Shown: in pieces, positions 1 to 64,000 of the stretch
Layout: each line of letters opens with the position of its first letter
Numbering within the stretch: the stretch's first letter is position 1
Source of the DNA: Chrysomallon squamiferum
Lineage: Eukaryota > Animalia > Mollusca
DNA: 64,000 nucleotides
NCBI GenBank assembly: GCA_012295275.1
Contig: CM022675.1
Span: forward strand, 2,356,001-2,420,000
Direction of reading: 5' to 3'
Translations under genes and position numbers: made by a program
The notes under the pieces: model-generated
Database searches by the model: none
The model's input: the letters and a program-made list of their open reading frames with translations, nothing else
What the model was told of the DNA's origin: nothing

Positions 1-256
1 TGCCAAAAATGTAAGTTTTTGAAAAGCAAATCATTTATTATAATGACATTTCTTACAGAAAACAACTGTCAGTTGAATCTAAATATAAAAATTTAGATTT
101 CATATATCAATGTCACGAATTTGTTTAATTCTGTAATAATTATTTGCCTTGTAAGACTTCTGTATTTCTTAATTATTTTATCTTAGTCATCGACTAAAGT
201 AACATCACTGATAAAAAAAAAAAAATAAACGGGACAGTTGATATTTCTCAAAGAAT

Positions 257-870
257 ACAGCTGTTAAAATAATGATCATTAGTTACTTAGTAAAACCCAC
301 AATTCTGCAGTAAACCATTGTTATAATAATAATTATTAATAATTTACTTTGTGGAAATCAATAATCTGCAGCAAGCAGCTGTTATAATGATCATTATTAA
401 TAACTTACTTAGTGAAACCCAGCATTTTACAGTAAACAGCTGTTATAATAATAATTATTAATAACTTACTTAGTGAAACCCAGCATTCTACAGTAAACAG
501 CTGTTATAATAATTATTATTAATAACTTACTTAGGAAAGCCCAGCATTTTGCAGTAAACAGCTGTTATAATAATCATTATTAATAACTTACTAAGAAAAA
601 CCCAGCATTTTACAGTAAACAGCTGTTATAATAATCATAACTAATAACTTACTGAGTGAAACCCAGCATTCTACAGTAAACAGCTGTTATAATAATAATT
701 ATTAATAACTTACTTAATGAAACTCAACATTCTGCAGTAAACAGCTGTTACAATAATCTATATTAATAACTTACTTAGTAAAATCCAGCATTCTGCAGTA
801 AACAGCTGTTATAACAATCATTATTAATAACTTACTTAGTAAAACCCAGCATTCTGCAGTAAACTGCTGC
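257..870. repeat. ~61-bp minisatellite of SRCR4a exon end plus splice donor (duplicated copy)
   Basis: ~10 units of acagctgttataataatcattattaataacttacttagtgaaacccagcattctgcagtaa. Confidence 0.9.
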
Positions 871-992
871 GTTGTAATCAGTATGATATTCATCACAGAC
901 TGTGCCCCACATTCCAAGATATTTAATCTCTACTCGACCTTCTCGTTCTGAACTGCCATTAACCAGACGAATTTCAGTTTCTGCTTTATCTT
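836..992 (-). CDS. Duplicated gene A exon: SRCR4 N-terminal half
   Basis: EDKAETEIRLVNGSSEREGRVEIKYLGMWGTVCDEYHTDYNAAVYCRMLGFT; copy of 6147-6303. Confidence 0.7.
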
Positions 993-998
993 CTACAA

Positions 999-1041
<43 letters not shown>

Positions 1042-1261
1042 GAATAAGAAGAAGAAAAAGAAGAAGAAGAAGAAGAAGAATAACAATAACAGAATATACT
1101 TTTTACAAAATGATTTTCATGTAAAATAAGAGATTAAACAAGAGTTCAGCTGTGTGTTGTTTCCCTGTCTGTCTCGTGTGTAAAACAATGGACGTTATTA
1201 TCAGATGGTGAGATGACTAAGCGATGGTAGACACACAGTGACTGACATCTAAAGAGATTAC

Positions 1262-1434
1262 CAGCACACAGCAGAGCTAAACCGGGTTGATCAGTGGTGT
1301 CATCTCTAAAATCAAGGTTACACTGATTGATGTGCTTTTCCACTCCTGAACACGTGACACCTGATATCCACCGCTTAGTGTCGCTTGACGTCAGATTGTG
1401 CTCGTTCTGTCCCAGTAAGACACCCGAGTAACTC
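1262..1434 (-). CDS. Duplicated gene A exon: SRCR3 C-terminal half
   Basis: Copy of 6577-6749, AG/GT intact. Confidence 0.7.
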
Positions 1435-1632
1435 CTTGAATTAAAAATAAACAAATACTAATATTATTATTATTGAACTTTAAGCTTAAAATATTGAACA
1501 TTAGTTAACTGTAAAATACTTTTTCTTTAGATAAAAGATTTATGAATATTTTCTACAGTATTCTTTATAACTAGTAACTGTTACGTGATTTGACATTTGA
1601 CTCTTTTAGTTTTACATTTTGTGCTGACTTAC

Positions 1633-1783
1633 TCGTTAAATCCAAGCGTTCTGCACATAACTTTAGCAATCGTTACAGTGTATACAGCCTCAGTTATTTT
1701 GCCCCAGACGTTATTTTTTTTCACTTCGACTACACCATAGCTTGGTCCACCCACTAGTCGTAGTTCAATATTTGATATGTCGT
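1633..1783 (-). CDS. Duplicated gene A exon: SRCR3 N-terminal half
   Basis: Copy of 6948-7098. Confidence 0.7.
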
Positions 1784-1919
1784 CTACAAAATAAAAGTAA
1801 AAAGAAAATCACTATAATCGCAAAGAACAACGACACAGCAACAACAATAAATCAAAACGTCACCAAAATAATCATTTGGGAAAAAAAAACACACACACAG
1901 AAACAAAACAAAATGTGAG

Positions 1920-1996
<77 letters not shown>

Positions 1997-2618
1997 CAAC
2001 ATTAATAATAACAATAATAAATAATTGCCGGTTATAACAATAATAATAATAATAATACTATTGATAATAATTATGATGATGATGATGATGATGATGATGG
2101 TAATAATAATGAAAAGTCAGCACATCACTGAAAATTAGACAGTGGAATGTTTTTAAACTATCGATATATCTTTTTCATTTAACTTTAATTTTGTTTAGAT
2201 TTCGTTTATTATGATTATTATTATTATTATTCATTTTAACACCCTGTTACAGCTAATTAATGAACAATATTCTCTTTTGGGATGAGAAGAGTGAAATGCT
2301 GATATTTTTCTTTTCTTTTCTTTGTTTCTTTCTTCATTCATTCATTCATTTATTCATTCATTCCTTCATTGAACATTATATATATTAGTATTTCCTTTGA
2401 GTTATAAGAAAAAAAAAAGTCAACAACAACAAATAAAAACATTAACCTTTCTTTTGTTCTAATTTGTCTTCTCTGTAAACAACACATTAATCACGCGAAC
2501 CTGCGCAAAATTAAACAAGTAAGTGTAAAATACAATAAGAAACTGTGCTTATTCAAGAAAATTATTACTTAGAGTACCAAATTACTGAAAAGTAAACTAA
2601 TTGTTTTAACATAAATAC

Positions 2619-2770
2619 CTGAACACTTAATTTGTGCAGAATGGCAGTCACTCGCCTCATCGAGAAGTCTCAGAAAACAGAGATGAAGACCATGTTCCCA
2701 GCCTTTACACTTGACGTCATACTTGAATCTGTTATCTGTAACACTTTCACCAGCACCATAGACTTCATAT
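2619..2770 (-). CDS. Duplicated gene A exon: SRCR2 C-terminal half
   Basis: Copy of 7928-8079; only 51 nt downstream of the ZP-C3 exon and phase-incompatible with it. Confidence 0.6.
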
Positions 2771-2821
2771 CTGTGAACAGAATAACATGATGTTCACAAT
2801 TACAGAAATGATCCAACTTAC

Positions 2822-2987
2822 TGGGTTACAGAGAGATTTTTGATCTGGAGGACAAACTTTGACAGAACATTCTGTAGAGACTACATTGTTTTTGTTAAAG
2901 GTGAAAGCTTTCAACTTGAATGTGAGGTTGTTTCCAGATCTTTCAGGTTCCTGTGTCATCAATTTACCAATCTCAGACGAAGGACAA
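2822..2987 (-). CDS. Gene A exon ZP-C3
   Basis: CPSSEIGKLMTQEPERSGNNLTFKLKAFTFNKNNVVSTECSVKVCPPDQKSLCNP; ZP-C F-x-x-x-AF-x-F...C-x-V-x-x-C signature; 166 nt, phase 2 to 0. Confidence 0.9.
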
Positions 2988-5497
2988 CTGAAAAAAGAAA
3001 CAATATTATGCTCCAGTCACGACAAAGCATCATTTACCTTTAATTACTTGCTTTCTAAGAAACTAATCGTGCGATGTAAAGCAGATATTTTATTTATAAA
3101 TGTGTACGCTGATCACTTTTGCGCACGAATGACTGTTTTCTGTGGAAAGATCTACTTATTTCAATCAGAAGGCTGAGTGTATTCATTAATTATGTCTCAA
3201 CAAATAAACCGTCAGCTCAAAAATGAAACCATTGTTTTCACGAATTACAATTTGCATTGTCTAATCATCTAAGTCTATTGAACGATTGTAGACATCGTTT
3301 ACGGACAAATAATTAAAAAAATTTGACAAAACATTCAAATTCTAGAAATAATCTCCAGCATAAATAAATATCGTTGTGCGAAACCTTGTCCACTAAGCAA
3401 TATATCTACATAAACAGTTTTAAAAACTAACATTACCTGTTTTCAATGATTTTCAAAGTTTCGCTGTCTTCTCCAGTTTTCTGATTATCAGCAGTGCATG
3501 CTTCTACTCTGACAGTGCCTGATTCTAGCTCTATTTAAAATATATTATAGTATTACTATTTGTCAAAATTCTTTTTTCAGAAAAAATTATATTGTTTGCT
3601 GTGAATAACAGTCATCTTATATAAATTTATGGAAATAAATAATATAAGTATACATACTTAATTTTCAGGAAATTGAAAAATAGAAGCTTGAAACAGTTAT
3701 AAACACAAAATTGAGACAATGGACATTTCTCTGGAATTAAGGACGGAACAAATTGATCTGTGTTTTTTTAAATAGTAATAATCAAATGTTATGAATAGAA
3801 ATAATACAGTGAACCTGGCGTAAGTTGTCACTTTTAAGACCAAGATTTTTCTGACGCCTTAGAGGTATGACGAGTAATGCTAAGTGCTCATAATGATAAC
3901 TTCCACATAACTCTTCATAATAAGTACGTGTAAAGGTCAGTCGACAAAATGACGATTTATCCTACCGTGTTGTCTGAAGTATCCAAAATAATCCGCTTTG
4001 ATCGGAGTTATATATGTCTGTTGTTCAAATCTCTGGAGAATGTTCTTCAGTGTATCTGTTTTCCACACTGCTGTACTAACCCCGCCAGATTTACCAGCTT
4101 TAAGCACTTTTCCGATTCCCCATCTTTTCTTAAAACGACCAGTCCAACTGTCATTCAGTTTCTCACTATCGTCGTGACCAAGCTGCTCAGCAAAGCCTGT
4201 TGAATTTTGAAGTAGCATTTCACCACTGGTACGAAGTTCAGCTATTTGCTGAAACCATTTAATTAGCGCGGAGCGGACATCTTCAAACGTCACCTGCTTG
4301 TTGCGTTTCATGCCACCTTTTCTTGAACCCGGGATGTTAAACCTTCTCGATGACGTGGGTCACTTTAGATTTATTTTTTAAAATGTGATTTATTGTTGTG
4401 TGGGGTGATCTTGAACCTCTCCGCAACCAGACTGTTTTTCCCGTCACGACTGGCTTTACAATACTTAATTATTTCATATTTCTTCTAATAAGAATTCGTT
4501 ATTAACTGACTCTTTCCACTAGTAGCCAGTTTGAACACTAAACAAGTCACTCTCCAAATATTATGTTAATTCAGCCTGCCCACGAACGAGGGAAGTCACG
4601 TACACATCAATATCCCAACGCACTTAACCTGTCTACATCGGTGCAAATAGCTTGATTTAGCGACACTGTTTTAAAGAAACACTTTATTGATTTTTCAACG
4701 AAACAGTTTATTGACTTTTACTGGAAACGGTTTGTATGTATGTACACAACATTGGAGGGATTAACTGCTGATGACTTAGAAACTAACTGTGTTACTTGGG
4801 ACCACGCGTCAGGGGACGACGTACGTGTTTTGACGACTTGGATTTAACGACTTAGACATCGACATTTTATTGGAAACAGCTTACAGAACATCGGCGGTTT
4901 CGCTGAGGTCCCGACTTCAAAGCGGATCAGGCGAGCTTTACTGTATTACTTATAATATTGTACAATATGGTACAAACAACATATAACTATTAAAATTAGA
5001 AATATAAACATTGACAAATATTTAGTCTTACCCGCACATATCACACCAGCATCGTCTGCATGGTCACACAAATGGTTGCCCCACTGAAAATAGCACTGTT
5101 CCAGACTGGTTTCGTTTCCCAAACAGGTTATAAACTGAAGAAATATAGGTCCTGAACCTCTACCATAAGAGCCACCTCGAACTGCTTTTGCATTTGAGCT
5201 GTAAAACATGTCTTCCTTCATTTTTTGGTATCACTTTTGTTTTGTTTATTTATTTACTTTTTTCTTTGTTAATTTTACTCGCATTTCTGCCAAAAATGTA
5301 AGTTTTTGAAAAGCAAATAATTTATTATAATGACATTTCTTACAGAAAACAACTGTCAGTTGAATCTAAATATAAAAATTTAGATTTCATATATCAATGT
5401 CACGAATTTGTTTAATTCTGTAATAATTATTTGCCTTGTAAGACTTCTGTATTTCTTAATTATTTTATCTTAGTCATCGACTAAAGTAACATCACTG

Positions 5498-5538
<41 letters not shown>

Positions 5539-6335
5539 AACGGGACAGTTGATATTTCTCAAAGAATACAGCTGTTAAAATAATGATCATTAGTTACTTA
5601 GTAAAACCCACAATTCTGCAGTAAACCATTGTTATAATAATAATTATTAATAATTTACTTTGTGGAAATCAATAATCTGCAGCAAGCAGCTGTTATAATG
5701 ATCATTATTAATAACTTACTTAGTGAAACCCAGCATTTTACAGTAAACAGCTGTTATAATAATAATTATTAATAACTTACTTAGTGAAACCCAGCATTCT
5801 ACAGTAAACAGCTGTTATAATAATTATTATTAATAACTTACTTAGGAAAGCCCAGCATTTTGCAGTAAACAGCTGTTATAATAATCATTATTAATAACTT
5901 ACTAAGAAAAACCCAGCATTTTACAGTAAACAGCTGTTATAATAATCATAACTAATAACTTACTGAGTGAAACCCAGCATTCTACAGTAAACAGCTGTTA
6001 TAATAATAATTATTAATAACTTACTTAATGAAACTCAACATTCTGCAGTAAACAGCTGTTACAATAATCTATATTAATAACTTACTTAGTAAAATCCAGC
6101 ATTCTGCAGTAAACAGCTGTTATAACAATCATTATTAATAACTTACTTAGTAAAACCCAGCATTCTGCAGTAAACTGCTGCGTTGTAATCAGTATGATAT
6201 TCATCACAGACTGTGCCCCACATTCCAAGATATTTAATCTCTACTCGACCTTCTCGTTCTGAACTGCCATTAACCAGACGAATTTCAGTTTCTGCTTTAT
6301 CTTCTACAAAATAATAATAATAATAATAATAATAA

Positions 6336-6366
<31 letters not shown>

Positions 6367-7247
6367 AAGAAGAAGAAGAAGAAGAAGAAGAAGAATAACA
6401 ATAACAGAATATACTTTTTACAAAATGATTTTCATGTAAAATAAGAGATTAAACAAGAGTTCAGCTGTGTGTTGTTTCCCTGTCTGTCTCGTGTGTAAAA
6501 CAATGGACGTTATTATCAGATGGTGAGATGACTAAGCGATGGTAGACACACAGTGACTGACATCTAAAGAGATTACCAGCACACAGCAGAGCTAAACCGG
6601 GTTGATCAGTGGTGTCATCTCTAAAATCAAGGTTACACTGATTGATGTGCTTTTCCACTCCTGAACACGTGACACCTGATATCCACCGCTTAGTGTCGCT
6701 TGACGTCAGATTGTGCTCGTTCTGTCCCAGTAAGACACCCGAGTAACTCCTTGAATTAAAAATAAACAAATACTAATATTATTATTATTGAACTTTAAGC
6801 TTAAAATATTGAACATTAGTTAACTGTAAAATACTTTTTCTTTAGATAAAAGATTTATGAATATTTTCTACAGTATTCTTTATAACTAGTAACTGTTACG
6901 TGATTTGACATTTGACTCTTTTAGTTTTACATTTTGTGCTGACTTACTCGTTAAATCCAAGCGTTCTGCACATAACTTTAGCAATCGTTACAGTGTATAC
7001 AGCCTCAGTTATTTTGCCCCAGACGTTATTTTTTTTCACTTCGACTACACCATAGCTTGGTCCACCCACTAGTCGTAGTTCAATATTTGATATGTCGTCT
7101 ACAAAATAAAAGTAAAAAAGAAAATCACTATAATCGCAAAGAACAACGACACAGCAACAACAATAAATCAAAACGTCACCAAAATAATCATTTGGGAAAA
7201 AAACAAAAAAAAACAAAACAAAATGTGAGGTTAAAATAAAATGTAAG

Positions 7248-7303
<56 letters not shown>

Positions 7304-9808
7304 CAACATTAATAATAACAATAATAAATAATTGCCGGTTATAACAATAATAATAATAATAATACTATTGATAATAATTATGATGATGATGATGATGATG
7401 ATGATGGTAATAATAATGAAAAGTCAGCACATCACTGAAAAAATTAGACAGTGGAATGTTTTTAAACTATCGATATATCTTTTTCATTTAACTTTAATTT
7501 TGTTTAGATTTCGTTTATTATGATTATTATTATTATTATTCATTTTAACACCCTGTTACAGCTAATTAATGAACAATATTCTCTTTTGGGATGAGAAGAG
7601 TGAAATGCTGATATTTTTCTTTTCTTTTCTTTGTTTCTTTCTTCATTCATTCATTCATTTATTCATTCATTCCTTCATTGAACATTATATATATTAGTAT
7701 TTCCTTTGAGTTATAAGAACAAAAAAAGTCAACAACAACAAATAAAAACATTAACCTTTCTTTTGTTCTAATTTGTCTTCTCTGTAAACAACACATTAAT
7801 CACGCGAACCTGCGCAAAATTAAACAAGTAAGTGTAAAATACAATAAGAAACTGTGCTTATTCAAGAAAATTATTACTTAGAGTACCAAATTACTGAAAA
7901 GTAAACTAATTGTTTTAACATAAATACCTGAACACTTAATTTGTGCAGAATGGCAGTCACTCGCCTCATCGAGAAGTCTCAGAAAACAGAGATGAAGACC
8001 ATGTTCCCAGCCTTTACACTTGACGTCATACTTGAATCTGTTATCTGTAACACTTTCACCAGCACCATAGACTTCATATCTGTGAACAGAATAACATGAT
8101 GTTCACAATTAGAGAAACAAAAATAGCAATGCTGTTGATGATTATGATGATGATGATAATAATAAAACACTCACGGAGATGATTTTCGAAAGTGGCTAAG
8201 GAAACTGTTTTCGTAATATATATACATATTTTCCATAAAATCATTTTTCAAAATATAATTAATTTTGCAGAAAGGTTAATTGCAGATTTTCTTAATGAAT
8301 TATCTAACAACTTTCCACCGAAGGGTGTGTGTATGAAATACATGACATTTTCATTTCACATACAAACAAAAATAAAAAATAAAATAGATTCATGATTTTT
8401 TTTTTTTTTTTACAGATTTATACTTTATATGTTCTTGCATGAGTGACTAAATTAACTTGTCACTTTCCCTGCATCGATAGTATTGACATCTACAGAAAAA
8501 TGATCTCCACGAGACGCCATTTTGAAAATAGCCAGCACTGGGTTCTTGCAGTGACACTTTCTTTGGTGTAAATCAACGTATTGGTCTCATTTCACTAAGT
8601 AATCCTATATTTTGTTGGTTGTAGATTTTAGTTTAAACATTTCTGTACATGGCAAACTATTCTAATTAAATAACTCTCAGATACAATCACAATGGCAGCA
8701 GCTGCAAATTAGAAACAATACTTTTACGAGTCTTAGCTGACGAAAGAACTTAATATTACTGTGTAATCAGATGCTTCACATGTTAAAATGAAACAGATGA
8801 AATATTTTAAATTGAAACAAATCTCTCTTAGAAATATGGAGGAAGGTAGAAGTAGTTAATGTGAAAATGCTACAAAGCTAACTTTGATTTTAGGATTGCT
8901 TACATACTTTGCCAACTGCCTTGGGATATGAGTTATACCTGCAGTTGTTTCTATTTCTAATCATGTGGAAGATTCAAGCTACATGTTCTTCAGTTTAGAA
9001 TGACTGTCATTTACAATATTGTTAAAAAATTATACTGTGTTTCAGGTTTCCTTAGAAATATTTAAACTGATATCTCTGCTTCTTCTTGTAAACGCAGGCC
9101 GTCCAAAACATTTCATCTGATGATTTTCATTTTTATTTTAGATTTTTTTCTATGCAATATTTGCAAATATATACTGTTTTCGCTGTGAGATCTTGTTTAC
9201 AAAGCTTGCTCTGTTGTTTTTGTATCTACCTGGATACACGTAGCTGAAGTTTTACACAAACATGAGTATGTGTTAGTTAACTTTGTACAACAACTCCAGT
9301 GCCACGTTTCACAAGTATAGACAGTCATTATTAGAACGAAGGCTCATTTCATTTCAGCATCTTGTTTCCATAGACGTTTTGTGGCAATTGTCAAACTCAG
9401 TTGTTTCCTGAATGACAGATACGCCTGTCAGTTGAAAGACTCAAAGATAATAAACTATACTATACTAATCTTATTATAATGACAAATATATAAACAAAAC
9501 AAGTGTTACTATTATCCATACATTATACAATTTTGAAATTTAAAAAGGCATACTAACTGTCCGTAATCAAGTTGCCTGCATACAGCTTCAGCCAGATTGT
9601 TTTCCCATGTGTTTGGTTGACACAGAGTTTTCCAGTTTCCATCATCAAATACCTGAAGTTTTCCTTCTTGTTTGTTCTTCCCACCCACCAGCTGCAGCTT
9701 GTATGGAGTAGGATTTTCTGTTACAGTGGAAACATTAAAAAACAACAACACACAAATGTAATTTAATTACAGCTTGCAGTTACTGAATATTATGATTCCT
9801 TTTTTCTT

Positions 9809-9841
<33 letters not shown>

Positions 9842-9982
9842 ATTATTACTGTTGTTGTTACTATTATTATGTATATGTAAAAGTACAGAGGCAGACATGG
9901 ACACACATACACTCACACACGCACACACATATATTTTGCCTCCATTATTACAAATAACATTGTATCTTTCGTTTTATTATTG

Positions 9983-10046
<64 letters not shown>

Positions 10047-10315
10047 TTTTTGTCAACTGAATGAACATAAAACTATCATATAATCCTTAATTCATAAATA
10101 ATGTAACACGATTTGTTAATTTTTGTTTTTATTTTTTATTCCATTCCACTAAATGTTTATTCCCCTTGCGATTAATTTCACGGAATGATAAAGTATATCA
10201 CTAACCTCTCATTATGGTTATTTAAAAATTATCAAACTAATTCGTATTTAGTTCCTTCGGATAAATATATCAGATAGTGATATCAGAATAGAAAAATGCA
10301 TTGCGTGACAATCTG

Positions 10316-10366
<51 letters not shown>

Positions 10367-11207
10367 CAGAACTAAAGTAGAAATCCTAGAAACAAGTTCC
10401 TCTCATTATTTTTAACGAAGTCGGAATGACCTATTGTTACTCATTAAGTGGTTTTAAAACAAAAGGAATGCGTCTTCCATTAACTTTTTCTAGTTTGCTT
10501 TCACGTTACTCTTTCATCTTATGTTTTCCTGTGTAATATTTTCAGTGGATATATTTGTTCATTGCACACATGCTTAGTGAAATCTTTCAAGAAGTGTTTT
10601 AATCCATTACCATCAAGTGAAGCACGATTTTAGTGAATGAATACGTTTAGTCGTAAATAAATGGTGTGTCATGTACGGTATGAAATTATATCACTAGATA
10701 TCAAGTGATTCTCTTTAGTCCTTGCTGATTGCTTGTGCTGTCACGTGATATGATGCGCCAAAAGTTCAGCAAATGTTTCCATTCGTCTGCCTCTTTAAAA
10801 AAGAAGTCTTTTACAGAGATAGAATTGTAATGTCGTTAAGTACATTTGATTTGTTTACGGCGATGATGATGGGTATAATAACAAAAAATAAAAATAAAAA
10901 TAACAAGAATAATAAAGATTTTTTACCATCACATATAATTCCAACATCGTCACCCCAGCAATCATTGCCGCAGTCATAGATGGTCCATTCGGTACACTCA
11001 TCCATGTTCCTTTCATGTCCATAACAGGATAACCAAAGCTGGAAAATTTTTCCAGTTCCTTCTTGGAAGAAACCCTTACCACGTGGCAAACCATATGCAC
11101 TGTTGTGTACAAACACATAAATGTATTGTTAACATAGCACTTATATATCAAAACATCGAGTGGACATATACCTCTTCTATCAGTACTGAAATATATCTCT
11201 CTGCCTG

Positions 11208-11298
<91 letters not shown>

Positions 11299-11696
11299 AT
11301 AAATAAAACTATTAAACAGACAGATAGAGAGACACACATTATAGATATATACATTTGAATGTCTGAAAATTGAATAAATATGTCTGATATCTGATTCATT
11401 ACATACGATGGAAACTATATTTTTAAAACTATTGGTTTTCTCATCAGAATAATGTCAGGAAGTATGTAGCATCTTGACTTACAGATTTCAGGAAATATTT
11501 ATAGTTTATGGAAGTTTCAGGAATTAGACATGCCTAATGATAACATATATTTCCTGTAACACATGTTTTATTCTTTAATATATTACGGTTTACTTTAGTG
11601 ATATGTTTCAATTTATTTATTTACAGTATGTAATATTTTACATAAATATGATATTTCCTTTCATATCCTTCATTTTGCTTTTGTTATCACTGCTAT

Positions 11697-11752
<56 letters not shown>

Positions 11753-14073
11753 AATAATACAATTATTGTGATTATTGTAACAAATAGTGTTTGTAATTCA
11801 CTTACTTGTTGAAACCGAGTTCCCTGCAAATCAGAGTGGCAGCATTGAAAAACATTTGGTCAATGTGCATTCTCAGCCATTTACCTTTGTAGAAAAGTTC
11901 TAATCGACCTTCTTTAGTTGTGTTACCACCAACCAGACGAGCCTTCACTTTATACGTAACGAAGGAAGAAATATATTTGTATATATACGTGTATGTGTGT
12001 GTTTGTGTGCGTCTCTCTTTCTATCTCTCTCTGTGTCTGTATATGCACACACACATATACACATACACGCACACACGCTCAGACACAGCTACAATCAAGC
12101 CCGTACTGTCAGACACGTTCTTTAAATATTTATTATTTCTAATAAATTTGAGTAAACTGAGCAGAATGAACTCATAACTCATCACTCAAAATAACTGAGA
12201 TAAATTTTCTGTTCTGGGAATCTGCCGATAAATGTTCAGGAACTGTTAATGATCAGTAACAAAACAAATTCACAGATATAAGAGAACTCTAGAGAATGAA
12301 CTGGGTTATAAACATAAAATGTATAATCCATGTCTTTATTTAATTTAGAGTACATCAACATTACCTAGCTCGATATGGGTAATTGTATTTGATACGACTG
12401 CTGTCAAATCTGAAAATAGAGACAAGAACATTGATTCACGTTTATGTTTGTTAGTCCGGAAACGTCAGTATAGCAAATTCGAAAATGCAAATTAATTTAT
12501 CACAAAATTGTTATTATATTTAAACAGAAAAAAAAAAAAAATAATAATAATTGTTCCTACTTGTAGTAAACTGAAATGTAAGTTCTTCATTTAAAGATAC
12601 AGCTGCTGATTCTGAAACTGAAGACCCGTCTTTGAGGTTGATGTTGAACTGGACAAGCGAGGAGTCTATTGAGTTGACTGTGTTTGTGATGTTCTGTCCG
12701 TTTCTGCAGAACAAACAGGATTAACATTGATACTGTTCACAGTGTTCTTAAAGTGATGCCTTTTTATTAACTAACTGATTAATTAATTAATTAATTAATT
12801 TATATATTTTATTTATTTTTGTTTCTGTAAAACTGAATAGTTGGAATACTACTACTTCTACTACTATTATTTATAATAATAATAATAATAATACTAATAC
12901 TAATACTAATAATAATAATAATAATAATAATAAAAGGCATAGCACTGACCGAGAAGCGAAACTTTTTCCAAGTTTTTGACTTTTGCACATGTGCTAATTT
13001 CTCTTTACCAAATTATGATTATTTTACTTAACCAGTACACTGTTTTAAAGATGGACGAAAAGTTCATCAACGATTGTTCTTGTTGTTGAAGGAAAACCCA
13101 TCGAATAAAGTTATTTTAACTGTTTGTATCAAAACAGTTCAAGGATAAAATGTCAGCTGACATACTTCTGCATGCTTTCAGAACAAAGATGGGTTTTGAT
13201 ACAAATTATGATTTTGGCCACGATTTTGCAGCTGTAGTTTTCGAATCGAAAGCGCGCTAGAAGTCAGACACCGCCAATGTTATGTACAGAAAATATAGGC
13301 AGAAGTATTAGCGTGTAGTGTGTAGGTTTATCGCTTCGGGCAGATCACTTGATGGTCATTGCTTTCCTGTAAGGTGGGTTCAATTCGCTACCCCTCCGTC
13401 ACGTAGGTCTATATTTTATCTTTTTAGGGGAACGATTTGCAAGTGAATTTATTGATGCACTAGGTCTATGGCTGCATTATTATTATTTCTTCATCTTCGT
13501 AAACTTATCCAGCTTGATCTTCTAGGCCGAGGCTTTTGCAATTTGGATTAAAAACAATTAGGACAGAAATTAAGATTAACATAATTTGTTCAAGGCTGGC
13601 CGATTGTTTCAGTTTCTTGTTACACTTTTCTTTCTGTACTATTATATAAAATATAAAACAAACAAAATAATAACTAACCTTTCAGTTTGTTTGGTTGTTA
13701 TCACTTTGGTGACAGTCACGGTTGTAGCACGGTTGTTTTTTTTCACAAGTGACAGAGACTTTTGTGTCGAGGTTTGTCATATACTTTTCACTGAACTGAA
13801 CGATCACATCTCGACAGCGACCTGCATTTTGCTTTAAAACGGGTCACAGTTGGAATACTCTATCAGTGTGTAACAGAACTTTGTGCAAAAACAACATGAA
13901 AACTGTTCTGTAAGTTGCTTACTGACAACAAAATTCCAAAAAGAAATTAAGCACGTAATTAATTACATATATATGTGTGTGTGTGTGTTGTGTGTTGGGT
14001 GTGTATGTGTGTGTGTGTGTGCATGTGTGTGTGTATGTGTGTGTGCGCGTGTTGTGTGTGTATGTGTGTGTGT

Positions 14074-14111
<38 letters not shown>

Positions 14112-14148
14112 GTGTGTGTATGTGTGTGTATGTGTGTGTGTCTGCATG

Positions 14149-14197
<49 letters not shown>

Positions 14198-14453
14198 TAA
14201 AAAGGAAATAAAACTAACCTGAGTTACCCCACCACATTCACTATCCTGAACATTGAGAGCCACGCCCTGTTTTCCCGAGGGTAGATCTGATTTTGTGAAC
14301 GTGCAACCTGTCGTGTCTTTTTGATCTTTAGCATAGACGACACTACTGAACGTTTCAGCAGGATTAATAACAATCAACATTGAACTTTTCTGACAGGTAA
14401 CTTCGTCTGAAAATAAATAGATTAATACTGATATACAACAACAGCAGCAACAT

Positions 14454-14503
<50 letters not shown>

Positions 14504-15121
14504 TTACTACTATTACTACTACTACTAGTACTATTATTACTATTATTAGTGTCATTACTCTTGTTGTTGTTGTTGTTGTTGTTGCTGCTGCTGCTGTAAA
14601 TGTGGTAGATAACTCACATCTTTTGTTTTCACATCTGTCACCATAGAAACCAGGTGGACAGAAACACGCCTTGTTTCCATTGTCATTGTAACAGATACCT
14701 CCATCAGAGCCACAAGAGTCAGTCTGACTGGTACACGGACTTGAACCACTCAAACCTGAAAACACAAAGTTTATGTTTCTCATCTACCTTTTTCTTCTTT
14801 CTTTGGATGATGTTATTTGACGTGTTAACAATGAAAACAATGACAAAAGAAAACAAAAAGGAAAGTCACTTTTCATTGCAGTTATCCACGTTTGACATAT
14901 TAGAATTACAATACTGACTTTTCTTCAGCTCACAGTTGTAGCCAGTGTAGTCATTTCCACAGTCACAGGTGCCGTCATTTTGACAAGTTTTATTATTAGC
15001 ACAATCCTGACCTTGTCGTCTGCAGTCGAAGTACTCTTCACCTGTAAACAAGTAAAACATCTTAACATATGTCGGTACACTAGAACTAAATAAGAACAAA
15101 TATATATCAAGAGATACATAA

Positions 15122-15163
<42 letters not shown>

Positions 15164-15383
15164 CAACAACAACAACAACAACAACAATAATAATACTAAT
15201 ACTAATAATAATAACAAAAGCAATAAATAAATAAAATAATAAATAAAATAACAAATAATTGATGTTAGTAAATTAATAAGAACAAACAAAACAAAGTGTT
15301 TTATAAATAAAAGTAGAGAAAGGACAGTTACCCAGCGTGACTGAACAGCTTAGAAGTATCAGATACACAAATGATATCCACAT
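2822..15383 (-). CDS. Gene A (17 exons in window): EGF-EGF-ZP protein with four SRCR domains inserted in the ZP-C region; furin-site and TM exons lie beyond the window start; 1-nt frameshift in the ZP-N2 exon as assembled
   Basis: Exons with GT-AG ends and chaining phases: 15332-15383, 14919-15041, 14618-14755, 14219-14406, 13679-13831, 12561-12703, 12365-12409, 11806-11947, 10927-11099, 9558-9717, 7928-8079, 6948-7098, 6577-6749, 6147-6303, 5032-5198, 3437-3530, 2822-2987. Collinear with gene B. Confidence 0.85.
3437..3530 (-). CDS. Gene A exon ZP-C2
   Basis: ELESGTVRVEACTADNQKTGEDSETLKIIENS; ZP-C V-x-x-C-x-A...II-x-x-(G/S)CP motif; 94 nt, phase 1 to 2. Confidence 0.85.
3807..4943 (-). mobile_element. 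Degenerate Tigger/pogo-like (Tc1/mariner superfamily) DNA transposon in a gene A intron
   Basis: ORF 3937-4311 has CENP-B-type HTH motifs (ALIKWF...SGEML...A.QLG...WTGRFKKRWGI...G.SG.V); TA-CAGTGAACCTGGCG and CGAGCTTTACTG-TA imperfect TIRs with TA flanks; no complete DDE domain. Confidence 0.8.
5032..5198 (-). CDS. Gene A exon SRCR4 C-half
   Basis: SNAKAVRGGSYGRGSGPIFLQFITCLGNETSLEQCYFQWGNHLCDHADDAGVICA; canonical SRCR. Confidence 0.92.
5568..6180. repeat. ~61-bp minisatellite of SRCR4a exon end plus splice donor (gene A)
   Basis: ~10 units; the last overlaps the true exon/intron junction at 6146/6147. Confidence 0.9.
6147..6303 (-). CDS. Gene A exon SRCR4 N-half
   Basis: IRLVNG...EGRVEI...WGTVCD...CRMLGF; 157 nt, phase 1 to 2. 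Confidence 0.92.
6577..6749 (-). CDS. Gene A exon SRCR3 C-half
   Basis: SYSGVLLGQNEHNLTSSDTKRWISGVTCSGVEKHINQC...LALLCA; 173 nt. Confidence 0.88.
6948..7098 (-). CDS. Gene A exon SRCR3 N-half
   Basis: DISNIELRLVGGPSYGVVEVKKNNVWGKITEAVYTVTIAKVMCRTLGFN. Confidence 0.9.
7928..8079 (-). CDS. Gene A exon SRCR2 C-half
   Basis: YEVYGAGESVTDNRFKYDVKCKGWEHGLHLCFLRLLDEASDCHSAQIKCS; 152 nt, phase 2 to 1. Confidence 0.85.
9558..9717 (-). CDS. Gene A exon SRCR2 N-half
   Basis: NPTPYKLQLVGGKNKQEGKLQVFDDGNWKTLCQPNTWENNLAEAVCRQLDYG. Confidence 0.9.
10927..11099 (-). CDS. Gene A exon SRCR1 C-half
   Basis: AYGLPRGKGFFQEGTGKIFQLWLSCYGHERNMDECTEWTIYDCGNDCWGDDVGIICD. Confidence 0.9.
11806..11947 (-). CDS. Gene A exon SRCR1 N-half
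   Basis: VKARLVGGNTTKEGRLELFYKGKWLRMHIDQMFFNAATLICRELGFN; 142 nt. Confidence 0.88.
12365..12409 (-). CDS. Gene A 45-nt linker micro-exon
   Basis: LTAVVSNTITHIEL; AG/GT, phase 1-1; homologue in B at 49044-49088. Confidence 0.75.
12561..12703 (-). CDS. Gene A exon: ZP interdomain linker and start of ZP-C
   Basis: NGQNITNTVNSIDSSLVQFNINLKDGSSVSESAAVSLNEELTFQFTT; V-x-L-(G/N)-(D/E)-x-L-x-F motif typical of the ZP-C start. Confidence 0.85.
13679..13831 (-). CDS. Gene A exon ZP-N2 (153 nt; +1 frameshift in an A8 run)
   Basis: QNAGRCRDVIVQFSEKYMTNLDTKVSVTCEK/NNRATTVTVTKVITTKQTER; the B homologue is 152 nt. Confidence 0.8.
14219..14406 (-). CDS. Gene A exon ZP-N1
   Basis: YEVTCQKSSMLIVINPAETFSSVVYAKDQKDTTGCTFTKSDLPSGKQGVALNVQDSECGGVTQ; V-x-C-x-x-x-x-M...F-x-x-x-x-Y...C...CG ZP-N pattern. 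Confidence 0.88.
14618..14755 (-). CDS. Gene A exon EGF2
   Basis: PCTSQTDSCGSDGGICYNDNGNKACFCPPGFYGDRCE; six-Cys EGF. Confidence 0.92.
14919..15041 (-). CDS. Gene A exon EGF1
   Basis: EEYFDCRRQGQDCANNKTCQNDGTCDCGNDYTGYNCELKK. Confidence 0.92.
15332..15383 (-). CDS. Gene A start codon and signal peptide exon
   Basis: MWISFVYLILLSCSVTL(G); an acceptor AG 12 nt upstream of the ATG implies a non-coding 5' exon. Confidence 0.85.
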
Positions 15384-16699
15384 GTTTAGTTCACACTGAA
15401 ACAAAGCAAATAGAATAAAACATAATATAATGTAATATAATGTAATATAATATAATATAATGTAATATAATGTAATATAATATAATATAATATAATGTAA
15501 TATAATGTAATATAATGTAATATAATATAATATAATATAATATAATATAATATTATATAATGTAATATAATATAATAAGTAAATAGAGTGATTCAAAAGA
15601 CTACTGGTAAAAGCAGCTGTGATGTTTTATTTTTGTGTTTGCGTAACTCGTACCTGATGTTAACAGACATGAATCTTTTTGATGTTGCACGGACTACTTG
15701 TACACAAAGTCATTACAGACTGAGTTTCCACTGGAGACAGGATTTGTTTCACACGAAACTGACACACTGGCAAAATGTGTTTCCGAAAAAACCAAGGAGA
15801 AAAAAGAAATTGATGTAACTTTGTACGAGTTGCTAAATGATGTAAATTTAAAAATGATACACTGAACAGCAAATAAAGGACAGTATTCTTCATGTCGGAT
15901 AAGGGTTTCATTGCGACATGTTAACTAATGTAGACTGCTATGACTCAATAATTATCAAAGATATTTTGAGACTAAAGTAAGACACAACCATCAACAAAAA
16001 CGGTGAAAATAACCGAGATTTTAACATAGAGGTTATTTTCACGTACTCAACACTTATCGTCTTGTCTCGCATGATTTCGTCTATATAATGCTTATTTGTT
16101 GTGAAGATAAAGAACAAGATAGTGTACTGAAAACATCTAAGCACTGTGCTGTCGCTGGTTTCAATGGGAGAATGTTTTTTCACCGTTTGTCAGATAACTC
16201 TATACCAGAATTTACTGCCATTTGATTTTCGCACTTATTTTATGTTTTGAATTAGTTTTTAGTGTGCAGTCAATGTGTTAGATGAAATACATACTTTTAA
16301 TCCACGACATTTTTAATGCATTACAAAATAAATTAACATTTATTGCTCTTAAATCACCTGAACTAATGAATTACTATCTATTTTATCACGCTTTTAATTC
16401 CAAATGAATAATGACAAACAAATTTCGATAAAACTAATCTTTTGTTTACAGTATTTTTTCTTGGAGTTGACAAACGACGTTTGGATCATTGTTCATGCAT
16501 CATTATAAACTCATTCAGCTTTGGATTTTATATTTTGTATTGATGCAGACAGGTCGAAAACCGTGCCCCAAGTATTATAAATTATACTGTCCGTTTAAAT
16601 TTATGTTGTTAAGAAAATTTATCCGTGAACATTACGGTCTTTGTCTAATTTTACTACGTTAATTTTATCAGTATTGACTTTAAGACCAGATATATTGAT

Positions 16700-17620
16700 A
16701 AATAATCAAAATTTTACATAGATGTTGTAAGAGTTGTAGTGCACCAGTCTAATAGCAGTTTTGTGTCGTCGGCAAACTGTGAAATTTTAAATACATTGCC
16801 GTGAATCTTTGTTATTTCTTATCAACATTCCAAGAATCACTACACATAAAATAGAAACACCGGGAATCTCGTTGTCTACATCCTCTGCCAAGTTTGAAGC
16901 GTTCAGTGATCCTTTGATTTAGTTATAAACCCGATTTCCATTCAGTATTAAAAGATCGATATGCATGTTTGAATCGAGGCCCCAGACTTTAATTAAGCTA
17001 ATGCTTTTTGCTAATAAAATTCCACGAATTGTATCAAAAGCATTTTCAAAAGATACAATTAATAACATCCAAGGCTTGTTTCGTGCTACCGGTGACTTTA
17101 AATTATTCGTTTGTGTTAAAATGTTAGCAAATTCTGCGTAAGTTAAATTTAAGGCTACTACTTTATCCCCAATTTGATTTTAATTTTGTAATAGTTTATT
17201 TTCTTTGTCTGTTACTACTGTTAATGCTTTTGTCTCATACTTTCTCTTTTCTAATCTTCAAGCTTGTTTAAGTTTTTTAACCATGTTCTTCCTACCCAGG
17301 TCGTGATCTAATGAAAGCACAGTTGTTTCTACCCTGTGAGCTTCTTGTTCGCTTTTAGACAGAGTATCAAAGTTAAAGAGAATTGATATCGCGTGTGGTT
17401 TTACAGTTTCTTTAGCAATTTCTTTAGCCATAAAAACAGTTGGTATTGTGTAAAAGGTAATTACTAAATTTTCAAAATCCGATCCCTTTTGCAATATCTG
17501 AAACAATCATTTCCAATGTAGGACATGAGTGATCAGTTCTGTAGCTTGTTTCTTTGTTGCAGATAAACGTTAAACAGTCTTCACTCGTCAACCTGTCTAT
17601 TATTTTGAACACTCTACTGA
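16700..17620 (-). mobile_element. Possible decayed retroelement (LINE ORF1-like) fragment
   Basis: Complex, microsatellite-free tract with broken reading frames; ORF 17258-17506 LVITFYTIPTVF loosely resembles the ITxYxTGTV motif of some LINE ORF1 proteins. Confidence 0.25.
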
Positions 17621-18463
17621 CGTATTGATAGTAGTACATTATACTCGTCACGTAAAACCCATATACATCACATTATAGAGGCTTAGCATAGACGGAAAAC
17701 CTTCATGGACGGATCTACGGTACATAACTCAACTTAATTTAGCTTTAGTGTGCACCAGAAAGCTTTTTCGTCAGTTTTTGATAAACAAAGCCGGAGAATC
17801 AACAGACAAGTTTACCGTATAAGTTGTGTGGCTAAGGGAAGCTTATTGACTACTTTAAATCATATACAAGTTGCAGATTATGCATTTTTCTCAGAGGCAA
17901 CTAGATGTCATATAAATATTTAGTGTAGCAGATACATAAAAATGTGTACTAAAATGTGTGGTCTTCTCAGCAGATGTCGTGCCAAGGCAATTGTAAATGT
18001 ACTTCTCAGATCAACAGCTTAGTTTTCAAGTTATAGCAGATTTTGTGTACTCGTAATCATCATTACGAAAGTTATCATTATCATCAGAATATTCATAATA
18101 ATATTTTTGCAAGATGTTTTTTTTTTTTTTGTATGCATTGTATGTAGGCATGTGTGTATATATGTAATGTGTAATGAATTATAAATGTGTATACGTATGT
18201 AGCGAAGTGTAGTTATTCGAAGTTGAAGCAGGATTTAGGAAGGACTAAATTACCAAGTTTCCACATGACAGTCTGTGAGTTTCTTATATGTTATCGTATT
18301 ATATTATTTTGATCGGATTATGTGTAAACACAGAGCATTATTGTGGATCAAATTAGGAGTAAATCGCTTTATATTAAACTGATGAAAGTTACGTATAAAA
18401 ATGTTTTACATTATTCTGACTACATTAACTGATACTAACATTTTTTTTATTATTATTATTATA

Positions 18464-18520
<57 letters not shown>

Positions 18521-18907
18521 TGTATTATTATTATTATTATGATTATTGTTATTGTTATTATTATTATTATTATTATCATCATCATCATTATTTATGATTA
18601 TTGGTGTGTTTTAATTAGTTCCTGTTTAGGATATTTTCTGTAATGTACTTCATTTTGACTACTAAAACGTTTCTGATAGACGGTAGAAAAAATTCACAGG
18701 AAATCGATCGCTGAAATCTCGATGATGTCACATGTACCGAATTATGGCGGCGTACAAATATGTTTCATGTTGTTGATTTTGTATGGGGCAGATAAAAAAA
18801 AAAAAAATAAATAAATTAATTAAAATAAAAATAATAATCAAATAATAATATTAATAATGAAACAACAAAAACCATAATACTAATACAACAAAAAATTAAA
18901 TTTAAAA

Positions 18908-18954
<47 letters not shown>

Positions 18955-19605
18955 ATGAATGAATAAATAAATAAATAAAATAAATAAATAAATAAATAAG
19001 TTAATAAATGAATAAATAAATAAATAAAAATGAAACTTTCGTTTATGCAAACTATAATTAGAACATTTCTGTAAACTGATGATTTTAAATACGAAACTAT
19101 TACATACACAATATTTTCTAAAATAAAAGCTTTTGGTTAATTACTGATCAGTGAAGAAAATAACAGTATCTTACGTAACAGAATTTTTCAGTTATATCCT
19201 TTATGCAGATTGGTTTGCTTACAAATAAAGAGAAAGCGCATCCATGCATTCACTGAAGATAAGAAACCTGAACCTACCTTGTCCGCTGTGAGATTCAGAA
19301 CAAAACGTATTCCTCAGCCTCAAGATGTGATGTGCTTCGAGTAAAGTAGAAAAGTACAGCTCACGATTAGTTTTATCGTGTTTTATGTGGGCAGGTGAAA
19401 CAAGACACCCTGTTTAATGCATCAGTACTTTTTAAATATCGTATCATGTTAAAACTGTCACAAGATTTTTTCTTTCTATGACGTTCTGGTAGAACGAGCA
19501 AGCATTTACTTTGTAGTTAATAATTGTGTAAAATAAATGTCACCCTATCAGTACAATATTTCCATTGTGTATATATAGTATATAGAGCGAACGAGCGAGC
19601 GAGCG

Positions 19606-19688
<83 letters not shown>

Positions 19689-19821
19689 AAAAAAAAAAAA
19701 AAGACCGACAGTTATACATTTAAATCGTAATGTTAGGAACTTTGTATAGATGTTCAGTTTAGTTATTTATTTAATTGTATGTTTGTTTGTTTGATGGTGT
19801 GTTTGTTTGGGTGTTTGGGTA

Positions 19822-19874
<53 letters not shown>

Positions 19875-20367
19875 CTATCTATCTATCTATATATCTATGT
19901 ATATGTTTTGACGAAAGCCTAGAGAAATAAGATGATTATTTATTTATTTATTTAAGTTCAAGTGCTGACATACATTACCTCTATATAACTAGTATCCTAC
20001 CACACACGTTTACACATATACTGTGTGTATGTATGTATGCATGTATGTATGTATGTATTTGTGCTCAGATGATTTTATGTATGCCGATAATTATGTCCTA
20101 GACTTAACTTTAAAAGCAACCACAAACATAAGCTTTCTTCTTTCTCCAAAAACTTAGTATGTATTACAATTCATGCGTATCTGTGTTTCTGGAGCACTAG
20201 ACGTCAGTGACTGTGCTTGAATACGTATCAGCCAAGCCCAGTGTCATTTTTATTTTCTTTCTTTTCTCATAAAGAATTGAGGGATAGCCGCGTCTTACGC
20301 CCCGAGCGTAAAGAATCGATGCTTTATACACATCATTTTCTATTCAGTCTCTTTATATATGTGTGCG

Positions 20368-20460
<93 letters not shown>

Positions 20461-21567
20461 AACAACAACAAAACAAAACAAAAACTGTGAAAGACCGAGA
20501 GTTATAAATTTAAATCGTAATGCTAGGAACTCGGTGTATATGTTCAGTTTAGTTATTTATTTAATTGTATGTTTGGATGATATATATATATATATATATA
20601 TATATAAACAGAGAGAGACAGAGAGACAGAGAGATAACAACAAACAAACAACAATATAAATCGTGAAAGTCACATAATGTTAGGAACTTTTTACATTAGT
20701 TCAGTTTATTTACTTTTGTGTTTGTTTGTTTGTTTTTATCTTTGCTTATGTCTGGAATGTGTAATAATTTGTAATCATGTATAAGCTACATAAATTATAT
20801 CGAAACTGCTAATAATAATAATAATAACAAATATCAGGGTTTTTGCCATTTGTAAAATCTACTATTACTGCTGCTACTACTACTACTACTACTACAACTA
20901 CTACTACTGTAATAGTCATAGTAGTCGTGTCTATATAACTGTTTCCAATACTATTGGTTCATTTAATAGTACTACTATGATACAGCTTCTGCTATTGTTA
21001 ATATTACTTCTACTGTTACTACTATCACAACTGCTACAACTTGTACTAATACAGCTAATGTTACTCCTACCTCCACTAGTGGCGTACATCTACCACAACA
21101 AGTACTGTCACTACTACTAGTATCATTATACTACTACCACTACTACTATTTCTATTACTTAACCCATCACTACATTATAACAACCACTACTATTACTGAT
21201 AATTCTATTACTACTGCTATTAGAATGACGACTGTCTCTACTAAAAACATACATACATACGAACAAAAACAGTGCAAATTACATATTTAACATTAATAGC
21301 AACAAGAAATAACCTAAAATGTGTTTGTTGATGCCTGTGGAGTGAATGCAAGCTGTATCATGAGTGACTGTGGTCATACGAATTGAAAACTAGGCCAGGA
21401 AAGAAAACATCGGTACCTATTTTTTTTTGTTCATGTTTTTTATGTATTTATCTTTTATGTTTTAATATTTTTCGTTTCTACATAATTGTGACTTTAGTCA
21501 AAGAAATGTCAAACCAGTTTTCTAATTTTTAAAATGTTCTTTCATAAATAGTAAAATAACAACAACG

Positions 21568-21649
<82 letters not shown>

Positions 21650-22119
21650 TAACAATAATAATACAATAATAATAAGGTAATAATAAACGTACTGATAATA
21701 ATTACACATTCAAATAAGAAAATGGATAAGTAAATATATTAATATTGTTGTTTTGTTGTTGTTTTTGTTAAAGATGAATTTCTGTATTGCGGCATATAAC
21801 GGTAAAGACTGAGGATAACATGTTTGTGTATCGAATAAAAGATAAAAGTAGCATCTTATGATATGCATATATATATATGTTGATGTTCTTTGTTATCGTA
21901 ATAGCTAACTGCGTTAACAGAAAGACATAATGATATATTAGTCAAAGAGAAGTGAAAATGGGTGCGTCTTTTCTTCAACTCTTTTTGTACAAAATCAACT
22001 TCATATGCTAAAAAAAGAAATCAATGAATAATAAATAAATAAATAAAAAATAAAATAAAAACAACACAACCAACGAAAATGAATTAATCTTAGAAAAACA
22101 ACACTATGTACGTAGTTAG

Positions 22120-22207
22120 ACACACACACACACAAACACACACACACAAACACAAGCACACACACACACAAACACACACACAAACACAAACACACACACA
22201 AACACAA

Positions 22208-22248
<41 letters not shown>

Positions 22249-22258
22249 AACACACACA

Positions 22259-22316
<58 letters not shown>

Positions 22317-22398
22317 ACAAACACACACACACACAAAACACACACACACAAAACACACACAAACACACACACACACACAAACACAAACACACACACAA

Positions 22399-22429
<31 letters not shown>

Positions 22430-22494
22430 CACACAAACACACAACACAAACACACACACAAACACACACACAAACACACACACAAACACACACA

Positions 22495-22544
<50 letters not shown>

Positions 22545-22580
22545 AACACACACAAACACACACACAAACACACACACACA

Positions 22581-22617
<37 letters not shown>

Positions 22618-22629
22618 AACACACACACA

Positions 22630-22672
<43 letters not shown>
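22120..22672. repeat. Long imperfect (CA)n/(CAAA) microsatellite
   Basis: Seen directly; source of the VC/HT pseudo-ORFs. Confidence 0.95.
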
Positions 22673-22675
<3 letters not shown>

Positions 22676-23530
22676 GATACATAGAAAAAAGATACTAATG
22701 GAAAGAAAAGTACGCGAATTGTCTAGGTGAAAGAATGTTTAGTTATGTTTTTCACTAAATTAAACTTGGCTCTTCAAAGAAATAGTACTACAAAAACCAT
22801 CCCAGGCTATTATATAGATTTACAAATTAAGTTTTTATTTTGAACGGGCTATCCACCATTCATTTGAAAATATAAATTCATATTCACACCGTAACACCCG
22901 CAGAGATAATATCTATCTGAAATAATTTACTTTTTATACTGTAATGAAACATCACTGAACACTTCACGTCGTAAAATATGCTGATCTTCTTTTTACAGTG
23001 AGTGAACTCAGGCAGAACAAAACTGTTCATACCTTTTAGCTTAAGAAATCAACTGAAAACAGTGTATGCGTGTTCAGCCGACTGAAACGAGTACGTACTG
23101 TAAGGTCGGTACACACAAGTGAAATGCAAAATGTACAGTGAAGCCTTCTTTAACCAGGTTCTTTATTAGTAGAATAGCAGCACTAGTAGTACCAACAGTA
23201 GTAATACTAATGTTAGTAAATAGAGTATTAGTAGTGATAGTGGTAGTACTATTAGTATTAGTATTAGTCATAATACTAACAGAGTAATACTAGCACTAGC
23301 AGGTACTCAGTAGCGCCTCTATTTCTGGAAAGTATCATCATGTAGTGTCCTAAACGATGTTAATAGTCGACCACGAGTTTAATATATTTTGTTAGACAGA
23401 CTCAGACAGGTTACTTGGTAAAGTGGGAACGCGCTATCGCTATAAATGATAATTACAGAAATACATTTTTAAAAAAGACGGAAATGGTTTGATATTCAGC
23501 AATGAATATCACTTGAATAAAATTAATTGC

Positions 23531-23568
<38 letters not shown>

Positions 23569-24205
23569 ATAATAATAAAAGAAAGATAAAAAAGGTAGTA
23601 AATGAATAAAAATCTTTACTGCACTAAACATGTTAGAAAAACGTTTAGACAAACAGCTTCACTGAAATGAAACATGCATATACACTAAACATCATTTTGT
23701 TAGACAGACTCAGACAGATATATATATATATATAAAGACGCGTAGATACATGTATACTGACAAACTTTATTACTTTCTGTTTTCTTTCATTAGATACAAT
23801 AAACACGCACACACATACGCGCGAAACACACACACACACACACAAACAAATTACCAAAGTCGACTGATGTGGATGACAGAAAGTATGGATATGTCTTCTT
23901 TCTTTTTTTTACTAGATTAAACTAGATTTTCACAAAGAAATAAAACTACAACAAACGTCACCGGCAAAATGAAAATATAAAAATAGAGTGAAATCCTTTG
24001 TTCATCTTCTTTAATATTACTAGTAGTAGTACCAGTGGTAGCAGTAGCAATAGTTTCAGTATGAAAGTAATTATGCAACTGTTGCTGTTGTGCTATGTGT
24101 AATTTTAGCAGTATCAGAATTAGAATCCGTAGTACAAGCATTAATAGTGTAGTAGTTATAGTAGTGGTAGTAGTAGTAGTACAGTAGTAGTGGTGGTAGT
24201 AGTAA

Positions 24206-24238
<33 letters not shown>

Positions 24239-24910
24239 TAGTAGTAGTAGTAGTAGTAGTAAAATATATAACTGTAAGAGCATCAGTAGTGGTTGTACGA
24301 GTTATATTAGTAATTTTCTAACTACCTACTTGCGTACCGATCCATCGATGTTAATATTTCTTTGTCTTTATTTTGTAAATAACCAAAGAAACACATCGGT
24401 GCATCTTCAAACTGACGTAATTTTGATTTGCACGAATTAAAATTAAACGATAAATCGGGCAGATTATGACTACTTTCTTTGACCATCTCATACAGCAAAT
24501 CATCTCTGAGTAAAATAAACGTGATATCTGATTGAAATAAGGAATAAAGGTGAAATAAAACATAAATATAAATATGTCAGTCGATGGATGCATCTACATA
24601 ACCTACCTGACTAATTGTATATCTGACTGTGTGTATACTCATCTCCCTATTTATTTATTTTTGCTTAGATTGTTTCACGGATTTAACAAGGATTAGGGGC
24701 CACGGTTGTTGTCAGAAGCTAGAGCAGTGATGGATTACACGTGTCTTCGTGTTACAAGAGAACAGAAGTCTTAGCCAAAACAGATCTGTGTGTATATATG
24801 TATATATGTATGTGTGTATGTACGAATGTATGTACATATATAGTTCAGTTCATATCTATCTATCTATATATGCATCTATGTATCTATCTATCTATGTATC
24901 TATCTAGTAT

Positions 24911-24971
<61 letters not shown>

Positions 24972-25288
24972 ATATCTATATGTATATATGTATATGCAAG
25001 TACCAATATTTGGATAGGTGGATGAATGATGGACTTACACATAGCATCATTATATTCTTTTATTTCTCATACAGATGTATGAGCTATTTATACAGTTAAG
25101 AAAAAAAGATGTGTGTATGTATCTGTGTATGTATGTTGCGTGTATCTCTCCATTTGAATCCATGTGCCTACCTGCCTCCATACTTACCTACCTGTCTCTC
25201 ACATCTATATATATTTCTATCTGTCTGCCTCTCAGTCTCTGCCTCTGTTTATCTGGCTCATCTTTATATATATCTAGTAATAATAGTA

Positions 25289-25357
<69 letters not shown>

Positions 25358-25728
25358 GTAATAATAATATATATATATATATAGTTTAGGATTTTGAATA
25401 GCCTCTGTATGATGTACGTCTGAATAGACTCTGCACACAGACAGTATTCGGGAAGGCACTGGCGCAGGAGGACAAAGACCAATCACGACCTCACAAACTG
25501 TGAGGTGCCGCTGAGGAGACTCGAACGCAAGGACCCATTTACCTGCAGCGTATTTCGCTGTCGATGTTTCTATTACTAGTACAGTACTATGTCTGCTATT
25601 ACTTCTGTTAGACTGTTATTTGTATTACTACGAGTAGTACCTGTACTGTTCTAACTTCTACACCTGTGAATGCTGCTGGTATTACTTCTACTAAAACTTC
25701 AACTTTTGCTATTACCTGTAAAGCTACT

Positions 25729-27379
25729 ACAGCTACCACTACAGCCAGACAGGATTAAACAGCTACCACTACAGTCAGACATGATTAAACAGCTACCACT
25801 ACAGTCAAACATGATTAAACAGCTACCACTACACCCAGACAGGATTAAACAGCTACCACTACAGTCAGACAGGATTAAACAGCTACCACTACAGTCAGAC
25901 ATGATTAAACAGCTACCACTACAGTCAAACATGATTAAACAGGTACCCCTACAGCCAGACATGATTAAACAGCTACCACTACAGTCAAACATGATTAAAG
26001 AGCTATCACTACAGCAAGACATGATTAAACAGCTACCACTACAGCCAGACAGGATTAAACAGCTACCAGTACAGTCAGACATGATTAAACAGCTACCAGT
26101 ACAGTCAGACATGATTAAACAGCTACCAGTACAGTCAGACATGATTAAACAGCTACCAGTACAGTCAGACAGGATTAAACAGCTATCTCTAATTCAGACA
26201 TGATTAAACAGCTGCCACTACAGTCAGGCATGATTAAACAGCCGCCACTAAAGGCAGACATGATTAAACAGACATCAGTACAGTCAGACATGATTAAACA
26301 GCTACCGCTACAGTCAGACATGATTAAACAGCTACCACTACAGTCAGACATGATTAAACAGCTACCACTACAGTCAGACATGATTAAACAGCCACCACTA
26401 CAGTCAGACAGGATTAAACAGCTACCTATACAGTCAGACAGGATTAAACAGCTACCACTACAGTCAGACAGGATTAAACAGCTACCACTACAGTCAGACA
26501 GGATTAAACAGCTACCATTACAGCCAGACAGGATTGAACAGCTACCACTACAGTCAGACAGGATTAAACAGCTACTACTACAGTCAAACATGATTAAACA
26601 GCTACCACTACAGTCAGACAGGATTAAACAGCTACCACTACAGTCAGACATGATTAAACAGCTACCACTACAGTCAGACATGATTAAACAGCCATCAGTA
26701 TAGACAGACATGATTAAACAGCTACCACTACAGTCAGACATTATTAAACAGCTATCTCTAATTCAGACATGATTAAACAGCTACCACTACAGTCAGACAT
26801 GATTAAACAGCTACCAGTACAGTCAGTCATGATTAAACAGCCGCCACTAAAGGCAGATATGATTAAACAGACATCAGTACAGTCAGACATGATTAAACAG
26901 CTACCGCTACAGTCAGACATGATTAAACAGCTACCAGTACAGTGAGACATGATTAAACAGCTACCAGTACAGTGAGACATGATTAAATAGGTACCAGTAC
27001 AGTGAGACATGATTAACAGCCATCAGTACAGTCAGACATGATTAAACAGCTGCCACTACAGTCAGACATGATTAAACAGCTACCAGTACAGTGAGACATG
27101 ATTAAACAGCTACCAGTACAGTGAGACATGATTAACAGCCATCAGTACAGTCAGACATGATTAAACAGCTACCACTACAGTCAGACATGATTAAACAGCC
27201 ATCAGTACAGTGAGACCTGATTAAACAGCTACGAGTACAGTGAGACATGATTAAACATCTACCAGTACAGTGAGACATGATTAAACATCCATCACTACAG
27301 TCAGACATGATTAAACAGCCATCAGTACAGTCAGACATGATTAAACATCCATCACTACAGTCAGACATGATTAAACAGC
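25729..27379. repeat. 30-bp minisatellite, about 55 units
   Basis: Consensus acagtcagacatgattaaacagctaccact with occasional 29-bp variants. Confidence 0.95.
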
Positions 27380-27976
27380 GACTCACGAGACTAGTTAAAA
27401 ACAAGTATCTCATATCGACTTTGCACGTATAAAGAAAAACATTGTGTAGGACAGTCTCAAGATGGAATGGTCACAGATAATATGGCTACGGATGCAGTTT
27501 TGAATATTATTTATGGTAAACTTAGATGCAGACAGACTGCATGTAAATACATAAAATACGTACGATTCCCCCTACATTCGGTTCATATGAGACGAAACGT
27601 AGAAAAAAAAAAGATATATATATATATATATATATATAAAAGTAAAAAAAGGTAAAAAAGATCTAGCATAGATATACACTTCATTATAAGCTTTTATCCT
27701 CCTCTTTCTGATAAGATCAACCACAGAAGTTTAGATATTTAAAATCAAAGATGGCGTCTACGTTCTCTTCACACTTCAGTAAAACCTGGGAGTTTCCGTA
27801 CAATCTTCAGCACATTAATTTTCAGTTAACTGCACTCAGGCTTTTAACTTGATCCTTTAGGACATTAAAACCAGAAGACAGAAACAATGTGAAAATTCGT
27901 ATTATTATATATGCCTGTCCGTGTGTGCCTATGTGTTATTTTTTGTGAATGTTGGTCTGCATTATTATTATTATTA

Positions 27977-28041
<65 letters not shown>

Positions 28042-29133
28042 GTTGTTGTTGTTATTATTATTATTATTTGTTGTTGTTGTTGTTGTTAATCGATTATATT
28101 TAGTTTTCAAAAAGAGCTTTTCTTTTTTGTAATTGATATCATCAACAGTTGTGGGTGAAGTATACATTATCAGTATGTCCAATAATAGTGTCTACAGGAT
28201 ACATTATTAGTGTTCGTATATCCGTGGTATATAAAAAGATAGACGTATCTGAAGTAATTGTATCAATAGATTTATACAGAACCACTTCTCATTTAAAGCT
28301 AAAAGTGTTTATCATGTATTGGAAATTATTGCTGATTATGCATCTGTTTGCATTTGAATATTAAGAAACAATGCAGAATTTCCTGTGGGTTGCGTTCTAA
28401 ATTAACATTATAAAATGAATATACACACACAGACACACACACACACACCACACACAGACACAGACACATATAGATAGACAGATTTCATTAGAAAATAAAT
28501 GTGAGATGTAGTTCATTAAAGATTGTTTCCAACAGGGCAAGCATTACTTGTTCATTCAGGTTACAACGTAGACGTTTTTGCATTTATGTTCAGTTAGTGA
28601 GAGGTGCGGAGAAAGAGGGAGCCAAGGAAGAACGTCAGTGTCCTGTTGTCTTGAAGTTGTCTGTTACAGGATGTTACGTCTCTGCGCTTGAGGAAACTAT
28701 GTCCTATCTGTAGCGTGTAACAGTCACTGACATTAGTAATGACAAGGTGGGATCCGCTAGCACGCGAACACAACCACACTTCTGTCTGATACCGGCTCTC
28801 GCTGAATAATGAAACGTTTCCTTGACGACTGCAGACAACTGAACGTGTCTACCTGTGCTGTCAGGTGAAGCCTTGACTCATTTGTGAACAGCACACTGTC
28901 CTGTCTTCTCGCCTGAACAGTGTCTGTTATGTCGATGAAGTGGAAGTAAACGATGATCAGTAGTGTATCGAAGACCAGGCTTTCATCAGTATGAACTGAT
29001 TTTTCATTTCTAGAGTTTTGGGAAACGTATAATTGTATAAAACATTATATCATGCATAGTTACTTTATATATGTCTGTTTCTTTCTCTATCTATCTATCT
29101 ATATATATATATATATCTATATATATATATATA

Positions 29134-29178
<45 letters not shown>

Positions 29179-29264
29179 CTCCGTTTGAATCCATGTGCCT
29201 ACCTGCGTCCATACCTACCTATCAGGCTCTCATATCTATATATATTTCTATCTGTCTATATCTG

Positions 29265-29295
<31 letters not shown>

Positions 29296-29761
29296 GTATA
29301 CACACACACAAACACACACACACACGTATACGCACACACAAACACACACCATTTTTATGACTTTTCACGTGCCAATAAAATAATACAACGTTTTTATCTT
29401 TCTTCCCCATTTACGTCTTATAACAGTTTTTACTCCTCTGATTTGACCTCTCATAATTGATTGAGTTTTAATAATGACACATTATGACGGCAAAGTATAT
29501 GAACAACAGCCATATTAAGTTAAGTAAATAAGCAAACAAACAAACAAACAAATAAAAAAATCAATAAATCAATAAATAAATAAATAAATAAATAAATAAA
29601 CAAGGAGACAAATAAATAAATAAATAAATAAATAGACAAACAATCAAACAAATAAATAAATAGATGAATAAACAAACAAACAAATAAATAAATAAATAAA
29701 CAAACAAAAATTAGAAAACAAAAAACTATTTAGAGTCATGATCGAGGTGCTGCTGCAGTTT

Positions 29762-29901
29762 CTCGATGGTTATGCATTAATCCAACAATTAGTTCAAGTA
29801 CAAGAGCTACCACTAATCCTACTGCAACTGCTTGTCATACTGCTAGTACTCTGGTTAACTACATAACTACAGTTAATTCCACTACTACTACTACCACTAC
29901 A

Positions 29902-29944
<43 letters not shown>

Positions 29945-30080
29945 TTACTTCTGTTACTACAGCCACCGCTAATACTAATACCATCAATGCTACGACTGCT
30001 ACCAGTGCTACTGCTTCTACTTTATATTATAATTTTATTTACCCCAAGTGTTCTCAAATATCATATCATTTTCTTTGTTA

Positions 30081-30145
<65 letters not shown>

Positions 30146-30480
30146 CAACAATATTTTAGGACACAATATACATTCTGTACAGATACAAAAAATTTTCAGA
30201 ATAAATTACGTTAAACTAAGATTAAGCTTGATATTAAATGTTTTCTGATTTCTAAAGAGTAAAAACTAAATGCTCTATGATAGATATTATATCTGTGAAC
30301 GTTAGGGTGTGACACAGAGTTGTATTTTAAGATGAATGGTGTATACGTTAGTCAGAATAAAAAAATAGTTTTTAAATATATCTATCAGCCATTAGTATTT
30401 GTTATAATTTAATTTTTTGACGACGGTAGTTTAATTTAGCATAAAATATTCCTATACGTTCTTGCAGGTGCACTACTCGA
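29762..30480 (+). repeat. Unclassified dispersed repeat, copy 1
   Basis: Direct copy at ~32036-32611 and inverted copy at ~37100-37990. Confidence 0.8.
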
Positions 30481-30782
30481 GATATTTATTTACATTTTTG
30501 TTAGATGTATGGTGTATACACTAATAAAAGTAAGTTATTTAATTTATCTAACAGCTAGTGATCTTTCTTATAATTGTATTTCTTTGACGACGGTAGCTTA
30601 ATTTACTTTAAATTTATGTGTCCGTCCCAGCAGCTGCATGATTTGAAAATTATTATCGTAAACACTGCAATCTATGTTAACACACCTTGTTTTCTGTTTG
30701 TGTATTTATTTGAATAATTTCAAAATAAAAGAATATTCTGATCACATGCATACGTACATGCATGCATCGTACATACACACTT

Positions 30783-30865
<83 letters not shown>

Positions 30866-31663
30866 AGAAACAGTATTATTACTACATCTATTACTATTAC
30901 TATTAGTTGTAGTATTTGTACTAAAGCTGAAAAAAATATGTTTTCTCTGTATATCTTTTTTTTTTTCATTTTGTTTATGTTCATTTATAGTCACTGACAT
31001 TACATTATTTACCCACTGCGGTGCACTGAACATATGGTGATATATATTAGTCAGACTTTTTTCTCTCACTTAAAGTAAATGCAACTAATAGTTTAATGGC
31101 GATGTTTGATGTATTCATATTCTGAGTGTTTTTCGACATCGCTTTGAAAGACGAATGAAATATTTTACGACTTTAGTTTCATATGTGTATTTAGGAATTA
31201 AAAAAAAAATCGAGTTTCCTTTTAGCTCTGAATGGATTACCTTTCTAAAAGCTCTATTGTCACATGAATGCAAACTATTCACTATACATGCATGTGTTGA
31301 TGTGTTTATGCTTGCATGCATATATCTCTATGTTTCTATGTTTGCGTTATCTTAGCTGATGTAGTTTTAATCATGAAACGTACGAGCGATACCTCCAAGT
31401 GTTTTCAAACTGAACTTGAATACATAAAAGTCGTTTTTCATTTCAAATATCTTTTTTTTTGTGCTCGATCTTATCAGCCACAGGACGATAAAAGCCAGTA
31501 ACACACATAATCTACGTATGTATTATGCATGTATGTTTGTATGTGTGTATGTATGTATATATGTGTATATGTATAATTGTAGGAGTGTATATGTGTGTGA
31601 GTGTCTGTGTGTATAAATATTTGTTTATATATGAATGTACATGTATGTAGGTATCTCTCTCTC

Positions 31664-31748
<85 letters not shown>

Positions 31749-32035
31749 TTATCTATATTTGTTTTTATTTTATTTTATTTTATGTTTTTAACTTAAATAC
31801 AATTATGTGTTTTTTTATGTATGTGTGTGCAATAATAATAACATTATCACTAATAATTATATTAATAACAATAATAATACAAAGAATAATAATAATAATA
31901 ATAATAATTCACTACCACTGCTATCTCTATGACTACAACAACTGCTACTTGAAGTATTATTACAACGATTACTATTATTACTCTTCGCTACTATTAACAC
32001 AAATGATACTACTTCTGTTATTACTGTTAATGTTG

Positions 32036-32152
32036 CTCGATGGTTATGAACTACTGCAACAATTAGTTCAAGTACAAGAGCTACCACTAATCCTACTGCA
32101 ACTACTTGTCATACTGCTAGTACTCTGGCTAACTACATAACTACAGTTAATT

Positions 32153-32215
<63 letters not shown>

Positions 32216-32358
32216 ATACTAATACTACTACTGCTATTACTACAGCCACCGCTAATACTAGTACTGTCAATGCTACGACTGCTACCAGTGCTACTGCTTC
32301 TACTTTATATTATAATTTTATTTACCCCAAGAGTTCTCAAATATCATTTTCTTTTTTA

Positions 32359-32420
<62 letters not shown>

Positions 32421-32611
32421 TAATAATAATAATAACATTTTACGACATAACATACGTTCTGTACTGATTCAAAGTTTTTTCAGACACTGCACTGAAAGAG
32501 TTTCAGAATAAATTACGTTAAACTAAGCTTGATATTAAATGTTTTCTGATTTCTAAAGAGTAAAAACTAAATGCTCTATGATAGATATTATATCTGTGAA
32601 TGTTAGGGTGT
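32036..32611 (+). repeat. Unclassified dispersed repeat, copy 2, truncated by a (GA)n tract
   Basis: Matches 29762-30310. Confidence 0.8.
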
Positions 32612-32700
<89 letters not shown>

Positions 32701-33156
32701 TTTATCGATTTGTTTCGTTGTTTTCTTGTTAAAAAGTTAAATTGATACTACTACTACTACAACTACTACTACTACAAATAATAATAATAATAAAATAATA
32801 ATAATAATTATAATAATAATAACAGTGATGATGATAAATAAATAAATAAATAAATACAGTTAAGTTCAAATCAAGAAGAAGCTACGATGTTCTATTTCAA
32901 CTGTGAGGAAATACGTTCTTGATGTTATCCAAAAGAAATTTCTAATTCTACATCAAAACATTAAAATGTGAGTCTCCTGTTGCCAACTGAAACGATTTAT
33001 TTCATTTTATTTATTTATTTATTATTTTACTCTGAAGAGCAGCAGTTCTATTACATAGAAAATGTACAGATACTCACACACACACACACACACACACATG
33101 CTACATACAGAGATTATTTTCTGTTTTTCTTGAGAAGAGCTTAACTACTCGTTCAG

Positions 33157-33303
<147 letters not shown>

Positions 33304-34875
33304 GTCTCTCTCTTATTTTATTTCATTTTTCTTGTACGGAAAAGTAAATGTATTACGTAATTTTTTATGATTTTAATCCAGCATAAAATATATCTGATGT
33401 TGAGTTGCTTTTATGTACGTAGGCAAATATGTTTGTTTGTAAAGTGATACAAAATAAGTTATATAAACGGACGAAAAAATGAAAAAATAGAAGAAGACTT
33501 TTATAAAGTTTTAATGCAATGACTATCGTAATATTGACATAATATTAATACTAATGTCACTTTATATATATGTATACTGGTTTATCAACTTCCAAAGACA
33601 TCTCTAGCAAATACATAAACATATTTGTGTATTTACTTTATTAATATCTCCACATGGGCACCTTAAGTATAATATATATATATATATATAAAATAAAATA
33701 AAATGTAATGTAATATAGTATAATATAATATAATATAATATAATTTTATTTTCTTTTATTTAATTTAATATAACAAAATATATTAAAATGTAACGCGCGT
33801 TAATTTTACTTTGAGGTAGCAAAAACAACAACAACATCATAAGAAAAAAAAGAACTTTAGTAATACTAAAACCGGTGATGTGTCTTTTGTGACATAGGTA
33901 TATACATATACACGTGCTATTTACTGAAATCAGATGCATGCAGTAGTAAAAAAAAAAAAAAAAAATGCATAGAAACATATTCACTAAATTAAGGTATCGT
34001 GAACGTACCTTCTTACTTGAGACACTCACAAAAGAAGCTTTATCCTCCTTTACACAGTTAGAATAAAACATAAAACTGCATCTCACGGTGTGTTTAGCTG
34101 TATTTATATGGTAAGGACAAAGAAACCATCCTGACCAATGAATAACTGGTTTTAACATGAGTGTTTGGATGCATGACAAGTGAAAGAAAACAGCGAGTGT
34201 TGCTGTGTGAGCCGAGTGTTAGTCTAGATTTGTATTATTACACGTTACATTAGTCAAAGTGATGTCAAGCTAGTTATCTCGTTTCTTAATTTTTTTCTTC
34301 AAAATTTATCTTTAAAATAAAATAAAATAAAATAAACAAATAAAAAGAGAAAATAAATGAATAAAAAACATTACGAAGCACAAAGTGACTAAATAAAGTA
34401 GACAAGTAACATAAACATCCCATGCAGTAGGATTAATGAATGAATGAATGAATGAATGAATGAATGAATAAATAAATAAATAAATAAATAAATTCATTAT
34501 AAAAAAGGCGGAGATTTTTTCATTTCCCATCAATTCCAGTTCACTCTATATTTTATTTTCCTTTTGCTCAGAAGTAAACATGGTAAAGAAGACAGTGTGT
34601 ACATCTGTTAGTAACTACTTAAAACCTGTATTTACATCCACATGCTGAGAAAACAGCTGAATGAATGTAACAGTATGTGACGCAGCATTTCGATCTTGAA
34701 GACTAATCAACAAACAAAACTAAAAAGTGTTAAAACTCTTGTAAATATATACTTAAAACATTTTTGTTAGATTTCTGCTGGTTATTTATTTTGATTGCAT
34801 TTGTTACGTTTGATTTCTTTTTTTTATTGTATATTTTATTTATATGCTCCCTTCACAAATATGAGTGTGTGTGTA

Positions 34876-34911
<36 letters not shown>

Positions 34912-35999
34912 ACACACATATCCAAGTAAAAAGCTTGAGTTTTACAAACAAAAAGTTTCCATATTATAAACTAAAAATGATTTATGTTTCCATGCAAATA
35001 TTTAAAATAAAATATATCAAAACATTTTTCTAGCATTCTAAATATAGTTCATGTTTGTCCTGTCCTTCAAATGAATAGCAAAATAAACAGAATTTACCAT
35101 GTTTTAACAAATACCAGCAGTGTTTATTGTTTTAAGAAAAACAAATCTTGCTGCCAAAAAATATAATAAAATGGTTACTTGCTACTGTTTGCCTGCAATA
35201 TTAATAAAAATAATAAATTATAATAATAATATTTTTCGACAAATACGAAAATAATTTCGACACAATGATTGATGTGGTACCCATTATTTCAAAAGTAATA
35301 CTAATAGTAATAAAAAAACATTAGACACACAACATAATTTCCCAAACTACATTTACTGCATTATAGTAAACTTAAAATTAATTATTACAGACTCTTATTT
35401 CTCAAAGTTGTTGCAGAACTGCATTATATTAATTATGTATTTATTTATAGAGTTCAAAGATCTTTCTCAGCTATATGGTTGTACCAGATCTTTTAAAATA
35501 ATCTGGCGTAATTATTATAATTTCCATCCAAAATTTTAATAAACATATTTTATTATATTTATTTGTTATACTTTTTACTTTTATTAATATTTTTACGTTG
35601 CACAGAAACATATTCACCGAGACAGACACACAGACATACATATACTATATATGCACGTGTCAGAATCTTGTTGTACAAACTAATCTCCCCATATTGTTCA
35701 TACTTTTCTAATAACTATCTATCTCTCTGTCTATCTATCTATTCATCTATCTATATATCTGTCTATATATTTATCTATCTGTCTGTCTGTCTGTCTATCT
35801 ATCTATTCATCTATCTATATATCTGTCTATATATTTATCTATCTGTCTGTCTGTCTGTCTATCTATATCTCTGTCTATCTATCTATTCATCTATCTATAT
35901 ATCTGTCTATATATTTATCTATCTGTCTGTCTGTATGTCTATCTATCTCTCTGTCTATCTATCTATTCATCTATATATATATATTTGTCTATATATTTA

Positions 36000-36035
<36 letters not shown>

Positions 36036-36371
36036 TCTCTATTTATCAATTAATGTATCTATTTATCTCTCTAAATATCTGTTCATCAATACGTCTGTTT
36101 ATCTACCTATCCCTGTAATCTTCTGATTTGTCTGTTTATTTATCTTATTTTTACTTTTGTCCACTGACATGAAATCAAATTTTGTGTCAATAGGAATAAT
36201 TATCTGTTCACTCTATTTGTGATCAAACCATTTTCATGCACGATCTACATAATGATGTATTCAGTGCAGTGTCTGAAAGCTCTCACAATCTGTGCAGAAA
36301 CAGGTCAGAGTTTTTAGGCAACTTGAAGATGATCGGTTAGTCAGACAGGCGTATTTTTTCTTCATTTCTTT

Positions 36372-36436
<65 letters not shown>

Positions 36437-37099
36437 TGTATGTATGTACGTACGTGTGTGTGTGTTTGTGTGTGTTAACATAGTCACTCGGGTTAATGTC
36501 GTCCGGCATCTGACGAGCTTTGTGAGGTCGTGATTGGACTTTGTCCTCCTGCGTAATACGTTCCCGGACATTGTCTAAAATATTCAAATCATAAAATGCA
36601 GACACACCTACACACACACACACACGCAAACACACACAAGCACACACACACACACACACACACACCTGCACAAACACACATAGACACACACACAAACACC
36701 CACACATACACGCATACATGTACGGTAAAGATATTAGGAACCAGCCATTGAATGGAAATTCACTCGGTATTTGAAATTAATTTAATATAATAAAAAATCC
36801 CAGTCAGGTACACAATGTTACTGCGAAGTTTAAAGATAAAACCCCATGATATAGTTTAAGACGACGTTGTCCAAATTCTAAAAAACAGACACAAAAAATG
36901 ATAATAATAATACAAAAAAAACATAATGAAATAAAAAATACATAAATAGTAAATAAATAAAAAAGAAAAATCTGTTAGTAAATATCTTATATAATGCAGC
37001 TATTGGGGCGTATACATATATTTTGTACTAAATTAAGGTATCCTCTTAGAGAAATCAAATGATAACACCCTTGACTGGCTGAGAGATATATTAAAAAAC

Positions 37100-37990
37100 T
37101 AACTTTTTATTTTGAATAGTGTATACACCATTAAACAGAAAATACAACTTCGTGTCACACCCTAACACCTGCAGATAAAATATCTGTCTCAGAGCATTTC
37201 GTTCTTACTCTATGGAAATCAGAAAACATATAATATCTAGATTAATTTAACATAGTCAATTATATGGTAAAATAAATTACAGAAAAAGTGTTTACGATAA
37301 TAATTCTCACTTCTTGAGTACTGCACCTGTAAGAACGTATACGTATGTTGTATGCTAAATTAAACTACAATCGCCAAAAAATTAAATTATAACAAATACT
37401 AATGGATGATAGATATATTTAAAAACTATTTTTTTATTCTGAACAGCGTATACACCATTCATCTGAGAACACAACTTTGTGTCACACCCTAACATTCGCA
37501 GATATAATATCTATCATAGAGCATTTAGGTTTTACTCTATAGAAATCAGAAAACATGTAATATCAAGCTTAATTTAACATCGTAGTTTATTTTGAAAGTC
37601 ATTCAGTGCAGTGTCTTAAAGCTCTCACAATCTGTGTAGTAGGTATATTATATCATTAAAATATTATTATTATTATTATTATGATTATTATTATTATTAT
37701 TATTATTAATTTAACTTTATAATTAACACTTGTGGTAAATAAAATCAAAATATACAGTAGCAGTATTAATACTATTAGAGGCAGTAATAGTGGAGTTATT
37801 AGTGGTAATAGTAATAGTAGTTGCTCTTCTGGTAGCACTAGGCATATTATTCACAACAGTACTGGCTATTTTAGTACTGCTGGTAAAAGTGTTTGGAGTT
37901 GAAATCGTCATTTTAGTATTAGAATTATTAGTTAGTCATAGTACTGACAGAATGACAATTGGTAGGAGTAGGATTAGTGGTAGCTGTAGT
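37100..37990 (-). repeat. Unclassified dispersed repeat, inverted copy with internal partial duplication
   Basis: gtcacaccctaac...gatataatatctatcatagagcatt is the reverse complement of ~30240-30320; a related segment occurs twice (~37150 and ~37480). Confidence 0.75.
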
Positions 37991-39449
37991 ATTCGAAATA
38001 ATTGTTGCAGTAAAAATAACGAACAAATAGCAACGCATACACAACCACTGAACCCTGTCCGTAGAGCAGTAGATGTGAGATGTCTCGAGGTAAAACTGTT
38101 TGTGTGACTCTGACAAAAACTACAAGAATCGATGTATTATTTATTATCTGAGCACAAATAGGAGACTAACTCTCGTAACACCTGGATGAGTTTAGGCAAT
38201 CTTAGCAGCATGTTTTAGTCTCCTGTGTTAATATTTTCGTAAACAGAGTAAAAAAATAACTAATACTAGTTCTACTATTAATAATAATAACAACAATAAA
38301 ATAAATAGGTAAGTATATAAAGAATATACCTATGTATGTATGTATAAATATATATATATACTTTGTGCATGAGATAATGATATTAATAATAATAACCAAA
38401 AACATATTAAATGAATAAAATAAAATGAAAATCACAACAAGAAAATAAATAAATATGTATATAAATAAGCAGAAAAGGAAATGGACGTAGAGTGAGAGAC
38501 ACGGAAGGTTAGGTAGACAGGTAGATAATCACTGCGATACTACATCGTATTTTCCACAGTGGTGAAGATCTTTTGTTTGGTTAAATAACATTAAAATATT
38601 GGTGTAAATAGATACACACAGAGCTGTAGATAAATAAAGAAATAAGTAAGTAAATAAACATCAACTGGAGCAGAAGCATGAAACTTTTAAAAATAAAACG
38701 TGCTGTAAAAGAATAATTCATCTGCAATTATGTGCTATATTTACAATACTAATATTAAAAATAGTGGGTTTCGTATATATTTAATAGCAATATATCTATG
38801 TGTATATATGGTTTTTCATGTTTTTCTTGTGTTTTGTTTTCTATACCATCCAGTTAACCGATTTAGTCTTCTTGTATGACGGTAAACGATGATGTTTTTT
38901 TTTTCTTCACATTTTACTTATTTGTCTAATTTCGAGTTGTAAAATGGAGTTACTGGCGGTAAATTTAAAGTATTGATGAACTACATTGCTGAACACTCTT
39001 TATAGATTTTTAAAACTATAAATATCAGATTAATTTCTATTTACCTTCTTCAGATAATTACTAAATGAAAGACTTGTAGCGCACACTGTGATATAAAAAT
39101 ATAAAACTGTATTATGCGACCAATTTAATACGTTCTATAATTATTATTATTAACATAATTGTTGTTTTTGTATTTGTTGTCGCTAATATTATTGTTATTG
39201 TTTGTGTTGTTATTGTTACTATTATTAGTGTTGTGTTATTATTATTATTATTATTATTAGCAGTAGTAGTAGTAGTAGTAATATTAAACCTGTTGTAACA
39301 TCAAAATCACAGCAATATTCCTAAACAATCGTATTAGATTTTATTAACGAAGTTAGAATTATCTATTGTTACTAATTTTATATATCAGTTGTTTTAAATT
39401 TAATTTAATTTCTCTCTAGTTTTTCTTTTTCTCTTTCTTTTTCATTGAG

Positions 39450-39649
39450 NNNNNNNNNNNNNNNNNNNNNNNNNNNNNNNNNNNNNNNNNNNNNNNNNNN
39501 NNNNNNNNNNNNNNNNNNNNNNNNNNNNNNNNNNNNNNNNNNNNNNNNNNNNNNNNNNNNNNNNNNNNNNNNNNNNNNNNNNNNNNNNNNNNNNNNNNNN
39601 NNNNNNNNNNNNNNNNNNNNNNNNNNNNNNNNNNNNNNNNNNNNNNNNN
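39450..39649. other. Assembly gap (200 N)
   Basis: Run of N. Confidence 1.
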
Positions 39650-40310
39650 ACAGATATAGTATCAGTATCACTAGTAGCAGTGTGTACATATATAGTATCA
39701 GTATCACTAGTATATATAGCAGTATCACTAGTACATATATATTATCAGTATCACTAGTAGCAGTGTGTACAGATATAGTATCAGTATCACTAATAGAAGT
39801 GTGTACAGATATATTATCAGTATCACTAGTAGAAGTATGTACAGATACATTATCAGTATCACTAGTAGAAGTATGTACAGATACATTATCAGTATCACTA
39901 GTAGAAGTATGTACAGATACATTATCAGTATCACTAATAGAAGTATGTACAGATATATTATCAGTATCACTAGTAGAAGTATGTACAGATATATTATCAG
40001 TATCACTAGTAGAAGTATGTACAGATATATTATCAGTATCACTAGTAGAAGTATGTACAGATATATTATCAGTATCACTAGTAGAAGTATGTACAGATAT
40101 ATTATCAATATCACTAGTAGAAGTATGTACACATATTCATTATCAGTATCACTAGTAGCAGTATGTATAGATATATTATCAGTATCACTAATAGAAGTAT
40201 GTACAGATATATTATCAGTATCACTAGTAGCAGTATGTATAGATACATGATCAGTATCACTAATAGAAGTGTGTACAGATACATTATCAGTATCAGTAAT
40301 AGCAGTATGT
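39650..40310. repeat. 36-bp minisatellite abutting the scaffold gap
   Basis: Consensus agtatcactagtagaagtatgtacagatatattatc; true length unknown because of the gap. Confidence 0.92.
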
Positions 40311-40521
40311 ATAGGATACATAATTAGTATTCCTATAAAAATATGATATATAAAAAGTGATCCATATAAAATAATTTTATCCATTGATTTATACAGAACC
40401 ACTTCTCATTTAAAACTAAAATTGTTTCTTATGGATTAGAAATTATTGCTGATTATACAGTTGTTTGTAGCTGAATATTGGTTACATAACACCGGATGTA
40501 TCATGTCACAAATTACCCACC

Positions 40522-40578
<57 letters not shown>

Positions 40579-40908
40579 AAGAAGAATAATGATAATAAAC
40601 AGGAAGAGCAAAACAGTGAGGTAATCTCTTTCTAACGTATAGTAATAACAATAATTATATGAACATCAAATAACATCAAGTAATAGTTAGAAGTTACTGA
40701 AGAAAACAAGTAACAAGAGATTCATATCTAAAAGCATTTATTAAAACTACTGAAAATATAATAAGAATAAAAAAATAAAAAAAAAATAATCATTATAATA
40801 ATAAATGAACAAAAAATGTATCTTTTAAAAATGCAGAAACAAGCTTTACAAGTAGAAAAAGAAGCTGAAAAATTAAATAATAACAATAACGAGGATGACT
40901 GTGATGCT

Positions 40909-40939
<31 letters not shown>

Positions 40940-41437
40940 ATAATAATAATAATAATAATGATGATAATAATAAAGTAAATAATAATATGAGTGAAAAAAA
41001 AACTAAACTGTAAAACAAAAAACAACAAATACATAATAAACGAATAAATATAATAAATAAGTTATTAAAGGAAATAAGAAAATCATGAAAATTAGCAAAT
41101 ACTGCAAGAATAGCAAAACGAAATGTAACTGAAAATTAGATCTGAACATTTTGAATTTGTGTCGTTGCCATTGAAAGAAATGATCATTGAAATTACTGTT
41201 GTTTAAACGATTCCTTAAACCAGTGAAATTTAACTACAATCAAGCAACAAAACAATCTTTTAAAAACACCATTATGTAAACAAACAGATAAATTAAAAAA
41301 ATAATAATAATAATAAAATAAAAATAGTGATAAAAATAACAAACAAGAAGAAAACTAATGAAAGGAAAAAAATAAGGATAATTACTGAAAATCGTTTAGT
41401 TTGCTTCTACAGTAATATAAAATGTTTCTCAAGTTAA

Positions 41438-41625
41438 CTAAGTCTGATGTTTGTTGACATCTTCCTTGTATTGGGTGGACTTTTTCTTCTTCAGGAAGAG
41501 CATCGCCACAATCCCAATGACAAGTGAGAAGATGATCACCATGACAACACAGAGAACAATCAGAATCGTGTTGTTGATACCCAGTTGATCAGATCCTTGC
41601 TTTTCACCTGATGTCTGTGAGTCAC
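41438..41625 (-). CDS. Gene B terminal exon: TM helix and short cytoplasmic tail
   Basis: DSQTSGEKQGSDQLGINNTILIVLCVVMVIIFSLVIGIVAMLFLKKKKSTQYKEDVNKHQT*. Confidence 0.9.
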
Positions 41626-42672
41626 CTAAAATGTAGGAAGTTTTTTAAATGTAAGATATTTTTTGTTTTTCTTCTTATTGCAACTAGTATCTATTAGCCT
41701 GTTTACAGAATTAAAATCAAATATGAGTTACGGTAAAAAAATAACTAAAAAAAGTGTTTTAAATGTCAGCTGTTTAGTTTCTTTCTTGCAAGTAACATAA
41801 GCTAAATCAAATGTGCATTTAAATTTTGATTTAATTTAACAAAACTAAAGTGGTGACAACAAATTAATGGGACAAATTAATAGAAAATGTCTAAAATAAA
41901 CTCACTTGGTGTTCGATCTTCATTCATCACGTTCAGAACAGTAAATGTTTTTCTGACAAGTTCATCAGACGTTTCAGCCGATCTTCGTTTTCTTCCAAAC
42001 CCTTTCTTGCCATTGCAGTCCACCTGACAGTGAAAGTATGATGATTTATTTATTATCTACGTTCTTATATATAGTTGTTTAAATTTTATTAAAATGTATA
42101 TTAATACATTTATTATTTATATATAATATTAATTATTTACTAAATAAGTAGTAGCAGTAGCAGTAGTGATAATTATAATATCAGTGGTAGTACTAGAATT
42201 AACGTAGTCTTAATGAAAATAAAAAGATAATGAAAGGAAAGAAGAAAAACAAAATGAAAGAAATATTTTTTTGGTTACTGTTCTGTATATTTTTTTAATA
42301 TATGAATGTTTCACATATTATTCAAGAATAATAAGACTAGGTGATAAAACATTAGCGGTTTTTGAAATAAAGAACTTTGAAATTGCAACATATAGTTTAA
42401 TGCAGGATTTTACCAATTTTGTGCTGTTATATTAGCTAACAGGATGCGTATGGTACCTTTAAAGTGTGTTTGTTAATTGTGATTTTACAAATTTATCTTT
42501 GTTATTTCATAGAAATCAAATTCTTTCGTCAGTTTTCTTGTCAGTTTTGTCTGCTATTAAATTGACTCTCAGGTATCGTTCTTAATCCTTTTCTTATCTT
42601 GTTTACATTACGGGGCAGATAGACTTTAACAAGCCTGCCTTACAGATACTATTTGAAGGAAATTGAGCGAAC

Positions 42673-42735
<63 letters not shown>

Positions 42736-43669
42736 AAATTATTTAAGGACAATACGAAATAAATATTTAAAAAAAAAAATTAATATCTTTCGAAAGTAGC
42801 AATTCTCAAGTTGTAACTTAATATTTGAATATATTATTTTTTCTAATAAGATTTTACTAATTTCAAACTATAATGTATTTAAATATATTCCAAATGTATC
42901 CTTCGTTAACACTGGCATTACATTTTTAAAGATATACGTAATGATATTTTGACAACAACAACAACAACAAAAAATGGTTTTGTCTATCTAGTAAATTAAA
43001 TACCTAGTAAATTAAATTTGTGTATGTTAAAACCTCTGACTTATATTTCAGAGGAGATAACTTGATAAATTCAACATTCTTCTTTACCGTCATAATAATA
43101 AACTATGGTTTTTTGTTTGTTATTGTTATATATATATTCTTGTTTGTTATTAGTTGTTTGTTTTTTTTGGTTTGTTTTTTTACAATATCTAATAAATATC
43201 TATTAGTACTATTTAATATAAAAATAAAAAGTGTGACAGTTGAGTTCACTTTTGTTACTAACATTCATTTAAACAAATTATTGTCTGATGTGTATATTTT
43301 AAGCTCACAAAATAAAACACATACGATAAAATTATCTAAATCATATGTACAAATGTACACTCAGATGATCGAACTTACTGGTTCACAGAGAGATTTTTGA
43401 TCTGGAGGACAAACTTTGACAGAACATTCTGTAGAGACTGCGTTGTTTTTGTTAAAGGTGAAAGCTTTCAACTTGAATGTGACGTTGTTTCCCGATCTTT
43501 CAGGTTCCTGTATCATCAGTTTACCAGTCTCAGACGATGGACAGCTGAATAAATAAAAAATTTAAGATAAAATAGCATTTCTGTTTAGTTTTCTCGATAT
43601 GAATAAACTCCAGGTGTCCTAAAGAGAAATTCGCTGTTTTAGTTATTAAAAGTTATGAAGTTATATATT

Positions 43670-43721
<52 letters not shown>

Positions 43722-43927
43722 GGAGGCAATTGTAAATATTTCCAAAATAATTACTATGCAGTTTGGGTGCTTATCCAGATGTGATTAATTTATGTGAAAA
43801 TTTATTTGAAACCAGAATCTATCTCGCTTGTTGAAGTGAAAAAAATAAATAAAATAAAATACAAATAAATAAACAAATAAATAAATAAATAAATAAATGT
43901 TAAATGAAAAAAAGAAAAAAAAGTTAG

Positions 43928-44021
<94 letters not shown>

Positions 44022-44555
44022 CAAGAACAACAAAAACAACAGCAACAACAATAGTAATAACAACAATAACAACTACAACAAGAATAATGATGCTGATGAT
44101 GATTGAACTCAGTATTTCCTAGTTAAAAATATAGGCGTATAAAAATTCAAGTTTATGAGACTTGTGCTAAACAAGTATAATATGTATATAAACAGTTAAA
44201 AATAAAATTTTACCTGTCTTCAATGATTTTCAAAGTTTCTCTGTCTTCTCCAGTTTTCTGATTATCTGCAGTACATGACTCCACCCTGAGAGTGCCTGTT
44301 TCTAGCTCTGTTTAAAAGTATTTCAATATCTGTGTTTATAAATTTCAAGTTGAATTATATTCTTTGCAAGGAGTTCTACTGAAGCGTATGCTAAGGGGTG
44401 GAAATTAAATGTCATCTTTTTCTATTATTTAAAAAAAAATAAAAAATAATGTATTCTTATTTTTATTTATTTATTTATTTTATTATTATTTTAATTTTTT
44501 TCAGAAACAAATAATAATAAGAATAAATAATATACTACTACTACTACTACTACCG

Positions 44556-44617
<62 letters not shown>

Positions 44618-45576
44618 AAGAAATAAATGATGGGTGCTCCTGTACTTAAAACACAGATTTAATAAGACGTTAAATTTTTTCAGCTGATTTCGAAGACTGG
44701 GCGCGCAGCTGATAAAGAAATAAAGTGTTAATTTGTTTCATTATAATAGTTCAAATGGTAGGTTAGCAATACTACTATTACTATTAGTCGTAGTCCTAGT
44801 CCTAGTAGTACTTGTAGTAGTAGCAGCATAATAGTTGTATGTATTGTGCTTGTTATTGTTATTGTTCATTAATTGATTCATTAATTATTTAATTTTGTAT
44901 TTATTTATTTTTCTATGTATTATTATTATTATTAGTAGTAGTAGTAGTAGTATTAATATTAGTATTAGTATTATTTTGTGCTCATGGAATCCATTATTTG
45001 GGCGAAAAGAGAAATGACAGATATTTAGCCGAGAAAGATTTAAATTGTTTTATAATTGTAACGTTTCATTTTGACATTCCGTAAATAATAATATCGTAAA
45101 TAATAGGTGATAAAAAGCAAAAAGCTAGTTAAAATAGAAATGTAATGATCTGCACTTGATTAGTGATACCTGCACATTTGATGCCAGCATCCTGTCCATG
45201 GTCACATAGAAAGTTTCCCCATTGAAAATTACACTGTTCAAGACTCGTTTCATTTCCCAAACAGCGAATATCACGCAGAAAGATAGGTCCTGATCCTTCA
45301 CCAAAACGGGAGCTATCAACTGCTGTTGCATTTGAACTGCAAAGAATGGAATGTGACCTTTTAAAGTATATTTCTTTACTATCATTTCATTTATTATACT
45401 CGTTTTTAATACTCTTACTCTTACTGTGCTATATAAAGAACTTCTAGAATAGTCGTGATTAATGACTTTCTCAGTCAAATACATTTTTCTGTAGTAACTA
45501 ATTATTACTAAGATATTGTGACAACTGCTATAATAATCATCATTAATGATGCCGAAACGACAGAGAAAATTGAGAA

Positions 45577-45612
<36 letters not shown>

Positions 45613-47062
45613 TAATAAAAATTAAAATTAAAAAATATAAATACAAAAATAAAATACGTAGGCTGTTAATCGTAGTTGTTATAAATAAATTATTTCTGAA
45701 ATGAACTCTATTATCAATGACATTGTAATAGCTGTTATAATAATCATTATGAATAACTTACTTAGTGAAACCTAGCATTCTGCAGTAAACAGCTGTTATA
45801 ATAACCATTATGAATAACTTACTTAATGAAACCCAGCATTCTGCAGTAAACATCTGTTATAATAATCATTATTAAGAACTTATTAGTGAAACTCAGCATT
45901 ATGCAGTAAATATCTGTTATAATAACCATTATTAATAACTTACTTAGTGAAACCCAGCATTCTGGAGTAAACAGCTGTTATAATAATGATTGTTAATAAC
46001 TTACTTAGTGAAACCCAGCATTCTGGAGTAAACAGCTATTATAATAATGATTGTTAATAACTTACTTATTGAAACCTAGCATTCTGCAGTAAACAGCTGC
46101 GTTGTAATCAGTATGATATTCATCACAGACTGTGCCCCACATTCCAAGATATTTAATCTCTACTCGACCTTCTCGTTCTGAACTGCCTCCAACCAGACGA
46201 ATCTTAATTTCTTCTTTTTCATCTGCAGTAACAAAATATCCTATAACACACTAAATGTTCCTTGACGTATCAAACGTAAATACAATTTTTAAGTTAGATT
46301 TTATCACATTATTTTGTGTCAGAGTTTGGTCTCTAATACAATGAATGTTATTTTCTTTACAGGAAATTATTAAACATGTGGTAGATGTTTAGTGACTGCT
46401 GTCTAAAATACATTACCTGAACACAGCAGGGCTGTGTACTGCTCATGATCTTCGTATTTTCTAAGTCTGAGGTAACACTCATTAATGTTCTTTTCCAGTC
46501 CTGAACATAGTACACGTGATGTCCAAACCTTTTTGTTGTTTGACGTCAGATTATCCTCATTTTCAGTCAGTAATATTGCTTTATAACTTCTTTAAATAAT
46601 ACATAAAAATTACATCAATTTACATAGAGTAATTATGCCAATTCTTATATTAGTTTAAATACTATTATGGGTGTCATTTTACTATTATTATTATTATTAT
46701 TATTATCATCATCATCATCACTATCATCAGCATCATCATCATCATCATTAGTTTTACTGGTATTAGTCCTTGGTTTCCTGTGATATTACATTCTGTTTGT
46801 ACTTACTCGTTAAATCCAAGTGTTCTGCACAAAACTCTAGCAACTGATGGAGAAGAACAATCATTATTCATTCTGCCCCACTCATTGTTTATTTTTACTT
46901 CAACTACACCGTAGTTACTGCTTGGACCACCAACTAGTCGTAACTCAATGTTTGATATGTCCACTAGAAAATAAACATAAAAATAAAATCAATGCATTCA
47001 CTGATAAATAACTTTTAAATACAGCATGTATCTATCGGTTAGATGAGTTGAATGTTGTTTTA

Positions 47063-47138
<76 letters not shown>

Positions 47139-47834
47139 GTCATCATTTTATTTTGGCGTCTGCAGTAAAAAGCATTCACTATTATAACTTGACAATGTGA
47201 CAGGATGATTAAAAACATAAAACAAAGTTAACCTTTCTTGCGTTCTAAATGTTGTCTCTGTATAAGTCGTTATTGTTATCTGATGGACGTGAGACAATAC
47301 AAGAAACTGATAGTTTGAACATTAATACCTGAACACTTAATATACAGAGATTTGCATTCACTCTCTTCATTCCGAAGTCTAAGAAAAGACAAATGTAGAG
47401 CAGAGGCATAACCACCACTGATAACCTCATACTTCCATTTATTTCCAGTAACTGTTTCAGCAGGATGACTTTCTTCTACTCTGTGAAGTAACACACGCAA
47501 AACAAAAATAAAATTAAAAATTATTTCAAAAATATATCTTAGTGGAAGGACAGCATACAGGTTTAGAGAAGCAAACGTTGCAATGATATAAATAATAAAC
47601 AATAAGAATTAAAGCAAAAAGGAGAAACGTAATACCAGATGTGGTTTATTCAATCCAGAGTCTTTTATAACTGATGGTTTTGTTTAGAAATGTTGAAATT
47701 TATATCAACATGTATTATTCTCTGTGTATTTACAGATGGGTGTTTGTGGTTTTGTTTGTGATTACATTAATACTACTACTATTACTATACTAATATACTA
47801 CTATACTACGGCTACTACTTCTACTACCACTAAA

Positions 47835-47867
<33 letters not shown>

Positions 47868-47869
47868 GA

Positions 47870-47900
<31 letters not shown>

Positions 47901-49251
47901 ACAGTTTAACGATTAAGTTTAAAAAGGTTTACTAACTTTGCATATCCCATTTGCCGGCACACAACGTCAGCATTTCGTCTCTCACGGTACGTTGTGTTAC
48001 ACACTGAATTCCATTTGTCATCATCAAATACTTGAAGATTTCCTTCTTGTTTGCTATTTCCACCGACCAGCCGCAGTTTGTATGGTTTAGGATTTTCTGT
48101 TACAGTGGAACAAAACACATATTTTAATCTTCATAACTGAGAGAAACTGTATGTGATATGTTTTCAGATATTAACAACAGTCACAACAACCATTATCATT
48201 ATGATGATAATAAAACTAACAATGGTGATGATAATGATGGTGGTGATGATGATGATAATATTTCTTTACCATCACATATAATTCCAATATCTTCTCCTTT
48301 GCAAGCATAATCGCAGTCCTTAATCTTCCACGTATAGCAATAATCTAAATTCGTTTCAAATCCAAAACACCCTAAATCACCTTTCCAAATTTGTCCACTT
48401 CCTTCTGGGAAGAAACCTTTACCATGTTGCAGACCAAACGCACTGTTATGTACAAACGTAATTGTTTAATGAGTGTTAACACACACCCACACACACAAAC
48501 GCACACACAAACACACAAACATATACACACCCACATACAAAAACACACACAGTATTATTTTGTATTTATTTATTTACTTCTTTAATTTATTTTTATTTTT
48601 GTTATTTCTTTCTATATATATTGAATATATATATATATATATATATATTTCTTCATTTAGAAATTTCCATTCATAATACTGAAGAATACGGAATTAGATA
48701 GGTATAAAGATTGCAAGAACCAGCACTATTTGTTATTAACTTACTTTTTGAATCCAAGAGTTCTACAAACCACCGTGGCACGGTAGAAGGTGAAACTACT
48801 GTGCAGTCTGCCCCATTTACCTTTGTTCAGAACTTCTACTCGACCTTCTTTAGTTGTGTTACCATCAACTAGACGAAATTTCACTTTATAATGAAACAGA
48901 AAAAAAAAAAACATTAATAATAATAGATACAAATTATTTTCATTTTGTAAAATTGCGAACAATTCGCCAGGAACTGTTTATTAATATATTGAAATTTTGA
49001 AGTTGGCATAAAGTAAATAATAAAGTACAAATACATTTATTACCTGGTTCAATGTCGGCAATCTGTTCTGGTACGTCTGCTGTCAAACCTAGAATAAAAA
49101 TAAATAAGAAAAATAAATAAATGTATAAATAAGTAATACCATCCGTATATATGTGTATGTGGCAGCACACGCGCAAAAAAAAAGAGAAAAAAAAGAAAGA
49201 AGTTATTATAATTATTAATACTATTATTATTATTATTATTATTATTGTTTG

Positions 49252-49283
<32 letters not shown>

Positions 49284-49323
49284 GTTGTTGTTGTTATTAT
49301 TATTATTATTATTATTATTGTTG

Positions 49324-49362
<39 letters not shown>

Positions 49363-49586
49363 GCATCATGAATGAAGATAATATGTCAAGAAACAGGTAG
49401 CTCCTACTTGTAATAAATTCAAATGTAAGTTCTTCATCTAAAGATACAGCTGCTGATTCTGAAACTGAAGACCCGTCTTTGAGGTTGATGTTGAACTGGA
49501 CAAGCGAGGAGTCTATTGAGTTGACTGTGTTTGTGATGTTCTGTCTGTTTCTGCTGAATAATATTAAAAACACATTAACAAATGAA

Positions 49587-49682
<96 letters not shown>

Positions 49683-49861
49683 GTCTGTCTATCTACCTAT
49701 CTATTTCTCTATCTAAAATCTACCTTATTAAGATGTTCAGTTTGTTCTTCGCATTCAGCGATATTTTACTTGTAATAGTAAATAAACATAATATTTTTGT
49801 ACACGACGTGAAATTAAGTATAATGATGATAATAATAATAATGATAATAATAATAATAATA

Positions 49862-49896
<35 letters not shown>

Positions 49897-50421
49897 TCTT
49901 ATAATACTTCCATAAAATCAACATAATCGAAGAAACACATGAGATTAAGTAAATAAAACAATTTTAAAACAAAACTACTATTAGTACTATTAGCAAAACT
50001 ACTTCTACTAAAACTACTAGTATTGATAATAAAAATATTAGACTGTGTAAGAGTAACAGACTGTGTAAGTGTAAGAATAACAGTAAGGTAAAGGTAGCTT
50101 TAAAAAGAAACAGCAAAAGAAGAAAACAAATAACGAACCTTTCAATATTTTTGCTTGTTATCACTTTGGTGACTTTCACAATTGTAGACTCATCGTTTTC
50201 CTCACAAATGACATGTACTTTTGAGTCGAAGTTTGTCATGTATTTGTCACTGAACTGAATTATCACATCCCGAGTTCGACCTCCATTTTGCTTTGTAAAC
50301 GATTCAAAATTAGATACAACACTGTTTCAATGTCTAATACTACTTTGTACATACAAAACATTCAAAATCCAACAAATACATAAACAAGTAAGCCAGTGTC
50401 TAAACAGAGTTCACAAATTAA

Positions 50422-50456
<35 letters not shown>

Positions 50457-51388
50457 TATATATAAGATAAATAAATACGAGAAACGAGAAAACTTCATCA
50501 TCTTCACTATATGAATTACATTGAATACTGAGATATAAAACTGATGAGACTGTATTTTGATATACCTTTTAGAGATATTAACATTAAAAAGCTACAGAGA
50601 CATCAGGTGTCTGATGCATAAACTCAAAGCAGGCTTAAAGATTTCAAGAACTGGAATTGAAAAAGTCATAACAAGTTGTTTGTTTAAATGTCTTAATGTT
50701 TATAACTGCATGCAATTGTTTTGCGAAAGTTTCTTTTTTATCATTATTACTATTATTATTATTATTAGTAGTAGTAGTAGTAGTAGTAGTAATTGTAGTA
50801 GTAATAGTAGTAGTAGTATTTACTTTCGACTATCATAACAGTAATATTAACCACATGAATTTCTGTACTATTGTTTTAAAAGATGATACACAGAACAACA
50901 GACAAGATTTTCAGAAAATAAAACTGAAATATGTGATTGAAATTATTAACCTTATTACATTAATCATTAAAACAAATATTAATTACTGGTTATACTGGTC
51001 ATATATATATGTACGTAACTCAAATACTGGACTATGATTGAAAATAGACAATGTATATAACGAAAGAGGAAATAAAAATCCAGGCATTTGTTAGTAAACA
51101 TAACAAAATAATTTGATATAATGTTTTATTATAAACACAGTGAACAATTTGCATTACTATTATTATTACTATTTCTTTATTATAATCTTAGTAAATAACT
51201 TACATCTTTTGTTCTCACACTGGTCTCCATAGAAAGCAGATGGACAGAAACACGCCTTGTTTCCATTATCATTGTAACAGATACCCCCATCAGAGCCACA
51301 AGAGTCAGTCTGATTGGCACAGGGACTTGAACCACTCAAACCTGAAAACACAAATTTATGATTCTGCAGTTTAGACAAACTTCTTAAG

Positions 51389-51471
<83 letters not shown>

Positions 51472-51896
51472 TCACTGAAAACATCTATCCGAACAACCGA
51501 ACAAGAAAAATAATTAAATAAATAATAAGAAGATCGACAAATACAGCAACAGCGACATCATTGATCAAATATCCAAGTGAATGCTTTAAGTGATCATTAT
51601 TTGTTACAGGTTGTTATTTGTTTTAATCTTAAACTTTTCACATTTTTAAATTATAAATCTTACTTTTCTTCAGCTCACAGTTGTAGCCAGTGTAGTCATT
51701 TCCACAGTCACAGGTGCCGTCATTTTGACAAGTTTTATTATTAGCACAATCCTGACCTTGTCGTCTGCAGTCGAAGTACTCTTCACCTGTAAACAACATT
51801 TTGACATAGGATAACTTTCACGACTGAAAATTGTTATTAAATCAAAGAAAGAAAAAATATGACAGATTTAGTTTAAATTCCAATAGAGGTACCAGG

Positions 51897-51954
<58 letters not shown>

Positions 51955-52463
51955 TAGAAAAGAACAGGTTTTAGGAAGAATAATGTGGAGATAACCAGTA
52001 GACATGACAACTGTTGAGACCAGTATGAAATAAAGAAAGCAGCATATCGAAATTATAGTCATCAACATTTTTATTTCAAATTTTATTTATTTATTTATTT
52101 ATTTAGTAATATTAATCATTATTTACTTATTTTATTATCTGAGTTATATATTTTTAAAAATATTTCACTCTTCAGATGATAAATCTATACACTGTATTTA
52201 ATTACTGAACTCGTCTTTTACTAATCCCTATTTCACTATGTAAAAAAATAATATATCGTCATTTAAAGGAATTGTTTCTAAAATATTAATGTTATAATTT
52301 GAATGATGTATTTTTATTTTATATATTATGCTTCACTTTGTTAACTATCTATTTTCAACTTCAGACACATACAATATTACTATAAAGAAACAGACAAGAA
52401 AAGAAAGTTACCTAGAGTGATGAAACAACTTAGGAGTATCAGATAGACAAAGGATATCCACAT
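41438..52463 (-). CDS. Gene B (18 exons seen, ATG to TAG): EGF-EGF-ZP(SRCRx4)-TM protein; the first ZP-N exon is absent from the assembly
   Basis: Exons: 52412-52463, 51664-51786, 51204-51341, 50139-50290, 49408-49550, 49044-49088, 48745-48883, 48270-48442, 47937-48096, 47329-47480, 46807-46963, 46417-46589, 46066-46222, 45170-45336, 44214-44307, 43379-43544, 41906-42023, 41438-41625. Adding a 188-nt exon like gene A's gives 2685 nt, i.e. 894 aa plus stop. Confidence 0.85.
41906..42023 (-). CDS. Gene B exon with consensus furin cleavage site and EHP
   Basis: VDCNGKKGFGRKRRSAETSDELVRKTFTVLNVMNEDRTP. Confidence 0.9.
43379..43544 (-). CDS. Gene B exon ZP-C3
   Basis: CPSSETGKLMIQEPERSGNNVTFKLKAFTFNKNNAVSTECSVKVCPPDQKSLCEP. 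Confidence 0.9.
44214..44307 (-). CDS. Gene B exon ZP-C2
   Basis: ELETGTLRVESCTADNQKTGEDRETLKIIEDS. Confidence 0.88.
45170..45336 (-). CDS. Gene B exon SRCR4 C-half
   Basis: SNATAVDSSRFGEGSGPIFLRDIRCLGNETSLEQCNFQWGNFLCDHGQDAGIKCA. Confidence 0.9.
45730..46100. repeat. ~61-bp minisatellite of SRCR4a exon end plus splice donor (gene B)
   Basis: ~6 units at the same relative position as in gene A. Confidence 0.9.
46066..46222 (-). CDS. Gene B exon SRCR4 N-half
   Basis: EKEEIKIRLVGGSSEREGRVEIKYLGMWGTVCDEYHTDYNAAVYCRMLGFN. Confidence 0.9.
46417..46589 (-). CDS. Gene B exon SRCR3 C-half
   Basis: SYKAILLTENEDNLTSNNKKVWTSRVLCSGLEKNINECYLRLRKYEDHEQYTALLCS. Confidence 0.87.
46807..46963 (-). CDS. 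Gene B exon SRCR3 N-half
   Basis: DISNIELRLVGGPSSNYGVVEVKINNEWGRMNNDCSSPSVARVLCRTLGFN. Confidence 0.88.
47329..47480 (-). CDS. Gene B exon SRCR2 C-half
   Basis: VEESHPAETVTGNKWKYEVISGGYASALHLSFLRLRNEESECKSLYIKCS; same 152 nt and phase as in A. Confidence 0.83.
47937..48096 (-). CDS. Gene B exon SRCR2 N-half
   Basis: NPKPYKLRLVGGNSKQEGNLQVFDDDKWNSVCNTTYRERRNADVVCRQMGYA. Confidence 0.9.
48270..48442 (-). CDS. Gene B exon SRCR1 C-half
   Basis: AFGLQHGKGFFPEGSGQIWKGDLGCFGFETNLDYCYTWKIKDCDYACKGEDIGIICD. Confidence 0.88.
48745..48883 (-). CDS. Gene B exon SRCR1 N-half
   Basis: VKFRLVDGNTTKEGRVEVLNKGKWGRLHSSFTFYRATVVCRTLGFK. Confidence 0.9.
49044..49088 (-). CDS. Gene B 45-nt linker micro-exon
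   Basis: LTADVPEQIADIEP; phase 1-1. Confidence 0.75.
49408..49550 (-). CDS. Gene B exon: ZP interdomain linker and start of ZP-C
   Basis: NRQNITNTVNSIDSSLVQFNINLKDGSSVSESAAVSLDEELTFEFIT. Confidence 0.85.
50139..50290 (-). CDS. Gene B exon ZP-N2
   Basis: QNGGRTRDVIIQFSDKYMTNFDSKVHVICEENDESTIVKVTKVITSKNIER; 152 nt, phase 0 to 2. Confidence 0.85.
51204..51341 (-). CDS. Gene B exon EGF2
   Basis: PCANQTDSCGSDGGICYNDNGNKACFCPSAFYGDQCENKR. Confidence 0.92.
51664..51786 (-). CDS. Gene B exon EGF1
   Basis: Nucleotide-identical by eye to gene A 14919-15041. Confidence 0.92.
52412..52463 (-). CDS. Gene B start codon and signal peptide exon
   Basis: MWISFVYLILLSCFITL(G); GT donor at 52411-52410. Confidence 0.85.
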
Positions 52464-55400
52464 ATTTGATTTATACTGTAAAAAAAGATTAAATAAATAA
52501 ACAAACAAACAAACTAACTAACTAATAAATCAAAAATAAATAAATAAATAAATATCTATGATGTTATATTTTATGAATTGTATTGTGTGTGTGTCTATGT
52601 CTCTGTGTTTACCCTTCAAATATAGGTGCATTGTGATAATCAAAGATACGTCATAAAACAACACAGTATTAACACAATCATTAACTATTAAGAAACATGC
52701 TTTTTCTCAACATCATTATATTAATTTATGTTTTGTACCCACCAATATGCATTAATATACACCTACTTGCGTCCTTACAAACGTACATACATAAACAAAA
52801 AATAGTACACACAAATCTGGGGAATTTGCGCAAACTGACACCTTACCCAATATTCTAATTTGATTGCTGTGTAATAGCTGGTACAGTCACTGTTGAAGTT
52901 AAACAAGCCGAGTTGCAGGGGTGAGTGTATGGACCAATCGAGAAATCAAAGTTAATACAGCTCCTCAGTTGATGTCTCATGATCAGATAGTTAGTCTTGA
53001 AAATAGCTTTTAAGATGATTTGGATACGTTTGCTGTTTGATGAGATAAATCAGAACCCATAAATAATTTTAAATCAAATGAAAAAGAAGAAGATGATCTT
53101 GAATGCACTGCATGAATATATAAAGAATTCCTTGTATGCGCACACGCTAAACTGAACAAATACATTGACCCAAGTAGTGTACAGATGCATTTGCAGAAAG
53201 TCGACACTAAAAAAGTTATCATACAAATTACATTGACTGAAGTAATGTGTGTCTGTGTGTGTGTTTGTGTGTATATGTATATTGGACACTAAACAAGTTA
53301 TAAAATCGCATTGACTGATGTAATGTATATCAATATTTACAGAACGTGAGCACTAAACAAGTTATAATAGAAATTTACGAACAACGGATGAAACACATTT
53401 ATTGAAGTAAAATGCGTGCTAATGTACATAAAAGTGAGTACAATTGTCAACTGAATAACATGCTTACATATAAATAATGCGTAGAGATATGTAAACTGAT
53501 CTTCCTGCAATGGTAAAGAAGTCAAACATGCACATTTACTGTAGTAAATAATCTGGACATATAAGCACACATTCACTGAATAAACGTACATACAAATGTA
53601 CGCTTGCAGACACATATATTTGTTCCTGTACAAGTATATACAAAGTGTACACATTTATTTTAAGCAGTAATATACATACAAATGTATAGAAGGAATACAT
53701 ACATTTTTGAAGTAGGATACTTAGAAATACATTGAAAATGTCGATATACATTTACTGGCGTAGCATACATACACATATATAGAAAGTGTACACACATGTA
53801 TTGATGTAGTATATACACACATATATGCAAATATCCACATACACTTATTGACGTACCATACATAAAATACATAGAAATTGTGCACGTACATTCACAGGAG
53901 TAGTACACGTACATATATATAGAAAGATGAAGTGCACGTACCTTGTTTATTGTAACACTCCAAGTAAACCGTTTTCCTCTCTTACACTGTCTGCTCTGTT
54001 TGGAAAGAAATATAAAAATGTGTATTAAGATGAGATTTCCTCTATTTATATGATAACCAAAAAAAAAAAAAAAAAAAAAAAAAAAGTTATTTCCATTTAA
54101 ATCGTGTGTGATACGCTTCACTAGTGTTACCGAAACATTTCATATATCTCTTCTTCTTCTTCTTCTTCTTCTTCTTCTTCTTCTTCTTCTTCTTCTTCTT
54201 CTTCTTCTAATTTTTTTTTTTTTTATATGTTTGATCTTTTTTTTTTTTGGTGAGCCACTGGTTCTCTACACATTGTATATTTGTAATGTACATATACATG
54301 TCTACGGAATATGTTATTTTTTTGTTTATTCATTTATCTGTTTGTTTGTTTTTTCTTTGTGTTGTTTCTTTGCTTATTTCCTTCTATGCTTTTTTATTAG
54401 TTTTCTTTATTTGTTTGAATGCTAAACTGGTTTAATTATTTTTGAAAAGTAGACTGAGGGCAATTATTACTAGAACAAAGACGATAAAAACAACAACTAC
54501 TACTGCTACAGCTACTACTGTTACTAGTGCTATTGCAACTTGTAACGATATAAGTCATATAAGCAACGCTATAACAGCAATAACAATATATCAACTGAAT
54601 TATGATTCGGACACACTCTGCGCTTGTCGAACAAGATAGCAATTAAGAACATCTATCTATCTATCTATCTATCTATCTTTATATCTATCTATCTATCCAT
54701 CTATCTATCTATCTATCTATCTATATATATATATGTTTTGACAAAAGCCTAGCGAAATAAGATGATTATCTATTTATTTATTTATTGATTTATTGATTCA
54801 TTTATTTATTTATTTATTTAAGTTACAGTCTGGACACACGTTACCTCTATATAACTAGCATCGTACCAAAATCTTATACACATGTACTGTCTGTATGTGT
54901 TTGTATGTATGTATGTGTGCTGGGGTCATTTTATGTATGCCGTTACTTGTGTACTTGACTTGACGTTAAAGGCAACCATAAATATATGCTTTCTAGTTAC
55001 TCCAAAAAAAAAAAAAAAAAAAGCAACAGAAAGCTAAGTATGTATTTCCAGTCATGCGTATCTTCTCCTCTAGAGCAGCAGACCGTGGTTGAATACATAC
55101 GAGACCAGCCCGGTGTCATTTTTATTTTCTTTCTTCTCTTATATAGAATTCACGGATAGCTGCGTCTTACGCCCCGAGCGTAAAGAATCGATGTTTTATA
55201 CACATCATTTTCTATTCAGTCTCTTTAAATATGTGTGTTTGTGTGTGTTTGTCTGAGATAGAGATAGAGAGAGAGAGAGCAAATACGTCGTATGTACGGG
55301 CGATGTATACATGTGTTTTTTTTTATCTTTTCTTTTCTTTTTTCTTCGTTTTTTCTTCATTTTTTTCTGTTGTTATTTTCTGTTTCATTTTTTTTTCTTC

Positions 55401-56306
55401 CTCGCGCAGGTTTATCCTTTCTTTATTTCTTTGAATTTAGGTACGGGTTTACCTTTACCTGATGCGTGCGTGCGTAGATTTTTGTATCCATGCATGCATG
55501 TGTGCATATAAGTGTAGATATTTGAGTGTAAGTGTGTGCGTGGATATATTTGTGTAAACGTGTGTATTTGTACGTGTGCCAGTGCACGTCTGTATATATC
55601 TATCTATGTTTGTATGTGCATATATACACGTGCATATGAATGTATGTATGTATATGAGTGCATCTGTCGTTATATATATTTTTGTGTCTATGTATGTGTC
55701 AGTGAGTTTATATATATATATGTCAGTTAAACTATCTATCTATCTATATATATATATATATATGTCAGTTAAACTATGAATTTCAAAATCCAAATTTTTT
55801 ATTTAAATCTCTTCAGATAGTTTGACAGCGAAATTATCTATTTATTTATTTATTTATTCATCTTAATAAGGCTATCTTTTAATGGAAGTAAATTAGAAAC
55901 AAAAGTTATTATGTGATACGTGTTACATTGATGATTCTGTATTCTTTTACTGACACGTCGAAAGTGATAAAAGAGTGTTTCTGTGTGTTTGTGTTTTTAT
56001 GTGTGAGTAGATAACACTATTTTGAGGAAAGCATTAAGTAAATAATAAACCTATCAGAGCATAAAAACACGAGCAATGGATACCCGCACTCAGCTGTGAC
56101 GACAGTAGTCTCCCTTGTTATGTCTCGACAGATATTTAGTTTTGTTTTGTCTGTTTTAAATGTAGCAACAAACATGTCTGCCTTTTTCTTGTCATCTCTA
56201 AACGAATCTTTGTTATAGTAAATTAATTCACAGTTGTATTTTCTCTTTAGTACTGCACATATAGAGATATACTGCTAGTACTACTACTACTTATAATAAT
56301 AATACC

Positions 56307-56452
<146 letters not shown>

Positions 56453-56998
56453 TGCTATTCGTTCAGTTGCTGCTGCTGGTAATAATAATACTCCTACTAC
56501 TACTACGACTACTGTTACTAGTACTGTTACACTTGATGGTAATGGACGAAAAACACTTCTTGAAAGATTTCACTATAAGTGTATGTATTGACAATATTAA
56601 ACTGGAGAAAAAAATAAGTTGAAGAATCAGAGATAGATTAACAAAAAAGAGAAAACTGAATAGAGAAATTAAATAGAAGACAAATTCCTTTTTGTTTTAA
56701 AACTATTCATAATTATAATCAGTAACGGTATTAAATAATATCACTCGATATCAAGCGATTCTGTGTAGTCTTTACTTATTGGTCGTAGTGACACCTGTTA
56801 ACATGCCACCAAAAGTTCAGTGAGATTTCTCACTCGTCTGCCTCTTTAAAGAAGTAGTCTTTTTTGTAGCTATTTACACATATAGAATTTTAATGTCGTT
56901 ACGTATGTTGGCTTTCTTTTTTGATTCGGAAAAGTAATAATCATAATAAGAATAATAATATCAACAACAACATAAACAATAACAACAACAGCAACAAC

Positions 56999-57036
<38 letters not shown>

Positions 57037-57052
57037 TAATAACAATAATAAA

Positions 57053-57092
<40 letters not shown>

Positions 57093-57753
57093 GCTGTCAT
57101 TAATTAATTCTGATTTCGCGTCATCGAATTTTTTTTAGTAATATAGAAGAAGAATAAGGATTCACACGTACAGTAATTTAAGCTAGAAAAGTAAGTAAAA
57201 ACATCGTTTTATGCATGACAAAAATATGATAATTACAACAAGAACCTTCATCTTTGAAACAGCAGGGGGAAAAGGCTTTTTTTCTGTCATGAATTTATAC
57301 AATAAGCCGAAAACCCAGAATATAGTAATGATAATAATTATATAAACAAAAAATAAATCTCAACTAATATCTACGACATATTACAGAAAACAAACTACAA
57401 GAGATGCACCCCAATAAGCTTTATTCAAAATAATGCAAATATATAAAAATACAAAATAGTAACAAATGAATTAAATGAAGTACAAAATACGAATCCAGCT
57501 ACAGGAATAGGAAAGCAAGCAGGAACAAAAATAATGAAAATGAAACTAAATGTAAACATAAGAATAACAGTAATACTACTACTACTACTACTACTAATAA
57601 TAATAATAATATAAAAGGCAACGCCAACAGCCCAAAGCAAAACATTTTCTTTTTATGCCAGGTCAAAGAAAAGAAAGAAAAGTATTGCGTATATTACAAA
57701 ACAATTTGGATTTCAGTAATCCAGGTTTCAGCTCCAGGAAAAAGTAAACCGCA

Positions 57754-57823
<70 letters not shown>

Positions 57824-58375
57824 TAATAATAATAGTAAAAATAAATAGACGAAAAGAAACAATAAAATAATACTTTAAAAATAAAACAAACAAACAAATA
57901 ATAAAAAAATGAAAATATGAAAAGGAATAAAAAAAGGAAGAAAAGCAAAACGATATTTGGCAGAAAATTAAATCTGACGATAGCGAATTTGTTTTTATTA
58001 GCATAAGATCTTGAATAATAAATAAATAAAATAAAATAAATAGATAAATAAATAAGTAATTGAAACAAATAATAATAATAATACCCACAATTGAGAAAAA
58101 AGTGTAGTTCTCATCAAACAATTAAAAAATATATATATATATACACACAAAACAAAATTATATATAACTGGTTAAACAACAACAACTATGAAATAAAAAT
58201 CAGAAGAAAGAAAATCAGAGAAAAAACAAAAGAAGACAAATAATTACCAAAACGTAATATAGTTAGTAAAACATGCTAAAGGAAAGAAAACCTTTAAACA
58301 AAGGCAATTTCACCTAAAAGTAAAAACAGTTTTCAACTTCAGTTTGCTATTACACTATATGCAATATTTGTCACG

Positions 58376-58566
58376 TTAAGTAAATGTCATGTTTTTGACA
58401 TCTTCCTTCTTCAGACTGGACTTTTTCTTCCTCAGGAAGACGACCACCACAATCCCAATGACAAGTGAGAAGATGATCACCATGACAACACAGAGAACAA
58501 TCAGAATCGTGGTGTTCACACCAACTTGATCAGATCCATGTTTGTCACCTGATGTCTCTGAGATAC
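58376..58566 (-). CDS. Gene C terminal TM exon
   Basis: ISETSGDKHGSDQVGVNTTILIVLCVVMVIIFSLVIGIVVVVFLRKKKSSLKKEDVKNMTFT*. Confidence 0.9.
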
Positions 58567-58959
58567 CTAGAAAGCAGCACATTTTTAAACGTCAGATTTT
58601 TGGAACCTTTCTTGCAGCTAATATATATGAACGAAAATCTCCATTTAACTGTTTGTTTAATACGACAAAACTAAATGAAATTAAAGAAAACAAATAAACT
58701 CACTCGGTGTTCGATCTTCTACAATCACGTCCAGGACAGTGAATGTCTTTCTGACAAGTTCATCAGACGTTTCAGCAGATCTTCGTTTTCTTCCAGACGC
58801 TGCCTTCCCGTTGCAGTCCACCTGAAATTATAAATATGAATGTGAAATTTGATTGTCTGATTTCAGATTTTGAGGAAAACGTTCAGCATTTCTCCTACTT
58901 GAAACAAATATAGCCATTGAGAGAATGAAATAATACTACTAATAATAATACTAATAATA

Positions 58960-59031
<72 letters not shown>

Positions 59032-60690
59032 CAGGTTTAGTACAACCAACGTAAAAGTTTGATTAGAAATTTTAAAACTTACAGGGTCGCACTGAGATTT
59101 TTTATCTGGAGGACAAACTTTGACAGAACATTCTGTAGAGACTGCGTTGTTTTTGTCTTTGTTTCTAAAACTGACACTTTGTTAGATTTACATTTCAGGG
59201 GAGATAAACTTTAACAAGCCTGACTTACAGAAACTATCTGAAGGAAATTGAGCGAATTATTATTAAAACAATTTTTTACAAATTATTTAAGAACAATACG
59301 GAAAAGTATTTAAGAAATAAATAGGTTTTCAAAGTAGCAATTTTCAAGTTGTAACTTAATATTTAAATATATTTCTTCCTTCTTATAAGGTTTTACCAGT
59401 TTCAAGCTATCATTTATTTAAATATATTCCTAATGCTGTCCTTTGTTAAAATACAGATAACCTTTTAATGATATACGTAAAGGTATTTTCAGAAAAAAAA
59501 AAAAAAGTAGCCAGTTGTTTTGTGTCCGTTTTCTGGCCGGTTTTGTCTACGTAGTAAATTAACTACGAATTATCGTTCTTAGACTTTTACTCATATTTAA
59601 ACTTCAGATGTACATTTCAGGGGAGATAACTTGCTAAATTTAACAGTCTTCTTTACCGTTATAGTAATAATCTATGGGTTTTTTCTTGTTTGTTTTTTTC
59701 ATTGTTTTTTGTTGATATTTTAACTTTATTATTATTTTTTTTTTTTGTTGATTTTTTTATTCAGATTTTTCAAATATCTCGTAACTGCTGTAAGTATTAT
59801 TTAATACAATAACAAACAATGTAAAAATTGTGTTCACTTTTATCACTAATAATCATCTAGACAACATCATTCTCTGATGTGCATATTTTAAGCTGACGAA
59901 ATAAAACACATAAAATAAAATTATCTAAAACTAATAGAAGAAAATGATAAAACTTACAGGGTCGCACTGAGATTTTTGATCTGGAGGACAAACTTTGACA
60001 GAACATTCCGTAGAGACTGCGTTGTTTTTGTTAAAGGTGAAAGCTTTCAACTTGAATGTGACGTTGTTTCCCGATCTTTCAGGCTCCTGTATCATCAGTT
60101 TACCAGTCTCAGACGATGGACAGCTGAATAAATAAAAAATATAAGATAAAATAGCATTTCTGTTTAGTTTTCTCGATATGAATAAACTCTAGGTGTTTTA
60201 AAAGGAGATTCACTTATTCTAATTATTAGAATCTATAAAGTTATATATTTTTCAAAAAATAATACGAGGTAATTGTAAATATTTTCAAAAGAATTAGTCT
60301 GAGTGTCTATCCAGAGGTCATTAATTTACGTAAAATATTTATTTGAATCTAGAAAGAATCTTGCTAGCTGAAGTGAGAAAGAAAAGAAAATAATATATAT
60401 ATTTTTAAATAATTATAATGTTAATAACATAACGAGAAATATAACAAAATAATAATAATAATAATAATTATAATGATAATGATGATTATGATGATGATGA
60501 TGTTCATATTCTCTAGTGCTTCTCGGAAGCGATTAAAAATCCATGTTTATGAGTTCTGGGCTAAACAAGTATAAGTGTATAAAAAATATTTACCTGTCTT
60601 CAATGATTTTTAGAGTTTCCCTATCTTCTCCAGTTTTCTGATTATCAGCAGTACATGATTCCAGCCTGAGAGTACCTGAGTTTGCTGGCT
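58376..60690 (-). CDS. Gene C, last four exons (ZP-C2, ZP-C3, furin/EHP, TM) of a third paralogue; upstream part lost at the N gap
   Basis: Exons 60594-60690, 59958-60123, 58704-58821, 58376-58566; same phases as gene B, high exon similarity and partly alignable introns. Confidence 0.85.
58704..58821 (-). CDS. Gene C furin-site/EHP exon
   Basis: VDCNGKAASGRKRRSAETSDELVRKTFTVLDVIVEDRTP. Confidence 0.9.
59083..59164 (-). other. Partial duplicate of the 3' half of gene C ZP-C3 exon (possible alternative exon)
   Basis: NKDKNNAVSTECSVKVCPPDKKSQCDP with GTAAG donor and a TTTTAG acceptor. Confidence 0.6.
59958..60123 (-). CDS. Gene C exon ZP-C3
   Basis: 166 nt, near-identical to gene B 43379-43544, ends KSQCDP. 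Confidence 0.9.
60594..60690 (-). CDS. Gene C exon ZP-C2
   Basis: EPANSGTLRLESCTADNQKTGEDRETLKIIEDS; 97 nt, phase 1 to 2. Confidence 0.88.
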
Positions 60691-61246
60691 CTGTTTCAAA
60701 GTATTACAATATTTGCGTTTACAGATGTTGCTATCTCCAGCAAAATTATATTTTGACTAGGAGTTATAATGAAGATTATGCTAAGTGATGGGTATTAAAT
60801 GTCATGTTTACTAGTAATTTTATTTCCGTTATCAGAAGCGTTAAAAGTGAATAACTGTTGATAATAACGACAGAAATTCAGAGTCAAAATTTCGTCCTGG
60901 AAAGAACACTGTCACATTCGTCTAGAAATGTGTGGATGATAATAATACTGATAATAATTGAATTAAACTGTACTTAAAAATTGAAGACAAATTCTGGAAG
61001 GAAAAGTCATGTAATATAATACCTGTGTCTGTATTTATTTATTTATTTATTTATTTATTTTATTTACTTACTTACTTACTTACACATAACATTTTGTTTT
61101 CAACATTGGTAAAATTGTACAATGCTAATAAATGCTGTGTGTAGATAAATACTTTTTAAGACGTTAAATATTTTCTCTTCATTTCATAGATTTGGCGTGC
61201 AGCTCATAAGAATTACTTTAATTTGGTTAATGATAAAAATTCAAAT

Positions 61247-61446
61247 NNNNNNNNNNNNNNNNNNNNNNNNNNNNNNNNNNNNNNNNNNNNNNNNNNNNNN
61301 NNNNNNNNNNNNNNNNNNNNNNNNNNNNNNNNNNNNNNNNNNNNNNNNNNNNNNNNNNNNNNNNNNNNNNNNNNNNNNNNNNNNNNNNNNNNNNNNNNNN
61401 NNNNNNNNNNNNNNNNNNNNNNNNNNNNNNNNNNNNNNNNNNNNNN
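61247..61446. other. Assembly gap (200 N)
   Basis: Run of N. Confidence 1.
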
Positions 61447-61507
61447 CAAATATAATACAAACACACAGAACACTGTGATCTACAAATATTAATCGAAATA
61501 ATTTCAG

Positions 61508-61697
61508 ATGAAGTTTCCCGTCAGAAAACCTCCATTGCGATCGTTATTAATCCTGCTGGAACAGTCAGTAGAGTTGTCTATGCTATAGGTAAAAACAGAC
61601 AAAACACTTTGTACGTTTACACAATCAGATGACCCTCGGAAAAACAGGGTGTGGCTATCAGAGTTAAAAAAATCGTGAGTGTTGCGGGGTGACTCAC
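61508..61697 (+). pseudogene. Inverted, degenerate copy of the ZP-N1 exon
   Basis: ttcag AT GAA GTT TCC CGT CAG AAA...ATT AAT CCT GCT...GTT GTC TAT GCT...GAA AAA CAG GGT GTG GCT...GGG GTG ACT CAC aligns with gene A 14219-14406; frameshifts, first Cys lost, donor lost. Confidence 0.8.
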
Positions 61698-62009
61698 ATC
61701 AGTTCTGTTTATTATATTTTATTTCCTTTCTTATTGTCAAGTATATTTACGTATTACTAGTTACTTACATAAACTGTTAAAATCAAACATATTTATGTTT
61801 GTGTATTTGTGACGTATGTTGTCAGTAAACGCACTATAAAAATGTTGCATGTTGTCTGTGTACCACATGATGTTAGACATCGGTTAAGGCAGAACTGAAC
61901 ATAATGATTTAAACCTAGAATTCTCGCTTACCGCAAACTAAACACAATGCATACTTTAAGAAAGTAGATAACATAACGACACTAAGATTTTATTGATTTA
62001 GATTTATTG

Positions 62010-62085
<76 letters not shown>

Positions 62086-63914
62086 AATGAATACTGGTAT
62101 ACAAGAATAAAGTTAGACGAGATGAATTTTCGGGATTGACCTATCTGCGGTTCAACCACATTTAAACTTGTCTGACAAGCTCATAAAGAAAGTGTTATAA
62201 GACTGGTTTGACTGATATTAAATCTAGGACTAAGTTCACTTTTAACCTGCTGACCTTTTTATCGAACTAATAACTGAATCCATCCTGCTGATTTTCTTTG
62301 TGGTAAAAGCGTCGCGAAACGTGGTAACTATTAACACTAAAAGCGTATTCAGCTACAGCGAGCTGGTGTGTAAGTCAGACAAAACTTTGATTCCTTCACC
62401 TCGCTTCACCGCGTCACAAACCAAACTGTTGTTCAAAGGTCAGTAGACTTGTTTACGAAACATGTTCACTGAAGAATGACGTGTTTTTTTTTTTTTTTTT
62501 TTTTTGAAAGAGTAAAGCTGATAAGCTACAGGCTACTATCAGTCAATTTGCATATTATAAAGTTATGAAGAGACATATAAATCTGCTTAGGCTGGTATTA
62601 AATATATCAACAATGTGCTCTTTATAATCTGTAACCATTTGCAATGGCTAACCAATTAGTTTTAGTATAATAAGAATAAACACAGTGTCAGACAGAATCG
62701 CCGGCAAATGAAATGCACAAGTAGATATGATTTTCTAGAAATACTAGAAGTAGTGGTGGAACTAGTACCAACATAATTAGTACTTGCAGTAGCAGCAGTA
62801 GTAGTAATAGTAAGGTTGCCTACGCAGTCACCACTGTCTGGCTGTTATCTTGACATTTTCCTTCAGAATGTATTTCATTATAGGTCTTAATTTTCTACAA
62901 TAAAGGAAAACACACAACAACAAAAAAAAAAAAAAAAACATGTTTCCACACCAGTGTCACTAACCCATCATGAATAAACCGAACTTTTAGCACAATATTC
63001 GCACATTTCTTTTCTCACATAATCTGTATGTGTATATGTGTGTATTTGTATGTGTGCTTCATTCCTTTTTGTATATTATTTATTTCTTTATTATTATTTA
63101 TTTTATAATGCTTCGACTATTGTTTTCTGATAAAAGTAGACCAGACTTTTCGGTGTAATTATAAAACCATTTTGCAGAAAGTATTAAGAAAAGAGTAAAG
63201 AGATCTGAAATTTCTTAACGTCGCCATTTTGTACCACGCACTCAGCTGTGACGACAGCAGTCGCCATTGTTATGCAGCAACAGTTATTTAGGTCAGTTAT
63301 GTAGGTTTTTAAAAGTAGGTCATCTACTTTATTTCTTGTTCATATCTTTCACACACACAGGTATATATATTTCATTTTATTATTACATTATTAGCAGCTC
63401 ACAATATCAGTGGTATTTTAAAACTGTTTTGAAGATGGTCCAAGAAAACTGGTTTGACAACATTTGACTAGATTATATTTCTTCTCTTTTCTGTCGATAC
63501 TTTTAACTTAAATACAATTATGTGCGATTATTTTTGAATCTATATCTTTTCCCAGTGAAAAATAAAAATAGAAAATAAATAAAGAAAGAAAGAAAGAAAG
63601 AAAGAAATAATGGTGATGATGATAGTAATAATAATAATAACAGTTATATTTATGATGATGATGGAGAATATGATGATGATGATGATGCTGCTAATGATGA
63701 TAATAATAATAATAATAATAATAATATCCCTGCTACTACTACCTCTCGTTTTCACACTTACAATACTTTCGCTACTAATACTAATACAACAAGTAGTACT
63801 AACAATAAACTACTACTACTTTTACTAGTATTTCTATTAATACTGCTAATTGTACTAGTCTTACAGTACTAGTCTTACTACTACTACTACCACTACTACT
63901 ACTACTACTACTAC

Positions 63915-63953
<39 letters not shown>

Positions 63954-64000
63954 TAATAACAACATTTTAATGGCATAGTGAACTTTCTATACAACGAATG

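Follow-up and report, generated by a model that had tools for sequence, protein, structure and literature searches.

Molluscan EGFZP proteins such as PfuEGFZP and Lottia LUSP-17 consist of a signal peptide, two EGF domains, a ZP module, a furin site and a transmembrane helix (TM), and their genes occur in tandem clusters (PMC9290575). In DMBT1/SALSA/hensin and LZP1, SRCR repeats and a ZP module are combined in one secreted or membrane protein. The SRCRs of these proteins are N-terminal to an intact ZP module, with CUB added in DMBT1, and the order in lophotrochozoan LZP1 is signal-SRCR-ZP-TM. In nematode PAN+ZP proteins, PAN lies upstream of ZP. Extra sequence is tolerated in ZP modules, as in the ZP-C subdomain of ZP3, the trout VE insertions and the ZP-N DE-loop insertion of C. 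elegans CUTL-9; however, these additions are short or non-domain and lie at sites other than the ZP-C B-C loop, and the sections consulted describe no whole mobile domain in that loop (PMC7456536). For the scaly-foot snail, a tandem array of 65 "DMBT1" paralogues with 0–5 SRCR was reported (Sun et al. 2020, PMC7142155).

The window analysed here is a 64,000-nt stretch of the Chrysomallon squamiferum genome (contig CM022675.1). Its gene family shares the parts and the tandem clustering of molluscan EGFZP genes, and its ZP part nests among EGFZP. It differs from them in a ZP-C split by a 440-aa cassette, in the replacement of the ZP-N signature Tyr by R/K and in having many more copies. Since ZP-C is interrupted, the window genes are regarded as a derived EGFZP variant and not as plain members. 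The sections of text and supplement consulted in Shimizu et al. 2022, a supplement that does not extend to Chrysomallon, contain no ZP-C insert of this kind (PMC9290575). The features are as follows (strand in parentheses).

52412..52463 (−): gene B exon 1, signal peptide, ATG at 52463, phase-1 donor
51664..51786 (−): gene B EGF-like 1, DNA 100% identical to gene A
51204..51341 (−): gene B EGF-like 2, phase-1 end (PF07974, E 7e-4)
50291..51203 (−): gene B intron, which lacks the first ZP-N exon that gene A and Gigantopelta have and breaks the canonical frame
50139..50290 (−): gene B second ZP-N exon (strands F, G, Cys4) and linker start; phase-0 acceptor assigned by homology with a spliced junction in RNA run X2
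49408..49550 (−): gene B linker and ZP-C strands A (IHP) and B, phase-1 end; profile positions to 264
49044..49088 (−): gene B 45-nt spacer exon, phase 1-1, opening the cassette; 69% identical to gene A 12365-12409
48270..48883 (−): gene B SRCR1 (exons 48883-48745, 48442-48270), 6 Cys (PF00530)
47329..48096 (−): gene B SRCR2 (48096-47937, 47480-47329), degenerate, 4 Cys, second half without Pfam match
46417..46963 (−): gene B SRCR3 (46963-46807, 46586-46417), 5 Cys
45170..46222 (−): gene B SRCR4 (46222-46066, 45336-45170), most canonical SRCR, 6 Cys, phase-1 end
44214..44307 (−): gene B ZP-C from strand C onward (Cys5 motif VESC), phase-1 acceptor
43379..43544 (−): gene B remaining ZP-C, FxF motif, Cys6-8 region (PF00100 76-133, E 5e-6)
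41906..42023 (−): gene B furin-type site RKRR and EHP-like strand
41438..41625 (−): gene B transmembrane helix, short tail, stop
2822..15383 (−): gene A, a paralogue whose cassette is laid out alike; 3' exons outside the window
1..2808 (−): 98% duplicate of 5288-8117 (gene A SRCR2b-SRCR4a), arising in tandem or as an artefact of assembly
58376..60690 (−): gene C, a third paralogue of which the 3' part is present; 5' part lost at the N gap, 61247
61510..61696 (+): decayed opposite-strand copy of the first ZP-N exon, with stops and the donor lost

Gene B encodes a signal peptide with two EGF-like domains, a ZP module, a furin site and a C-terminal TM. The initial annotation had given one exon order for genes A and B; the overall series was present in both, but the first ZP-N exon was absent from B. 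The RKRR site, EHP and TM that it placed after ZP-C in gene B were located at 41906-42023 and 41438-41625. The gene B cassette (spacer plus eight SRCR half-exons) spans 1,320 nt, or 440 aa, in frame from phase 1 to phase 1, and lies between ZP-C strands B and C. PF00530 matched seven of the eight half-exons (E 5.8e-11 to 1.1e-4). The second half of SRCR2 had no PF00530 match and aligned to its gene A counterpart at 49%.

To examine the continuity of ZP-C, 33 uninterrupted EGF-ZP relatives were combined into a profile. With the cassette, gene B gave two profile matches (176-264, 33.1 bits; 272-454, 124.6 bits). Without it, a single match was obtained (176-455, 170.7 bits), as predicted for a ZP module made contiguous by removal of the cassette. 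Because the match was rejoined in this way, the exon before the cassette, whose match runs to 264, represents ZP-C strands A/B, and its earlier assignment to ZP-C is upheld. Through the family profile this exon aligns with uromodulin 455-490. The B-C loop has 7-13 residues in all 33 uninterrupted relatives.

The same insertion point was found in Gigantopelta aegis RefSeq models, which are predicted genes. All 12 insert-clade rows, including those of Gigantopelta, fell on one side of a branch with 100/100 support, nested among 33 molluscan EGFZP-type rows under midpoint rooting. The SRCR type (XP_041371612.1, XP_041372195.1) and the PAN type (XP_041347291.1, XP_041377501.1, XP_041373445.1, XP_041373054.1) belong to this clade, and unlike the nematode proteins the latter carry PAN within ZP-C. 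These models are named "uncharacterized", "EGF-like domain-containing" or "SRCR group B-like", and the SRCR type occurs in partial models. In P0007 an SRCR follows strand B and the model ends after SRCR3; P0009, whose contig is equal in length, begins within an SRCR and joins SRCR to strand C. At the same site PAN was identified in P0003, P0005, P0006 and P0011 (Pfam) and in P0004 (fold), with one or two PAN domains per member; P0001 holds a 38-aa remnant and P0002 no insert. The Gigantopelta SRCRs are 21-40% identical to the window SRCRs, without clear one-to-one order.

AlphaFold models of two PAN-type members were compared with known structures. In P0004 (pLDDT 83.6), a PAN/apple domain was recognised at residues 279-352 (Z 11.1), within a stretch, 244-473, that resembled betaglycan ZP-C (Z 10.3, rmsd 3.7, 143 aligned). 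In P0003 (pLDDT 78.3), residues 47-359 resembled uromodulin ZP-C (Z 10.8, rmsd 3.5, 147 aligned), the insert being two PAN domains. The insert loops out of ZP-C in both models. The expectation that both ZP-C parts fold as one domain thus holds in these two predictions, in which the halves may be joined through likeness to solved ZP-C; the insert in both is PAN and not an array of four SRCRs.

Profile continuity, the Gigantopelta models, the tree and the PAN-type folds agree with the proposal that an SRCR array sits in an early ZP-C loop of an EGF-ZP gene, and this in-frame architecture is real. The data establish the exon order and phases, a ZP-C that continues around the insert, membership of one clade and inserts that differ at one site. 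The single capture event originally envisaged gives way to a general cassette slot for SRCR or PAN. The preferred reading, with a probability of about 0.6, is an EGF-EGF-ZP subfamily with a phase-1 cassette in the B-C loop, whose intact protein would be a membrane-anchored, furin-releasable display scaffold and not a classical filament. The cassette consists of four SRCRs in the window genes and of SRCR or PAN in the predicted Gigantopelta genes. A phase-1 intron in the B-C loop may have taken up class 1-1 modules through exon shuffling. SRCR and PAN suit such insertion because the termini of each lie close together; those of SRCR meet in one sheet, as described in PMC7043408. Strands A/B are predicted, from the PAN-type models, to pair with strands C-G and EHP in one Ig-like ZP-C, with the insert looping out. 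The scaffold would likely be sited in the matrix of the shell- and scale-secreting epithelium, displaying exchangeable binding domains whose targets at the mineralising surface may be polyanions of the matrix, glycans or microbes.

Genes A and B differ unevenly. Their scaffold exons share 91% aa identity (dS 0.13), versus 56% in SRCR1-3 (dS 0.58, dN/dS 0.59, 95% CI 0.44-0.78). From these differences, the SRCR exons are under coding constraint and have a history unlike that of the scaffold. Tandem duplication with exon-wise homogenisation or exchange could have kept the scaffold near constant while the cassette diverged. The gene B SRCRs carry 4-6 Cys versus the 8-Cys group B SRCR of DMBT1. SRCR1-3 are degenerate: they have lost cysteines and appear to lack the acidic pair that would follow the WG motif. 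Their ability to bind ligands is therefore uncertain, which counts against the display reading. By eye, SRCR4 alone keeps C-D-E after WGTV. The position of the cation-binding acidic pair in these SRCRs is presumed to correspond to SALSA D1019/D1020.

The chance is about even that the family architecture is real while gene B, and perhaps gene A, is a pseudogene or mis-assembled, in which case no such protein would come from this locus; such a reading can coexist with the cassette scaffold. Neither tblastn nor blastn revealed a counterpart of the first ZP-N exon in the 51203-50291 interval of gene B. Gene A has this exon (188 nt, 14406-14219; CUT_N match; 66% identical to P0007), and a complete Cys1-Cys4 ZP-N is present in P0004, P0007 and P0086, whereas gene B lacks the exon with Cys1-3. 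Splicing gene B EGF2 to the canonical acceptor leads to a stop at aa 119, and the frame is kept only by weak rescue acceptors. The second ZP-N exon of gene A (13831-13679) is one nucleotide longer than that of B (153 versus 152 nt) through an additional A in an A-run, and the +1 frameshift leads to a stop at aa 217. Contigs of RNA runs X1 and X2 over this A-run differ there in letters and length. Neither copy is therefore intact as assembled, a point that also weighs against the scaffold reading. The decayed ZP-N exon at 61510, the N gaps and the 98% duplicate block (1-2808 = 5288-8117) into which the gene A 3' end runs point the same way. Gene C retains a ZP-C strand C exon, the rest of ZP-C, a partial extra copy (59083-59178), a furin exon and a TM exon. 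Against decay, the 15 gene B exons that start with the one at 50290 are all bounded by AG/GT and together give a single open frame of 726 aa with a stop at 41438, and weak in-frame acceptors at 50280 and 50217, or a skip from EGF2 to the spacer, could yield a ZP-N-less product. Gene B is probably a damaged or mis-assembled copy within a birth-and-death array.

The initial annotation had the furin-cleaved protein polymerise into a ZP filament with SRCRs displayed sideways. The retained FxF motif, cleavage site, EHP and IHP are of the polymerising type and fit polymerisation as well as a scaffold; whole ZP modules match the uromodulin and ZPD filament structures, and uromodulin filaments are described as bearing side branches (PMC7737619). 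However, the ZP-N signature Tyr (uromodulin Y402) is R/K in 8/8 clade members, unlike the uninterrupted relatives, in which this column is Y/F in 21/33. At the Y427 position (Cys4+2), just 2 of 46 family rows have Y. The insert falls at uromodulin about 490-498, just before strand C and its filament contact F499, and most EGFZP proteins are expected to remain at the cell surface (Shimizu et al. 2022, PMC9290575). Since the clade lost the ZP-N polymerisation tyrosine, the filament proposal is weakened and considered unlikely.

Less probable still is a cassette that is usually skipped or separately transcribed, giving an ordinary EGFZP and separate SRCR proteins. Skipping stays in frame and leaves ZP-C intact, P0002 has the direct join, and RefSeq and scaly-foot annotations break the genes at or within the cassette. 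No protein or transcript with both ZP-C halves around SRCRs was seen among database models or RNA contigs, which also counts against the scaffold reading, and a weak search over the 640-2000 aa range yielded no member of the family. In favour of the scaffold reading, the second ZP-N exon is spliced onto the ZP-C A/B exon in two contigs of RNA run X2, exactly at the exon ends of a paralogue. Against separate products, P0007 joins strand B to SRCR and P0009 SRCR to strand C, and in P0003, P0004, P0005, P0006 and P0086 a PAN-sized insert is connected to ZP-C at either end. The cassette is on the same strand and phase-closed, lacks its own signal peptide and stop, and shows dN/dS < 1. An ordinary DMBT1/LZP1-type gene, suggested by the joint presence of SRCR and ZP domains and the "DMBT1" label of similar genes in PMC7142155, is excluded with near certainty by the exon order (SRCRs within ZP-C, not N-terminal), the grouping of the ZP part with EGFZP and the lack of a CUB match in any of 16 gene B exon translations scanned.

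As anticipated, annotation yields broken fragments: in RefSeq the SRCR type is divided between P0007 and P0009, and the scaly-foot tables appear alike. Standard annotation fragments these genes, so domain-architecture catalogues do not show the family. In scaly-foot "DMBT1" model Scaf481_0.9, SRCR starts are spaced by 103, 104 and 108 and followed by PF00100, compared with 109-110, 104 and 107-109 in the window genes (PMC7142155). The first SRCR begins at residue 175 in four published models and at 173 when computed from the gene A ZP-N-exon Met, and the second half of SRCR2 is weak in both sets. Domain spacing and coordinates, and not sequences, thus suggest that the 65 copies are split models of this EGF-ZP family. 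In the sections consulted, Sun et al. describe DMBT1 with variable SRCR number and do not mention an EGFZP origin or a split ZP-C (PMC7142155).

Tentatively, peltospirid vent snails may possess a constant EGF-ZP scaffold with a ZP-C slot for diverging SRCR/PAN cassettes, the "65 DMBT1 genes" being fragments of a constant/variable repertoire at the mineral-microbe interface. If so, the scaffold would be uniform over tens of tandem copies, with fast-diverging cassettes of varying number in scale- and shell-secreting epithelium. The expansion could then be re-read, testably, as fewer, larger genes derived from shell-matrix EGFZP, not DMBT1. The ZP-C fold likely accommodates whole domains, up to four, in a core loop, a point of relevance to ZP structure and to the ways in which polymerisation is lost or altered in ZP modules. 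The slot would also be a clean case of exon shuffling into mid-domain, with two unrelated module types at one site. The "DMBT1" copies with matching spacing are reported to be strongly expressed in mantle and scale epithelium, whereas their expression in gill and symbiont gland is mostly low (PMC7142155).

The window is AT-rich (GC 29.5%) and microsatellite-rich, with two 200-N gaps. Gene B was resolved on the minus strand into 18 exons, all with AG/GT ends, and an uninterrupted open frame of 726 aa starts at its second ZP-N exon (50290) and ends with the stop codon at 41438. PF00530 matched seven of its eight SRCR half-exons, and exon 43379-43544 matched the second half of PF00100. The spacer exon and the eight half-exons amount to 1,320 nt, phase 1 to phase 1; the cassette is therefore a symmetric block, and its skipping would also be in frame. 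The exon series was repeated in gene A (15383-2822), and there is a third copy:

58376-60690, minus strand, 3' exons of gene C.

A candidate 45-nt exon of gene B at 49724-49768 was rejected, since it is absent from gene A and paralogue RNA joins the flanking exons directly.

A ZP profile was derived from 33 uninterrupted relatives drawn from the representative search. Gene B with the cassette matched this profile in two pieces (176-264 and 272-454); after computational removal of the cassette, it matched in one contiguous piece (176-455, 170.7 bits), the check proposed in the initial annotation. Since the two matches become one, the exon preceding the cassette is assigned to ZP-C, as had been claimed. 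The equivalent loop has 7-13 residues in 33/33 uninterrupted relatives. Mapped through the family profile, the insertion site lies at about uromodulin 490-498, between strands B and C. Exons, Pfam and profile thus bore out a four-SRCR cassette within ZP-C in gene B, with the same layout in gene A. The probability that the split ZP-C architecture is real at family level was put at about 85%.

The closest proteins were, without exception, RefSeq models from Gigantopelta aegis, a vent snail, so a related snail of peltospirid type is the likely origin of the window. Homologue searches for long members gave 0, 1 or 4 matches, the four all from Gigantopelta; the blanks are weak. Pfam was run on 81 of 83 representative matches, P0044 and P0066 being left out as low-complexity. 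SRCR was found in 2/81 and PAN in 4/81, all in Gigantopelta. The models in this group are as follows:

P0007: signal, EGF, EGF, ZP-N, ZP-C strands A and B, three SRCRs, then ends.
P0009: begins within an SRCR, followed by strand C, RKRR and TM.
P0003: two PAN domains at the cassette site.
P0005, P0006 and P0011: one PAN each at the same site.
P0084 (isoform of P0006): two PAN domains.
P0004: 83-residue insert with no Pfam match, PAN by fold.
P0086: 78-residue insert with no Pfam match.
P0001: 38-aa remnant at the site.
P0002: no insert at the site.

Where both sides were present, insert-clade models left the profile at 263-283 and re-entered at 267-272; the exception was P0001, where the first piece extends to 267 and the second begins at 258, so that they overlap. 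In a midpoint-rooted tree with inserts cut out, ten Gigantopelta models and genes A and B were separated from the 33 uninterrupted rows by a 100/100 branch; gene C was left out, and the insert cut failed for P0005. Lookup of nine uninterrupted rows gave Haliotis (five), Argonauta, Capitella and Gigantopelta (one each). P0007 and P0009 have no alignment columns in common, so the tree cannot order the SRCR and PAN insertions. As judged from sequence, the insertion site is a slot, and these proteins are a lineage-specific subfamily of EGFZP, the molluscan EGF-EGF-ZP proteins, in which ZP-C contains a slot for an inserted cassette. The first observation was essentially correct, and its extent is greater than claimed. 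The uninterrupted Gigantopelta EGFZP protein P0021 (XP_041371592.1) is encoded on a contig equal in length to that of P0001, P0002, P0007 and P0009, and may have been a neighbour of the array ancestrally.

The structure of P0004 was predicted by AlphaFold2 from a 48-row alignment (pLDDT 83.6, pTM 0.75). Residues 244-473 of the model matched ZP-C of betaglycan (Z 10.3, rmsd 3.7, 143 aligned) and of ZP2 (Z 10.1), while residues 279-352 matched PAN/apple domains (Z 11.1). Its best Foldseek matches were ZP modules. In the P0003 model (52 rows, pLDDT 78.3), two PAN domains loop out of a region, residues 47-359, that matched uromodulin ZP-C (Z 10.8, rmsd 3.5, 147 aligned). One ZP-C domain with a looped-out insert is therefore what is predicted for these two PAN-type models; likeness to solved ZP-C structures may contribute to this. 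Searched against the PDB as a single sequence, P0086 returned only weak EGF matches. The N and C termini of SRCR domains meet in one sheet, according to the available part of PMC7043408, which suits insertion into a domain.

The architecture had been thought undescribed. A full-text literature search, mostly of non-subscription journals, found no description of it or of a domain inserted in ZP-C, and the available text of PMC7456536, PMC11673550 and PMC13361971 describes no domain inside ZP-C. EGFZP and the SRCR-ZP protein LZP1, as defined in the available text of Shimizu et al. (PMC9290575), are without such inserts. The novelty is the cassette slot within ZP-C; EGFZP proteins themselves were already known.

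The scaffold exons (EGFs, ZP-C) of genes A and B shared 91% protein identity with dS 0.13, whereas SRCR1-3 shared 56% with dS 0.58; SRCR4 showed intermediate divergence. The dN/dS of SRCR1-3 was 0.59 (95% CI 0.44-0.78), which indicates coding constraint on the SRCR exons and gives no support for positive selection on them. Scaffold and cassette would thus differ in divergence time, which matches gene conversion or cassette exchange. SRCR2 of gene B (47329-47480) has four cysteines versus six in gene A, and the two lost are apparently both partners of one disulfide. A 61-bp minisatellite has six copies in gene B (45730-46099) and 9.6 in gene A (5594-6180). Its unit consists of the 3' end of the first half-exon of SRCR4 and that exon's splice donor, so the following intron holds several spare donors; read-through into it would reach stops.

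Two sequencing runs were compared with gene A over 11790-13900. In run X1 the ZP exons were covered by numerous divergent contigs, as many as 22 at a single variant position, whose intronic loose ends also differed, consistent with many paralogues. In the RNA run X2, two contigs carried the second ZP-N exon joined directly with the ZP-C A/B exon, exact at both exon ends, and one of them extended into first-ZP-N-exon sequence. At least one paralogue of the family is thus spliced. Within the same interval, RNA contigs covered neither the spacer nor the first SRCR exon of gene A, and the ZP-C-to-SRCR join was not observed. A 490-nt X2 contig extended 400 nt past the ZP-C A/B exon on its 3' side, with no gene A match at 85%. 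A search of sequencing runs listed no RNA run for gene B, a result that does not bear on its expression.

Genes A and B are both non-intact as assembled, through real decay or assembly error. The first ZP-N exon of gene A (188 nt, 14406-14219) had no match in the gene B intron, where 22 chance AG-GT stretches included none that was ZP-N-like. The sole other copy in the window is decayed and lies on the plus strand at 61510-61696. Splicing of EGF2 to the canonical acceptor in gene B leads to a stop at aa 119; the frame would be kept, with most of ZP-N lost, if a weak acceptor (50280 or 50217) were used or if EGF2 were joined to the spacer instead. In gene A, an A-run of the second ZP-N exon is longer by one base, with a stop at aa 217, and the gene runs into a 98% duplicate block. 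Of the exon order in the initial annotation, the placement of SRCRs inside ZP-C stood, while the ZP-N of gene B lacks its first exon and gene A is frameshifted. It is about as likely as not that gene B itself lacks function or was mis-assembled.

Gene C contains a partial extra ZP-C exon (59083-59178), and the inverted decayed ZP-N exon adjoins an N gap; both may be signs of birth-and-death turnover or of local mis-assembly. Insertions at about 12950-13600 and 3800-4950 in gene A introns are absent from gene B, and the former is multi-copy in X1. They look like decayed DNA-transposon pieces, possibly Tigger/pogo-like. Tandem arrays were also found at 25729-27386 (1.6 kb, period about 30 bp, long repetitive open frames on the plus strand) and at 39650-40345 (period about 33-36 bp, adjoining an N gap).

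Polymerization into a ZP filament had been proposed, and this was not supported. The column of uromodulin Y402 is Y/F in 21/33 uninterrupted relatives and R/K in 8/8 insert-clade rows. The Cys4+2 position (uromodulin Y427) is Y in 2/46 family rows. The insert exits ZP-C immediately before strand C, the strand of uromodulin F499, which packs against the adjacent subunit within that protein's filament (available part of PMC7737619). The family keeps the FxF motif, furin site and EHP. Because of the Y402 column, the rare Y427 and the insert beside the F499 strand, a membrane-tethered or shed scaffold would be favoured over a classical filament. A scaffold-display mechanism is somewhat probable.

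In the available part of Sun et al. 2020 (PMC7142155), 65 tandem scaly-foot snail 'DMBT1' paralogues with 0-5 SRCRs are reported, high in mantle and scale epithelium; the available part of Zeng et al. (PMC7736800) likewise names the array DMBT1. SRCR starts in Scaf481_0.9 of PMC7142155 are 103, 104 and 108 apart, compared with 109-110, 104 and 107-109 in the window, and are followed by PF00100 at 420-496. A second PF00100 match (172-202), overlapping an SRCR match, is probably spurious. The first SRCR is at residue 175 in four models of that paper and at 173 as computed for gene A, counted from the Met in the ZP-N exon. Among 13 models tabulated, several others fit the window spacing less well. 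In 45 array rows, the middle of one part of that paper's source table, 11/17 unannotated models lay at most 4 kb 5' of a same-strand SRCR model and none lay 3'. From the similar domain coordinates and these 5' models, we infer that the array consists of split models of this EGFZP family, coordinates rather than sequences having been compared. EGF-ZP and SR proteins occur in peltospirid shells, according to the available part of a 2025 proteome paper (PMC11871041). The available part of PMC7142155 also reports an 'EGF-like domain-containing 1' gene, Scaf20_0.24, about 70-fold scale-enriched, and an expanded 9-copy EGF-like family; both may belong to the EGFZP subfamily described here and carry a different insert, or no insert.
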